A stretch of 64,000 nt of DNA, taken from Octopus vulgaris (Eukaryota). This document shows positions 1 through 64,000 of this stretch, piece after piece (position 1 is the stretch's first letter; the number at the start of each line of letters is the position of its first letter). The DNA is taken from contig OX597819.1 of NCBI GenBank assembly GCA_951406725.2, forward strand, positions 86,428,001 through 86,492,000, in the 5' to 3' direction. The notes below the pieces were generated by a model. It ran no database searches. It was given only the letters and a program-made list of their open reading frames with translations, and had not been told where the DNA came from. A program made the translations under genes and the position numbers.

Positions 1-257
1 ATATCTTAATTATGTAACTGCTGAATTAATGATGTTTATTTCCAATGAAACAGATGTTGAACACCATAAAATTATGATATATCTGTGAAATTTATAATTT
101 CCTGTTTCCTATTCTAAATATGTATTACTCTTATAGATTAGCTTAGATGATTATATTTACTGTAACTTGATAACATACTGAATTTAACAACCTATTATTG
201 AGCTTCGAACAACTATGGGTATATTTTTTGATGTTTTAAATATAATCTCTCTATATA

Positions 258-291
<34 letters not shown>

Positions 292-726
292 TATATGTAT
301 ATAAAGAATAACGTCAGGATATGTGAGAGGTGTATGTAGATTTATTAATCCATATGACTTCTATATGACTGTAACTGTTTGTCACCTTCATCATGTAGTA
401 TTAATTTCAGTATGCAAATAAATCTTATGCATATGTTAGCATCAATATGTATAATAAGCATTATATAATACAATTGTGTATTCACAAGTTAATGCATATA
501 AAAGAAAGCTAACTCATTGGATTACCAGCACATCATATATGTGTGGTTCAACTATATGTGTGTATGTATATATTAATGTTTGCATTTATTTTCAGTTATA
601 ATGAAAACAGTTTTACATTAATCTGATGGATTACTCCATACTTATGTAGAGTACAAACTTATTCTCAAACAAGAGTATTTATTGACAGTGACTTCAAAGT
701 TTTGGCCAGCTAATCTGTTGTCAAGT

Positions 727-1037
727 GGAGGCGCAATGGCCCAGTGGTTAGGGCAGTGGACTCACGGTCAGAGGATCGCGGTTTCGATTTCCAGACCGAG
801 CGTTGTGAGTGTTTATTGAGCGAAAACACCTAAGCTCCACGAGGCTCCGGCAGGGGGTGGTGGCAACCCCTGTTGAATTCTTTCGTCTCAACTTTCTCTC
901 ACTCTTTCTTCTTGCTTCTTGAGTAACACTGTGATGGACTGGCACCCTGCCCAGCTGTGGGGAACACATATGCCACAGAAACTGGGAAACCGGGCCCATG
1001 AGCCTAGCTAGGCTTGAAAAGGGGACATATAAAAAAA
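727..1037 (+). mobile_element. tRNA-derived SINE
   Basis: tRNA-like head with A box (tggcccagtggttag) and B box (ggtttcgatttcc), a GC-richer body and an A-rich tail. Confidence 0.75.
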
Positions 1038-1059
1038 ATGTTGTCAGATAGTGATGCAT

Positions 1060-2450
1060 TGAAGTTAATCTTGGTTTTACATAGTTTCTGTTGAGTGAAA
1101 ACCTTCCTTGGTTATTTGGGTTTGAGTGAGTGGTAATTAGGTTGTAAGGTATGTTGTGATAGAGAAGTGCTTTAAATCTGGGGTTACGTCATTGTTTAGA
1201 ATTTATTCATGTAAGTAGGGCCCTTTCAGCTGATGAAATTATTTTTTAGGGGTTCACAAAAAGGATGTAGGTAGGTGTAGGTTGTGCCAGTAGTTTTAGT
1301 TATTTTTGGATTTACTGGATTTAATCCTTTGCTTTGACAATGTAAAGGTCAAAGGTTTAAAGTTTAGTTCAAAAACTTACTAACTGGGGTGTCAAATTTT
1401 TGTAATGGAATTTTTTTAAGGGTTCATGAAAAAATGTAAGCATGTGATAAATTTTAACTAGTGAGCGATTTTTTAAAACTTTTTATTGTTATTTAGGCTA
1501 TTTCCTGTCTATATCTGGAAGACAGGAGTTATTAGTTGGGTATGTCATGGTGCTGCTAGTATAGAAATTTGTTTCTATTATGCTTTGATATCCACCAACG
1601 GATGTGGTAGGTGTAAAAGTTGTAGGTTAGTATGCTTCTCTCTAGGGATTTGTTCTATAAGCAATTTAATTAATATGTAGAAATTTTAAGCTTTGTGATT
1701 TATGGAGGTAGAGTTTGTGGGTTATGTACTTATAAATATTTCTTCAATTCTGTTTCAAATATGGGTATTTTATAGAATATTTTTGTAGGCCTATGGATAT
1801 ATGCAAAAGCGGGCTGTTATGACAGGTATATACTCATACATAAAAATGAGAATAAACATAGAAATTGATTTAAAAATTAAAAATTAGAAATAAAAATATA
1901 AAAATGGGGAAATAATAAGGTCTTTTAACCTGCATATATATGGCTATGTGTGTGTATGTAGGTTTGTGGACTTCTATTAGAAAATCTTGTGATTTTGGTT
2001 AGAGACAGGGAAACTTTAAGATAATTTCTACAGCATTTGTTTAGCGTAAAGCTGTAAAAATGTTTTTTATGGTTATTATGGGGATAGTTTATAATGTATA
2101 TGAAAGGAGAATAGTTTGTGAAATATTTACAAGTTCAGCTGTAAGAAAAAATTATTGGTTTGAAATGTTCAAATATTTTTAGGATTTTGTGCTTGCATGA
2201 AGGGATTAGTTAAGAGTCTTGGCTCAGACTTTGGTTCTTAACACAAAGTTGGCAGGGTTTGTTGCTACCTTGGTATGGTTGTTATATGAGAGTATTTTCC
2301 AATTGATGTATTTTTTATTTTGATCTTCATATATGTTTGAAGAGTGATATATCATTTTTCCTGTTTGGATTGTGAGATGTGTGCTTGAATTGGTAATAAT
2401 TTTAGCATCAATACAGGGAATTGCTTAAATACAAAGGGAAAGAATGAACA
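1060..2450 (-). mobile_element. Highly decayed retroelement remnant, possibly Penelope-like RT
   Basis: Strongly strand-skewed (T/G-rich on +). Only fragmentary minus-strand peptides resembling PLE RT segments (e.g. PVITAR, GTTYTYL), with many stops. Confidence 0.3.
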
Positions 2451-2863
2451 AAGTTAGAAAGTTACAAAGCCAAAATGAAATGAAATGTTAAGGAAGTTAG
2501 GTATGTAAACTTAAGATGACCTCAGTGGACATTGAAGAAATAGATAAAAGTTATCTAAGTTTATATAGCAAATTGGAAACATATATTTCACCTCAGTTTT
2601 CTATCTTTCTAACCCTCCTTGTATTTATGTAGTTCCCTGTACTGATGCTAAAATTTCACTTCTTGTTTGATTTCCACAAGTGTGGGTTACCTTGAAAAAA
2701 TTATGATAGTATACATTTTTGGATACATTTGGTATCACACCCAATTCAATATGGGTCAGTCAGTACATTATACTATTGAATTATTATATCAAAGATGCTT
2801 ACATAATAGAGATGCATGTTGGATTTTTGTATGCTATAATTCTGTATTAAAGATGAGTTATAT

Positions 2864-2924
<61 letters not shown>

Positions 2925-3120
2925 CCTTCTGTCTGAGTCATGATAGATTGTTAGCCACTACACACATTTTTTTCTCTCCTTGTTTTTTTCTGTGTCCCTT
3001 TCTGTAGAAGAGCATAGGCTCGTAACGTAAAAGACTTTTACTATTCCTGAGCATTATACTAATACATCTGTTTGTTTTGTACACCACCTGTCTTTGTCTT
3101 TTGTTTTTTTCGTAAACTCT

Positions 3121-3156
<36 letters not shown>

Positions 3157-3654
3157 GTTCTCATTCATTCAATGAAGATTGCTTTTATCCCAAACTCTGA
3201 CTGCATTTCAAAAACTTTGAAGAGTTTGCAACAAACCCTTTGAATCAGAACTGTACACACTTCAAATTCATGTTGCACTTCTGGAAAGCCCAGTAAGAAA
3301 TGCCTACTTTACTATCATTGGAGCTTATATGATTATTCATTGCATACTTCAATTTTTTCTTATATTATAAATCTTTTAACCTTATCGTTCACTCAAATCA
3401 GTTGCAAACCTATGTTCAGAAAGCTAAAGAAAAACAGTTTAACTCATTGATGCTCCATGCTATCAAATGAAACACTCACAATTTTTATGCAGATGAATAT
3501 CATAAAAGATTTGCAGTAGTTTCTATGGATGATATTCTTTTTCTTGAGAAAAACTAAACAAGCAGTTTCCTAGATTGCTTGCGAAAGGATTTGTGCTTTA
3601 TAAAACACAAACTGGTCGTTTCATGATAAAGATTTTAATTCATGAGTTATCTAT

Positions 3655-4015
3655 ATTTATCATTGAACTGTGGCCATGCTGTGGCACAACCATTAAGTGT
3701 TAAGGTAAACAAATTGAGCATGGTAATTAGTTTTCTTTTAGAGTTTGATACTTATTCTATCAGTTTCTCTTGGCAAACAGTTACATTATGGGGATATAAA
3801 CAACCCAACACATTGTCAAATGGTGGGGTACACACACAGACAGCCAGGCACACACATGACAGGTTTCCACACAGTTTTGGTCCATTAATTTTGCTCACAA
3901 GGCATTGGTCAGCCTGGGGCTATAGTAGAAGACATTTGGACAAAGTGCTGCACAGTAGGACCAAACCTGAAACCATGTGGTTGCAAACAAACTTCTTAAC
4001 CACACAGCATACACC
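3655..4015 (-). mobile_element. tRNA-derived SINE, diverged copy of the 60640-61093 family
   Basis: Shares ctgtggccatgctg, ggctatagtagaagac and aaccatgtggttg...ttaaccacacagc blocks with the other copies. Confidence 0.7.
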
Positions 4016-5972
4016 TATATCTAATGTTCATGAATAAAATATGGATGAAATGTAGCAAGTAATTACATCATAGAACAACCATCTCACAACACACAATGCT
4101 GTTAAATTCATTCTAGATTTATGTTATGAAGTTTCAAAAATTCTTGTTGCACAGCTGAGACCTGATCACTGACACAGTCCCACTGCAACACTGTGTCAGA
4201 CAAGGTTGTAGTTACATAACAAAAGTCTGACACCTCATGAATTAAATTTCAACTTAAACTTAATTTAACACTTTTATGCATAATGAAATGGCTCTTGAAT
4301 AATACAGTTGTTTCAGTTTTGAAACATAGTCTCAGATCATTTTACTTGCTACATAAGTACAATTTCAAAATATAGCAGTTTATTAACCAGCTTAAAACCA
4401 TTGTCTTTTTTATGATATCAAAGGTAAATCTTAGCATTCAGTGAATTCTTTTACATGGTTTTTCCAGTAGAAATTTTCAGTCCAGTCCACCTTTGAATAT
4501 ACTATCCTTTTTTGCACTGGATGCTCTAAATACTGCTTCACAACTAGTTTACCATAAGATACTAATAAAATAGAATAGTGAATCAGGATTGACATGTATT
4601 CCCAAAGTACATCCCTAATTTAATTTATGACATATGATAAATATAATTTCACTGAAAAAAAAAAGAAGTAAATAAATAAATGACTAAAATGGACAACCAG
4701 AAAACTAATTGCTAAAAGAATAATTTAAAAAGAAAAGCAAGAAAAAACGCAAAATGAGAGGTAACTTATAACAAAGATCATAGTATTACTTGGAGGGTTG
4801 AGTGGAATAGTATAAAAGTAGCAATTAGTGAAGAATGAAAATGTTAAGAGGAAAAGTATGAGCAGGCATTAATGGGATTTATTAAGCTGCTTGATGAACA
4901 AAATGTGCAGGGAACAGATAGAAATATGATCATATTAGGAATGCTAGAATAAGCATGGAGCAAGTGAATTCTTAGCAATCATTTAAGGGGCCTCATTTGA
5001 ATAGGCACAATTGAATTAGCAATGTGTAATGAGCTTCAAATGAAGAGGCTTCAAATCATTCTATAGCATAATTAGTTAGGAGTGGAACATATTAATTCTA
5101 TTTATTTATTTTTGCTTATATTTTTCTACAGTACATTTCATAATGGGTCTTTTTATCAACCTGAAATATAAGCTACCAGTTGTATTGAGCCTCTATATGG
5201 TTGCTCAAGTGGCTAGCAATGATAGCCAAATCTCACTCAACTTCTTTCCTACTGGATTAAAAACAGAAATTACGCAACAAATACCATAGTCCTACATCAC
5301 TGTCTAAAATAAAAGTGGAATGGTTACAGCTGGACTGCCTTTAGTTATAGGTCAGCTCATTCAGAGTGAACCAAAGCTTAAACAAAAACAACAACAACTG
5401 CAAGACGGCCATGTTAAACTACACAATGAAATCTCACTGAAATTCTTGGAACTTGAAAAAACCTCAAATGAAGCACATTTGTTGTTAGTTGTATAGTACA
5501 TCTATAAATAAAAATAAGTCACTTTGTTAATCAGTACAACAGCTGTAGGTATGTTATAAATCCCCCCTTAAAGACATTTCAATGAAGTCATACAATAAAA
5601 ATAACATTTATTATGAAACCAGTACCAACAGAATTTACCAATAATATATGTAAGAAAGTGATCTGTAGAATTACAGAAATACTTTATAACTAGAGCTGCT
5701 TCAGAACTTCTCAGATTCATTTTCAAAACATGCTGTACAAGAACTTCTTTCTTCGTTTCACAAGAGTTGACAAAACAAGTACTAGTAACACCTACAGCTA
5801 TACTTATGTAAAAGTCAATGTAAAGAAATGAATGTTGTTAATAAATATATCCTTGTTTCATTTCTCAAACTGTTTCTTCTTCTCAGACAAGAGGTCACTC
5901 CCATAACATGAAATTCTTCTCTCACAATATACAAACAGCATCAAAAAACTTATGTACTCCACTACAATTTTT

Positions 5973-6345
5973 ACAGGCATGGCTGTGTGGTAAGAAGCTT
6001 GCTTCCCAGCCATATGGCCCTGAGTTCAGTCCCACTGCATGGCATCTTGTACAAGTGTCTTTCACTATAGCCTTGAGTTGACCAATACCTTGTGAGTAGT
6101 TTGGTAGATGGAAACTGAAAGAAGCCTGTCATATATATATGTGTGTGTGTGTGTCCATGTTTGTCTCTCACCACTGCATGACAACTGTTGTTGGTGTGTT
6201 TATGTCCACATAACTTAGTGGTTTGGCAAAAGAGACCAATAGATTAAGTACCAGGCGTCCTGGAGTTGATTTGTTTGACTAAAAAAACCTATCAGGGTGG
6301 TGCCCCAGCATGGCCACAGTCAAATGACAGAAATAAAAGATAAAC
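5973..6345 (+). mobile_element. tRNA-derived SINE (60640-61093 family)
   Basis: A box tggctgtgtggtaag, B box gagttcagtccc, central (TA)(TG) microsatellite, tail gccccagcatggccacagtcaaatgac. Confidence 0.8.
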
Positions 6346-7133
6346 ACATCAGTCAGTTTTCTCAGACTCATTTTCTTTTTGTTTTTATGTAAAAGAAAGG
6401 GCCAACAAATTATTCTTTAGAATCAGTAGAATTCACGAACAATATGATTAAGCTATTTTACACATTGTCATACAAAAACCTTAAAACAAAATATAAAATC
6501 AATGATGCTACTCTGTAATTTATCGAACTGATAGTAAACTAAAAGAAAATAGAGAAGGAAATTTCAATTTTATTTATTGTCGTTTCCCCGAGGCTATTAT
6601 GGTGTGTTCTGATGATACAGGCAGTTGAATAACTACATATTATTGTGATGGATAAAAACTACGACTCAGATCTTTTACACAACACAAGCAGACCAATTTA
6701 TATAGAGCAAAAAAATATTTCAAGAAACTTATTACAATACTACAATAGCTACTATAACTACAAATACTACTAGAATGATAATGAGATGATCATAATAATA
6801 TATGAGGGGGAAGATGGCAAAAATGATTAAAATGGTTACGGAAAAAAAAAATCATTTTTTAACTATATTTACTTCTTATCAATTAAATAAAAAAGTAATA
6901 ATCAGATTTGATTTTAAAATAACTTAAGCCAATGAATGAAGAAATGAAATGTATATGAAATATTAATATAATGAAAACTGCCAGATAATTTGAAACTGAT
7001 TTTTTATTGATAGCTTCTATAAAATCTTATGATATTAATGAAAACCAAATCAGACACTATTGTTTATTTAACAGACCAAAAGAAAATATCAGAAAATAAA
7101 TGGCAGCACTCCTAGTGTCTGTGTATGGGTATA

Positions 7134-7208
<75 letters not shown>

Positions 7209-7212
7209 GTGC

Positions 7213-7245
<33 letters not shown>

Positions 7246-7394
7246 CATATATATATATTATAAGAAACAGGAAGCAAATTCCATTATTTATACCTATGAT
7301 TGAAGTAAATATTTTCACAACTGTTTGTTTATACCTCATCATTTGCTTCCTGATTGTAAAATTGCCAACAAAAATTAATTTCATATACATCATC

Positions 7395-9435
7395 AACATC
7401 ATCATCATTGTTAAATATCCATCTACCATGTATGCATGGGTAGGACAGTTGAAAGGAGCTGGCCAGGTAGAAAATCTACCTAAGGCTACTGCATCTGTTT
7501 TGGCAGGGATTTTACAGCCGGATGCCCTTCCTAACACCAACCGCTTTGCAGAGTGAACTCAGTGCTTTTGATGTGGCACTAGCACAGGCGAAGTTAGTTT
7601 TGACAAGATTTTTACAGCTGGATGCTGTTCCAGACGCCAACCAAGTAACTCACAAGACAAGGAATTATGAGGGGGGTGGGGGTGGCAGGGCATTTGTCTC
7701 AGAGGATGAAAGGTTAGAGTATGACAAAGAGACAGAAGCAGGTGTCTTGCCACAACAGAGTGGGCATTAGAGGAAGTGATCCAGTATTAAGTGATGAAAG
7801 GTTAGAGTGTAACAGAGAAATAGAGAGGCAATAGAGGAGGTACATGGTGAGAGAGGGGCCAGAAACAAGTGTGCTGATGTAAAGGCAATACTTGGTTACC
7901 TAGTCAGAGAAAAAACAAGAGGAGAAAGAGAGTAGGAAACAGCAAAAATGTAAGAGAGAGCAGAAGAGAGATGGTGTAGTGCTAGGGTATACTTACAAGT
8001 GATAAGAATAAGAGCATAGAATCTGGTTAGAAAAATAGGTGGTGTGTGTGAGTGGTGGGGAGCAGTGATACAGTGAGCATGACAGTAAGGGAAAGAAAGA
8101 GGACTGGAAAACAATCATAATGCATGAGGAGGAAATGTGGGGAAGAGAAAGATATAGTTAGAAGAGGAATTATAGTTTGATTTCTTAGGGTAGAGTGGGT
8201 GAAAAGTGTGTTGTTACATGTGGGTGGGACACAACTCTTCTAGCACTTAGTTTTGTGGATGGGTCTTCTCAAGGATCTCATTTCGCCAAACACCTCACTC
8301 TACTGTCATTTCCTCTATGAGCCCCAACATCCAAAGATCAGTCCTTGTCACTTCATCCCATGCCTTCCTGGTCTCTCTGTTCCTCTCTATTCCACAGCTA
8401 CCATCCACTTTCAGTGACAGGCACTTCTGTATACAGATGTCCTCATTCATATGCATCACATGTCCAAACCAACGCAGTCTCCTCTCCTGCATACCACATT
8501 TAATCCATCTTATACCTAACTTTTCTCTCAACACAGTTGTGCTTTGTTGGTCATGCACACTGGTGTTGCAAATCCAACAGAGCATATTACCTTCATTCCT
8601 CTCCAGTCTATGCATGTCCTCTGCAGCCAGAGCCCATGTCTCACTACCATCTAACATAGCTGTTCTCGCACAGGCATCATACAACCTACTTTACACTCTG
8701 AGAGAGAATCCTTTTGCTGCCAACAGAGGTAGTGGTTCTCTGAACATCCTCTTCCCTATTCTTATTAAAAAAAAACAATACTTTCAGAGCATCCACCACC
8801 ATTACTAATTTATTCATCTAAATAGCAGAAACTATCTACTACCTCAAGAGAGCCTCCTGAGCATTTGAGAGTATTTAAGTCCCTCATGCTCTTAGTACTT
8901 ACTGTTCCTGCGCATCTGCCACACATGAAAGCAACCTTATATGATAATCTTCCCACAATTCCACTGTATCTCTTATGTGTCCATAGGTTACACTTGTTGC
9001 AGCAAATGGAATTACATCACAGTCTTTTCCTACATATTGAACAGGGCCATTTCCCAGCCAAAATGAGAGTCTTATCTCCTTTCTTGCTAACAATAACTTT
9101 AGTCTAAGCTAAGTTAACTTAAAGGCCCTTTGATTCCTGGTTTTGCTCCCAAACCTGGAACTTCTCCAATTCTGCTTCAGATTCAGTAATAAGAGCAAGA
9201 TCATCAGCATATAGTAGTTCACATGGGCATCCAGTTTTGAATCCATCTGGAGAACTATGATGAATAAGACAGGACTAAGAACAGATCCCTGGCATGGCTT
9301 GAGCTGTCCTAACAAGCCACTCCTCTACTCCTAGCGTCCTTAGAGACCACCAAATATGAGAGCGGGGAACCCTGTCGAATGCTTTCTCCAGGTCATCAAA
9401 GGCTAAATATAATGGCTTACTTTTGGCCAAATACT
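7395..9435 (-). mobile_element. Decayed RTE LINE fragment (RT and C-terminal region 8270-9435; 3' tail 7395-7650)
   Basis: Minus-strand peptides YDACARTAMLDGSETWALAAEDMHRLERNE, QERRLRWFGHV and QGSVLSPVLFIIVLQ are homologous to the ORF at 45549-48623. The tail block gatgcccttcctaacaccaacc and (atc)n match the RTE 3' end. Confidence 0.85.
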
Positions 9436-9899
9436 TATATACTCACACACATATATGTTCCATGAGTTAGGGAATAGATATACCAACCATTTTTGAAATT
9501 ATGATTATATATGTTCAGGGAAAATAATGAGAATCAATTTTGTATTACTTGCTTAGCTTTTGTATTCCTTTGGATTCATTTTCCAGGTGATATATAAAAT
9601 ACTAGCATCAATTTCACTTTTGAAATATACTTCAGCTCACATGTTGATTGTATTATACATGCTAACATTAAAACAAACTCCCAATATATCTATGATTTCT
9701 GAAAGTACCATGATCACGTAATTGAATTAATGGTGAAATTTCTTCCACAAAAAAGCAGGGAAAGCCTCATTAATAGAATCCGAGGAAACTGTTGGTGATT
9801 TCCGTCAGCAAAGACTGTACAACAAACTTTGAGTTTGGATAATATTTTAAATAACGTAAATTAAAATTTTCTTTGATTTTGGCAAATTATTTGATTTCT

Positions 9900-10850
9900 T
9901 TTTGTCATTAATTTTAAACTTAAGATGAAAGTGACATAGTTTGGAAGTTTCCATTGCTCTTGTGAATGTCCAACTGACACAGATTGATATCTATACAACA
10001 TACATTCCTGCAGTCGATACAGATGGAGCTTGTGGAAGTTCTGTATTTTCAGTTTGCTCTCTTAACAGAATCAGTTCCTCATTAGATAAACTTCCTCTAT
10101 AGGATACTAATCAGTCAACCACATTATTTTATATGACTTCTTCAAACCGTATGCCATGTCACAATACATTTCTAATTTTGATATAGACTTTCTGCTTATG
10201 GAAAACTCTTAAAGTCATGGAGATAATCTGGCTATATATTTTGGCAAACATCATTCAAATTTGAGAGGTTCACTTCATCCCATGACTAGGTATGTCATTC
10301 ACAGCACCCATTATGCTGAACTTTGATTAGATGTCACCTAAATGTAGATTTATCCTCTCTGTCAATTACATTTCTAAGTTGTTTGAAAGTTTTTCTCAGA
10401 TGATATGACTTCAAATTAGCTATCACACTGTGGTTCATTGGCTGGAGCAAAGAAGTTGTATTCTTGATGATATATTCTACACTCACATTACCAGAAAACT
10501 AGTTTAAGTTTATTGGGTGGTTAAGTGAATTGTCTAAATATAGAATGCTTTTATGGAAATATTACATCTGGCACTAAACCTTTCAAAAGCAGGACTTGAG
10601 TTTTGCTTGATGAGCATATTATGGTACTCTTTTGTTGAAAGGTAACATAGCAAATTTATTGTAAGCTCAAAGTCATAGTTAAACAAATACACCTAATAAT
10701 TCCTAATGAGTTAAAATCTAGAATCTGGTGATTATCTGTAATGGCAACATTACAGATAATGCAAGAGTTTAGTTTATTTAAAGTCTGTGGAGAGTGAATA
10801 ATCTAATGTTTTGGGCCATTATTCTTTATCTGAAAATGAAGAAGGTAGCA
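9900..10850 (-). mobile_element. Decayed pogo/Tigger-like DDE transposase remnant
   Basis: Minus strand near 10390-10460 reads NTTSLLQPMNHSVIANLKSYHLRK, resembling the pogo/Tigger NTTSLLQPMDQGVI motif. Boundaries are approximate. Confidence 0.6.
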
Positions 10851-11943
10851 AAATTGGCATTGTTGTGTGGGCAAGTAAATGACAAAATAAATAAATAAAA
10901 AGTTGAAGTGAAAGGGTGAAGAGTAGGGAGATATTTTTATGATTTATTGCAACCATGCAAAAGAAAGGTTTTAAGTTTTCAAAAACAAAAGTTATAAACA
11001 GAACGTTAAAATTTAAAACGAGTGAGATATTAAAAAAAAGGTTAAACAAACTAGTGAACCAACTGACAAGTAGACAAGGAAGGTGACTGAGAATAGTAAA
11101 ACACTTAATGCTTGACATTAGACAACATAGCATTGTCACTATGTCTATCACTCAGTGAGTTATTCACAGAAAACTATTCAAGAGCTATAGATAAACGGCT
11201 TGGATAGACAACTTCAAGTAATAAAACAAGCGACTCACTCATAGATCTGATATGAAGATGTGATGATCAAGACTAATCGGAAATCTTGATTATTCCTCCT
11301 TATGAATTTGGTTATAAGTTGCTTTTAACAATACATTCTTGTAAAAGCAGCACCATTACATATTGATCAATTACTACTATTCTTCAAATACAAATTAATC
11401 CAAAGATTTTGAGAATCTTGACAGTCTAATTATATTAAGACATTTGAGACTCATATATCTGAGTGATTGAAATATTTATAACTAACATTGGGACATAACT
11501 AGAAAGTTTAAAGGTCAGTACAGCCAATTATATTAACCCAAGTACTTGACTGATACATTATGAAACAAAGTTTATCTCAGCAAAATTTAAATGTAAATAA
11601 CTTTTTATATCACAAGTAATTTAGTCTGATGTACTAAAAGGTGTTGCTTAACTAACACTCCAATGCTTCTTAATATTAAAACCAGTAAATCTTGGACTCA
11701 ACTAAATCAACTAAACCATAAATGTACAGATACATAAAGGTACAGTTGTGTAAGTTAACTGAAGAACTATTTTAAGATGAGCCAACAGAAATAATTGGGA
11801 ATGTTTTCGTAAATATTATACAGAAGTGTAGTTCTACAGACAATACGGAATTTGAGCCTCAGAGTACTGGTATTTTGGTGGGATAAAAGGCCAGGTTGGA
11901 AGGTGAGGAGAGAGAAGACTGAAAAAAAAATTGAGAAAACATT

Positions 11944-12166
11944 TTAACTCTTTTACATTCAGATTACTCTGTCAAATGCAATACTTATTTATTCATACTG
12001 CTATGAATTAATCATCCATTATCTTGTAGCATTAAGATTTCTATGATGTGATTGTTTATTTTTAGAATGACATTGTAAGGTAGGTCTGAGAGGCTAGATC
12101 TGGCTGGTTTGAACATAGAACAGATAGAATATTTAGGTCAGATATGGTCAGTTCAAATGCTAAAGT
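11944..12166. mobile_element. MITE family with TTAA-CC...GG-TTAA (piggyBac-like) ends; further copies at ~13814-14374, ~26740-26960, ~52760-52975 and ~56018-56232
   Basis: Recurrent ~220-bp unit (ttaac.ttttagcattcaga...tgctaaag) with inverted termini, found in both orientations. Confidence 0.65.
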
Positions 12167-12554
12167 GAAGGAAAATATTTTTATGTAAATAGGGCATTAA
12201 TTCAATGTATCAGCAGCAAACTTGATTCATTTTCTGTATATAAAGGAATGCAAGAAGCAACATACGAACAATTCAATTAACCAAGAAACAGCAGTAGGAC
12301 ATATTTTGCTTCAAGAGAAAAAGATTAAGGAAATAAAACAACATAAATTTAACTATACGATGGGGCAAGGAATGCATTGCAAATATGAAATAGAAGAATT
12401 AGATACACATAAATATGCGAAGTTTTATTTGATTGCTGTGAGCAAGCTGTAAATAACATACAATTATCTACATCTATTATAAAGCACATTCTACGGAAAT
12501 TTCATCAATATATACATAATTATAAGACATAGATTACATATAATGAATACTTAC

Positions 12555-12778
12555 TCTCTCTCCTCTTTCAAAGCTAATCTGTATTCTAGCTTTTCTCCTT
12601 TCCATTGGTTCAACTCTTTGTGCATAGAATCTAGATCTTCTTGAATGTAATCCATTATCTTACCCAATGGGTTTGCACTTTTTGTTAAACCTTGGATGCT
12701 TCCTTGCAACTTTAAAATCTTACTCTCAGTTAGTTCTCTCTGTCTTTGGTATGCAGTACTGGTCATCATAGAGTTCTC
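12555..12778 (-). CDS. TRAF3IP1: TRAF3IP1/IFT54 coding exon, 224 bp, C-terminal coiled coil
   Basis: Acceptor cttttcag, then ENSMMTSTAYQRQRELTESKILKLQGSIQGLTKSANPLGKIMDYIQEDLDSMHKELNQWKGEKLEYRLALKEER, then donor gtaagt. The 'KSAxPLGKIMDYIQED' motif is diagnostic of IFT54. Confidence 0.93.
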
Positions 12779-13309
12779 CTGAAAAGTTCACAATTCATAT
12801 CATAAAGAAGACATTTTATCAAGGTTGGTGATAAGTATAATAACAAGCAATTTTACTGTATCTATAGATGTACCAGGTTGAAATTTGGTTTGTAAATTCT
12901 TTGGTTATAAGCCACCAAATTCATCAAATAATTTAGCGGCTTGAAAAACAATTATTTTCCTTAGAAACAAATTTCAAGCTAATAACCTAATCTGTAGAGA
13001 TGAACCACATTTTAACAATATCAATGTCTACACATAATTTTAATCGGTTGATCTCTGATACTCATTAGGTGTCTTACTCCTGCATATACACATAGTTCCA
13101 GTGTGGATTCAACATAGAAACTTGTGTTACTAATCTAAGAGTGCATAAAACATTCTGAGCTATGAATAACAGGAATTTTACAAGCTTTAGTTTAGCAGTA
13201 CTGATTCTTAGTTCAAATCCAGTATGCACATCAGCTATAAGACACATGATGGTAATTACAGATGAAAATACTCAACACACTGTGTATATATTAAAGCAGT
13301 AGATTGACA

Positions 13310-13775
13310 TAATTGATAGAGCATCAGAAAAAAATGCCTTGTGATATTTCTTTCAGTTCAGTACATTCTGTTTTGAAATCCCACTGAAGTCAACTTTGCA
13401 TTTTACCCATCAGAGGTCAATAAAATAAAGTATCAGCCACGCACTGGGGCCAATGGTATTAACTAACCCTTTCCCTTCAAAACTGCCAGGCGTGTGTCTA
13501 GCTTAAATGTAATCAACATCTTAAATAAACATGCAGTTGATAATCCCAAAAGTTAGAGTCATAATTATATTTATTTCAAATTTTAGCACACGGCCAGCAA
13601 TTTGGGGAGAGGGGTTAAGTCAATTAAATTGACCCAAGTGCTCAACTGGTACTTATTTTGTTGACTCTGAAAGGATGAAATGCACAGTTAACCTCAGCAG
13701 GATTTGAACTCAGAAATGTGCAGATGGACAAAATGCCACTAAGCATTTTGCCTGGAGTGCTAACAATTCTGAGTT
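13310..13775. mobile_element. Inverted pair of a second SINE-like family (13310-13500 on +, 13575-13775 on -)
   Basis: The blocks gtcaactttgcattttacccatc...gtcaataaaataaagtatcag are approximately reverse-complementary to ctggtacttattttgttgac...ggatgaaatgcacagttaac. Other copies lie at ~25510-25650 and ~54830-54960. Confidence 0.6.
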
Positions 13776-14027
13776 AGGGTTATATTAATAACAACAACTA
13801 ATTTAAAACATTTAACCTTTTAGCATTCAGACTTCTCTGTTAAATGCAATACTTATTTATTCACATTGTTATTAATTAATCATGCATTAACTTTATTGCT
13901 ATGAGATTTTGATGATGTGATTATTTATTTTAAGAATAACATTGTAGCATAGGTGTGAGAGGCCAGATCTAACTGACTTGAACATAAAACGAGTAGAATA
14001 GTTTGACCAGATATCCTAAAGGGTTAT

Positions 14028-14362
14028 GAGACCCCCTTCGGTCATGACTGACTGTAGGATTGCACCTAGAAAGTTACCCTCCCAAGCACAAGTCCGGGCA
14101 AGGTTGTTTATGGAAGACCAGCAGTCACCCATGCATACCGGCCTCTCTTCTCCATGCTACCAGTGTTATCCAAGGGAAAGGCAACAGCAGATACAGCTTG
14201 GTACCTGTAACATTGCAACTCATTTCTACAGCTGGGTGAACTGGAGCAATGTGAAATAAAGTGCCTTGCTCAAGAAAACAACACGCAGCCCGGTCTGGGA
14301 TTCAAACTCACAACCTCACGATCGTAAGCTCGATGCTCTAACCACTGAGCCATATGCCTTCA
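14028..14362 (-). mobile_element. tRNA-derived SINE (32950-33297 family) inserted in a MITE end
   Basis: Reverse complement of the 32950 element, flanked by the direct repeat ctaaagggtta (~14017 and ~14363). Confidence 0.8.
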
Positions 14363-15477
14363 CTAAAGGGTTAAACATTTAGTAATGTTAACTGCTGAAA
14401 TCAAGAACATGCTAAGTATAATAACTGCTTCCATTAATAAAAGTAAAAAACCAGATATCAAGAAAATTCCATATCAAAAGTAATGCACCATTGAAAATAT
14501 GATAAATATAGTTTATGATGAATGCATGGCAGAATTCAAAGATAACCCTGAGTGATGTATTTAGGAATAAATCACTCCAATTCTAAAACATGCAGCACAA
14601 ACACTTTAAGATGTTTTTCAATAAGAGTAGCAATCACTCTATTTTGTCAGCTCATTCATTGCCTATTTTTCCACATTCTAGAATGATTCAAGAGAGGAAA
14701 CAACTACTGGAGTTTATGATTCCCTTAATTTCTTACTATACTAAAATCACCACAGCTGTAAGTGTAGTACTATAATGTGCTCTTGGAGTAGGAAAAGAAT
14801 TTCCATTAGATGCAACTCTTGGGAAGGGACATCATACAAGAATTTTAACTGTCAATTCATCAAATTATGAATATATAATTCATCAGAGAAGTAATATAAT
14901 CAAAAGAGTAGATTCCTTGAGGAAAACAGGTTTATTCTAAGACCAATGTGAAGTTGATTTACAATTTAGTTAGTTAGTTAGTTAATTTGGCTCAAAAGCA
15001 AATAGCAAGGCCATGTAGGGGGACATGGAGTTAAGTACAGGGTGGTGTTCATGTAAAGAGTTCATGCCACTTGAGGTCCAGGGAGGCTTTGAACAAAGTG
15101 GTCGTCGGCATCTTCAATTGAAAAGAATTTGGCGTGAAGTATTTCTCTCTTGGATGAAAATTACATTTAAAAGCAAAAACCAGTGTTCCAAATAAAATAC
15201 AGCAGAATACAAAAAATAAATTCAAGGGTAGGTATTTTGTGTAGGATTAAGTTTTACAGAGTAATCAATAAATGAAGTCTTACACAAGTTTCCTAAAACC
15301 ATCAAAACGTGAATAGATTAAAGAATATTTTAATTGTTAGAAAGTAAATAATCAGAGCAGTAAATAATTAGAGATGTTTTGAAATTTGCAGCTATCTTGC
15401 AATTCAAACGGACGCTAAAATTTTCATTCAAGAATTATTCAGTATCTTGTTGATTGTTTTCGCCGCCGCCGCCTTTT

Positions 15478-15560
<83 letters not shown>

Positions 15561-15573
15561 TTCGTCGCTGTCT

Positions 15574-15609
<36 letters not shown>

Positions 15610-15634
15610 TCATCATCATCATCATCATCATCAT
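15478..15634. repeat. Compound trinucleotide microsatellite (GTC)n-(ATC)n
   Basis: About 40 GTC units with two interruptions, followed by about 9 ATC units. Confidence 0.95.
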
Positions 15635-16439
15635 CTCAATGTTTCAATGCAAGAGAAGAAAACAGTAAACTTTTACAGAATAAACCCAATCAATAACATG
15701 AAAATAATAAAGTAAAAATAATAAATCTAATATATTATTATGTGAATGAAATTCCGGACAAACACTGAAAAGAATAGTACAATAGGAATGAAAGAAGAAA
15801 ACAACAAATGGAGATGTATACATGCTAAAAGGCAAACGAACAATACAAATAGATAAAATATCATTGATGAAATGCACAACAAATGCTTCATTTCTTTTTG
15901 ATTAATGTAAGCTACTTGATACCACATTTCATAAAGACAATGCTAATGGGAACAGTAAAGAAGATAAGTTTTAAAAAATTAATAAAGACTTCAAGATGTT
16001 TAATTACCTAGAGATCAAAGGAAACATATTAATAGAAAGACAGGAAAAAAAAATGTTTAAAAAAATTATAATTAGATCACAAGTTTATTAAGACATAAAA
16101 TTACAACGAACAAAGAGAAATGGCTTGATGTAGGGAAAAACTATTACAGAATGTAAGAAATATAGCAATAAATTCTGTAGGATTAAAGTTACAATATATC
16201 AGTATAGCTGCATCTAAAAATCATAAGATTGCTTCTACAACACATATAAAATATATAATGAATGACTATAAATGATGAATCATAGGATAAAATAGAAAAT
16301 TTAATTGTGAATCATAAAAATTGTAAAAAAAATTAAAAGTTGTTCAAGAAAATGACATTTTAGAGAGCATTAATATTCAAATTCCTTAAAGTACTTTAGA
16401 TCCGTCAATTGGTATGTTAATTTTAACTTTATAAGTTTT

Positions 16440-16770
16440 TGAAAAATAGACAACTGCAACACAAGAATGTTAAGAATGGCTCTGGATTCTACATGGGGAG
16501 CTGATTTGACCAATGAGCAACTTAGTCAAGACCTACCCAAACTGACTGAGAAGATCCACAGAGAAGAGTGAGAATTGCTGGTCATTCCGTCAGGCACCCA
16601 GAAGAACCTGTGTTAAATGGTCTTGTGGCAGTCATTTGAAGGAAGAATCAACAGGAGAAGAAAACATCTAACCTGTGTAGACAACTTGCTTCAGGACAGT
16701 GGTATGGCAAATGTTGATGAATCAAGAACATGCATGGAGGACTGTGATGGATGGTGTGCTCACATGAAAC
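16440..16770 (+). mobile_element. Non-LTR (RTE-like) C-terminal fragment from a different family
   Basis: Frameshifted peptides CNTRMLRMAL..W...LTNEQL..DLPKLTEKI, RIAGHSVRHPEE and GRINRRRKHLTCVDNLLQD. Confidence 0.55.
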
Positions 16771-18691
16771 ATCAAAGTATCTGGGAGGATGGCCAAACTA
16801 AACTAACTAAACACAAATAATCAGACAAACTGCTGGCTAAACTTTATTCCAAAAGTTTCACAGCTATATATCTCTGAAAGTGGAAATGGAAATCCATTTG
16901 AATGCAGTTCTTGAAAAGAAGGACAAGTACAGTGAGACTCAGTAAATGTATCAAGAAGTGCAGCTAAGTTTGGTTCAAGTGCAGATGGAATACATAAACT
17001 TAACAAATAGAAATCAGTATATCCTACTTAACATGGATATGCAGTAAAAAAACCTTAAGACAGTAATATTTGTCTTGAGAAGGCATCTCATATAAATGTA
17101 TAGTGTTAAAAAGCATAGAAACAAACAAAAAAATGCCCTGCTATGGTGGTGAAACTGCTAGACCATATAATTTCTGCATACTTTCACATCATCAGTAACA
17201 GGTATCCACTATCACTGTATGCTAGTCAAAGTTCACCTATAGTGGCATATAGGAAAACAATGCTTAATCACTCGAAGGTGTCACTAATAATTAATTTTAA
17301 TTCAACCTGCCAGCTATTTGTGACACCAGTGACCAAATTAGTCGCTGTTTTATTCTATACACCAGTAGAGGTGAAGTTTGGCTAGCATGCAGTTACATTT
17401 GATATCTGCTGATGATGATGTGCAAATGTGCAGAAATCACATGATCTAAATGTTTCATTGCCAGTATTGAAAATTTTTCCTCTACCACTGATATTATATA
17501 TCTATAAGTGATACTTTCGTAAGATGAATACCACAGTATTATAACATTCTTACAGTATATCCACATTAAGTAGGGTAAACAGATTGCTGTTTGTTGTGGC
17601 TTCCATTGCTAATAATTAAACTTAACAGAATTTTGATGGCTAAAGAGCATTACAGAAACATTAGGATAAGCTGAAAATTAACACTGTTCAATAGTAGGAT
17701 AGTAACTGGAATGAGTTTCAGGATTTTTCTAGCATGTGTAATTTCCAAACCATCAGACAGATGATCTTTTTTTGCATGCTGTTGAGTATGTGCATGAATA
17801 ATGTGGATGTAACTTTCTAGATGTGTGAGAGGTACACATTAAGGTGCACACATGTCATATGAAGAGGTAACATAAAGAGTTAACATCAGTTTCTGACTGG
17901 AGTATTTTTATTCTACAAACATACCTAGTATTTTGAAAAACATTTCAAACTTTCAATTTACACAAAGTGTGTGATTATTTATGCATTATTTGTGACTGGA
18001 GAAATAATTGTATGGCTTTCTTTCCCTAAGATATGTCATGTAATTGATTTGATGCTGCAGCATATGACTAAATAAATTGTTTAGCCTATACTGTAGGATG
18101 TTATACGGTTTTCCATTTGTTTATAGACTTTACAAGAAACCAAGTTGTTAAGATATAGGAATAGTGCTGTCATGCAGTAAGAGAGAAAAACAGAGGTGTG
18201 CAATAATCTTATTAGCATAGGGTTGGATATAAATGAAAAGTAACAATGGTGCATGAATATAAGTCTATTAATATACTGGGTTTATAAAGTGAAATTTAAA
18301 AATAAAATAAGAATAAAACAGCTCACAAAGCAAGTCATAATTTCAATTGAAGATTAAAAATAGCACAAGAAGAATGTTTTTATGTGGTATAAACTCATTC
18401 AGACAAAATTGCATATTCCAAAGCTGCAATTAGGGTAAACTAAGGAACAGTAAGAAACTTTCCAAATCTTGACGAATGGTATAGAGTAAAAAAATTCTAA
18501 ATATTAAATGTTAAGATCCAAGACAAGGATAACTACAAAGGAGTATGAAGAGAAGAAACTGATAATTCAATATCATATTTTCAGTGCAAGTAAAAGATTG
18601 ACAAAAGTGCAGGAGGATCTTTGATAAATCAACATGGGAACAAGACAGAATGTGTTCAGTAGAAGTTAACAATTGGACCAACTATGAAATA

Positions 18692-19567
18692 TGAGGTGGT
18701 ATCAAAAAGTTCCAGGATTAGTTTTGTAGCACACCAACAGATGGCAGCCCATGGTTGTGTGCACAGTGAGAGCTAGCAGTGACCTTCATGAAGCAGTGTG
18801 CCTGAATGAAATCATTGTGTTTACTTCACAAATTATGAAATTGTTGTTTTTGGGATCATGTGTATGCTGTAATTTGTAATTATGTCATGGACAGGAACAA
18901 AGAGCCAAAGTGAAATTTTGCGTTAAACTTGAGAAGTCTGCTAAAGAGTCATTGGGCATGCTTCAGCAAGCTTATGGCGACAAGGCAATGGGTTTACGCA
19001 ATGTTTAAAGTGGCATGGGTGCTTCAAAAGTAGAAGAACATCCCTAGAAGACCATGATCGATCTAGAAGACTTGCCATGAGTGTCACTCCTGGAAACATG
19101 GTATTATTCATCCCCCAGGGCCAGATCATCAATCAAGAGTTCTTCTGCAGTGTTTTGGCGCATCCGAGGGAGGATATTTGGTGAAAACAACTTGATCTGT
19201 GGAGCACGAAGAATTGGATTCTTCACAACAACAATGCATTCTGTCACTAAGCTCTCCTCACTTGTGAGTTTCTTGCCAAAAACAACATGATTTAGCACCT
19301 TTGGACTTCCATGATTTCCATGACTTCCCCAAGATGAAAATGCAGCTCAAAGGTCGCTGTTTTAACACCATTGTTGAGATACAAAGCGAATTGCAAAAGG
19401 TCCTTGACTTGGCTTATGGAAAATGAATTCCAGATCAGATTCCAAAAGTTGCAGAAATGCTGGGACTGGTGTGTTGTTGCACAAGGTGACTCTTTTGAAG
19501 ATGAAGATGATAAAATCTAGGTAAATAAGTTATTTTTTATTAAACATAACCTTTTGATACCACCTTG
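18692..19567 (+). mobile_element. Internally deleted mariner transposon
   Basis: TIRs tgaggtggtatcaaaaagtt / aaccttttgataccaccttg flanked by TA. Transposase remnants EQRAKVKFCVKL, AYGDKAM, WILHNNNA..H, FPKMKMQLKGRCF and WDWCVVAQGDSFE. Confidence 0.85.
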
Positions 19568-22500
19568 TATAGGACATGATTTATTCAAATGGTTTGTTTG
19601 AATAGGCCATACTCTACTCAAAATAGAGGGACCAGCAGTGAACGTATAGTAACTGAATAAAGAATAAGTCAGATGAAGTTCTGAGAATGGGTAATCCTAA
19701 AGGCAATAAAGGGATAATTTCTCATTGTGAAGGGAGGTATAACTGAAGTGGCATAAGAAAGAACAGTGATGCTGAATGGTTATGCAGCATTGGCATTGAA
19801 TATGGAAGATCTGAAAAAGAGGGAGAAGAAAAAGCTTTAACTTTTTGCTATCAACTAGCTTGAAACCATACTTGGTGCTATGATACTAAGTCCCTCTTTT
19901 AAGGTGATCGAAATTAAAATATTCCATCAAAATTTTAAATGACAAATTTATTTTGATAAATTCCTCATTATTTTCAAAATTAATTGAAATGATGGCAGTA
20001 CATTTCAAAATAAATATGGTAAGAAAAGGCTATATATGATTTGTTGGTTGTAAAGTTGCATTTAAGATGAAGTGTAAGAGAACCTAAAAGAAGTGGCTGG
20101 CTAATAAAAGGATTAGTTGAGGTGTTCAGGAGAAGAGTTGCACAAAGAAAAACACCACAAAAAAAAAAAAGAAAGAAAGAAATTGAATGACATCTGTTGA
20201 AGGAAATATGCTGTGCTGATTAAAGATTGGCATACGGTGACAATGTAAGGAGACCAAGGGATGCATAAGAAATTGTATTATATGAAAACATTGGGTTTCA
20301 TAAATGACATAGGATAAAAAAGAGAAGTGGCAGGTCATGTGAGCAAGAAAAAGAAAAAAGTTAAGCAATGACTGATGGTAGTGATACTTTATATTCTTTC
20401 TTAGCAAGCCCACAGGAGGTAGTGAAGTGATTGATAAAAACTGGAATGTGAAAGCTCTGTATTGGTTCTTCAATGTAACCAAACAAAGAAGGGTAAGAAG
20501 GTGAGAGTGGGGGGGGGAGAAGGAAAGAAACAGAGTCAGTACTTGTACTTATTGATCGTAAAGGAATGAAAAACAAAGTCAACCTTAGTGGGAATAGGAC
20601 TCGGACCACAAAGAACCAGAACAAATACTGCAAGGCATTCTATCTAATGCTGTAACAACTCTGCCAATTAACTGCATTATAATGATGATAAAGAGGAGGA
20701 AGGCATGTAGCTCTGTGTACTAAATGTTGACAAATGTATTAGAAATAAAAGAAAAATGATAAGACAGAAAATTAAAAGACAAAGGAAGCAAAAACAAAAA
20801 CTTATCTTCAACATCAAATTAATGTATATGTAGGAATCTACTTGTACTAAACCAAAATACAAATAATAAATTAAATAATATAATATGCATTACAATCGTG
20901 ATTTCTAAAAGCAAAGTACAACAAACAGTAGGCAGAAATCCCAAATCAGAAAATATTAATTAAATATCATTAAAAAGAGAAAATTTAAATTGTAGAAAAT
21001 GCCCAAGGAAAGAAATGGAGATGTAACAAAATTAAATGAGTTCAGAACCAGAAGTACATGATATCTGAAATGAAAACTCCCACAATACCAATAGTGTGAG
21101 AAAGAAATGATGCATTTGTATTAAAAAAACATGATTAAGAATTCATTATTGTGATCACAATAGGATAAAGGAATATAAAGTATGTATTTCTAATCAGTAA
21201 AATATACAATAAAAAAGAACAACCACCCACATATTCACACATATACTGTTTCTGTTTTTTTTCCTTTGATAATGTTGAAAATGAAAGCTGCATTTATTAA
21301 TAGCTTAATATTTACTACAGGGCCTGTAAAAAGCCATTCTCAGAACCAGGCAAACTGTGTGCTACTTATCACACACAAGTTGACTTAATATTATGGTACT
21401 TCCAGGGCATAGCAGCTGGTCTCCCTCAGATTATCTTCATTAAAACAGATACATTGAATCTTTCAGGTTTTAATGAACTTCTTCAAGGAAGATGAGGTTA
21501 GTAGTCCAAAAGAACTGGCATAGTGTTATTATAGTAATAGCAGTAAGCCTGAACACATTGAAAATTTCATAGTGATTCATGTAAATACAGTTGTTTGTAA
21601 AACGAATGACTAGAGCCTGATACAGTTTGGTTTGCCAGCTCCTGTTGAACTGTCCTACTCATGTTAGCTTAGAAAACCAATGTTAAATGATGGTAATGAT
21701 GAGGATGATGATCATGACATGGTGTCTCCAAAGCATTAAAAAAAAAAAATTAATTTACTGCTGTAATTCTTGGTTTATGTAAATAGACTATATCTTGGAT
21801 AGTTTTTCCATTCTGTTAATTCTTCCAAGCAATGGAATATTTTTCTTTTTCTGTTTCTTTTCAACTTTTCATTCATTTTAAACATGCATTTTATAGTCGT
21901 CCATCACACACACACAATGATATTAATAAAAAAAAAGTAACAACTTAGTAACGCAACTGAGCAGGGACCAACTGTTACCATCTTCAATTTCCAAATTTAA
22001 CTCCTCAACTCATTCTTCATTTAGAGCAGAGGTTACCAAACTTTTTTAGGCTGCCATATTCTTAGCACCCCACCACCCATGACTACAGACCACTTTCTGT
22101 AGCACATTCCAAATAACTGTATTTCACAAATAAAACTTAACATAATTAACCTATTATTTTGTTGTTTTTTTTAAGATCTATTGACTCCTTTTGGCCACAC
22201 CATTATCAACCCACTTTTCTTCAACACCCTCCCTTTGGATCTTTTCTCTGCCCTCAAAAGGGGTGCTATTGGTTTATAGCATGTGGAAGGGACCAAGAAA
22301 GTAAAGCAGATCTTTTGTTTTACCTATCTGACTGTGGCCATCCTGAGGCACCACCTTCATGGGATTTTAGTCAAATAAATCAACCCCAGGACTTATTTTT
22401 TAAGCCTAGTACTTATTCTGTCAGCTTCTTTTGCCAAACCACTAAGTTATGAAGATATAAATACACCAATGCCAGTTGTTAAGTGGTGGAGCAGAGACAA

Positions 22501-22809
22501 ACATAGACACAAAGATACACATATAGATATAAGCATGGAATAAACTACCTGCGTCAGTTGTTGACTGCCATGACACTGCATCCTTTAAGGCCCTCATGCT
22601 TTCCAAAATCCGCCGAAACTATACCTGATTATATATACACTTTAGATGAGTTGTAGTGCACCTGAGCACTGCACACAATTATTATTATTATTATTATATA
22701 CATACATACAAACAAACACACATACATACATATAAACATACATACATATAATCAAACACACATACATACATATAAACACACACATATATGCACACATACA
22801 TACACACAA

Positions 22810-22847
<38 letters not shown>

Positions 22848-22849
22848 TG

Positions 22850-23520
22850 GGCTAAAGCAGAATCGTACCACTCCTGGAAAAATGCATTTAAAAAAAATAT
22901 TTTTGGGGATTTCTATGTTTTAGATGTCAACAATTACAAAAATTCAAATAATAAAATAAAAAATTATAATTTCACCTCCCACCTCCAAATTAAAATTTTG
23001 AACTTTTTCCGAAATTTTTTTCTATGTTTTACATGACAGAGATCCTGAATATGCAAGAAACCACATTTTATTGACTACACAGTATAGTAGGGTTAGTTGG
23101 GCACCATCTGTGAGTAAAACAGCACTATGATGCAATTCACTCTGCCAGAGATTTGGAAATGACAGGCTGGGTATTTGCACTGGAGCTCCTATACAAACAG
23201 ATGGTGAACACACAGAACAACCTTTGGCGTGCTGTGCCCACAAGATATGTACTGAGAGTGATAAAAATCAAACATCCAGTCAACACTATGGTGTATGGAG
23301 TGATCACTAGTGATGGCGATGTTATGCTTCCATTCATCTTCTCACATGGCCTCAAACTCAACAGGAAGGCCAACATAAAGTGCCTGGAGGAGGTAGTGCT
23401 AGTGCTGCCCTAAATCAAGATGGTGGCTGTTGGAAAACCTTGTGTCAGGCTACAGGATTCTGCACCATGCCACACAAGCAGAAGAACCAAATCATGGCTG
23501 TCAGACAATTTTTGTGACCA
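22850..23520 (+). mobile_element. Tc1/mariner-superfamily transposase remnant
   Basis: KHPVNTMVYGVITSDGDVMLPFIF and QDSAPCHTSRRTKSWLSDNF, the second being a DDD/E second-Asp motif. Truncated by a SINE head at ~23520-23610. Confidence 0.7.
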
Positions 23521-25684
23521 AGGCTATAGTAGAAGATACAGACTCAAGGTGACATACAGTGGGACTGAACCTGGAACTATGTAGTTGGGAAGCAGGCTTC
23601 TTACTACACAGCCTCACCTGCACCTATGATATCTATTTTCGCAATATGAAAGTCAAACAAAAACTAACATATTTGAATAAAGTAGTCACAGCCGAAAAAC
23701 AGGGGTGTTGGGTTCAGAATATCTTTCATCATCTATCAGTATAATCAAGACTACCCAGGTGTTAAATAGCAACTGACTCACAGCAAAGCGAACTGCTATG
23801 GCAACAAACGTAGCACAACGACTACAATGAGATTCCCATCTACCTTATTCATAGGTAAAGAAATCTAAATCCCGTTCTGAGTGAAGTTAGTTTTTCTTTT
23901 TTTTTGCCAATAAACAAAGCAGTCACAGCAACAATAAGAACAACATAACCTATATAGCATAAATGAAGATTGATTGCTTCTGCTTTCTCAGAAAGATTCA
24001 AATACAGATTGATTTTCTTGGAAAAAAAAGTTTATATTAGGAATATCTTTGACAGCAACATATATCAACACTGGCTTATTTCTAATGTCTTTCATTTGTA
24101 AGTTAAACAATTAAACTGCCAATGGGAAGAGCCATGAAAAGTATACATTCTAGTTGGAAATCTGTGATGTGTTAAAATATTGATGCTTGTTGTTATGACA
24201 ACAAAAAAAAAGTCAAAGAATTTGCAATGAATATTACTTAAAATGTGCAAGTGTGTGTGCATCCAATATACATAAAGTGAAATCACTGCTATTGCTTTAG
24301 TCCATTTTGCATTAAATATTAATGCATCAGTGCAATCTAAATGAAGAGATAAAATTCAAACAAATTGAAAATGCTTTATTTTATTAGTATGATATGTTTT
24401 GCGTTATTTTAATGTTGATCCAAGATTACACCCATTTTATCTAGTCCAATCAAACTTTGTAAACAATAATAATAATAATAATATTGATAATAATCCATTT
24501 TATGGGCTGCAAGAACCTCACAAATACATACGAAGCATTTTATGCAATAAAACTGGGGATGATAAAAATGTAACATAACAGGGAAAAAAAAAATTTAAAC
24601 TTTATAAGGATTTTGAAAAAAACAAAACAAAATGCAAAGACCCCACAATGAGATATGAATTACCACCTATGGTGAATCAGGGTATCTCATAACTCTAACC
24701 ACCTTGCTACCCAGGTAGTTACCTTCTCTCACCTACACTCTCTGAGAAGGATTCAAGAACTGGCTATCTCGCCATGTCCTCAATTCACTGTAGGGAAAGT
24801 TCACTGTCATCAATTCACCATTTCTTCTTTCAATAAAATCGTTTTTAGCTATTAATGGTGAGATATTATGGATATAATTTCTTGGTAAACTTTCCTCATG
24901 GTGAATTGATGGCAGTGAACTTACCTGTAATCCTATCTCACATGCAACAGTTTGCCACTTTCACCAACTTTTCATCAAATTTCCTAGAGGGCAGTATCTT
25001 CCTCCTCATCTTATATAAAGAAGTGACGAAGGCTTGGTCAAAGCAACAAAATCCTATCCCCAATTCTTAAAATGTGTGAACTGTGCAATCCTTTTGCCAT
25101 AACCACTAGATGGAGTAACACTGCTAGCTCTCCTTGTCAAAAAAATTCAGCTGAAGGATCTTTATGAAGGTCTTGGCCAATAGTGGGAACCATCCTACAT
25201 GCAGTAACAGCTAAGTGTCTTTGCACCACTTACTAGCAAATGCACAGAAATGGAATGAGTGGAAGTACCAATAGTTAGCTTAGTGACACTGGAAAGATTA
25301 AATGCAAAGTCAAACCACACAAAGTCAATCATAGTACTTGACTACTTATAAAGCCTGAAGAAGGAAACCTAAACCAGTAAGATTTGTACTCAGTTTAACT
25401 AAATACCAAAAAGAGCTTAGTATAGGACTTAACCAATATGCTATTCTAAAAACAAATCCTACTGATCTGTAACATGAGAACTACACTTCAAATTTCAGTG
25501 GAGGGCACCTTCAGTTAAAACAACTCCAGTACTTATCTGGTAATAGTTAAATCAATCCCTCAAAGATGAAAGACAATGTTGATCATGGCAGTAGTTGAAC
25601 TCAGAAAATTGAGAGGAATAACTAAAACTGCAAATACATCTTATCTAATTCTTTACAGGTTATACCAGTCCATCATCGTTCTAA

Positions 25685-26020
25685 AGGGTAAAGACCTCTT
25701 TCAGTCATGAATGACCATGGGATTGCTCCTAGAAAGTTCTTCTCTGAGGTACAAGTCTGGGCAAGGTTGTTTATGGAAGACCAGCAGATGCCCGTGCATA
25801 CCAGCCTCCCCTCTCCATGCCAGTGATGTTATCCAAGGGAAAAACAAACACTGATACAACTTGGCACCAGTGATATCGCAATTAATTTCTACAGCTGAGT
25901 GAGTGGAGCAATGTAAAATAAAGTGTCTTGCTCAAGAATAAAACACAGAACCCAGCCTGGGAATCAAACTCACTACCTTATGATTGTGATCCTGATGCTC
26001 TAACCACTGAGCCATGTGCC
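25685..26020 (-). mobile_element. tRNA-derived SINE (32950-33297 family)
   Basis: Reverse-complement homology to 32950-33297 and direct homology to 14028-14362. Confidence 0.8.
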
Positions 26021-27124
26021 TCATGAACACCGATACTACTACTACTAATAATAATAAGGATAAATAAAAATAAAAAAATAAAAATAAATATTACTTATGG
26101 TGTTGTTTGTCCCAAGGCTGAACCCCACTGGTCACACCTATGATCCAAGACGTTCCATAGGGGTATCTAATGTCTCTTTTCATTGTTTTAAAGATGGTGG
26201 GCTATGATTTGAGTGAGATTCAGTTCCTATTTCTAGCGGGTTATAAATCACATATTGGCTGTCACTAACTCATATAAGCAACTATGTTGAGGGTTTCCAC
26301 AAGGTCATCAACTGAGATTCAGTTCTCATTCACAGGCAGCCAATTACACATGTCAGAACATTTTAACATGTTATTCTGAAGTGAAGAATGCCACATGCAG
26401 TGTATGCTAATAAGAAATTCATGAAGTCAGTACAGTTATCATTGTTTATTATATACTACTTTGCATTTCTTACTTTTGATAAAATGGTTAAAACTAATTT
26501 CATCTGTTCTCTGGTTGACATTCATTACATTAGAGCAACTTTTAATTCTTCACAAAAAACATAATATTCATCCAATGAATACAAATGATAAAAGAACAGA
26601 AAATTTTGCATAATGAAATTAGTAATAGAAATTTTAATTATGAATATTCTACATTACAATTTTTAAGTTTCACTATCAATTATATATCCTCATTTATCTG
26701 AGGAGTGGGGGTGGCATTTTATAAAAACACTGTGTTAAACATTTAGCATTTAAATCAGCCATATCTATCTCAAACATTCTTCCTATTTTATGTTCAAACC
26801 AACCAGATCTGGTCTCTCATGCTTACCCAACAATGTCATTTCTAAATATAAATAATCAATCATCAAAATCTTAAAGCTACAAGATAATGCATGGTCAATT
26901 CAAAACAAAATGAATAAATAAGCATCACATTTGACAGAATAATCAGAATGCTAAAAGACTAAAAGAGTTAGTGATAAATGAATAATAGAAGACAGGGGAA
27001 AATAGGTTTCATTCTGAGACCGCATCTTCTCCCTCTAACTTATCCAAATGACATCACCTTCAAACAATTTTTATGCATAAATGGTACTGTTTCATGGTGG
27101 GGATAATATTTAGAGTAAAATTTA

Positions 27125-27325
27125 TCATCATCATATCATCATCATCGTTTGATGTCCGTTTTCCATGCTGGCATGGGGTGGATGGTTTAACAATAGTTGG
27201 CCACCCAGGGAGCTGTCCAGACTCCAACTGTCTGTTAAGGCATGGTTTCTACAGCTGGATGCCCTTCCTAATGTCAACCACTTTAAAAAGTGTGCTGGGT
27301 GTGTTTTGTGTGTCACCAGCACAAT
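27125..27325 (-). mobile_element. RTE 3'-tail fragment
   Basis: (atc)n followed by ttttccatgctggcatgg...ctacagctggatgcccttcctaat, the reverse complement of the RTE tail. Confidence 0.7.
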
Positions 27326-27889
27326 CAATAAATAATGGGGATAGAGCAGTGAAAAATATCTTTTTTCTGTTCATTGGTGATATTTTGATGGGCATGTGTA
27401 TCCATATAAAACTTCCAACAGAGTGTTGTAAACATGAGTGATAATCAGTACATCCTGAGTAGCTAAGCATTGTGGATGGCTGCTGGGTGGTTCTTTTGCA
27501 GTTCAAACAGAATCTTTGATTGATTGCTGATTCATGTAATCACAAATCAATTCAGGATAAGCATAACATGGTTCACAATTGAGCATATTGGGTTATCCCA
27601 GATCAGTTATGTAAGAACCAACAATAATCAAGGGAAGGTGTATATCAAACCATTTAGCATTACTATGCAAGGAATATTGTCATCTCTGAAAGCTATCTCT
27701 ATCATATTAAATCCTTTTCTTTAATACATCTTCATAAACTTCTATTAAATTCACTAAGAATTAAAATCTATATTTCTCTCTCTCTCAGTTACCTAGGATA
27801 TACACTAAACTCATTTCGAAAGGCAAAGTCTATAAGAGAGTTGTCAAGTTTGTCCTAGTTATGTCAAACTCTATCATTCATACTTTCTG

Positions 27890-30478
27890 TCTCTTTTACT
27901 CTTTTACTTGTTTCAGTCATTTGACTGTGGCCATGCTGGAGCACTGCCTTTTGTCAAGGAAATCGACCCCAGGACTTATTCTTTGTAAGCCTAGTACTTA
28001 TTCTAGCAGTCTCTTATCCCAAACCACTAAGTTACGGGAACGTAAACACACCAGCATCGATTGTCAAGCGATGTTGGGGGACAAAGACCCACAAACATAT
28101 ACACAGACATGTCCAGCGATGTGAGGACCAAAGAACTGAGGTATTTCGGATTGCTAGACAGTGTGTGAGAGAAAATTGTGATGTCACAAGAGAGAAATGT
28201 GTCCGCATGGATGATGGTGCACTTGCTTTTAATGTTTCTGAAAAAAAAGAGGCCATTATGAAAGACTGCTGAATGTGCAGAATGAATGGGAGGAGGAAAG
28301 CCTGCCAAATGTTGACCCAGTAGAGGGACCAGCTATCCCAATAGACAGCTCCCTAGTAGATAAAGCAATTAAGGGTATGAAGCCAGGAAAAGCCCCCTGC
28401 CCATCAGGAATAACTGCTGAGATGCTTAAAACATCTGGTGGTGTGGGCTATGGCCTAGTCACCCGCATTGTAAACCAGGTAGTTCATAATGGAGTCATAC
28501 CCAATGACTGGCGTAGCAGCACCATAGTCAACTGCTACAAGGGTAAAGGTGATGCTCTTGATAGAAATAACTATAGGGGTATCAAACTGCTGGATCAGGT
28601 GATGAAGGTCACAGAGAGGGTCATAACCCATCTCATTAGGGAGAGAGTCTGCTTAGATGAGATGCAGTTCGGTTTTGTTCCAGATAGAAGCACCACTGAT
28701 GCCATATTCCTGGTTCGACAACTGCAGGAGAAATACCTAGCTAAAGATAAACCCCTCTACTTAGCTTTTGTGGACTTGGAGAAAGCCTTTGACAGGGTCC
28801 CCCAATCCTTTATCTGGAGGAATTCAAGACGGATTGCCCCTGGGAGCTCCTCTATGCTGATGACCTGGCCCTCATAGCAGAATCACTACCGGAACTAGAA
28901 AAGAAATTTTGGGTGTGGAAGCTAGGTTTAGAATCAAAAGGCCTTAGAGTAAATGTAGCAAAGACTAAAGTTATAGTAAGTAGGAAGGCGAACTCATCAC
29001 ACCCCCACTTCAAGTAGGTGGCTCTGCTCGATCTGTAGAAAAAGTGTAGGTAGAAACTCCATAAGATGTACTCAGTGTAAGCTATGGATGCATAAGTGGC
29101 GCAGCAACATCAGAGAAAAATTAACCGATAAGATAGCTTTCATGTGCAGCAGATGCACAGGGGCAATAGACACCACAGATACTCAGAAAACATCACACTC
29201 CAGGAGAAGAAAGTAGAAGTAGTTGATAGTTTCCACTACCTAGGTGACCGAGTTAGTTTTGGAGGTGGATGCTCAGAGAGTGTCACCACTAGAATACAAA
29301 TAGCCTGGGTAAAGTTTAGAAAGCTTCTACCCCTACTGGTAACAAAGGGTCTCTCGCTCAGAGTGAAAGGTAGATTGTACAACGCATGTGTGCGAACCGC
29401 CATGCTTCATGATAATGAAACATGGGCTGTGACTGCAAAGGACATGTGTAGGCTTGAAAGAAATAAAGCTAGCATGATCTGCTTGATGTGTAATGTCAGT
29501 GTGCACACATGACAGAGTGTAAGCGCCCTGAGAGAAATAATGGACAATAGGAGCCTCGGATGTGGCATGCAAGAGAGATGTTTGTGCTGGTATGGTCATG
29601 TACTATGGATGTATGAGGAGAGATGTGTGAAGAAGTACCACTCCCAAACAGTTGAAGGAATCTAGAGTAGAGGTAGACCCAGGAAGACATGGGATGAAGT
29701 GGTCAGGCACGACCGTTGAACATCGGGCCTCACAGAGGCAATGATGAACGACTGAGATCTCTGGAGATATGCTGTGACTGCGAAGACCTGATAAATAACG
29801 TGAGTTCATGGCTGTTTCCTGCACCAGCTTCACATAGCAGCCCCAGCCCATCCAAAGTACCTTGGATTGCAGGACGGCCTGCTGTACTTACCTTGGATAG
29901 TAGGGCGACCTGCTGTGCTTGAGGAGACCTATTGAGTCAAGTACATCAACATCAAAATAAAAATCAAATGGAAATTGTAGTTGTGATACTTGTGCTGGTG
30001 GCACATAAAAGTACCATCCGAATGTGACCGATGCCAGCGCCATCTTGACTGGCTTCTGTGCTGGTGGCACATAAAAAGCACCAACTGATCGTGGCTGCTG
30101 CCAGCCTCCCTTGGCACCAGTGCCATGTAAAAAGCACCCACTACACTCATGGAGTGGTTGGTGTTAGGAAGAGCATCCAGCTGTAGAAACACTGCCAGAT
30201 CAGACTGGAGCCTGGTGTAGCCTCCTGACTTCCCAGACCCCAGTCGAACCGTCCAACACATGCTAGCATGGAAAAGGGATGTTAAACGATGATGTTGATT
30301 ATGATGATGATGATATATACGACAGGCTTCTTTCAGTTTCTGTCTACCAAATCCACTCACAAGGCTTTGGTCGGCCCTAGGCTACAGAAGACACTTGATC
30401 AAGGTGCCACACAGTGGGAATGAACCCAGAACCATGCGGTTGGTAAGCAAGCTACTTACCACACAGCCACTCCTGGCC
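27890..30478 (-). mobile_element. tRNA-derived SINE split in two (27890-28108 and 30315-30478) by an RTE insertion
   Basis: The two halves joined reproduce the intact copy at 60640-61093. The break lies at its central (CA)/(TA) tract. Confidence 0.8.
28109..30314 (+). mobile_element. 5'-truncated RTE LINE, same family as 44641-48967, with an internal deletion and frameshifts
   Basis: Closely similar peptides (NEWEEESLPNVDPVEGPA, FVDLEKAFDRVP). A ~190-bp deletion at ~28817 removes the GVHQGSALSP motif. Ends in a (gat)n tail. Confidence 0.92.
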
Positions 30479-30819
30479 TATATTCATCTATTCATCCTTC
30501 TCTCTTCTTGACAGTTAATTAATGAGAAATGAAGATGTTAGAGAGAGAGATAGAGATGGTTGAATAACTTAAAGACTTTGCATGTGTATAAAGATGGACA
30601 TGCTGTGGCAGTTAAGATCTACTGAATTTTCTTTCTTGCTTGAAATACTTGACATGTTGAAACAATCTGCAGTAGTCTTTGATTTCGATATCCTTTCGGT
30701 TGCCATGACAGTTTCTCTTAGAAAAAATTCAATATACTTAGTATATAATAAACAAATGATTATAATGGTTGCTTAAGAATAATGTTGGCAAGTTTCCTGT
30801 TATAAAAAAAGACCAGTGT

Positions 30820-30823
30820 GCAT

Positions 30824-30879
<56 letters not shown>

Positions 30880-31105
30880 GTATATATATATACATATATA
30901 TACACATGTATATATATATACATACATATACACATGTATATATATATACATACATATATATATATATATACATACATATATATACATACAAACATATACA
31001 CACACATACACACATATATACACACACATATGTTCTGTCCTATTCATACTATTCAGCATTATTACAATGCATTTGTGAATAAAATATTTCCATATATATA
31101 TACAT

Positions 31106-31147
<42 letters not shown>

Positions 31148-31338
31148 CTACACACACACATATATATACACACACAAACACAAACATACATATATATACA
31201 CACACATATATATATATATACATATACACACACACACAAACATACTTATATACATATATATACACACACACAAACATTCACATATATATATATATACATA
31301 CACACAAACATTCATATATATATACACACACACAAACA

Positions 31339-31383
<45 letters not shown>

Positions 31384-31450
31384 CATATAAATGCATATAT
31401 ATATATATATATATATATGCATATATATATATATATATGCATATATGGAT
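30820..31450. repeat. Long compound (TA)/(CA) microsatellite
   Basis: Read directly from the sequence. It generates the spurious YIYI/HTHT ORFs. Confidence 0.95.
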
Positions 31451-31649
31451 ACAAGACTTCACCAACTCTAAAAACAACATGAAATACGAAAACAAATGAG
31501 TTGAATATACAAACAACAGGAGAAAAACTGGAAAACAGGACAAGTAAACACAGAGAAAGGACCCTTCATCAGTTGTCAGCTGTCTATCTACTCCTCATTT
31601 CGAGCATTCAACTACAATATGAGTCTTCAAAGACAGTAGCTCCCATTAA

Positions 31650-32900
31650 TTCTAAAATAAAATGTAGGATTTATGGAGGGTGTAAACATGCTATACCTCG
31701 ACTGTGCCAAGGCCTTCGACAAAGTTGATCTTGACATGATATGTCAGAAGCTGCGAAACCTTGGTTTTACTTGGAAACTGGGTGAGTGGCTGTATGAATT
31801 TTGGAAGGGTAGGAATCAGACAGTTGTTACCAATGGTGCTCACTCTGAAGAGACATCAATTCTCAGTAGAGTCCCACAGGGAACTGTATTACTATTTGTG
31901 ATGGCCCTCTCAACATGCCCTCTGTGGTACACTCAGCCAATCTGACCAGTTGTGCTGACAACACAAAACTATCGCAGGCAGTTAGAAACCCAGAGGACAT
32001 CATACAACTGCAGAAAGACCTGAATGAGATACACAAATGGGTTAACAAAAATAATATGCAGTTTCAGGCACTCCACTATCAATCCAACACCAGGCTAAAA
32101 TCGGAATAAACTGGACCAGAATGTAATATGATCCCAGAGTCAGAGTCGGTGCATGACCTGGGGGTTCACATGAGCAATGAAGCAACATTCCATGTGCATA
32201 TTACCAAGATGGCAACACTGTGCAGGCGTGTGGCTGGATGGATTCTGAGGACATTCAGAACCAAGAAAAGAAAGGTCCTGCTACTCCAATGGAGGACTTT
32301 TGTTCTCAGCTGCTTGGACTATTGCTCCCAACTATGGTCTCCAGAGAGTGTGAAACAAACTGTGGAACTCAAAGCAATCCAGCACCAATGCACAAAGAAG
32401 ATTGACTTGATGAAAAAGACAGGCTACTGGGAGAGGCTAAAGGGGCTGAGTCTCTATACCCTGAAGAGAAATCAAGAGCGATATGTGGTAATATATATTT
32501 GGAAGATCTTGGAGGGTTTACCTCCCAATTTTGGAATTGACAGCTGTACCAGTCTTTGAACTGGATGGGACTGCATCATACCAAAGATCACATCTTGCTC
32601 ATCTAAAATAAGGACAGCACTGCAATAGTCTGGGGTTCAAGAGCCCTCAATTGTTTGAAATCCTGCCAGGTAACCATAGAGATCTACATGGTGTTGATGT
32701 GGAAGTTTACAAGGAAAGTTTGGATAGGTTTCTATCTGAGATACCAAATGAATCCACATAGTGGAAGGAGACGCAAGGAAGAGCGGCTCTGTCCAATTCG
32801 GTACTTCACCCCAAAAATACTGGAAACAAAACTTAGTAATTACAGGTGGTGCACGAGCATGATCTCAACCTTGGGTTGAAACCAGTGAAAGATAAAAGAT
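31650..32900 (+). mobile_element. 5'-truncated, decayed CR1/L2-group LINE (RT and C-terminal region)
   Basis: YLDCAKAFDKVD, VPQGTVL, ADNTKL, DLGVHMS, LDYCSQLWSP and LSLYTLKRNQER motifs with frameshifts. Tail aaagataaaagata. Confidence 0.85.
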
Positions 32901-32903
32901 ACA

Positions 32904-32943
<40 letters not shown>

Positions 32944-32949
32944 CACATG

Positions 32950-33297
32950 AAGGCGCATGGCTCAGTGGTTAGAGCGTCGAGCTTACGATCGTGAGGTTGT
33001 GAGCTCGAATCCCGGACCGGGCTGCGTGTTGTGTTCTCGAGCAAGGCACTTTATTTCACGTTGCTCCAGTTCACTCAGCTGTAGAAATGAGTTGCGACGT
33101 CACAGGTGCCAAGCTGTATCGACCTTTGTCTTTCCCTTGGATAACACTGGTGGCGTGGAGAGGGGAGGCTGGTATGCATGGGCTACTGCTGGCCTTCCAT
33201 AAACAACCTTGCCCGGACTTGTGTCTAGGAGGGTAACTTTCTAGGTGCAATCCCATGGTCATTCATGACCGAAGGGGGTCTTTACCCTTTACCCTTA
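32950..33297 (+). mobile_element. Young tRNA-derived SINE
   Basis: A box tggctcagtggttagagc, B box gctcgaatccc, CpG-rich body and (ttaccct)n tail, inserted in a TA microsatellite. Confidence 0.85.
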
Positions 33298-33371
33298 CAT
33301 ATACACATATATACATGCATATATATATATATATATACACATATATACATGCATATATATAAACACACACA

Positions 33372-33415
<44 letters not shown>

Positions 33416-33419
<4 letters not shown>

Positions 33420-33607
33420 TCATAGATAAGGGCAAACGAAAAAATTTCTAATGCCAAATATGCCGAAAAATTGGGCATATTGTCCATTAACCATATAATT
33501 TTTTCACAATACGCACGCTACCCGTCCATTGGTTAATGGACAATATGCCCAATTTTTCGGCATATTTGGCATTAGAAATTTTTTAGTTTGCCCTTATCAA
33601 TGAATTG
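33416..33607. repeat. Near-perfect inverted repeat with 78-bp arms and a 36-bp loop; MITE-like hairpin
   Basis: 33416-33493 is the reverse complement of 33530-33607 apart from 2-3 differences. Confidence 0.9.
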
Positions 33608-33790
33608 TTTATAAATTTAACCTTTAAAGGTATTTTTTAATATGCTAGCCATTGATAAAGTTTTTTTGGGAAAAGAATTTTTTCGAAAAAAGTTTTACCC
33701 TACATTAGATATATATATATATTTATATATATACACACACACGCATAAATACACACACACATGTATATATGTGTATGTATATATATATAT

Positions 33791-36700
33791 ATTCCCAGTT
33801 CAACTACTTTCTTCTTCAATTTCAGCTCCCGCTCGATGACCGCGGCGGGTTCTTGAAAGGTTTGTCTTACTATATTTTTTTATTCGTTGTTGATACGTTT
33901 GTTCATGCACTGTTGCGAAAATTTGGCCTTTTTTAGGCTACTTTCGGGCCTTCGCCATAGCTTGATTTATCTTCCTATCTCTCTCTCTACAATATTTGAC
34001 CGCAGGCTGCCTCAAGCCGTGATCCCATCTTTGTTGATGCGTTTATTCATGCACTGTTGCGAAGGTTTGGCCTTTTTTGGGCTACTTTCAGGCCTTCGCC
34101 GTGACTTGATTTATCTTCCTATCTCTCTCTCTGCAATATTTGACCGCAGGCTGCCTCAAGCCGTAGTCCCATCTTTTTCCCATCTGTCTTCTTTTTCCTC
34201 CTCTTCTTCTTCATATGCTAAGGCTTGAAAGCCGCCATTACTATTACTATTACGATTCTGCAATTTGAGTTCCCAGTTCAACTACTTTCTTCTTCAATTT
34301 CAGCTCCCGCTCGATGACCGCAGCAAGTTCTTAAAAAATTTATCTTACTATATTTTTTTATTCGTTGTTAATACGTTTATTCATACACTGTTACGAAAAT
34401 TTAACCTTTTTTGGGCTACTTTCAAGCCTTCGCCATAACTTGATTTATCTTCCTATCTCTCTCTCTACAATATTTAACCGCAGGCTGCCTCAAGCCGTAA
34501 TCCCATCTTTTTCCCATCTGTCTTCTTTTTCCTCCTCTTCTTCTTCATATGCTGGAGCTTGAGAGCCGCCATTGCTATTACTGTTGCGATTCTGCAATTT
34601 GAATTCCCAGTTCAGCTACTTTCTTCTTCAGTTTCAGCTCCCGCTCGATGACCGCAGCAGGTTCTTGAAAAATTTATCTTGCTATATTTTTTTATTCGTT
34701 GTTGGTGCGTTTATTCGTGCACTGTTGCGGGGGTTTGACCTTTTTTGGGCTACTTTCGGGCCTTCGCCATAGCTTGATTTATCTTCCTATCTCTCTCTCT
34801 ACAATGTTTGACCGCAGGCTGCCTCAGGCCGTGGTCCCATCTTTGTTGATGCGTTTATTCATACACTGTTGCGAGGATTTGGCCTTTTTTGGGCTACTTT
34901 CAGGCCTTCGCCGTGGCTTGATTTGTCTTCCTATCTCTCTCTCTACAATATTTGACCGCGGGCTGCCTCAGGCCGTGGTCCCATCTTTTTCCCATCTGTC
35001 TTCTTTTTCCTCCTCTTCTTCTTCATATGCTGAGGCTTGGGAGCCGCCATTACTATTACTGTTGCGATTCTGCAGTTTGGATTCCCAGTTCAACTGCTTT
35101 CTTCTTCAATTTCAGCTCCCGCTCGATGACCGCAGCGGGTTCTTGAAAAATTTATCTTACTATGTTTTTTTATTCGTTGTTGATGCGTTTATTCGTGCAC
35201 TGTTGCGAGAGTTTGACCTTTTTTGGGCTGCTTTCAGGCCTTCGCCGTGGCTTGATTTGTCTTCCTATCTCTCTCTCTACAATATTTAACCGCAGGCTGC
35301 CTCAAGCCGTAATCCCATCTTTGTTAATACGTTTATTCATACACTGTTGCGAAAATTTAACCTTTTTTAGGCTGCTTTCGGGCCTTCGCCATGACTTGAT
35401 TTGTCTTCCTATCTCTCTCTCTGCAATATTTGACCGCAGGCTGCCTCAAGCCGTAGTCCCATCTTTTTCCCATCTGTCTTCTTTTTCCTCCTCTTCTTCT
35501 TCATATGCTAGAGCTTGAGGGCCGCCATTGCTATTGCTGTTGCGATTCTGCAATTTGAATTCCCAGTTCAACTACTTTCTTCTTCAATTTCAGCTCCCGC
35601 TCGATGACCGCGGCGGGTTCTTGAAAAGTTTATCTTGCTATATTTTTTTATTCGTTGTTGATACGTTTGTTCATGCACTGTTGCGAAAGTTTGGCCTTTT
35701 TTAGGCTACTTTCGGGCCTTCGCCATAACTTGATTTATCTTCCTATCTCTCTCTCTACAATATTTAACCGCAGGCTGCCTCAAGCCGTAATCCCATCTTT
35801 GTTAATACGTTTATTCATGCACTGTTACGGAAGTTTGACCTTTTTTGGGCTACTTTCAAGCCTTCGCCATAACTTGATTTATCTTCCTATCTCTCTCTCT
35901 ACAATATTTAACCGCAGGCTGCCTCAAGCCGTAATCCCATCTTTTTCCCATCTGTCTTCTTTTTCCTCCTCTTCTTCTTCATATGCTAAAACTTGAAAAC
36001 CGCCATTACTATTACTATTACGATTCTGCAATTTAAATTCCCAGTTCAACTACTTTCTTCTTCAATTTCAACTCCCGCTCGATGACCGCAGCAAGTTCTT
36101 AAAAAATTTATCTTACTATATTTTTTTATTCGTTGTTAATACGTTTATTCATACACTGTTACGAAAATTTAACCTTTTTTAGGCTACTTTCAAGCCTTCG
36201 CCATAACTTGATTTATCTTCCTATCTCTCTCTCTACAATATTTAACCGCAGGCTGCCTCAAGCCGTAATCCCATCTTTTTCCCATCTGTCTTCTTTTTCC
36301 TCCTCTTCTTCTTCATATGCTAAAACTTGAAAACCGCCATTACTATTACTATTACGATTCTGCAATTTAAATTCCCAGTTCAACTACTTTCTTCTTCAAT
36401 TTCAACTCCCGCTCGATGACCGCAGCAAGTTCTTAAAAAATTTATCTTACTATATTTTTTTATTCGTTGTTAATACGTTTATTCATACACTGTTACGAAA
36501 ATTTAACCTTTTTTAGGCTACTTTCAAGCCTTCGCCATAACTTGATTTATCTTCCTATCTCTCTCTCTACAATATTTAACCGCAGGCTGCCTCAAGCCGT
36601 AATCCCATCTTTGTTAATACGTTTATTCATACACTGTTACGAAAATTTAACCTTTTTAGGCTACTTTCAAGCCTTCGCCATAACTTGATTTATCTTCCTA

Positions 36701-39700
36701 TCTCTCTCTCTACAATATTTAACCGCAGGCTGCCTCAAGCCGTAATCCCATCTTTTTCCCATCTGTCTTCTTTTTCCTCCTCTTCTTCTTCATATGCTAA
36801 AACTTGAAAACCGCCATTACTATTACTATTACGATTCTGCAATTTAAATTCCCAGTTCAACTACTTTCTTCTTCAATTTCAACTCCCGCTCGATGACCGC
36901 AGCAAGTTCTTAAAAAATTTATCTTACTATATTTTTTTATTCGTTGTTAATACGTTTATTCATACACTGTTACGAAAATTTAACCTTTTTTAGGCTACTT
37001 TCAAGCCTTCGCCATAACTTGATTTATCTTCCTATCTCTCTCTCTACAATATTTAACCGCAGGCTGCCTCAAGCCGTAATCCCATCTTTTTCCCATCTGT
37101 CTTCTTTTTCCTCCTCTTCTTCTTCATATGCTAAAACTTGAAAACCGCCATTACTATTACTATTACGATTCTGCAATTTAAATTCCCAGTTCAACTACTT
37201 TCTTCTTCAATTTCAACTCCCGCTCGATGACCGCAGCAAGTTCTTAAAAAATTTATCTTACTATATTTTTTTATTCGTTGTTAATACGTTTATTCATACA
37301 CTGTTACGAAAATTTAACCTTTTTTAGGCTACTTTCAAGCCTTCGCCATAACTTGATTTATCTTCCTATCTCTCTCTCTACAATATTTAACCGCAGGCTG
37401 CCTCAAGCCGTAATCCCATCTTTGTTAATACGTTTATTCATACACTGTTACGAAAATTTAACCTTTTTTAGGCTACTTTCAAGCCTTCGCCATAACTTGA
37501 TTTATCTTCCTATCTCTCTCTCTACAATATTTAACCGCAGGCTGCCTCAAGCCGTAATCCCATCTTTTTCCCATCTGTCTTCTTTTTCCTCCTCTTCTTC
37601 TTCATATGCTAAAACTTGAAAACCGCCATTACTATTACTATTACGATTCTGCAATTTAAATTCCCAGTTCAACTACTTTCTTCTTCAATTTCAACTCCCG
37701 CTCGATGACCGCAGCAAGTTCTTAAAAAATTTATCTTACTATATTTTTTTATTCGTTGTTAATACGTTTATTCATACACTGTTACGAAAATTTAACCTTT
37801 TTTAGGCTACTTTCAAGCCTTCGCCATAACTTGATTTATCTTCCTATCTCTCTCTCTACAATATTTAACCGCAGGCTGCCTCAAGCCGTAATCCCATCTT
37901 TGTTAATACGTTTATTCATACACTGTTACGAAAATTTAACCTTTTTTAGGCTACTTTCAAGCCTTCGCCATAACTTGATTTATCTTCCTATCTCTCTCTC
38001 TACAATATTTAACCGCAGGCTGCCTCAAGCCGTAATCCCATCTTTTTCCCATCTGTCTTCTTTTTCCTCCTCTTCTTCTTCATATGCTAAAACTTGAAAA
38101 CCGCCATTACTATTACTATTACGATTCTGCAATTTAAATTCCCAGTTCAACTACTTTCTTCTTCAATTTCAACTCCCGCTCGATGACCGCAGCAAGTTCT
38201 TAAAAAATTTATCTTACTATATTTTTTTATTCGTTGTTAATACGTTTATTCATACACTGTTACGAAAATTTAACCTTTTTAGGCTACTTTCAAGCCTTCG
38301 CCATAACTTGATTTATCTTCCTATCTCTCTCTCTACAATATTTAACCGCAGGCTGCCTCAAGCCGTAATCCCATCTTTGTTAATACGTTTATTCATACAC
38401 TGTTACGAAAATTTAACCTTTTTTAGGCTACTTTCAAGCCTTCGCCATAACTTGATTTATCTTCCTATCTCTCTCTCTACAATATTTAACCGCAGGCTGC
38501 CTCAAGCCGTAATCCCATCTTTTTCCCATCTGTCTTCTTTTTCCTCCTCTTCTTCTTCATATGCTAAAACTTGAAAACCGCCATTACTATTACTATTACG
38601 ATTCTGCAATTTAAATTCCCAGTTCAACTACTTTCTTCTTCAATTTCAACTCCCGCTCGATGACCGCAGCAAGTTCTTAAAAAATTTATCTTACTATATT
38701 TTTTTATTCGTTGTTAATACGTTTATTCATACACTGTTACGAAAATTTAACCTTTTTTAGGCTACTTTCAAGCCTTCGCCATAACTTGATTTATCTTCCT
38801 ATCTCTCTCTCTACAATATTTAACCGCAGGCTGCCTCAAGCCGTAATCCCATCTTTGTTAATACGTTTATTCATACACTGTTACGAAAATTTAACCTTTT
38901 TAGGCTACTTTCAAGCCTTCGCCATAACTTGATTTATCTTCCTATCTCTCTCTCTACAATATTTAACCGCAGGCTGCCTCAAGCCGTAATCCCATCTTTT
39001 TCCCATCTGTCTTCTTTTTCCTCCTCTTCTTCTTCATATGCTAAAACTTGAAAACCGCCATTACTATTACTATTACGATTCTGCAATTTAAATTCCCAGT
39101 TCAACTACTTTCTTCTTCAATTTCAACTCCCGCTCGATGACCGCAGCAAGTTCTTAAAAAATTTATCTTACTATATTTTTTTATTCGTTGTTAATACGTT
39201 TATTCATACACTGTTACGAAAATTTAACCTTTTTTAGGCTACTTTCAAGCCTTCGCCATAACTTGATTTATCTTCCTATCTCTCTCTCTACAATATTTAA
39301 CCGCAGGCTGCCTCAAGCCGTAATCCCATCTTTGTTAATACGTTTATTCATACACTGTTACGAAAATTTAACCTTTTTTAGGCTACTTTCAAGCCTTCGC
39401 CATAACTTGATTTATCTTCCTATCTCTCTCTCTACAATATTTAACCGCAGGCTGCCTCAAGCCGTAATCCCATCTTTTTCCCATCTGTCTTCTTTTTCCT
39501 CCTCTTCTTCTTCATATGCTAAAACTTGAAAACCGCCATTACTATTACTATTACGATTCTGCAATTTAAATTCCCAGTTCAACTACTTTCTTCTTCAATT
39601 TCAACTCCCGCTCGATGACCGCAGCAAGTTCTTAAAAAATTTATCTTACTATATTTTTTTATTCGTTGTTAATACGTTTATTCATACACTGTTACGAAAA

Positions 39701-42700
39701 TTTAACCTTTTTAGGCTACTTTCAAGCCTTCGCCATAACTTGATTTATCTTCCTATCTCTCTCTCTACAATATTTAACCGCAGGCTGCCTCAAGCCGTAA
39801 TCCCATCTTTTTCCCATCTGTCTTCTTTTTCCTCCTCTTCTTCTTCATATGCTAAAACTTGAAAACCGCCATTACTATTACTATTACGATTCTGCAATTT
39901 AAATTCCCAGTTCAACTACTTTCTTCTTCAATTTCAACTCCCGCTCGATGACCGCAGCAAGTTCTTAAAAAATTTATCTTACTATATTTTTTTATTCGTT
40001 GTTAATACGTTTATTCATACACTGTTACGAAAATTTAACCTTTTTTAGGCTACTTTCAAGCCTTCGCCATAACTTGATTTATCTTCCTATCTCTCTCTCT
40101 ACAATATTTAACCGCAGGCTGCCTCAAGCCGTAATCCCATCTTTGTTAATACGTTTATTCATACACTGTTACGAAAATTTAACCTTTTTTAGGCTACTTT
40201 CAAGCCTTCGCCATAACTTGATTTATCTTCCTATCTCTCTCTCTACAATATTTAACCGCAGGCTGCCTCAAGCCGTAATCCCATCTTTTTCCCATCTGTC
40301 TTCTTTTTCCTCCTCTTCTTCTTCATATGCTAAAACTTGAAAACCGCCATTACTATTACTATTACGATTCTGCAATTTAAATTCCCAGTTCAACTACTTT
40401 CTTCTTCAATTTCAACTCCCGCTCGATGACCGCAGCAAGTTCTTAAAAAATTTATCTTACTATATTTTTTTTTATTCGTTGTTAATACGTTTATTCATAC
40501 ACTGTTACGAAAATTTAACCTTTTTTAGGCTACTTTCAAGCCTTCGCCATAACTTGATTTATCTTCCTATCTCTCTCTACAATATTTAACCGCAGGCTGC
40601 CTCAAGCCGTAATCCCATCTTTGTTAATACGTTTATTCATACACTGTTACGAAAATTTAACCTTTTTTAGGCTACTTTCAAGCCTTCGCCATAACTTGAT
40701 TTATCTTCCTATCTCTCTCTCTACAATATTTAACCGCAGGCTGCCTCAAGCCGTAATCCCATCTTTTTCCCATCTGTCTTCTTTTTCCTCCTCTTCTTCT
40801 TCATATGCTAAAACTTGAAAACCGCCATTACTATTACTATTACGATTCTGCAATTTAAATTCCCAGTTCAACTACTTTCTTCTTCAATTTCAACTCCCGC
40901 TCGATGACCGCAGCAAGTTCTTAAAAAATTTATCTTACTATATTTTTTTATTCGTTGTTAATACGTTTATTCATACACTGTTACGAAAATTTAACCTTTT
41001 TTAGGCTACTTTCAAGCCTTCGCCATAACTTGATTTATCTTCCTATCTCTCTCTCTACAATATTTAACCGCAGGCTGCCTCAAGCCGTAATCCCATCTTT
41101 GTTAATACGTTTATTCATACACTGTTACGAAAATTTAACCTTTTTTAGGCTACTTTCAAGCCTTCGCCATAACTTGATTTATCTTCCTATCTCTCTCTCT
41201 ACAATATTTAACCGCAGGCTGCCTCAAGCCGTAATCCCATCTTTTTCCCATCTGTCTTCTTTTTCCTCCTCTTCTTCTTCATATGCTAAAACTTGAAAAC
41301 CGCCATTACTATTACTATTACGATTCTGCAATTTAAATTCCCAGTTCAACTACTTTCTTCTTCAATTTCAACTCCCGCTCGATGACCGCAGCAAGTTCTT
41401 AAAAAATTTATCTTACTATATTTTTTTATTCGTTGTTAATACGTTTATTCATACACTGTTACGAAAATTTAACCTTTTTTAGGCTACTTTCAAGCCTTCG
41501 CCATAACTTGATTTATCTTCCTATCTCTCTCTCTACAATATTTAACCGCAGGCTGCCTCAAGCCGTAATCCCATCTTTGTTAATACGTTTATTCATACAC
41601 TGTTACGAAAATTTAACCTTTTTTAGGCTACTTTCAAGCCTTCGCCATAACTTGATTTATCTTCCTATCTCTCTCTCTACAATATTTAACCGCAGGCTGC
41701 CTCAAGCCGTAATCCCATCTTTTTCCCATCTGTCTTCTTTTTCCTCCTCTTCTTCTTCATATGCTAAAACTTGAAAACCGCCATTACTATTACTATTACG
41801 ATTCTGCAATTTAAATTCCCAGTTCAACTACTTTCTTCTTCAATTTCAACTCCCGCTCGATGACCGCAGCAAGTTCTTAAAAATTTATCTTACTATATTT
41901 TTTTATTCGTTGTTAATACGTTTATTCATACACTGTTACGAAAATTTAACCTTTTTAGGCTACTTTCAAGCCTTCGCCATAACTTGATTTATCTTCCTAT
42001 CTCTCTCTCTACAATATTTAACCGCAGGCTGCCTCAAGCCGTAATCCCATCTTTGTTAATACGTTTATTCATACACTGTTACGAAAATTTAACCTTTTTT
42101 AGGCTACTTTCAAGCCTTCGCCATAACTTGATTTATCTTCCTATCTCTCTCTCTACAATATTTAACCGCAGGCTGCCTCAAGCCGTAATCCCATCTTTTT
42201 CCCATCTGTCTTCTTTTTCCTCCTCTTCTTCTTCATATGCTAAAACTTGAAAACCGCCATTACTATTACTATTACGATTCTGCAATTTAAATTCCCAGTT
42301 CAACTACTTTCTTCTTCAATTTCAACTCCCGCTCGATGACCGCAGCAAGTTCTTAAAAAATTTATCTTACTATATTTTTTTATTCGTTGTTAATACGTTT
42401 ATTCATACACTGTTACGAAAATTTAACCTTTTTAGGCTACTTTCAAGCCTTCGCCATAACTTGATTTATCTTCCTATCTCTCTCTCTACAATATTTAACC
42501 GCAGGCTGCCTCAAGCCGTAATCCCATCTTTGTTAATACGTTTATTCATACACTGTTACGAAAATTTAACCTTTTTTAGGCTACTTTCAAGCCTTCGCCA
42601 TAACTTGATTTATCTTCCTATCTCTCTCTCTACAATATTTAACCGCAGGCTGCCTCAAGCCGTAATCCCATCTTTTTCCCATCTGTCTTCTTTTTCCTCC

Positions 42701-44640
42701 TCTTCTTCTTCATATGCTAAAACTTGAAAACCGCCATTACTATTACTATTACGATTCTGCAATTTAAATTCCCAGTTCAACTACTTTCTTCTTCAATTTC
42801 AACTCCCGCTCAATGACCGCAGCAAGTTCTTAAAAAATTTATCTTACTATATTTTTTTATTCGTTGTTAATACGTTTATTCATACACTGTTACGAAAATT
42901 TAACCTTTTTTAGGCTACTTTCAAGCCTTCGCCATAACTTGATTTATCTTCCTATCTCTCTCTCTACAATATTTAACCGCAGGCTGCCTCAAGCCGTAAT
43001 CCCATCTTTTTCCCATCTGTCTTCTTTTTCCTCCTCTTCTTCTTCATATGCTAAAACTTGAAAACCGCCATTACTATTACTATTACGATTCTGCAATTTA
43101 AATTCCCAGTTCAACTACTTTCTTCTTCAATTTCAACTCCCGCTCGATGACCGCAGCAAGTTCTTAAAAAATTTATCTTACTATATTTTTTTATTCGTTG
43201 TTAATACGTTTATTCATACACTGTTACGAAAATTTAACCTTTTTTAGGCTACTTTCAAGCCTTCGCCATAACTTGATTTATCTTCCTATCTCTCTCTCTA
43301 CAATATTTAACCGCAGGCTGCCTCAAGCCGTAATCCCATCTTTGTTAATACGTTTATTCATACACTGTTACGAAAATTTAACCTTTTTAGGCTACTTTCA
43401 AGCCTTCGCCATAACTTGATTTATCTTCCTATCTCTCTCTCTACAATATTTAACCGCAGGCTGCCTCAAGCCGTAATCCCATCTTTTTCCCATCTGTCTT
43501 CTTTTTCCTCCTCTTCTTCTTCATATGCTAAAACTTGAAAACCGCCATTACTATTACTATTACGATTCTGCAATTTAAATTCCCAGTTCAACTACTTTCT
43601 TCTTCAATTTCAACTCCCGCTCGATGACCGCAGCAAGTTCTTAAAAAATTTATCTTACTATATTTTTTTATTCGTTGTTAATACGTTTATTCATACACTG
43701 TTACGAAAATTTAACCTTTTTAGGCTACTTTCAAGCCTTCGCCATAACTTGATTTATCTTCCTATCTCTCTCTCTACAATATTTAACCGCAGGCTGCCTC
43801 AAGCCGTAATCCCATCTTTTTCCCATCTGTCTTCTTTTTCCTCCTCTTCTTCTTCATATGCTAAAACTTGAAAACCGCCATTACTATTACTATTACGATT
43901 CTGCAATTTAAATTCCCAGTTCAACTACTTTCTTCTTCAATTTCAACTCCCGCTCGATGACCGCAGCAAGTTCTTAAAAAATTTATCTTACTATATTTTT
44001 TTATTCGTTGTTAATACGTTTATTCATACACTGTTACGAAAATTTAACCTTTTTTAGGCTACTTTCAAGCCTTCGCCATAACTTGATTTATCTTCCTATC
44101 TCTCTCTCTACAATATTTAACCGCAGGCTGCCTCAAGCCGTAATCCCATCTTTGTTAATACGTTTATTCATACACTGTTACGAAAATTTAACCTTTTTTA
44201 GGCTACTTTCAAGCCTTCGCCATAACTTGATTTATCTTCCTATCTCTCTCTCTACAATATTTAACCGCAGGCTGCCTCAAGCCGTAATCCCATCTTTTTC
44301 CCATCTGTCTTCTTTTTCCTCCTCTTCTTCTTCATATGCTAAAACTTGAAAACCGCCATTACTATTACTATTACGATTCTGCAATTTAAATTCCCAGTTC
44401 AACTACTTTCTTCTTCAATTTCAGCTCCCGCTCGATGACCGCAGCAGGTTCTTAAAGAATTTATCTTACTATATTTTTTTATTCGTTGTTAATACGTTTG
44501 TTCATACACTGTTACGAAAATTTAACCTTTTTTAGGCTACTTTCAAGCCTTCGCCATAACTTGATTTATCTTCCTATCTCTCTCTCTACAATATTTAACC
44601 GCAGGCTGCCTCAAGCCGTAATCCCATCTTTTTCCCATCT
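33791..44640 (+). repeat. Tandem array of 24 full units plus 1 partial unit (18 x ~478 bp, 6 x ~334 bp); the long unit is the short unit with an internal 144-bp duplication; terminal units are A-to-G hypermutated
   Basis: The unit start ttcccagttca recurs at ~33792, 34270, 34604, 35083, 35560, 36038 ... 43913 and 44391. Central units are identical except for homopolymer/CT-run length and a single G>A at ~42812. Confidence 0.97.
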
Positions 44641-44669
44641 TTCAGCCATTGCGGTGCGCCCGCCCCCCC

Positions 44670-45180
44670 ACCCCCACCACCAATACCGTTGAACACTGTT
44701 CTCACCCCCACCACCAATACCGTTGAACACTGTTCTCACCCCCACCACCAATACCGTTGAACACTGTTCTCACCCCCACCACCAATACCGTTGAACACTG
44801 TTCTCACCCCCCCCCCCACCACCAATACCAGTATACCCCGTTCTCTCCATCTACACCGGATACACCTTACTCATCTACACTGGGTACGCCCTACTCCCTC
44901 CTCCTCCCCCCACTACCACTTCTCCTCATATGCTTAAGACAAGCTGCTAGCGCCATAGCTCATCAACTGCCCACCGATCTTACGCTTCCTCCTGACACTG
45001 CCTCAATCCGACCATCCCCTTTTAGTACCCTTCTCCTCATATGCTTAAGACAAGCTGCTAGCGCCATAGCTCATCAACTGCCCACCGATCTTACGCTTAC
45101 TGCCTCAATCCGACCATCCCCTTTTAGTACCCTCCCGCCTCGTCAATCCGACCATCCCCTTTAGTACCCTCCCGCCTCGT
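44670..45180 (+). repeat. Tandem duplications in the RTE 5' UTR (33-bp unit x ~4; ~110-bp duplication; ~37-bp duplication)
   Basis: ccccaccaccaataccgttgaacactgttctca repeats at 44672-44810. cttctcctcatatgcttaagacaagctgctagcgcc occurs at ~44919 and ~45030. caatccgaccatcccctttagtaccctcccgcctcgt occurs twice. Confidence 0.9.
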
Positions 45181-45548
45181 AATATCCTACGTTTTTATTT
45201 CTTAGGAACCTACACCAACCCTTCCTGCCATCGTTCCTCCTTACCCCAACCTTCCCCACTGGTTGCTCCCCTATATTACCCGCCTCAACTGGACCTCCCC
45301 AACTCAACTCTAGAATATCTGTATTTCTTTCCTCTACCTAATTACGTTACTCAGAGACGATAACAAATGTCCACTGCTAACACCAGCTCCTGCCCACGGC
45401 GTGGTCAGGTTGGAAGAGAGATCAAAAGAAAAATACCACGAAAACTATCACCACCACTACAACCCTCCTCTTCTCAGGCGCCGAATCCCCCTGTCCCCCC
45501 CACATCTCCTTCCCAGTTTTCAGAGTTGGCACTATCAATGTTGGTACA

Positions 45549-48500
45549 TTGACAGGCAAGTCTAGTGAGATTGTAGAGATGCTAGAGAGAAGACAGGTTG
45601 ATGTATGCTGCATACAAGAGGTAAGATGGAGAGATGCTTCGGCTAGGGTCCTCACGGGCAAGGCACTTAGATACAAACTCTACTGGCAAGGTAACGCGGA
45701 AGGTGTAGGGGGTGTAGGCATTCTCCTTGCGGAGGAATGGGTGGATAAGGTCATAGAGGTTGTCAGGGTTTGTGATAGAGTGCTTAAGCTCAGGTTGGTC
45801 CTACAGAGTGGCACAGCTATGATTATCTCAGCCTATGCCCCACAAGCGGGACTACCAAATGATCAGAAGGACAACTTTTATGATACCCTTCTGCAGGCTA
45901 CTTCAAAGACTAGTAACAAGGACCTCATCTTTGTAGGTGGAGATTTTAACGGGCATGTTGGGCGGGAATCGGGTATCTTCACTGGGGTACATGGTGGATA
46001 TGGTATTGGCACCAGAAACGATGAGGGAACTAGACTACTGGAATTCTGTGATGCATGTAACCTTTCAATCTGCAACACTAACTTCAAGAAGCCAGTCTGC
46101 CACCTTATAACTTATCAGTCAGGAGACTCCGCTAGCCAAATAGACTTCATCCTCACCAGACAACGGGATGCAGGGTTGCTCTTGAATACAAAGACCCTCC
46201 CGGGTGAAGAATGTATCCCTCAGCATAGACTAATCATCAGTGACTTTAAGCTTGAGGCCAGAAGGACTCCAAGAAACAAACCAATCCAGAAAAGAAGGAT
46301 TTGGAGGCTAAAGAACCCTTCGCATGGTCAGAAATTTAGGGACATACTCATCAAGAAATTTGATGAGAGGGAAGAGGAGCTTCAGACGTCAGACATAGAA
46401 GGTAGCTGGGAATTCCTACGGGACAGCTTGTTGAGTGCCACAGACCAAGTTTGTGGATGGTGCAAAGTCCCTTCCAGACCTAGAATTACGTGGTGGTGGA
46501 ATAGTGCAGTAGATAAAGCCATCTGTGAAAAGAGACGGGCCTGGAAAGCCTGGAAGGAGGGGGGCAGCAGGGAACTGTACCAGATAGCCAAAAGGGAGGC
46601 TGGGCGGCAGGTATACATTGCCAAAGATGTAGCAGAAAAGAAGAAGTTTGCCAATGTCCAGCGTCGCGAGGATCAAAGAGCTGAAGTATTTCGGATTGCC
46701 AGACAGTGTGTCAGAGAAAATAGCGATGTTATAGGAGAGAAATGTGTCCGCATGGATGATGGGGCACTTGCTTTTACTACTAGTGAAAAGAAAGAGGCCT
46801 GGAGAAGCCATTATGAAAGACTGCTAAATGAGGAGAATGAATGGGAGGAGGAGAGCCTGCCAAATGTTGACCCAGTAGAGGGACCAGCTACCCGAATAGA
46901 CAGCTCCCTTGTAGATAAGGCAATTAAGGATATGAAACCAGGCAAAGCCCCTGGCCTATCAGGAATCACTGCTGAGATGCTTAAAACAGCTGGCTATGTG
47001 GGACATGCCATAGTCACCCGCATTGTAAACCAGGTAGTTCACAATGGAGCCATACCCAATGACTGGTGCAGCAGTACCATAGTCAACTGCTACAAGGGTA
47101 AGGGTGATGCTCTAGATAGAAATAACTACAGAGGTATCAAACTGTTGGACCAGGTGATGAAGGTCTCAGAGAAGGTCATAACCAATCTCATTAGGGAGAG
47201 AATTTGTTTAGATGAAATGCAGTTCGGTTTTGTACCAGGTAGAAGCACCACTGATGCTATATTCCTGGTCCGACAACTGCAGGAGAAGTACCTAGCTAAA
47301 GATAAACCCCTCTACATAGCTTTTGTAGACTTGGAGAAAGCCTTTGACAGGGTTCCCCGTTCCCTTATCTGGTGGTCGATGCGGAAACTGGAGATTGAAG
47401 AATGGCTAATAAGGGCTGTACAGGCTCTATACAGAGAGGCTGTTAGCAAGGTTAGGATTGGCAACGAATATAGTGAAGAATTCCGAGTAGAAGTAGGTGT
47501 GCACCAGGGCTCAGCCCTCAGTCCCCTTTTGTTCATCATAGTACTTCAAGCAATAACAGAGGAATTCAAAACGGGATGCCCCTGGGAGCTCCTCTATGCC
47601 GATGACCTAGCTCTCATAGCAGAATCACTACCGGAACTAGAAGAGAAATTTCGGGTATGGAAGCAAGGGTTGGAATCAAAGGGCCTTAGAATAAATGTAG
47701 CAAAGACCAAAGTATTAGTAAGCAGCAAGAGGTACTCAACACACATCCCCTCGGGTAGGTGGCCCTGCTCAACCTGTAGGAAAGGTACAGGTAGAAACTC
47801 CATAAGATGCACCCAATGTAAGTTATGGACACATAAGAGGTGCAGCAACATTAAAGGGAAATTAACAGATAAGATAGCTTTCATGTGCGGCAGATGCACA
47901 GGGACAATAGACACAACAGACACTCAGAAAACAGATTCCATCACACTCCAGGGAGAGAAACTAGAAGTAGTTGATAGTTTCCGCTACCTGGGAGACCAAG
48001 TTAGTAGCGGAGGTGGATGCACAGAGAGTATCACCACTAGAATACGAATAGCCTGGGCAAAGTTCAGAAAGCTCCTACCCCTACTGGCAACAAAAGGCCT
48101 CTCCCTCAGAGCAAAAGGTAGATTATATGATGCATGTGTGCGAACTGCCATGCTTCACGGTAATGAAACATGGGCTGTGACTGCAGAAGACATGCGTAGA
48201 CTTGAAAGAAATGAAGCTAGCATGATCCGCTGGATGTGTAGTGTCAGTGTGCACGCAAAACAGAGTGTAAGTATCCTGAGAGAAATGCTGGATATAAGAA
48301 GCATCAGATGTGGTGTGCAAGAGCGACGCTTGCGATGGTATGGTCATGTGCTGCGGATGGATGAAGAGAGATGTGTGAAGAAGTGCCACTCCCAAACAGT
48401 TGAAGGTATCAGGGGGAGAGGTAGACCCAGGAAGACATGGGATGAGGTGGTCAAGCATGACCTCAGAGCATTGGGCCTCACTGAGGCAATGGCGAAGGAC

Positions 48501-48623
48501 CGAGATCTCTGGAGATATGCTGTGACTACAAAGACCCGGGCTGCTTTCTGCAGCAATTCCACATACCCCCTACCCATTCTAAGTACCCCCCTACCCATTC
48601 TAAGTACCCCCTACCCATTCTAA
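45549..48623 (+). CDS. RTE LINE polyprotein: APE endonuclease, reverse transcriptase and C4HC3 zinc finger; true start probably ATG 45367
   Basis: EN motifs (RVGTINVGTL just upstream in frame, CIQE, AYAP, GDFNGHVG, QIDFIL). RT motifs (YRGIKLL, QFGF, FVDLEKAFDRV, GVHQGSALSPLLF, LYADD). RTE C-terminal motifs (RRLRWYGHV, RGRGRPRKTW). 1024 codons without a stop. Confidence 0.96.
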   Translation: MTGKSSEIVEMLERRQVDVCCIQEVRWRDASARVLTGKALRYKLYWQGNAEGVGGVGILLAEEWVDKVIEVVRVCDRVLKLRLVLQSGTAMIISAYAPQAGLPNDQKDNFYDTLLQATSKTSNKDLIFVGGDFNGHVGRESGIFTGVHGGYGIGTRNDEGTRLLEFCDACNLSICNTNFKKPVCHLITYQSGDSASQIDFILTRQRDAGLLLNTKTLPGEECIPQHRLIISDFKLEARRTPRNKPIQKRRIWRLKNPSHGQKFRDILIKKFDEREEELQTSDIEGSWEFLRDSLLSATDQVCGWCKVPSRPRITWWWNSAVDKAICEKRRAWKAWKEGGSRELYQIAKREAGRQVYIAKDVAEKKKFANVQRREDQRAEVFRIARQCVRENSDVIGEKCVRMDDGALAFTTSEKKEAWRSHYERLLNEENEWEEESLPNVDPVEGPATRIDSSLVDKAIKDMKPGKAPGLSGITAEMLKTAGYVGHAIVTRIVNQVVHNGAIPNDWCSSTIVNCYKGKGDALDRNNYRGIKLLDQVMKVSEKVITNLIRERICLDEMQFGFVPGRSTTDAIFLVRQLQEKYLAKDKPLYIAFVDLEKAFDRVPRSLIWWSMRKLEIEEWLIRAVQALYREAVSKVRIGNEYSEEFRVEVGVHQGSALSPLLFIIVLQAITEEFKTGCPWELLYADDLALIAESLPELEEKFRVWKQGLESKGLRINVAKTKVLVSSKRYSTHIPSGRWPCSTCRKGTGRNSIRCTQCKLWTHKRCSNIKGKLTDKIAFMCGRCTGTIDTTDTQKTDSITLQGEKLEVVDSFRYLGDQVSSGGGCTESITTRIRIAWAKFRKLLPLLATKGLSLRAKGRLYDACVRTAMLHGNETWAVTAEDMRRLERNEASMIRWMCSVSVHAKQSVSILREMLDIRSIRCGVQERRLRWYGHVLRMDEERCVKKCHSQTVEGIRGRGRPRKTWDEVVKHDLRALGLTEAMAKDRDLWRYAVTTKTRAAFCSNSTYPLPILSTPLPILSTPYPF

Positions 48624-48702
48624 GTACCCCGGATCCCCAAAGTACCCCGGATCCCCAAAGTACCCTGGATCCCCAAAATACCCCAATCCCCAAAGTACCC
48701 CG
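48565..48702 (+). repeat. Short tandem repeats at the ORF end/3' UTR (~21-bp x3, ~18-bp x4)
   Basis: Units ccccctacccattctaagta and ccccggatccccaaagta. Confidence 0.85.
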
Positions 48703-49807
48703 GACCTCGTTGCCCCCGTGCCGCTGACACGTTAAAATGCTCGAATCCGATCGTGACGATGCCGGACCCTCCGGCCCCTGTGCAGGTGGCACGTAAAAAG
48801 CACCCAATCCACTCACGGAGTGGTTGGCGTTAGGAAGGGCATCCAGCCGTAGAAACTCTGCCAGATTCAGACTGGAGCCTGGAGCGGCCCCTGGCTTCCC
48901 AGACCCGGTCAAACCGTCCAACCCGTGCTAGCGCGGAAAGCGGACGTTAAACGATGATGATGATGATATACATATATACACATACATATGTATATATGTA
49001 TACATATATATACGTACATATATATACATACATATACATATATATATGCACACATATATGCAGACATATATATCTATACATATATATATATATACACATA
49101 TATACCCGGTGTTGCATGGGATTAAAATGGCATAGTTTTTTAATTGTTTTACTTGTTTTAGTCATATGACTGTGGCCATGCTGGAGCACTGCCTTTACTC
49201 GAACAAATCGATACCAGGATTTATTCTTTGGAAGCCTAGTACTTATTTTATCAGTGGCTTTTACTGAACCACTCAGTTATGGGAACATAAACATAGTAAC
49301 ATCAGTTGTCAAGCAATGGTGGTGGTACAAACACAGACACACGTGCACACAAATATATACGACAGTCTTCTTTCAGTTTCCATGTATGAAATCCACTTTA
49401 AAGGTTTTGGTCGGCATGAAGCTATTATGTATATATAATCTATATATATCAATTACTCCTTTACTTGTTTCAGTCATTTGAGTGTAAACATACTGGAGCA
49501 GTGCCTTTTAGTTGGTAAAATTGACTCTGGACTTATTCTGCTAAGTTACAGGGACATAATGACACCAATATATGCACTAACCAAAATAAGTGGATCTATT
49601 GATTAGGAAAATACTATTTACTTGTTTAATGGTTGTACTGGATAAATTGCAAAAATAAATTTAACAGTTCAAATACTAAGAAATAGGCATACACAATTTC
49701 ATTTTTACCAAATAATTTAGGAAAAGGAATGTGTTATTTCCATTGGCTATATATAAGGATCTCTTCCAGGGATGAATAGGTTAAATCCCTTGGTTTTTAA
49801 AGTAAAA

Positions 49808-50072
49808 TCATCACCATCATCATCATCGTTTAACGTTCGCTTTCCATGCTAGCATGGGTTGGACGATTTTGACTGTGGGGTGGCGAGCCAGATGGCTGCA
49901 CCAGGCTCCAATCTTGATTTGGCAGAGTTTCTACAGCTTGATGCCCTTCCTAACACCAACCACTCCGAGAGTGTAGTGGGTGCTTTTTACGTGCCACCGG
50001 CACAGGGGCCAGTCAGGCGGTACTGGCAATGTCCTCGCTCGAATATTTTTACACATGTACCAGCACAGGTGT
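49808..50072 (-). mobile_element. RTE 3'-tail fragment
   Basis: Reverse complement of the tail at 48780-48967. Confidence 0.8.
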
Positions 50073-50735
50073 CTCAATATTGGTGGAGAGCTTCAGCCTT
50101 GTAGAGGTCCATGCACCACACCACCATGGCTCCACCCTTATCAGTTAGTTTTATGATAATGTCTTTGTAGTGCTGGAGACATTGAAGAGCTGAGAGTTCG
50201 GCTGGGGAGATGTTTAGATGTCGGGGAAGCCTGTGAAAGATAAACTAGTCTGCAACGCATTGACAAATGCCCGCAAAATGATCAACTGTTTGGAATTGGT
50301 CAGGAGCTGGCGTCCAGTGGGATGGTCGGCAGCCCAGGTTGGTGAAGCAGTCCTCTTCATTAGATGCAGGTTGTGGAATAGTGCATTAGATGCAGGTTGT
50401 GGAATAGTCCTCTTCATTAGATGCAGTGTTGTGGAATAGTGCATATAGCCTGACACAGCGCACAAAGCTATGAAGATCAGCATGAGTCTGAAATTCGTTA
50501 CTGGATGGAGTGGGGGGGGTGAAGTGTAGACCCCTACTGAGAAGAGAGCGCTCCGCCTCAGAGAGGAGAAGATCAGGAGGAATGTTAACAACAGACTGAA
50601 GTGGGGAGGGGTGGATGGGTCTGAGGTGGGAGGGGTGGTGGGGGTAGTGGAAGGCTGGGAAGAGGAAGAGGAGGGATAAATGTGAGTGTGGGGGGGTTGG
50701 AGTGACGGAGGGGTTGTCACACATACAGCTCTTGT
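50073..50735 (-). mobile_element. Penelope-like element fragment (region N-terminal to the RT core)
   Basis: Minus strand reads VVNIPPDLLLSEAERSLLSRGLHFTP and NISPAELSALQCLQHYKDIIIKLTDKGGAMVVWCMDLYKAEALHQ. These match the PLE 'LSRGL.F.P' and 'DIIIK.ADKG..VV' motifs. Confidence 0.8.
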
Positions 50736-51357
50736 AGAATGCAATTCTTTACTACTATATGACTGTAAACCCCATGGTGATTTAGCAGCAATAATCATAC
50801 TTATTTTTTAGCTAAATTGTGCAACTCAACACCTTCGCTCCATTTTCAAGCTGTGTATATGTCTGCTTCTGTCAAAGTTACCAGTTCTACTTTTATCTTT
50901 TTAAATTCACTCAATAAACATCTTTTTCTCCAGCATCCCAGCTGTGCCTTGTACTTTTATAACAAATCCATTTTGAACTTCTTTCAATAGCAAACATTAA
51001 TTTGAAGTGAGCTTTAACCAAGCTAATCTTATTTATCATAAATCTAAGAAAATCTGATAAAACAAGTTGTAAGATTAACAAATAAATAAAAATAATATAT
51101 AGGCCAAGGAAATACACATGGCAACAAAACTACTCACTCCACTTCAAAATGTTAACAAAGTAAATAAAACTACACAAGGACATCAATTTGAACGATGTTC
51201 AATCAGTTTGCTCTGTAGAACTAAAGAAATTCTGTAAAGACCGTGAATGAATTAGATTAAGTTGTTAAATAATTGAATAAATAAAACAATTTCATATCTT
51301 TTGGAAGGAAAGAATTATATCAGCAAAATATTGATTCTTATTTATTTTCATACTTAC

Positions 51358-51440
51358 AATTTTAACTTTTGACTTTTCCTCTGAAGCAATAGTGCCTTCC
51401 AGTTCTTTTTTTGTTTCTAATAATTTATTTACCAAACCAC
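51358..51440 (-). CDS. TRAF3IP1: TRAF3IP1/IFT54 (MIP-T3) coding exon, 83 bp
   Basis: Minus strand reads acceptor ttaaacag, then (G)GLVNKLLETKKELEGTIASEEKSKVKI, then donor gtaagt. This matches the conserved IFT54 'HGGLVKKILETKK' motif. It ends in phase 0, compatible with the exon at 12555-12778. Confidence 0.85.
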
Positions 51441-53039
51441 CTGTTTAAAAAATGAAAGGAAAAAAATTAAAAGTTGAGAAAGAAAAAAATCTTCAAAAAG
51501 TACAAATACAAAATATATTCAGAGCAAAGAATAAATTTTTCATTGATGCTGTATAGGTAGATTACTACAGTACACTTAAAAATTTTCAGAATGTATGGTA
51601 CATTTAGTGTTTACAGAAATTTATTCTTTCAAATTAAAAATATATGAATCTACCTCAGTAATTAGGTGTATTTTGTAAATACTGTGTTAGAAACTCAAAG
51701 TTTTAGAATTATTGCATCGTTTTTCACTAATCTAATGTCATTGAGTGTAGGATGTCTATTAATCATTTAAATCTGAATGTATCTTTTGCAAAGTTATATC
51801 AACATACTTGACTTAATCTGGAAATAAATTTTGTGCAGCTATTATAACAAGACAAATCCATCTCACCTGTTTATGCTGATTCAAAATACAAATATCAAAA
51901 TTGTTTATAATTTAGTTGTTATGATATAATAAGAATACATCAAAGTTAGTCTTGGTTGATCTAAATCATTTCAAAGAAAAATAATAAAGATGTGAACAGG
52001 TTTTCCAATTCTTTAGATTGTAAGAGTTAAATGTGTCGGTATAATTTATTTGCAAACTGTTGGAGTTGTCAGGAATGATATTTATTTGCAGCATTAGGTG
52101 TTATATTCCATTATTTGTAATAATTTGTTCAAAGATTTGAGCTCCATTTTCTTCCCAACTCTGTGATTAAAACTATTTGGTATAATTTTTCTTACTCATC
52201 AAAGTAGTGATTTCATTACAACAAAGCTTTAAGTGAAATGGCTCCCAATATAACAAAACATGTTTTAAAGTTCTTCTTTGTAGTGTCAAAAACTATCTCC
52301 TTTTAGATGGCAGGTATGTATATTTCATTGTTTATAACCAATGATAACATATGAGGAAAAAAAAAAAAAAAAAAGGAGAAAGACACTGTGCCCTAGGGAG
52401 CACCAGGTATGCCTTATTTTTATTTTTGCCTTTCCTTCCCATAACATCATCCCTATGCAAACTTTTAGCATGTCTTTCCTGCAGGGGTAGACCTGCAACT
52501 ATTTAAATGAAACAATGACTGTGTTAAGCTCACCTGTCTTGGTGGACCTGCAAAAGTCATGGAGACTGCACTTTCCTCTAGACTCAACAAGTGGATCTAC
52601 AAAACCTATTGCAGGTAGATGTGAATGGTAAATAAATATACCTGACCATCAACCTTCAATGTTTTAAAGAACCAGCATCACCAGGCTTGAGTTCTATCAG
52701 AGTGGCAATTCCCTATCACAAATCTTGACAAATCACACCTACTTAGACACTAGCAAATAACCGTTTAGCATTCACATTACTTTGTCAAATGTAATACTTG
52801 TTCATTTGCATTGTTTTGAATTGTGCATTATCTCATAGCTTTGAGATTTCAATGATATGATAGTTTATTTTTAAAATGACATTGTAGAGTAGGTGTGAAA
52901 GGCTAGATCTGGCTGACTAAAACTGATAGAAAATTTTGGCTTGATACAGCCAGTTTAAAAACTAACGGGTTAAACCAGTCATATCTGGCCGAAATATTCT
53001 ACCTTATTTTATGTTCAAATTCTCACACCTACCCAACAA

Positions 53040-53948
53040 CATCATCATCGTTTAACGTCCACTTTCCATGCTAATATGGGTTGGACGATTTGACTGAGGG
53101 CTGGCGAACCAGGCTGCAATCTTGATCTGGCAGAGTTTCTACAGCTGGATGCCCTTCCTAATGCCAACCACTCTGTGAGTGTAGTGAATGCTTTTATGTG
53201 CCACCGGCATGGAGGCCAGTCAGGCGGTACTGGCAACGACCTCGCTTGAATCTTTTTACACATGCCACCGGCACAGGTGCCAGGAAGGCGATGCTGGTAA
53301 CAATCATGCACAAATGGAGCCTTTATGTGCCACTGGCACAGAAGCTGGTTAGCCGCTCTGTCAACGATCACACTTATAGGGTGCTCTTTGCACCCTGCTA
53401 GCACAGATGTCAGTCATCGAATTTGATTTTGATTTGGATTTCACTTGCCTCAACAGGTCTTCGCAAGCAGAATTTAGTGTCCAAAGAAGGAAAAGGTACG
53501 CATAAGTGGGCTGGTTACGCCCCTGGCATAGGCCACGAGGTTATGGTCTCATTTGGCTTGATGGGTCTTCTCAAGCACAGAATATTTCCAAAAGTCTTGG
53601 TCACTAGTCATTTCCTTGGTGAGGCCTAAAGTTTGAAGGTTATGCTTCACCACTTCATCCCAGGTCTTCCTGGGTCTACCTCTTCCGCAGGTTCCCTCAA
53701 TTGCTAGGGTGTGGCACTTTTTCACACAGCTATCCTCATCCATTCTTGCCACATGACCATACCAGCAGAGTCGTCTCTCTTGCACACCACATCTGATGCT
53801 TCTCAGGTCCAACTTTTCTCTCAAGGTATTTACACTCTGTCGAGTATGCACACTGATATTACACATCCATCAGATCATACTGGCTTCATTCCTTGTGAGC
53901 TTACGCATATCCTCAGCAGTCACAGCCCATGTTTCACTGCCATGTAGC
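53040..53948 (-). mobile_element. 3' fragment of an RTE LINE (related subfamily with a different 3' UTR)
   Basis: LDLRSIRCGVQERRLCWYGHVARMDEDSCVKKC...GRGRPRKTWDEVVKH, plus the shared tail and (atc)n. Confidence 0.9.
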
Positions 53949-56309
53949 CATTCTATAAACAAACAATCACATCACCAGAATCTTACCTCTATAAGATAAA
54001 GGCATTATTATTTCAAATCGATGAGAATATGTAGCTGACAGTCACCACAACGCTAAAGGTTAATTTGATTGAGTGAACTTTAATTGCTTCCTCTGCATTC
54101 AGTATTAGCTCTTGACTTACTGTTGCCACTGATTGCTCTCCTATACTCCTCTTTGGTCTACATCCTTAGATTACTGAGTACTTCAGATGTTGGTGCAACA
54201 AGAAAAGTGTTTCCAGTATGCCCTTACAAAATATCATACTGAAAATCTAGTCTATTGATAATCTAGGGGTCTCAAACAGTTATTCAGTCACCTTTACTAA
54301 CTGAGGGTATTAACTATAACAAACTGAGCATTACTCATTCAACCTAAAACTCCAAAAAAACCCATGTGATTTCAAGGTCAGTCTCACTGCAGGGTGCCTT
54401 GCCTTGAGGAGGCATCTTGTACTTGTAGCCCTGGGCTGACTAGGGCTTTGTAAATGTATTTGGTAGGTGGAGACTGACAGAAGCCAATAATCTGTGTATA
54501 TATTGTGTGTGTGTGTGTATGTATGTGTATATATATATATGTGTGTGTGTGTTCGTGTCTCTTTGTCTTGACATTGTACAAATGTTGTAAACAAGCATCA
54601 TCAACATACAAGCGATGCTGTTCATTTCCAACCTTCTGCAAAAACATGTCCAGCCATGGGAGAAAATTACCTTGCTTGAAATGAGGCAAGAGAAGGGCAT
54701 TCAGCCATAGAAAATCTGCCTCTGTGAATTCTGTTTGAACCATGCAAACATGGAAATGCAAATGTTAAAACAATGATGATGATGATGATAATGATAAAAA
54801 TCCTTTTATGAAATTTTGTCGGAGGAGGCAACTCAATTAAATCAACGCCAGTGTTCAACTAGTACTTATTTCATCAACCCTGAAAGGATGGAAGATAAAG
54901 TCGACCTTGGTAGAATGTGAACCCAGAACATAAAGAAAGACAATATACTGCTAAGCACAGCCTTCTTGATGATGATAATAACTTTCATTGCATATTTATA
55001 TATTTAGTGTAGCACAAATTATCCAAACAATTTTGTATATCTTTGTATGTAATGGATAGAATTTATATAGCCATAGAAATTATTAGCATTTAGAATTCTC
55101 ATGTAAAATAATTAAACTTGCTAGAAGAGTTAGTAAACAGGTGTATCCTGATTAGTTTTCCAAAATCTGTTAATATTCAGAGACTTTGTATTTTAATACT
55201 TAGCTAGATATAAAAGAACATTCCTTCTAATTTTGGTATATATTTATATACAAAATACATTTATAAAATTCAATAGATATAACACTTAACTACAGTTAAG
55301 TATATTATGAAAATTTCTGAAGACAATATATAACTTCTATCAGCAATACTGCCACCTATCTTAAAACTAATGATTGATGTTATTATGACAACCCGACCTG
55401 TGTGTGTGTGTGTGTGCAAGAGAGAGAGAGAGACTATGTGTGCTGTATGAATAAGTATTAACACATGAAACATTAATGTTTATATGTATGAGATGCATGT
55501 GTTTATATATGCCTGAGCTGTGTGTATATATACCTGTGTGGTGAAAGCTGTGTACAAGTAAGTGTATATATGTTTACAAACTGCGTGCGTGTGTGTGCAC
55601 ACATGTATGTATATGCATATGTGTGTGTATATATGTATGTATATATTACAGGTGTATTAACTCAGGTGTATTAACTATGCTTTGTTTCATTGGTATAATG
55701 TATTGTAGAACATATTCATAAGTTTATTATCCAACAATGTCTCGAGGGATATAAACAAAACGTCTGTACTATAGGTTCATGGATAGGAAAAGAAGGAACA
55801 GTTGTATATTTGCTTCAATTCTTGTTGGAATTTTCATCAATCACTATGTCCTGCCTCTTAACTGTTCATGAACACACTCCTTGTAAATCAAATATTAGGG
55901 GTTAAAGTATATACAGTGTACTGTTCAATTATTGGAGAGATCAACAATAAAAGTACTCCTCTAGCATGAAATGAATATTTAATATACACAAGATTTAAAT
56001 GTGAACTACTATAAGTTTAACCTTTTAGCATTCAAACTGGCCCAATATATAATATTCTAAGAGTTTTATGTTAAAACTGGCCAGATGAAGCCTCTCACAC
56101 CTATCCCGTATTGTTTTCCTAAAACTAAGTAATCACATCATTGAAGGCCCGGTACTTTTAGATAATGCATGATTAATTCAAAACAATACAAATAAATAAG
56201 CCTTACATTTGACATAGTAATCTGAATGCTAAAGAGTAGAAACTCTGATAATATAATTATCAGATAAGGCCATGCTGCATGCTGTGTACGACTGTGCAAT
56301 ATCCAGGCT

Positions 56310-56665
56310 AAAACAAAAAAATAAGGCAAGAGTACTCAGAGAGTGCAAACCTCTGCCAACGATTAGCCAGAGATGAGTTTTAAAATGAAAATATCTGAAA
56401 TAAACTCGACTGCTCTCACAAATGAGAATACTTACAATGAACCTGACCACTCTCAAAAATTAAGTAAAAAAACAGGGAAAATAATCCAAAATCTTTGTCC
56501 AGTACTGGATCGATCCCAATACCTAATCGGGTTGTGCCAGTCATGAGCCAAATATCCCTGAAAGTTTCATCCGAATCCATCCTGTGGTTCTTGAGATATC
56601 TTATCCACAGACAAACAAACAAAGATGACTGAAACAATACCTCTGCCTTCACTAAGGCAAAATTA
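56310..56665. mobile_element. Possible non-autonomous Helentron/DINE-like element
   Basis: Begins caagagtactcagagagtgcaaacctctgcc and ends (acaa)n...aatacctctgccttcactaaggca with a short hairpin. The architecture resembles HINEs. Confidence 0.4.
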
Positions 56666-57142
56666 AGAAAAACATCTAAATACTTTTGGTAAAGTTCTCA
56701 CAGCTTTTTCTACTTGTAGCACATAAAAACTTCTAACAATGTATGTAGCTAGGATATTTTTTTATTGCCAAGATAACCCGATCAGTGTCTTTTGAACGGA
56801 GTTATTCTAGCTGTCTATCCTGCCACAAAAGCCTCAAAAGGATAACAGAGTTAGTCTCCAAAAGAAATGAGAAATTTGCAATAGTGATTCATGCAAACCC
56901 AACTTTGCATAAACGTCACCACCATCATCATCATTGTCAATGCTGTCATTGTCATCATCATTGTGTGTTCTCATACTAATGTCTACTTTGCCATGTTTGC
57001 ATGGGTCAGATAATATTTCCAAGTGAAGTAATATTTTTCTCTTTTCTAGATATGTTTTCACAGAAAATTGCAAACAATGTCACCCACCTCTAATATGACA
57101 AAAATGGGGCTTCAATTTGAGAATACTATTAGTATAAGGACT

Positions 57143-57174
<32 letters not shown>

Positions 57175-59219
57175 ATGGCTTCTTTCAGTCTCCATCTACA
57201 TAGCATCATAATCATACCATCATAATCATTTTTATGTTCACGTTTCCATGTTGGTCTGGGTTCCTTGAAACTCATTGAGGCAAATTTTCTGTGGCCAGAC
57301 AATCCTCCTATTACCAGCCACTTGTTTTCCAAGTAAGGTTATTTTCATTCCAATGGCCTGCACATGTCAGCTGAACATTTTTTTACTGGAGAATGAAGAC
57401 ACACACACAGGGCTGTGTAGGTTCAGTCCCACTGTGTGGCCCCTTGAGTAAGTGTGTTCTACTATAGCTATAAACTGTTTGTAACTGTCATACAACCAGT
57501 AGCATTCATTTCCAATATTTTGTGAAAACATATTTGATGATGAGGAAATATTACTTTACTTGGAAACAGGTGAGGGATTGTGGTGACAGGAAGAACATCT
57601 GACCATAGAAAATCTGCCTCAAATCTGTTTGACCTATACTAGCATGGAAAAATAGATGCTAAAACAATGATGATGATCATCATCATCATACACACACACA
57701 TTATGGCCTTTGGTACAGTTTATGTGAATGAATTCCAATGGTTGGCCTTAGGTTTTAGTACGAAACACTTGCCTAAGATGTGATGCACTAAAACTGAACC
57801 TGAAACCATGTGGCTGTGAAGTGAACTTAATAACCACATACCTGTCACTGTGGCTATAATTAGGTGGTTGCAAAGCAAACTGTGTTAGTACACAGTTATA
57901 TCTCTGCCAATATCAAGACATGTCAGTGTATGTGTACTTTTTTACCATAATATACATAATATACATGTATTAGATTGTATAATCACCTAAAATGAGATGA
58001 AATGTTTCATTTATTGACTGAGAAATAGAACCAAGAACTGAACTTCAAATGAGCTTATATCTCATTGAACATTATCATTAATTTTGTTTGTTTATTTTCT
58101 TTCTCCACCCAAGAACATCAGAGAACCCTATACAAAGAGATTATATCTAAGGCACTTGTATTTCCTTCACTTCAAATGGAGTGGCAGCAGGTTTTGCTAT
58201 AATGAAGCAAAGGAAGGTTAGCCGAATGCATCACAAAACATTAGAAAGAAAATTAGAAGATCCATAGTTTTGTTTCAATTTAAAAGATGAAAAAAAAAAA
58301 GAAAGAAGAAAATCATGAATCCATTTTCTTACATTCTTAACGGTAAACCATTAATCGTCTTGCATGAAAAGACAGATTATTTGTCTATATATTCAAACAA
58401 TGACATACATAAATATGCAAGCTTGTACACTAAACAATTATACTAATAGCACATGCACACATGCTTGGTTAAGGAATGCTAAAGAAAACTTGCACATTTA
58501 TGTATGCCATTGTGTATGCTCTTAAAATTGAGGCCTTAGACAAAAAGGAGAACTTTTTAGTCTGTAAGCAAGAAGTTATAAGCCACAAAGTTTTTGGCTT
58601 ATAACTGATAAAGACAGGACTACCAATTCTACAGTAAAAAACAGATAGTGGTATCAAAAAGAAGCACTATTGACTCCTAAGGTACTGCTGCCTGACAAAC
58701 TGAAAAAGAATCTGGTAAAAAAACCCATCACAAGAACAATGCAATTTTAAGAGCAATACTGTCAATTAATTTAGGTCTCTTAAGATTTGGAGTGTTTTTT
58801 TTTCTTACCCTGCTGACATGCCAAACATATATCTCAGTGATGAGTTTATCAAATGTATTTCCTTCTACCTGGGTGAATACAGAATTATCTCCTAAAATAT
58901 GATTATGAAGATTTGTTTTTTAAAAATAAAAATGATTCTAATGGTTTAACAGAGTCTTTGGAATGTCTAGCACAACTGGTTATTTTCGTTTCTTTCATTC
59001 AAAATAAGAGATCCACAGACGCTGTCAATATATTAAAATGTTTCACAAATTCCTTAGTCTTGGTGGCATCATCTTGCTCACAGAATCAATCAGAACTTGC
59101 TTAACATTATTTTCTAAAAGCCTTCCAAAGTTCCTCAGTTAAACACTGAATAACATCGTGCAAACAAATATGTAGTATTCTAATTCATAATAGATGATTT
59201 GTTCAGTTTTATTCTGTAA

Positions 59220-59609
59220 CTAGCAGTATCGCCCAGCGTTGCTCGGGTTTGTTTCGACCCTTTAGAATTGGAATTTTTGAAAAGCAAAAATTTTGCATTA
59301 TGTAGCTTGTTATTTTCTTTAAGTGAACATTTTTCTGGTTGAAATACACCAAAAAATGGCAACACAGCAGTCAAAAAATCGTAAAAAATAGGGATTTTCA
59401 TAGAAAAAAAGCACCTTTTTGATGTAAATAATTTTTGGTCTTAACATGGTCCAATTTGAATTTTGTCTTCTACGGAATGAAGAGGAAGCCTTCTTCTATC
59501 ATACTCTCAATTTTGGTCAACTTGTGCCGCAGGGTCTTGGAGGAGATAGTGTTAGTTGAAGGCTACCAAACCTGCCACACACAGACAACTTCAGCTTTAT
59601 ATATATAGA
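59220..59609 (-). mobile_element. Non-autonomous Helitron
   Basis: On the minus strand it starts 5'-TC, ends with a GC-rich hairpin (ccgagcaacgctggg) then CTAG-3', and sits between host A and T with no TSD. Confidence 0.75.
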
Positions 59610-60639
59610 TTAGTAACATGTCTATTATTTATAATATCCATTTTAAAATGTTCCTTTTAATATCACTGTTTTGTTTTTAAATTTAAGATTTTCATCTATT
59701 TAAACAGACCCTTGTGTTGTATTAGTTTGCCTTGCGTTTCAGTCTTCTCTCTTTTGAGAATAATCACTCTTTTCACTCCTGGTCAATAGGCTTCATTACT
59801 TTCTCTTTCCCACTTTCTTACCAGCAGTATCTTCTCTAAGAGCATTTTCAAATTTCTTGTTTTTTTTCCCCCACATTAGTTATCTTCATCATCTTCAGAA
59901 CTTTTCCAAATGATCCCTGTTTCATTGTTAGTAGATGCTGTCTTCTCAGTAAATTCCTCTTTATTGACACACATTCCATTACTTTTTTTTGTTTCCACAG
60001 TAAAATCCATTTTTTGACCAAGTTGATTCTTCATTTCCATTTACAATATTACGTGTATGTTCCAATGTTGATTCTTTCTCCACTGAAGTGTATTATGACA
60101 CTTTTATCCATGTAAAAACACACATGTACAACTGTATTATGTTTACAAACAGCATCTCCAAGCACCGTGTACAAATGTAAAAAGAGCACCGTGTACAAAT
60201 ATACAAACAGCATCTCTGAGCACTGAGATGGCATAATGCAAAGAGCAACTATGTTTGTGCCACATAAAAAAAAACACCCAAGCTGGTGTCATATAAAAGA
60301 CATTCATGCTGACATCATGAAAAAAGCACCAACATTGGCACCATGTAAAGATTACCTGTACTGACACTCTATAAAACACACCTGTGCTGGTGCCATGTAA
60401 AAAGCTCCCTTGTTGACACCACATGAAGGGCACCCAATACACTTCATCTCATGAGATTTTTTTCCCCTATCTCTGGAGATGATATTTCAGTGAACTTTAG
60501 TTTTCTGACGCATATTAATGCATATAGTTTTCATTGTTGATATAAATTGCTTCAGCTTCACATCCATTGTCTGGCATAATGAGAATCTAGCACCAGCTGA
60601 GTTTGTACATATATTTCCAAATTGAATTCTAGAAATTCT

Positions 60640-60862
60640 CACTCTCTTTTACTCTTTTACTTGTTTCAGTCATTTGACTGTGGCCATGCTGGAACACCGC
60701 CTTTAATCGAGCAACTCGACCCCGGGACTTATTCTTTTGTAAGCCTAGTACTTATTCTATCGGTCTCTTTTGCTGAACCGCTAAGTAACGGGGACATAAA
60801 CACACCAGCATCGGTTGTCAAGCAATGCTAGGGGGACAATCACAGACACACAAACACACACA

Positions 60863-60938
<76 letters not shown>

Positions 60939-61093
60939 ACGGGCTTCTTTCAGTTTCCGTCTACCAAATCCACTCACAAGGCTTCGGTCGGCCCGAGGCT
61001 ATAGTAGAAGACACTTGCCCAAGATGCCATGCAGTGGGACTGAACCCGGAACCATGTGGTTGGTTAGCAAGCTACTTACCACACAGCCACTCC
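60640..61093 (-). mobile_element. Intact tRNA-derived SINE with a central (TA)n
   Basis: Minus-strand head ggagtggctgtgtggtaag...gggttcagtccc (A and B boxes) and tail aagtaaaagagtaaaagag. Partial or diverged copies lie at ~22310-22520 and ~49140-49420. Confidence 0.85.
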
Positions 61094-61149
61094 ATCGCCT
61101 ATGATTAGAACTTAGGTACTTTTTATGAAGTTTTTGTCTTTAATTGTTA

Positions 61150-61560
61150 TTTCAACAATGTTATTAAAAGAAAAGGTTGTTAGACTCAGTTTCACATTGT
61201 CAACAAGTTGTATATTATTTTTAAATTAAAAATTTAGTGCTTATTATTGGTCAGAAGAATTTTGTTCCATGAGCAGGCTAATGATGAGGTCAGGTTGATC
61301 CAATTTATTCATGATTTCTTTTATATTATTAAAACTATCTTCAAAGTTTCCACCATGATTTAGGGATCTGGTGGGTGATATGTTGTATATATCACTACAT
61401 TGAGCTGCATTATATATACTATAAATGTGTCACAATCCACGTTTGTTTGTAACAACGGATGGCAACTCCACCATGATTTAAAAAATTTCCAATCAGTACA
61501 AAAGACAGCATATGTATCATACTATGGAATTATTTTTATAATAAAATAATGTAGTAATTT
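61150..61560 (-). mobile_element. Very decayed LINE endonuclease remnant
   Basis: Minus-strand HGGVAI and PPD motifs only, with many stops. Confidence 0.3.
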
Positions 61561-63459
61561 GGTTCAAATCATTTCTATAATAACTTTCAATGGTTTTACT
61601 GAGATTTTTCATCTTTCATAATATTTTCAATCCACAAATCCAAGTGACTGGCAGGATGCTAGAACAGCACTATCTTCCTCAGAGCAATCGTCAAAGGCTC
61701 TTCAATGACTGATCAGGGACCACTTCATCTTCTTAGATACATAGTTGCTTCTCTGATCAACCTGTCTCCATAACTAATTTCAAGCAGTGTTTGAATCTCA
61801 TTCTTGGAAGTAGTTTATATTGGTATTATTAATGCCAAAACAGGCTCTACTCTGTTTGCCACCAGGTATAGAGAACATGAGTGTAGCAAAGGTTCATGTG
61901 TAAGAGCTCTTGTTCATCAACCAATGAGCTGTTTTGTGTATGTAATTGTGTTGTCTCAACAGAACTGATCCAGGACTACACAACCACAGAGACACTGAGG
62001 TCCCTGTGGAAGAGCAATGAGGCATTGAGAATAATATGAGGATGCATAATACTAGCTGTGAGCAGTAAGCGGTAGTTTACTAGTAACTAGTAGGCAACTA
62101 TTTTTCAAATTCCTCCACTAAATTCTCCAACTTGCCATCATAACTTTGAGGATTATAGCTCAGGGGTCCACTACACCAAATTCCTTTGCTAATAAGAAAT
62201 TCATATTTAATATCTCACAGTAGTGCAAAAGAGTAATCCCTGGGTGGCACAATACATTATGAATTTTGACAAGAGATCAGTGATCATAAAATGTCACTCT
62301 GCAATATGATTTGGAAAATACACAGAGAACAACATTATGTTCAGCAGGCTGATACTAAAGTTGTTATGTGATATCTCCGTTCCCCAATGTAATACTTGCC
62401 ATCATTTATCTTATTCCTACAATATTTATGAAGCATGAAGCTTATTGAATACTGGTCAGTCTCTATAGTGAAATGCCTATTTATCAGGTAGTGGTGCCAG
62501 TGACAAGAGGTTTCATTAATAGACTGAGTTTCGTTTTCAGTCAAAGCATGGTGTTTTCATCTAAAGAAACCAGGCAATTGTTTTAAATGAGAAAGACTAC
62601 AAACACTGCATCTGATAAATTTGTCTCAACTTCCAATGGTACGGACTCATTGAGAGCTTTTACCACTGATACTTCAGAGACAGAAAATTGAGTGAGTTCC
62701 TATTATTGTTGACCAACTCAGGTAATATTTATTTCAATCACAACTGTTATCATATCATATAAACTTTTCACCTTAAATAGTTAGAATTATTAATTTTATG
62801 ACAATTTGGACATAAAGTTACCTCAAGTTTAAAGTTTTAACAATTGCATATTTAAATGTTTTTAAATAATCAATTATATTTTCCAATATGCCAAAAAAAA
62901 AAAGAAAAGAAAGAGAAAAAGAAATAATAAAAAAGGAAAAAAAAAACTTAAAATTAATATTTTAAGTTTTTGAGAGATTTGAAATGCAGCTGAGTTATAT
63001 CTACAGACAACATAATGTAAGGAAGTTCTATCACATCTTTGACAAAAATAAAGATTAGAAATTTAATACTGAAAACAGGTGGTTCTTATAACAAGAAAAA
63101 CAGAACATTTCAGGTTGTTACATAACAAGGTAATGAAAATGGTCAATAACAATAACCAACTCAAATACTTTCAAATTCTCTCATTTCTCAGAGACTACCA
63201 GTGAGGCTTCTTAAAAGACCTGCTCCCTTATGTGACATGTTAACGGGCTTGCACTTAAGAGAAGTTTGGTGAGACCAGTGTTGTTGCTTCACACTGATTT
63301 TGTTTTCAATTAACTTTGAAAATAACAGAGTATTTAATAAAATAATTGTGTGTTACTATTAACCTCATTTTTGATATATAAATTAATATTGTTTTGATGT
63401 ATGTTTTTAAATTAGTTCACTTTAAAACAAGAAGTTTATATCATAGAACCAGGCAGGTT

Positions 63460-63750
63460 CGTATCAAAACAGTTAACCATGTTTGGCATGCAAATCTCCA
63501 GTCAAAACTTTCTCTTTATGGGTTCCACCCATCTTTCATCCCTTGGACTAATACTGCTTCCTATTGTATCACATCATTTGTAGCATGTGTTGACAGAACT
63601 CTTTCTGCCCCACTCTCAACCAACTCTGGTGCCTCACAGGGTTTGATTTTGCCTCCTTTTTTCTTCTTTCGTTACATCAATGACCTTACAACTTGCTACC
63701 ACATGCAACAACACCCACTCTTATGCTGATGACATAATTCTTTATTTAAA
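63460..63750 (+). mobile_element. Decayed LINE RT fragment (CR1/Jockey group)
   Basis: VWHANLQSKL..YG, NSGASQGLILPP..F..YINDL and HSYADD motifs with a frameshift. Confidence 0.7.
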
Positions 63751-64000
63751 AGCAACAGGACTCAAGCACAACTTTCTCTCACTCACTATCTCTCTCTCAC
63801 TCACTATCTCTCTCTCACATACATATATATTTTCCTTTCCAAGGTCCTCTTTTGAAGCTAGCTTGGAAAGCATTACTGAGACATAAATTTCCAGCTGGAC
63901 ACCCATCCTGTGGCTAAACAATACTAGTTATTCAGATCAGGGAACCCTTATCCCATTTATCTCCATAGCCATAAAACCTATTTATTGATAACAAAAAATA

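Follow-up and report, generated by a model that had tools for sequence, protein, structure and literature searches.

We identify an element in a 64,000 nt stretch of Octopus vulgaris DNA (the window) as a young copy of an RTE-type LINE, and the 334/478 bp tandem repeat that precedes its body as the family's own 5' monomer array. The array carries 170 A>G substitutions on the RTE sense strand. We consider it likely that these were made by ADAR on the RNA of the element, and were then fixed in DNA when that RNA was reverse transcribed into a (TA)n site. The relevant features of the window are as follows.

12554..12787, minus strand: open frame with a C-terminal exon (MIP-T3_C) of the likely host gene, IFT54/TRAF3IP1-like (Pfam PF17749, E 1.4e-21)
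33709..33791, no strand: target microsatellite of (TA)/(CA), part left of the insertion, recognized from sequence; 77 of 103 family 5' ends adjoin a TA run
33792..44654, plus strand: 5' monomer array of the RTE family, from counts of its X and Y blocks and from the array at the RTE starts of other loci
33825..35847, plus strand: main zone of putative A>G hyper-editing, covering the first five units, in which 166 of 559 A are changed
44424..44500, plus strand: second, small A>G cluster of 4 sites in the last monomer
44655..45366, plus strand: the 'tether', a non-repeated stretch of 5' UTR that is matched at 100% by other loci
45367..48623, plus strand: coding region with AP endonuclease, RT and a PHD-like finger, without edits
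48624..48967, plus strand: 3' UTR with 18-21 bp repeats, and (GAT)5 tail (48953-48967)
48968..49104, no strand: target microsatellite of (TA)/(CA), part right of the insertion

The tandem array begins at 33792, inside a monomer, and comprises 25 X blocks and 43 Y blocks, which combine as X+Y units (334 bp) and X+Y+Y units (478 bp), with no spacer between the array and the RTE sequence. The seamless join of the original prediction was upheld, but its 'mid-unit' fusion at 44640/44641 was not, since the letters at 44641-44654 belong to the monomer. These letters form the end of every monomer in most subfamilies, and we place the natural boundary of the array near 44654 for this reason; the 334 bp unit of the window is a variant 14 nt shorter than the 348 bp monomer. 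The tether that follows contains short internal repeats of 34, 24 and 37 bp.

A short upstream frame with its ATG at 45367 overlaps a stop-free frame of 1080 aa (45381-48623), in which AP endonuclease (Pfam PF03372/PF14529) and RT (PF00078) domains were detected. The coding region differs from each of the three closest copies by 2 substitutions, none of which is an A>G change in this copy. One long ORF with AP endonuclease and RT, and a tail of short repeats with no poly(A), are traits of the RTE clade, and the clade name used here follows this architecture together with the label given in the original prediction. Sibling copies have tails of (GAT)3-13. The (GAT)n tail of the RTE and the (TA)/(CA) tracts on both sides of the insertion, as originally described, were confirmed, and no target site duplication (TSD) of at least 6 nt was resolved at this locus, as had been anticipated.

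Two minus-strand N-terminal exons (PF10243) of the likely host gene were located at G000:C6:86606538 and 86675629, 115 and 184 kb beyond the right end of the window. Given that the C-terminal exon lies to the left of the element, at 12554..12787, we infer that the element is intronic and antisense in the IFT54/TRAF3IP1-like gene, in agreement with the earlier placement in an intron.

Substitutions in the array are almost exclusively of one type: read along the RTE sense strand, 170 are A>G and a single one is G>A. The marks had been predicted on this strand, which proved correct, but they are not array-wide: 166 fall within the 5'-most 2 kb (33825-35847) and a further 4 within 44424-44500, whilst the intervening 8.5 kb has none. 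The A>G marks are private to this copy. Other arrays showed A>G at 4/11,636, 5/20,401 and 0/3,276 A, and the left flank of the element is without bias (38 A>G and 39 G>A). No sibling sharing the edits was found, the best identity being 89-90%, the same as for unedited copies. Similarly, the search for a donor arranged in the 334/478 pattern gave none; apart from this copy, an exact match to the Y-Y junction is present only once, at C18, where the order is different. Contig C40 was considered as the other haplotype of the locus and rejected, as its flank match is limited to an old RTE fragment.

Among nine Y copies, no two had the same edit pattern, and 168 of 300 site pairs failed the four-gamete test, which argues that the marks were laid on the multimer and were not inherited by duplication. 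The rolling-circle copying of one edited circle was also rejected, since the edits differ in every Y copy.

The marks form a dense, A>G-only cluster on one strand (170/171 substitutions), a pattern that is characteristic of ADAR. The A>G rate varied with the 5' neighbour (U 0.39, A 0.35, C 0.12 and G 0.08), and only 3/38 A that follow a G were changed, compared with 163/521 elsewhere (Fisher P 0.0015). Depletion of upstream G is described in PMC5625713 as an ADAR signature common to metazoans. By 3' neighbour, the rates were G 0.43, C 0.40, A 0.32 and U 0.17, and the array edits do not follow the preference for a downstream A that the same source describes for invertebrate hyper-editing. The depletion after G and C, and the restriction to sense-strand A>G, lend support to the earlier proposal of an ADAR-marked RNA template.

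The element's own RT might instead have produced the changes by misincorporation, inserting dC across from A in the template while nucleotide pools were imbalanced, with no enzymatic editing of the RNA. Such errors would be expected to lie on the template strand, to be of a single type, and to be clustered and private to one insertion, as is the case here, and it should be noted that no duplex partner was found for this copy. However, the dependence on the 5' neighbour (G and C against U/A at 0.35-0.39) matches ADAR, the patches are sharply bounded, with 8.5 kb and the entire ORF free of error, and a second copy shows the same pattern. This copy, L034, has 17 A>G and 0 other substitutions in 268 nt near its 3' end, 15 of the 17 being absent from all other aligned copies. 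We consider misincorporation to be a very unlikely source of the marks.

ADAR can attack RNA:DNA hybrids. Deamination of A in place could have followed insertion if minus-strand RNA of the host intron hybridised to the plus strand of the element, and the antisense position of the element in an intron, the purine-rich nature of minus-strand array RNA and the strand of the changes are all consistent with such an event. Yet the changes are confined to the element, next to an unbiased left flank; identical downstream monomers are untouched, and other long arrays are without changes. A density of 30% in one haplotype would also need a single massive unrepaired event, and deamination in place is, in our view, very unlikely.

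We also considered that the marks, or their confinement to the ends of the array, are an artefact of assembly or polishing. Single-base losses in the T runs of the middle units resemble read errors, and the unedited middle of 8.5 kb may reflect collapse, polishing or an expansion that followed insertion. In addition, the share of sampled words in runs other than X1 (at most 0.13) does not exceed the 0.14 expected from unedited monomers. Run X1 (of DNA type, though the type is guessed, and possibly from the same sample as the window) contains 0.25 of the sampled words, and one of its contigs, at a depth of 36.7, carries the Y-Y junction and both listed G alleles. This contig has the 6 differences expected if it derives from the edited Y copy at 34032, letters having been listed for only two of them. 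None of the X1 contigs crosses the junction between flank and array, and none of the contigs examined crosses the microsatellite, where an empty allele would show. No contig of runs X2, X3 and X19, which have small shares, was tied to edited copies; contigs drop rare variants, so that this does not count against the presence of edited copies in those runs. Against an artefact, read errors would not yield 170/171 A>G changes in an ADAR context, the X1 contig matches an edited copy, and other long arrays of the same assembly are clean. An artefactual origin is very unlikely.

Editing of the element's RNA by ADAR before integration is the explanation that we favour. A donor copy with a long array would have been transcribed, with duplex formation over the distal ~2 kb of the array and over a 77 nt patch at its proximal end. 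ADAR would then have deaminated ~30% of the A in the duplex part, and the RT of the element, priming at the (GAT)n tail, would have copied inosine as if it were G and terminated at 33792. A self-folding monomer was rejected as the ADAR substrate, as the monomer RNA is unstructured (z +1.18). Because monomer RNA does not fold on itself, we suggest antisense monomer RNA as the duplex partner, supplied most probably by an inverted array stretch upstream in the donor transcript, or otherwise by an antisense intronic transcript acting in trans. Within the window, no inverted monomer was present, and none of the 25 longest inverted repeats involves the array. An inverted arrangement of the proposed kind is seen at the 5' end of copy L139, in which a 370 bp inverted monomer stretch is predicted to fold with the array at -549.5 kcal/mol with 89% of positions paired. 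Inverted monomers were found in 2 of the 127 stretches checked (L139 and L140), and editing was seen in neither.

Copies with such A>G clusters number 2 among the approximately 125 young members of the family that were examined. A further apparent case, with 329 A>G between L147 and L114, was dropped because the alignment had paired 3 kb (TA)n tracts, interrupted by TG in one and by CA in the other. We speculate, with somewhat less than even confidence, that a recurrent germline route exists in which ADAR hyper-edits LINE RNA and retrotransposition writes the edits into the genome. Such a route would be fed by giant 5' arrays whose 5' inversions form kilobase hairpins, and the traces that it leaves across the genome would record, in datable form, how ADAR has acted on transposons in the germline.

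The nature of the array is apparent from the other copies of the family. At 36 of 37 other loci with the unit, the array lies directly upstream of the RTE start and in the same phase, whilst the 37th stops at an N gap. A further 14 loci were found via the UTR, of which 8 reach the RTE start, all with monomer upstream (8/8). Amongst newly fetched start motifs, the array is upstream in 72/73, the exception being truncated at the start. It is the joining of the array to the same RTE start at 36/37 and 72/73 other loci that leads us to assign it to the family. The original prediction had proposed comparing the 5' ends of other full-length copies; the array turned out to be the rule, and different cargo in its place was seen in 0 of the copies examined. 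The array is present in autonomous and internally deleted RTE subfamilies and in non-autonomous derivatives of 0.7-1.3 kb, and the monomer sequence (333-360 bp, with a 144 bp internal duplication) diverges in step with the RTE subfamilies. Arrays of other copies can be as short as 0.1 kb or as long as 25 kb or more (for example 14.2, 7.5, 9.2 and 10.0 kb, and two of at least 25 kb), so that a length of 10.9 kb is not exceptional for the family.

TSD-like duplications of at least 14 nt enclose array and body together in 12 of 98 siblings, compared with a mean of 2.3 in shuffled data (maximum 5, 60 shuffles), which supports the arrival of array and RTE body as one retro-insertion, as originally predicted. 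Of 89 monomer truncation points, 10 fall in the best 10 nt window (P about 0.05), a weak sign of a fixed start site in the monomer, which microhomology to (TA)n could explain. By analogy with the promoter monomers of mouse L1, the monomers probably serve as promoters and renew a 5' end that is lost by truncation.

That the RTE captured an RNA of foreign or satellite origin at this insertion, by template switch or 5' transduction, as first proposed, would fit the seamless junction and the long, homogeneous array, but is extremely unlikely, given that the same array and junction recur at other loci (36/37, 8/8 and 72/73), that all fetched unit loci join an RTE start, bar one cut by a gap, that the supposed RTE start lies within the monomer, and that the monomer is without match in viral contigs or Rfam. 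A 25 nt motif of the monomer had no exact match in viral contigs, and no Rfam family, self-cleaving ribozymes included, came near any gathering score; a scan of L021 for the hammerhead-core pattern gave 3 matches against 5.5 by chance, a search that a divergent HDV-like ribozyme could escape. An ancient capture may have taken place at the birth of the family. The suggestion that the insertion archives 'non-self' sequence was built on capture, and is likewise unsupported.

RNA editing in cephalopods is usually treated as transient, in contrast to edited LINE copies held in the genome. If our proposal is correct, RNA that is competent for retrotransposition encounters ADAR in the germline or early embryo and is still able to integrate. 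Counts of edited and unedited insertions, together with the positions of edits in the element, would make the idea of ADAR as a defence testable from assemblies alone. The family itself, in which both autonomous and non-autonomous members carry 5' arrays that can reach 25 kb or more, is also a straightforward means by which satellite-like arrays become dispersed, and is liable to be divided by repeat annotation into a 'satellite' and a LINE.

In U6-L1-type chimeras and 5' transductions, extra sequence lies 5' of the LINE body in one insertion, whereas the extra sequence described here is a fixed part of the family, and not a separate RNA or the flank of one donor. A>G hypermutated retroviral proviruses have been attributed to ADAR, in exogenous retroviruses in cell culture. 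The likeness lies in RNA editing carried to DNA by reverse transcription, which here would concern an endogenous LINE in an assembled animal genome.

The 5' UTR arrays of mouse L1Md, as described in PMC6454616, are similar in having variable numbers of tandem monomers that are 5'-truncated within a monomer and subfamily-specific, followed by a non-repeated stretch and the ORF. The present family differs from that description in being RTE-type and from an invertebrate, in its 333-360 bp monomers with a 144 bp internal duplication, in arrays that reach at least 25 kb and are common to the 0.7-1.3 kb non-autonomous derivatives, and in showing at most a weak common truncation site. The brain-expressed octopus element RTE-2_OV (PMC9115989) is likewise an RTE-type LINE with one ORF (about 1100 aa) and a microsatellite-rich 3' end; a 5' tandem array goes unmentioned in the main text of that report. 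Identity with RTE-2_OV was rejected, as none of the three published primers tried (0/3) finds a site in the window when up to 3 mismatches are allowed.

The APOBEC-edited endogenous retroviruses reported in PMC4866542 and PMC2873906 show a comparable dense, one-type cluster in an integrated copy, seen against near-identical siblings. In those reports, the changes are G>A resulting from C-to-U on LTR cDNA, and invertebrates served as the negative control, whereas the changes described here are sense-strand A>G in an ADAR context and in a non-LTR element. A role for ADAR against transposons in cephalopods is proposed in PMC9068888, where it is regarded as unexplored. Finally, the ADAR hyper-editing of metazoan and cephalopod repeat RNAs described in PMC5625713 and PMC9068888 resembles our observations in its A>G clusters in repeat duplexes and its depletion of upstream G, but the edits described there are in RNA over an unedited genome, whereas those of the present element are in the genomic copy.

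The focal copy (33792-48967, plus strand) consists of a tandem array that passes into a LINE without a spacer, flanked on both sides by (TA)/(CA) tracts, as the original prediction had described. The main features of the window and its surroundings are as follows.

33792 onwards, plus strand: tandem array of units built from an X block and 144-bp Y blocks
45381-48623, plus strand: stop-free frame of 1080 aa with AP endonuclease and RT domains
33416-33609: MITE-like near-perfect hairpin bounded by TA tracts, each arm ~85 bp long
12554-12787, minus strand: MIP-T3 C-terminal exon (150 of 176 candidate frames scanned)
G000:C6:86606538 and 86675629, minus strand: N-terminal exons, far right of the element
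27765-30000 (plus), 8251-9050 (minus), 53550-53950 (minus), 31480-32900 (plus) and 62344-62556 (minus): older broken retroelement fragments

The array comprises 334-bp (X+Y) and 478-bp (X+Y+Y) units in irregular order, totalling 25 X and 43 Y blocks, and the LINE, labelled RTE from its architecture and not from a tree, ends in a 3' UTR and a (GAT)5 tail. Its body is separated from three siblings by 2 substitutions each, and the copy is therefore very young; no target-site duplication was resolved in the window. The stretch following the hairpin, up to 33700, is very high copy in sequencing runs, and among the older fragments are RTE-like pieces lying in either orientation, a further LINE fragment with an RT and a fragment with RT and RNase H. 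If the minus-strand exons form one gene, they support the predicted placement of the element, antisense in an intron of an IFT54/TRAF3IP1-like gene that would span at least 235 kb. Any antisense RNA made there would target the RTE family itself, rather than the foreign source once envisaged.

The array is the RTE family's own 5' end. Searching the octopus genome with one unit gave 209 matches spread over many short arrays, with 37 of 183 first-look candidates scored. At 36 of 37 such loci, the array stops at one shared unit position and is followed by the same RTE start; the 37th runs into an assembly gap. Fourteen further loci were picked by the non-repeated UTR, avoiding selection by array: monomer sequence precedes the RTE start in all 8 that extend that far, 5 others break off within the UTR and 1 begins at a gap. 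The exact RTE-start pattern occurs 113 times in the genome, and among the 100 occurrences listed, 72 of 73 new sites have the array directly upstream, the remaining one being truncated at the start. On these counts we reject the interpretation of the array as captured cargo in a chimeric insertion; rather than different cargo, nearly all loci checked carry the same array, and what is left is a LINE family with 5' monomer arrays of great length. The letters at 44641-44654, read as the RTE start in the original prediction, close every monomer in most subfamilies; the 334-bp unit is the 348-bp monomer minus 14 nt, and one family locus (L021) has both forms.

Array and body form a single insertion: of the 98 loci for which both ends were available, 12 have the two together bracketed by informative TSD-like duplications of at least 14 nt, whereas 60 shuffled pairings averaged 2.3 and never exceeded 5. 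Family 5' ends are scattered all round the monomer, with a weak peak at the phase where the focal copy begins (P about 0.05), and a TA run adjoins 77 of 103. Array lengths range from ~0.1 kb up to 7.5, 9.2, 10.0 and 14.2 kb and, twice, at least 25 kb, these two having been followed to 25 kb only and three arrays stopping at a gap or contig start.

Including the window copy, 115 bodies were delimited: 39 autonomous-sized (25 with an open frame of at least 1000 aa), 70 non-autonomous internal deletion derivatives of 0.67-1.28 kb (for example, L080, L089 and L122) and 6 without a recognised tail. In the derivatives, which represent several separate deletion types, the array and the 3' tail are retained together with a portion of the 5' UTR. 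Near-homogeneous arrays of at least 25 kb sit on 1-kb non-autonomous bodies at L089+L156+L157 (G000:C2) and L132+L162+L163 (G000:C14). Loci L042, L047, L053 and L054 show further duplications inside monomers (89-bp X repeats, double to quadruple Y blocks); higher-order variants therefore arise repeatedly in the family.

Compared with the unedited unit, the focal array carries 170 A>G changes and 1 G>A, of which 166 A>G lie in 33825-35847, 4 in 44424-44500 and none between. The first five units have G at 166 of 559 A. The changes are on the sense strand in an ADAR-like context, the edited share of A by 5' neighbour being U 82/210, A 66/189, C 15/122 and G 3/38; sorted by the base that follows, it is G 22/51, C 52/131, A 61/189 and U 31/188. 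The low share after G matches the upstream-G depletion that the accessible part of PMC5625713 gives as an editing signature common to all its species, but the copy does not follow the preference of invertebrates, stated there, for A and not G downstream of the edited site. The flanks have 38 A>G and 39 G>A on the left, and 3 and 12 on the right. Each of the 9 edited Y copies has its own pattern, and of 300 informative site pairs 168 fail the four-gamete test. The molecule that received the changes was thus already multimeric, and later duplication did not spread them.

A public sequencing run, X1, contains 0.25 of sampled words (0.14 expected from unedited monomers), whilst 23 other listed runs contain at most 0.13 each. 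Over 33612-34031, X1 yielded a 114-nt contig (depth 36.7) that spans a Y-Y junction, has G at both listed positions and 6 differences, and fits the edited Y copy at 34032 alone; no contig in this interval spans the flank-array junction. The contig argues against a consensus artefact, though not independently, as X1 may be the source sample.

Editing in the focal copy is real as far as our analysis reaches, and it is rare. The first 51 loci held 4 A>G in 11,636 A (columns with at least 3 copies), and among the 73 new loci, the 26 of sufficient length for testing held 5 in 20,401 A. The 14.2-kb array had none, and seven extended loci had 1, located outside the array. One other cluster was found:

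G000:C4:70461300-70471299, locus 8465-9071: A>G-only cluster of family copy L034, with 17 sites over 268 nt of the 3' UTR and the end of the ORF

This is the sole same-type cluster exceeding 3 per 300 nt among the 39 autonomous bodies, and RNA edits have likely been fixed in the genome in both L034 and the focal copy. L034 also has a later 253-bp insertion in its ORF. Loci L147 and L114 have, beyond the element tails, (TA)n tracts of ~3 kb whose TG or CA interruptions are one-sided; their apparent A>G clusters were dismissed as alignment mimicry by these tracts.

The best explanation, which we hold to be probable, is a young RTE copy with the family's 5' array in which ADAR-edited RNA was fixed by retrotransposition. 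A donor with a long array would have been transcribed, part of its RNA duplexed and then hyper-edited, and, with a (TA)n site as target, reverse transcription primed at the (GAT)n tail, inosine being read as G. Folding of the monomer RNA is no stronger than that of shuffled sequences (z +1.18), which leaves antisense monomer RNA as the necessary partner. An ordinary 5' inversion, as by twin priming, gives an arm complementary to the array when the 5' region is tandemly repeated, as it is here. Inverted monomer stretches upstream of a sense array were present in 2 of 127 stretches checked. At L139 (G000:C17), a 370-bp inverted stretch at the array 5' end folds with the array at -549.5 kcal/mol (89% paired); L140 (G000:C19) is rougher, head-to-head with another element's 5' UTR and beside a gap. 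Both stretches adjoin the sense array directly, producing long perfect hairpins. If transcription from upstream passed through an inverted arm of 2 kb in the donor, the edited zone would be of like size and end at the 5' truncation point, consistent with the size (~2 kb) and position of the zone in the focal copy. Alternatively, antisense intronic transcripts may have paired in trans, which fits the small 3' A>G patch. No donor locus was found, the exact Y-Y junction occurring only in the focal copy and once at C18, in a different order. The unedited middle of the array may already have been on the RNA or may have grown afterwards; no edited unit occurs in duplicate, which speaks for little turnover after insertion.

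Retroviral proviruses hypermutated from A to G offer a precedent. The full-text literature, with most subscription papers and Repbase outside its scope, yielded neither an ADAR-edited genomic LINE copy nor an RTE with such 5' arrays, though this does not prove either to be new. The accessible portions of PMC12988792 and PMC6765202 hold no case of an edited genomic LINE or arrayed RTE, and that of PMC9068888 describes a part for cephalopod editing in defence against transposons as unexplored. Recently active RTE families are counted in PMC13282606, whose main text, in the part available, is without 5' arrays or editing and whose repeat library may contain the focal family. RTE-2_OV (PMC9115989, in part) was rejected as the identity of the element, as 0 of 3 published primers match. 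In architecture, the 5' array can be likened to the monomer promoters of mouse L1Md (PMC6454616, in part), its promoter function here being putative. In the accessible part of PMC4866542, invertebrates serve as the negative control and 'ADAR' is absent from the main text. The mutational pattern of the focal copy parallels that of the APOBEC-edited ERVs described in parts of PMC4866542 and PMC2873906; however, here the change is of the ADAR type and the element is non-LTR.
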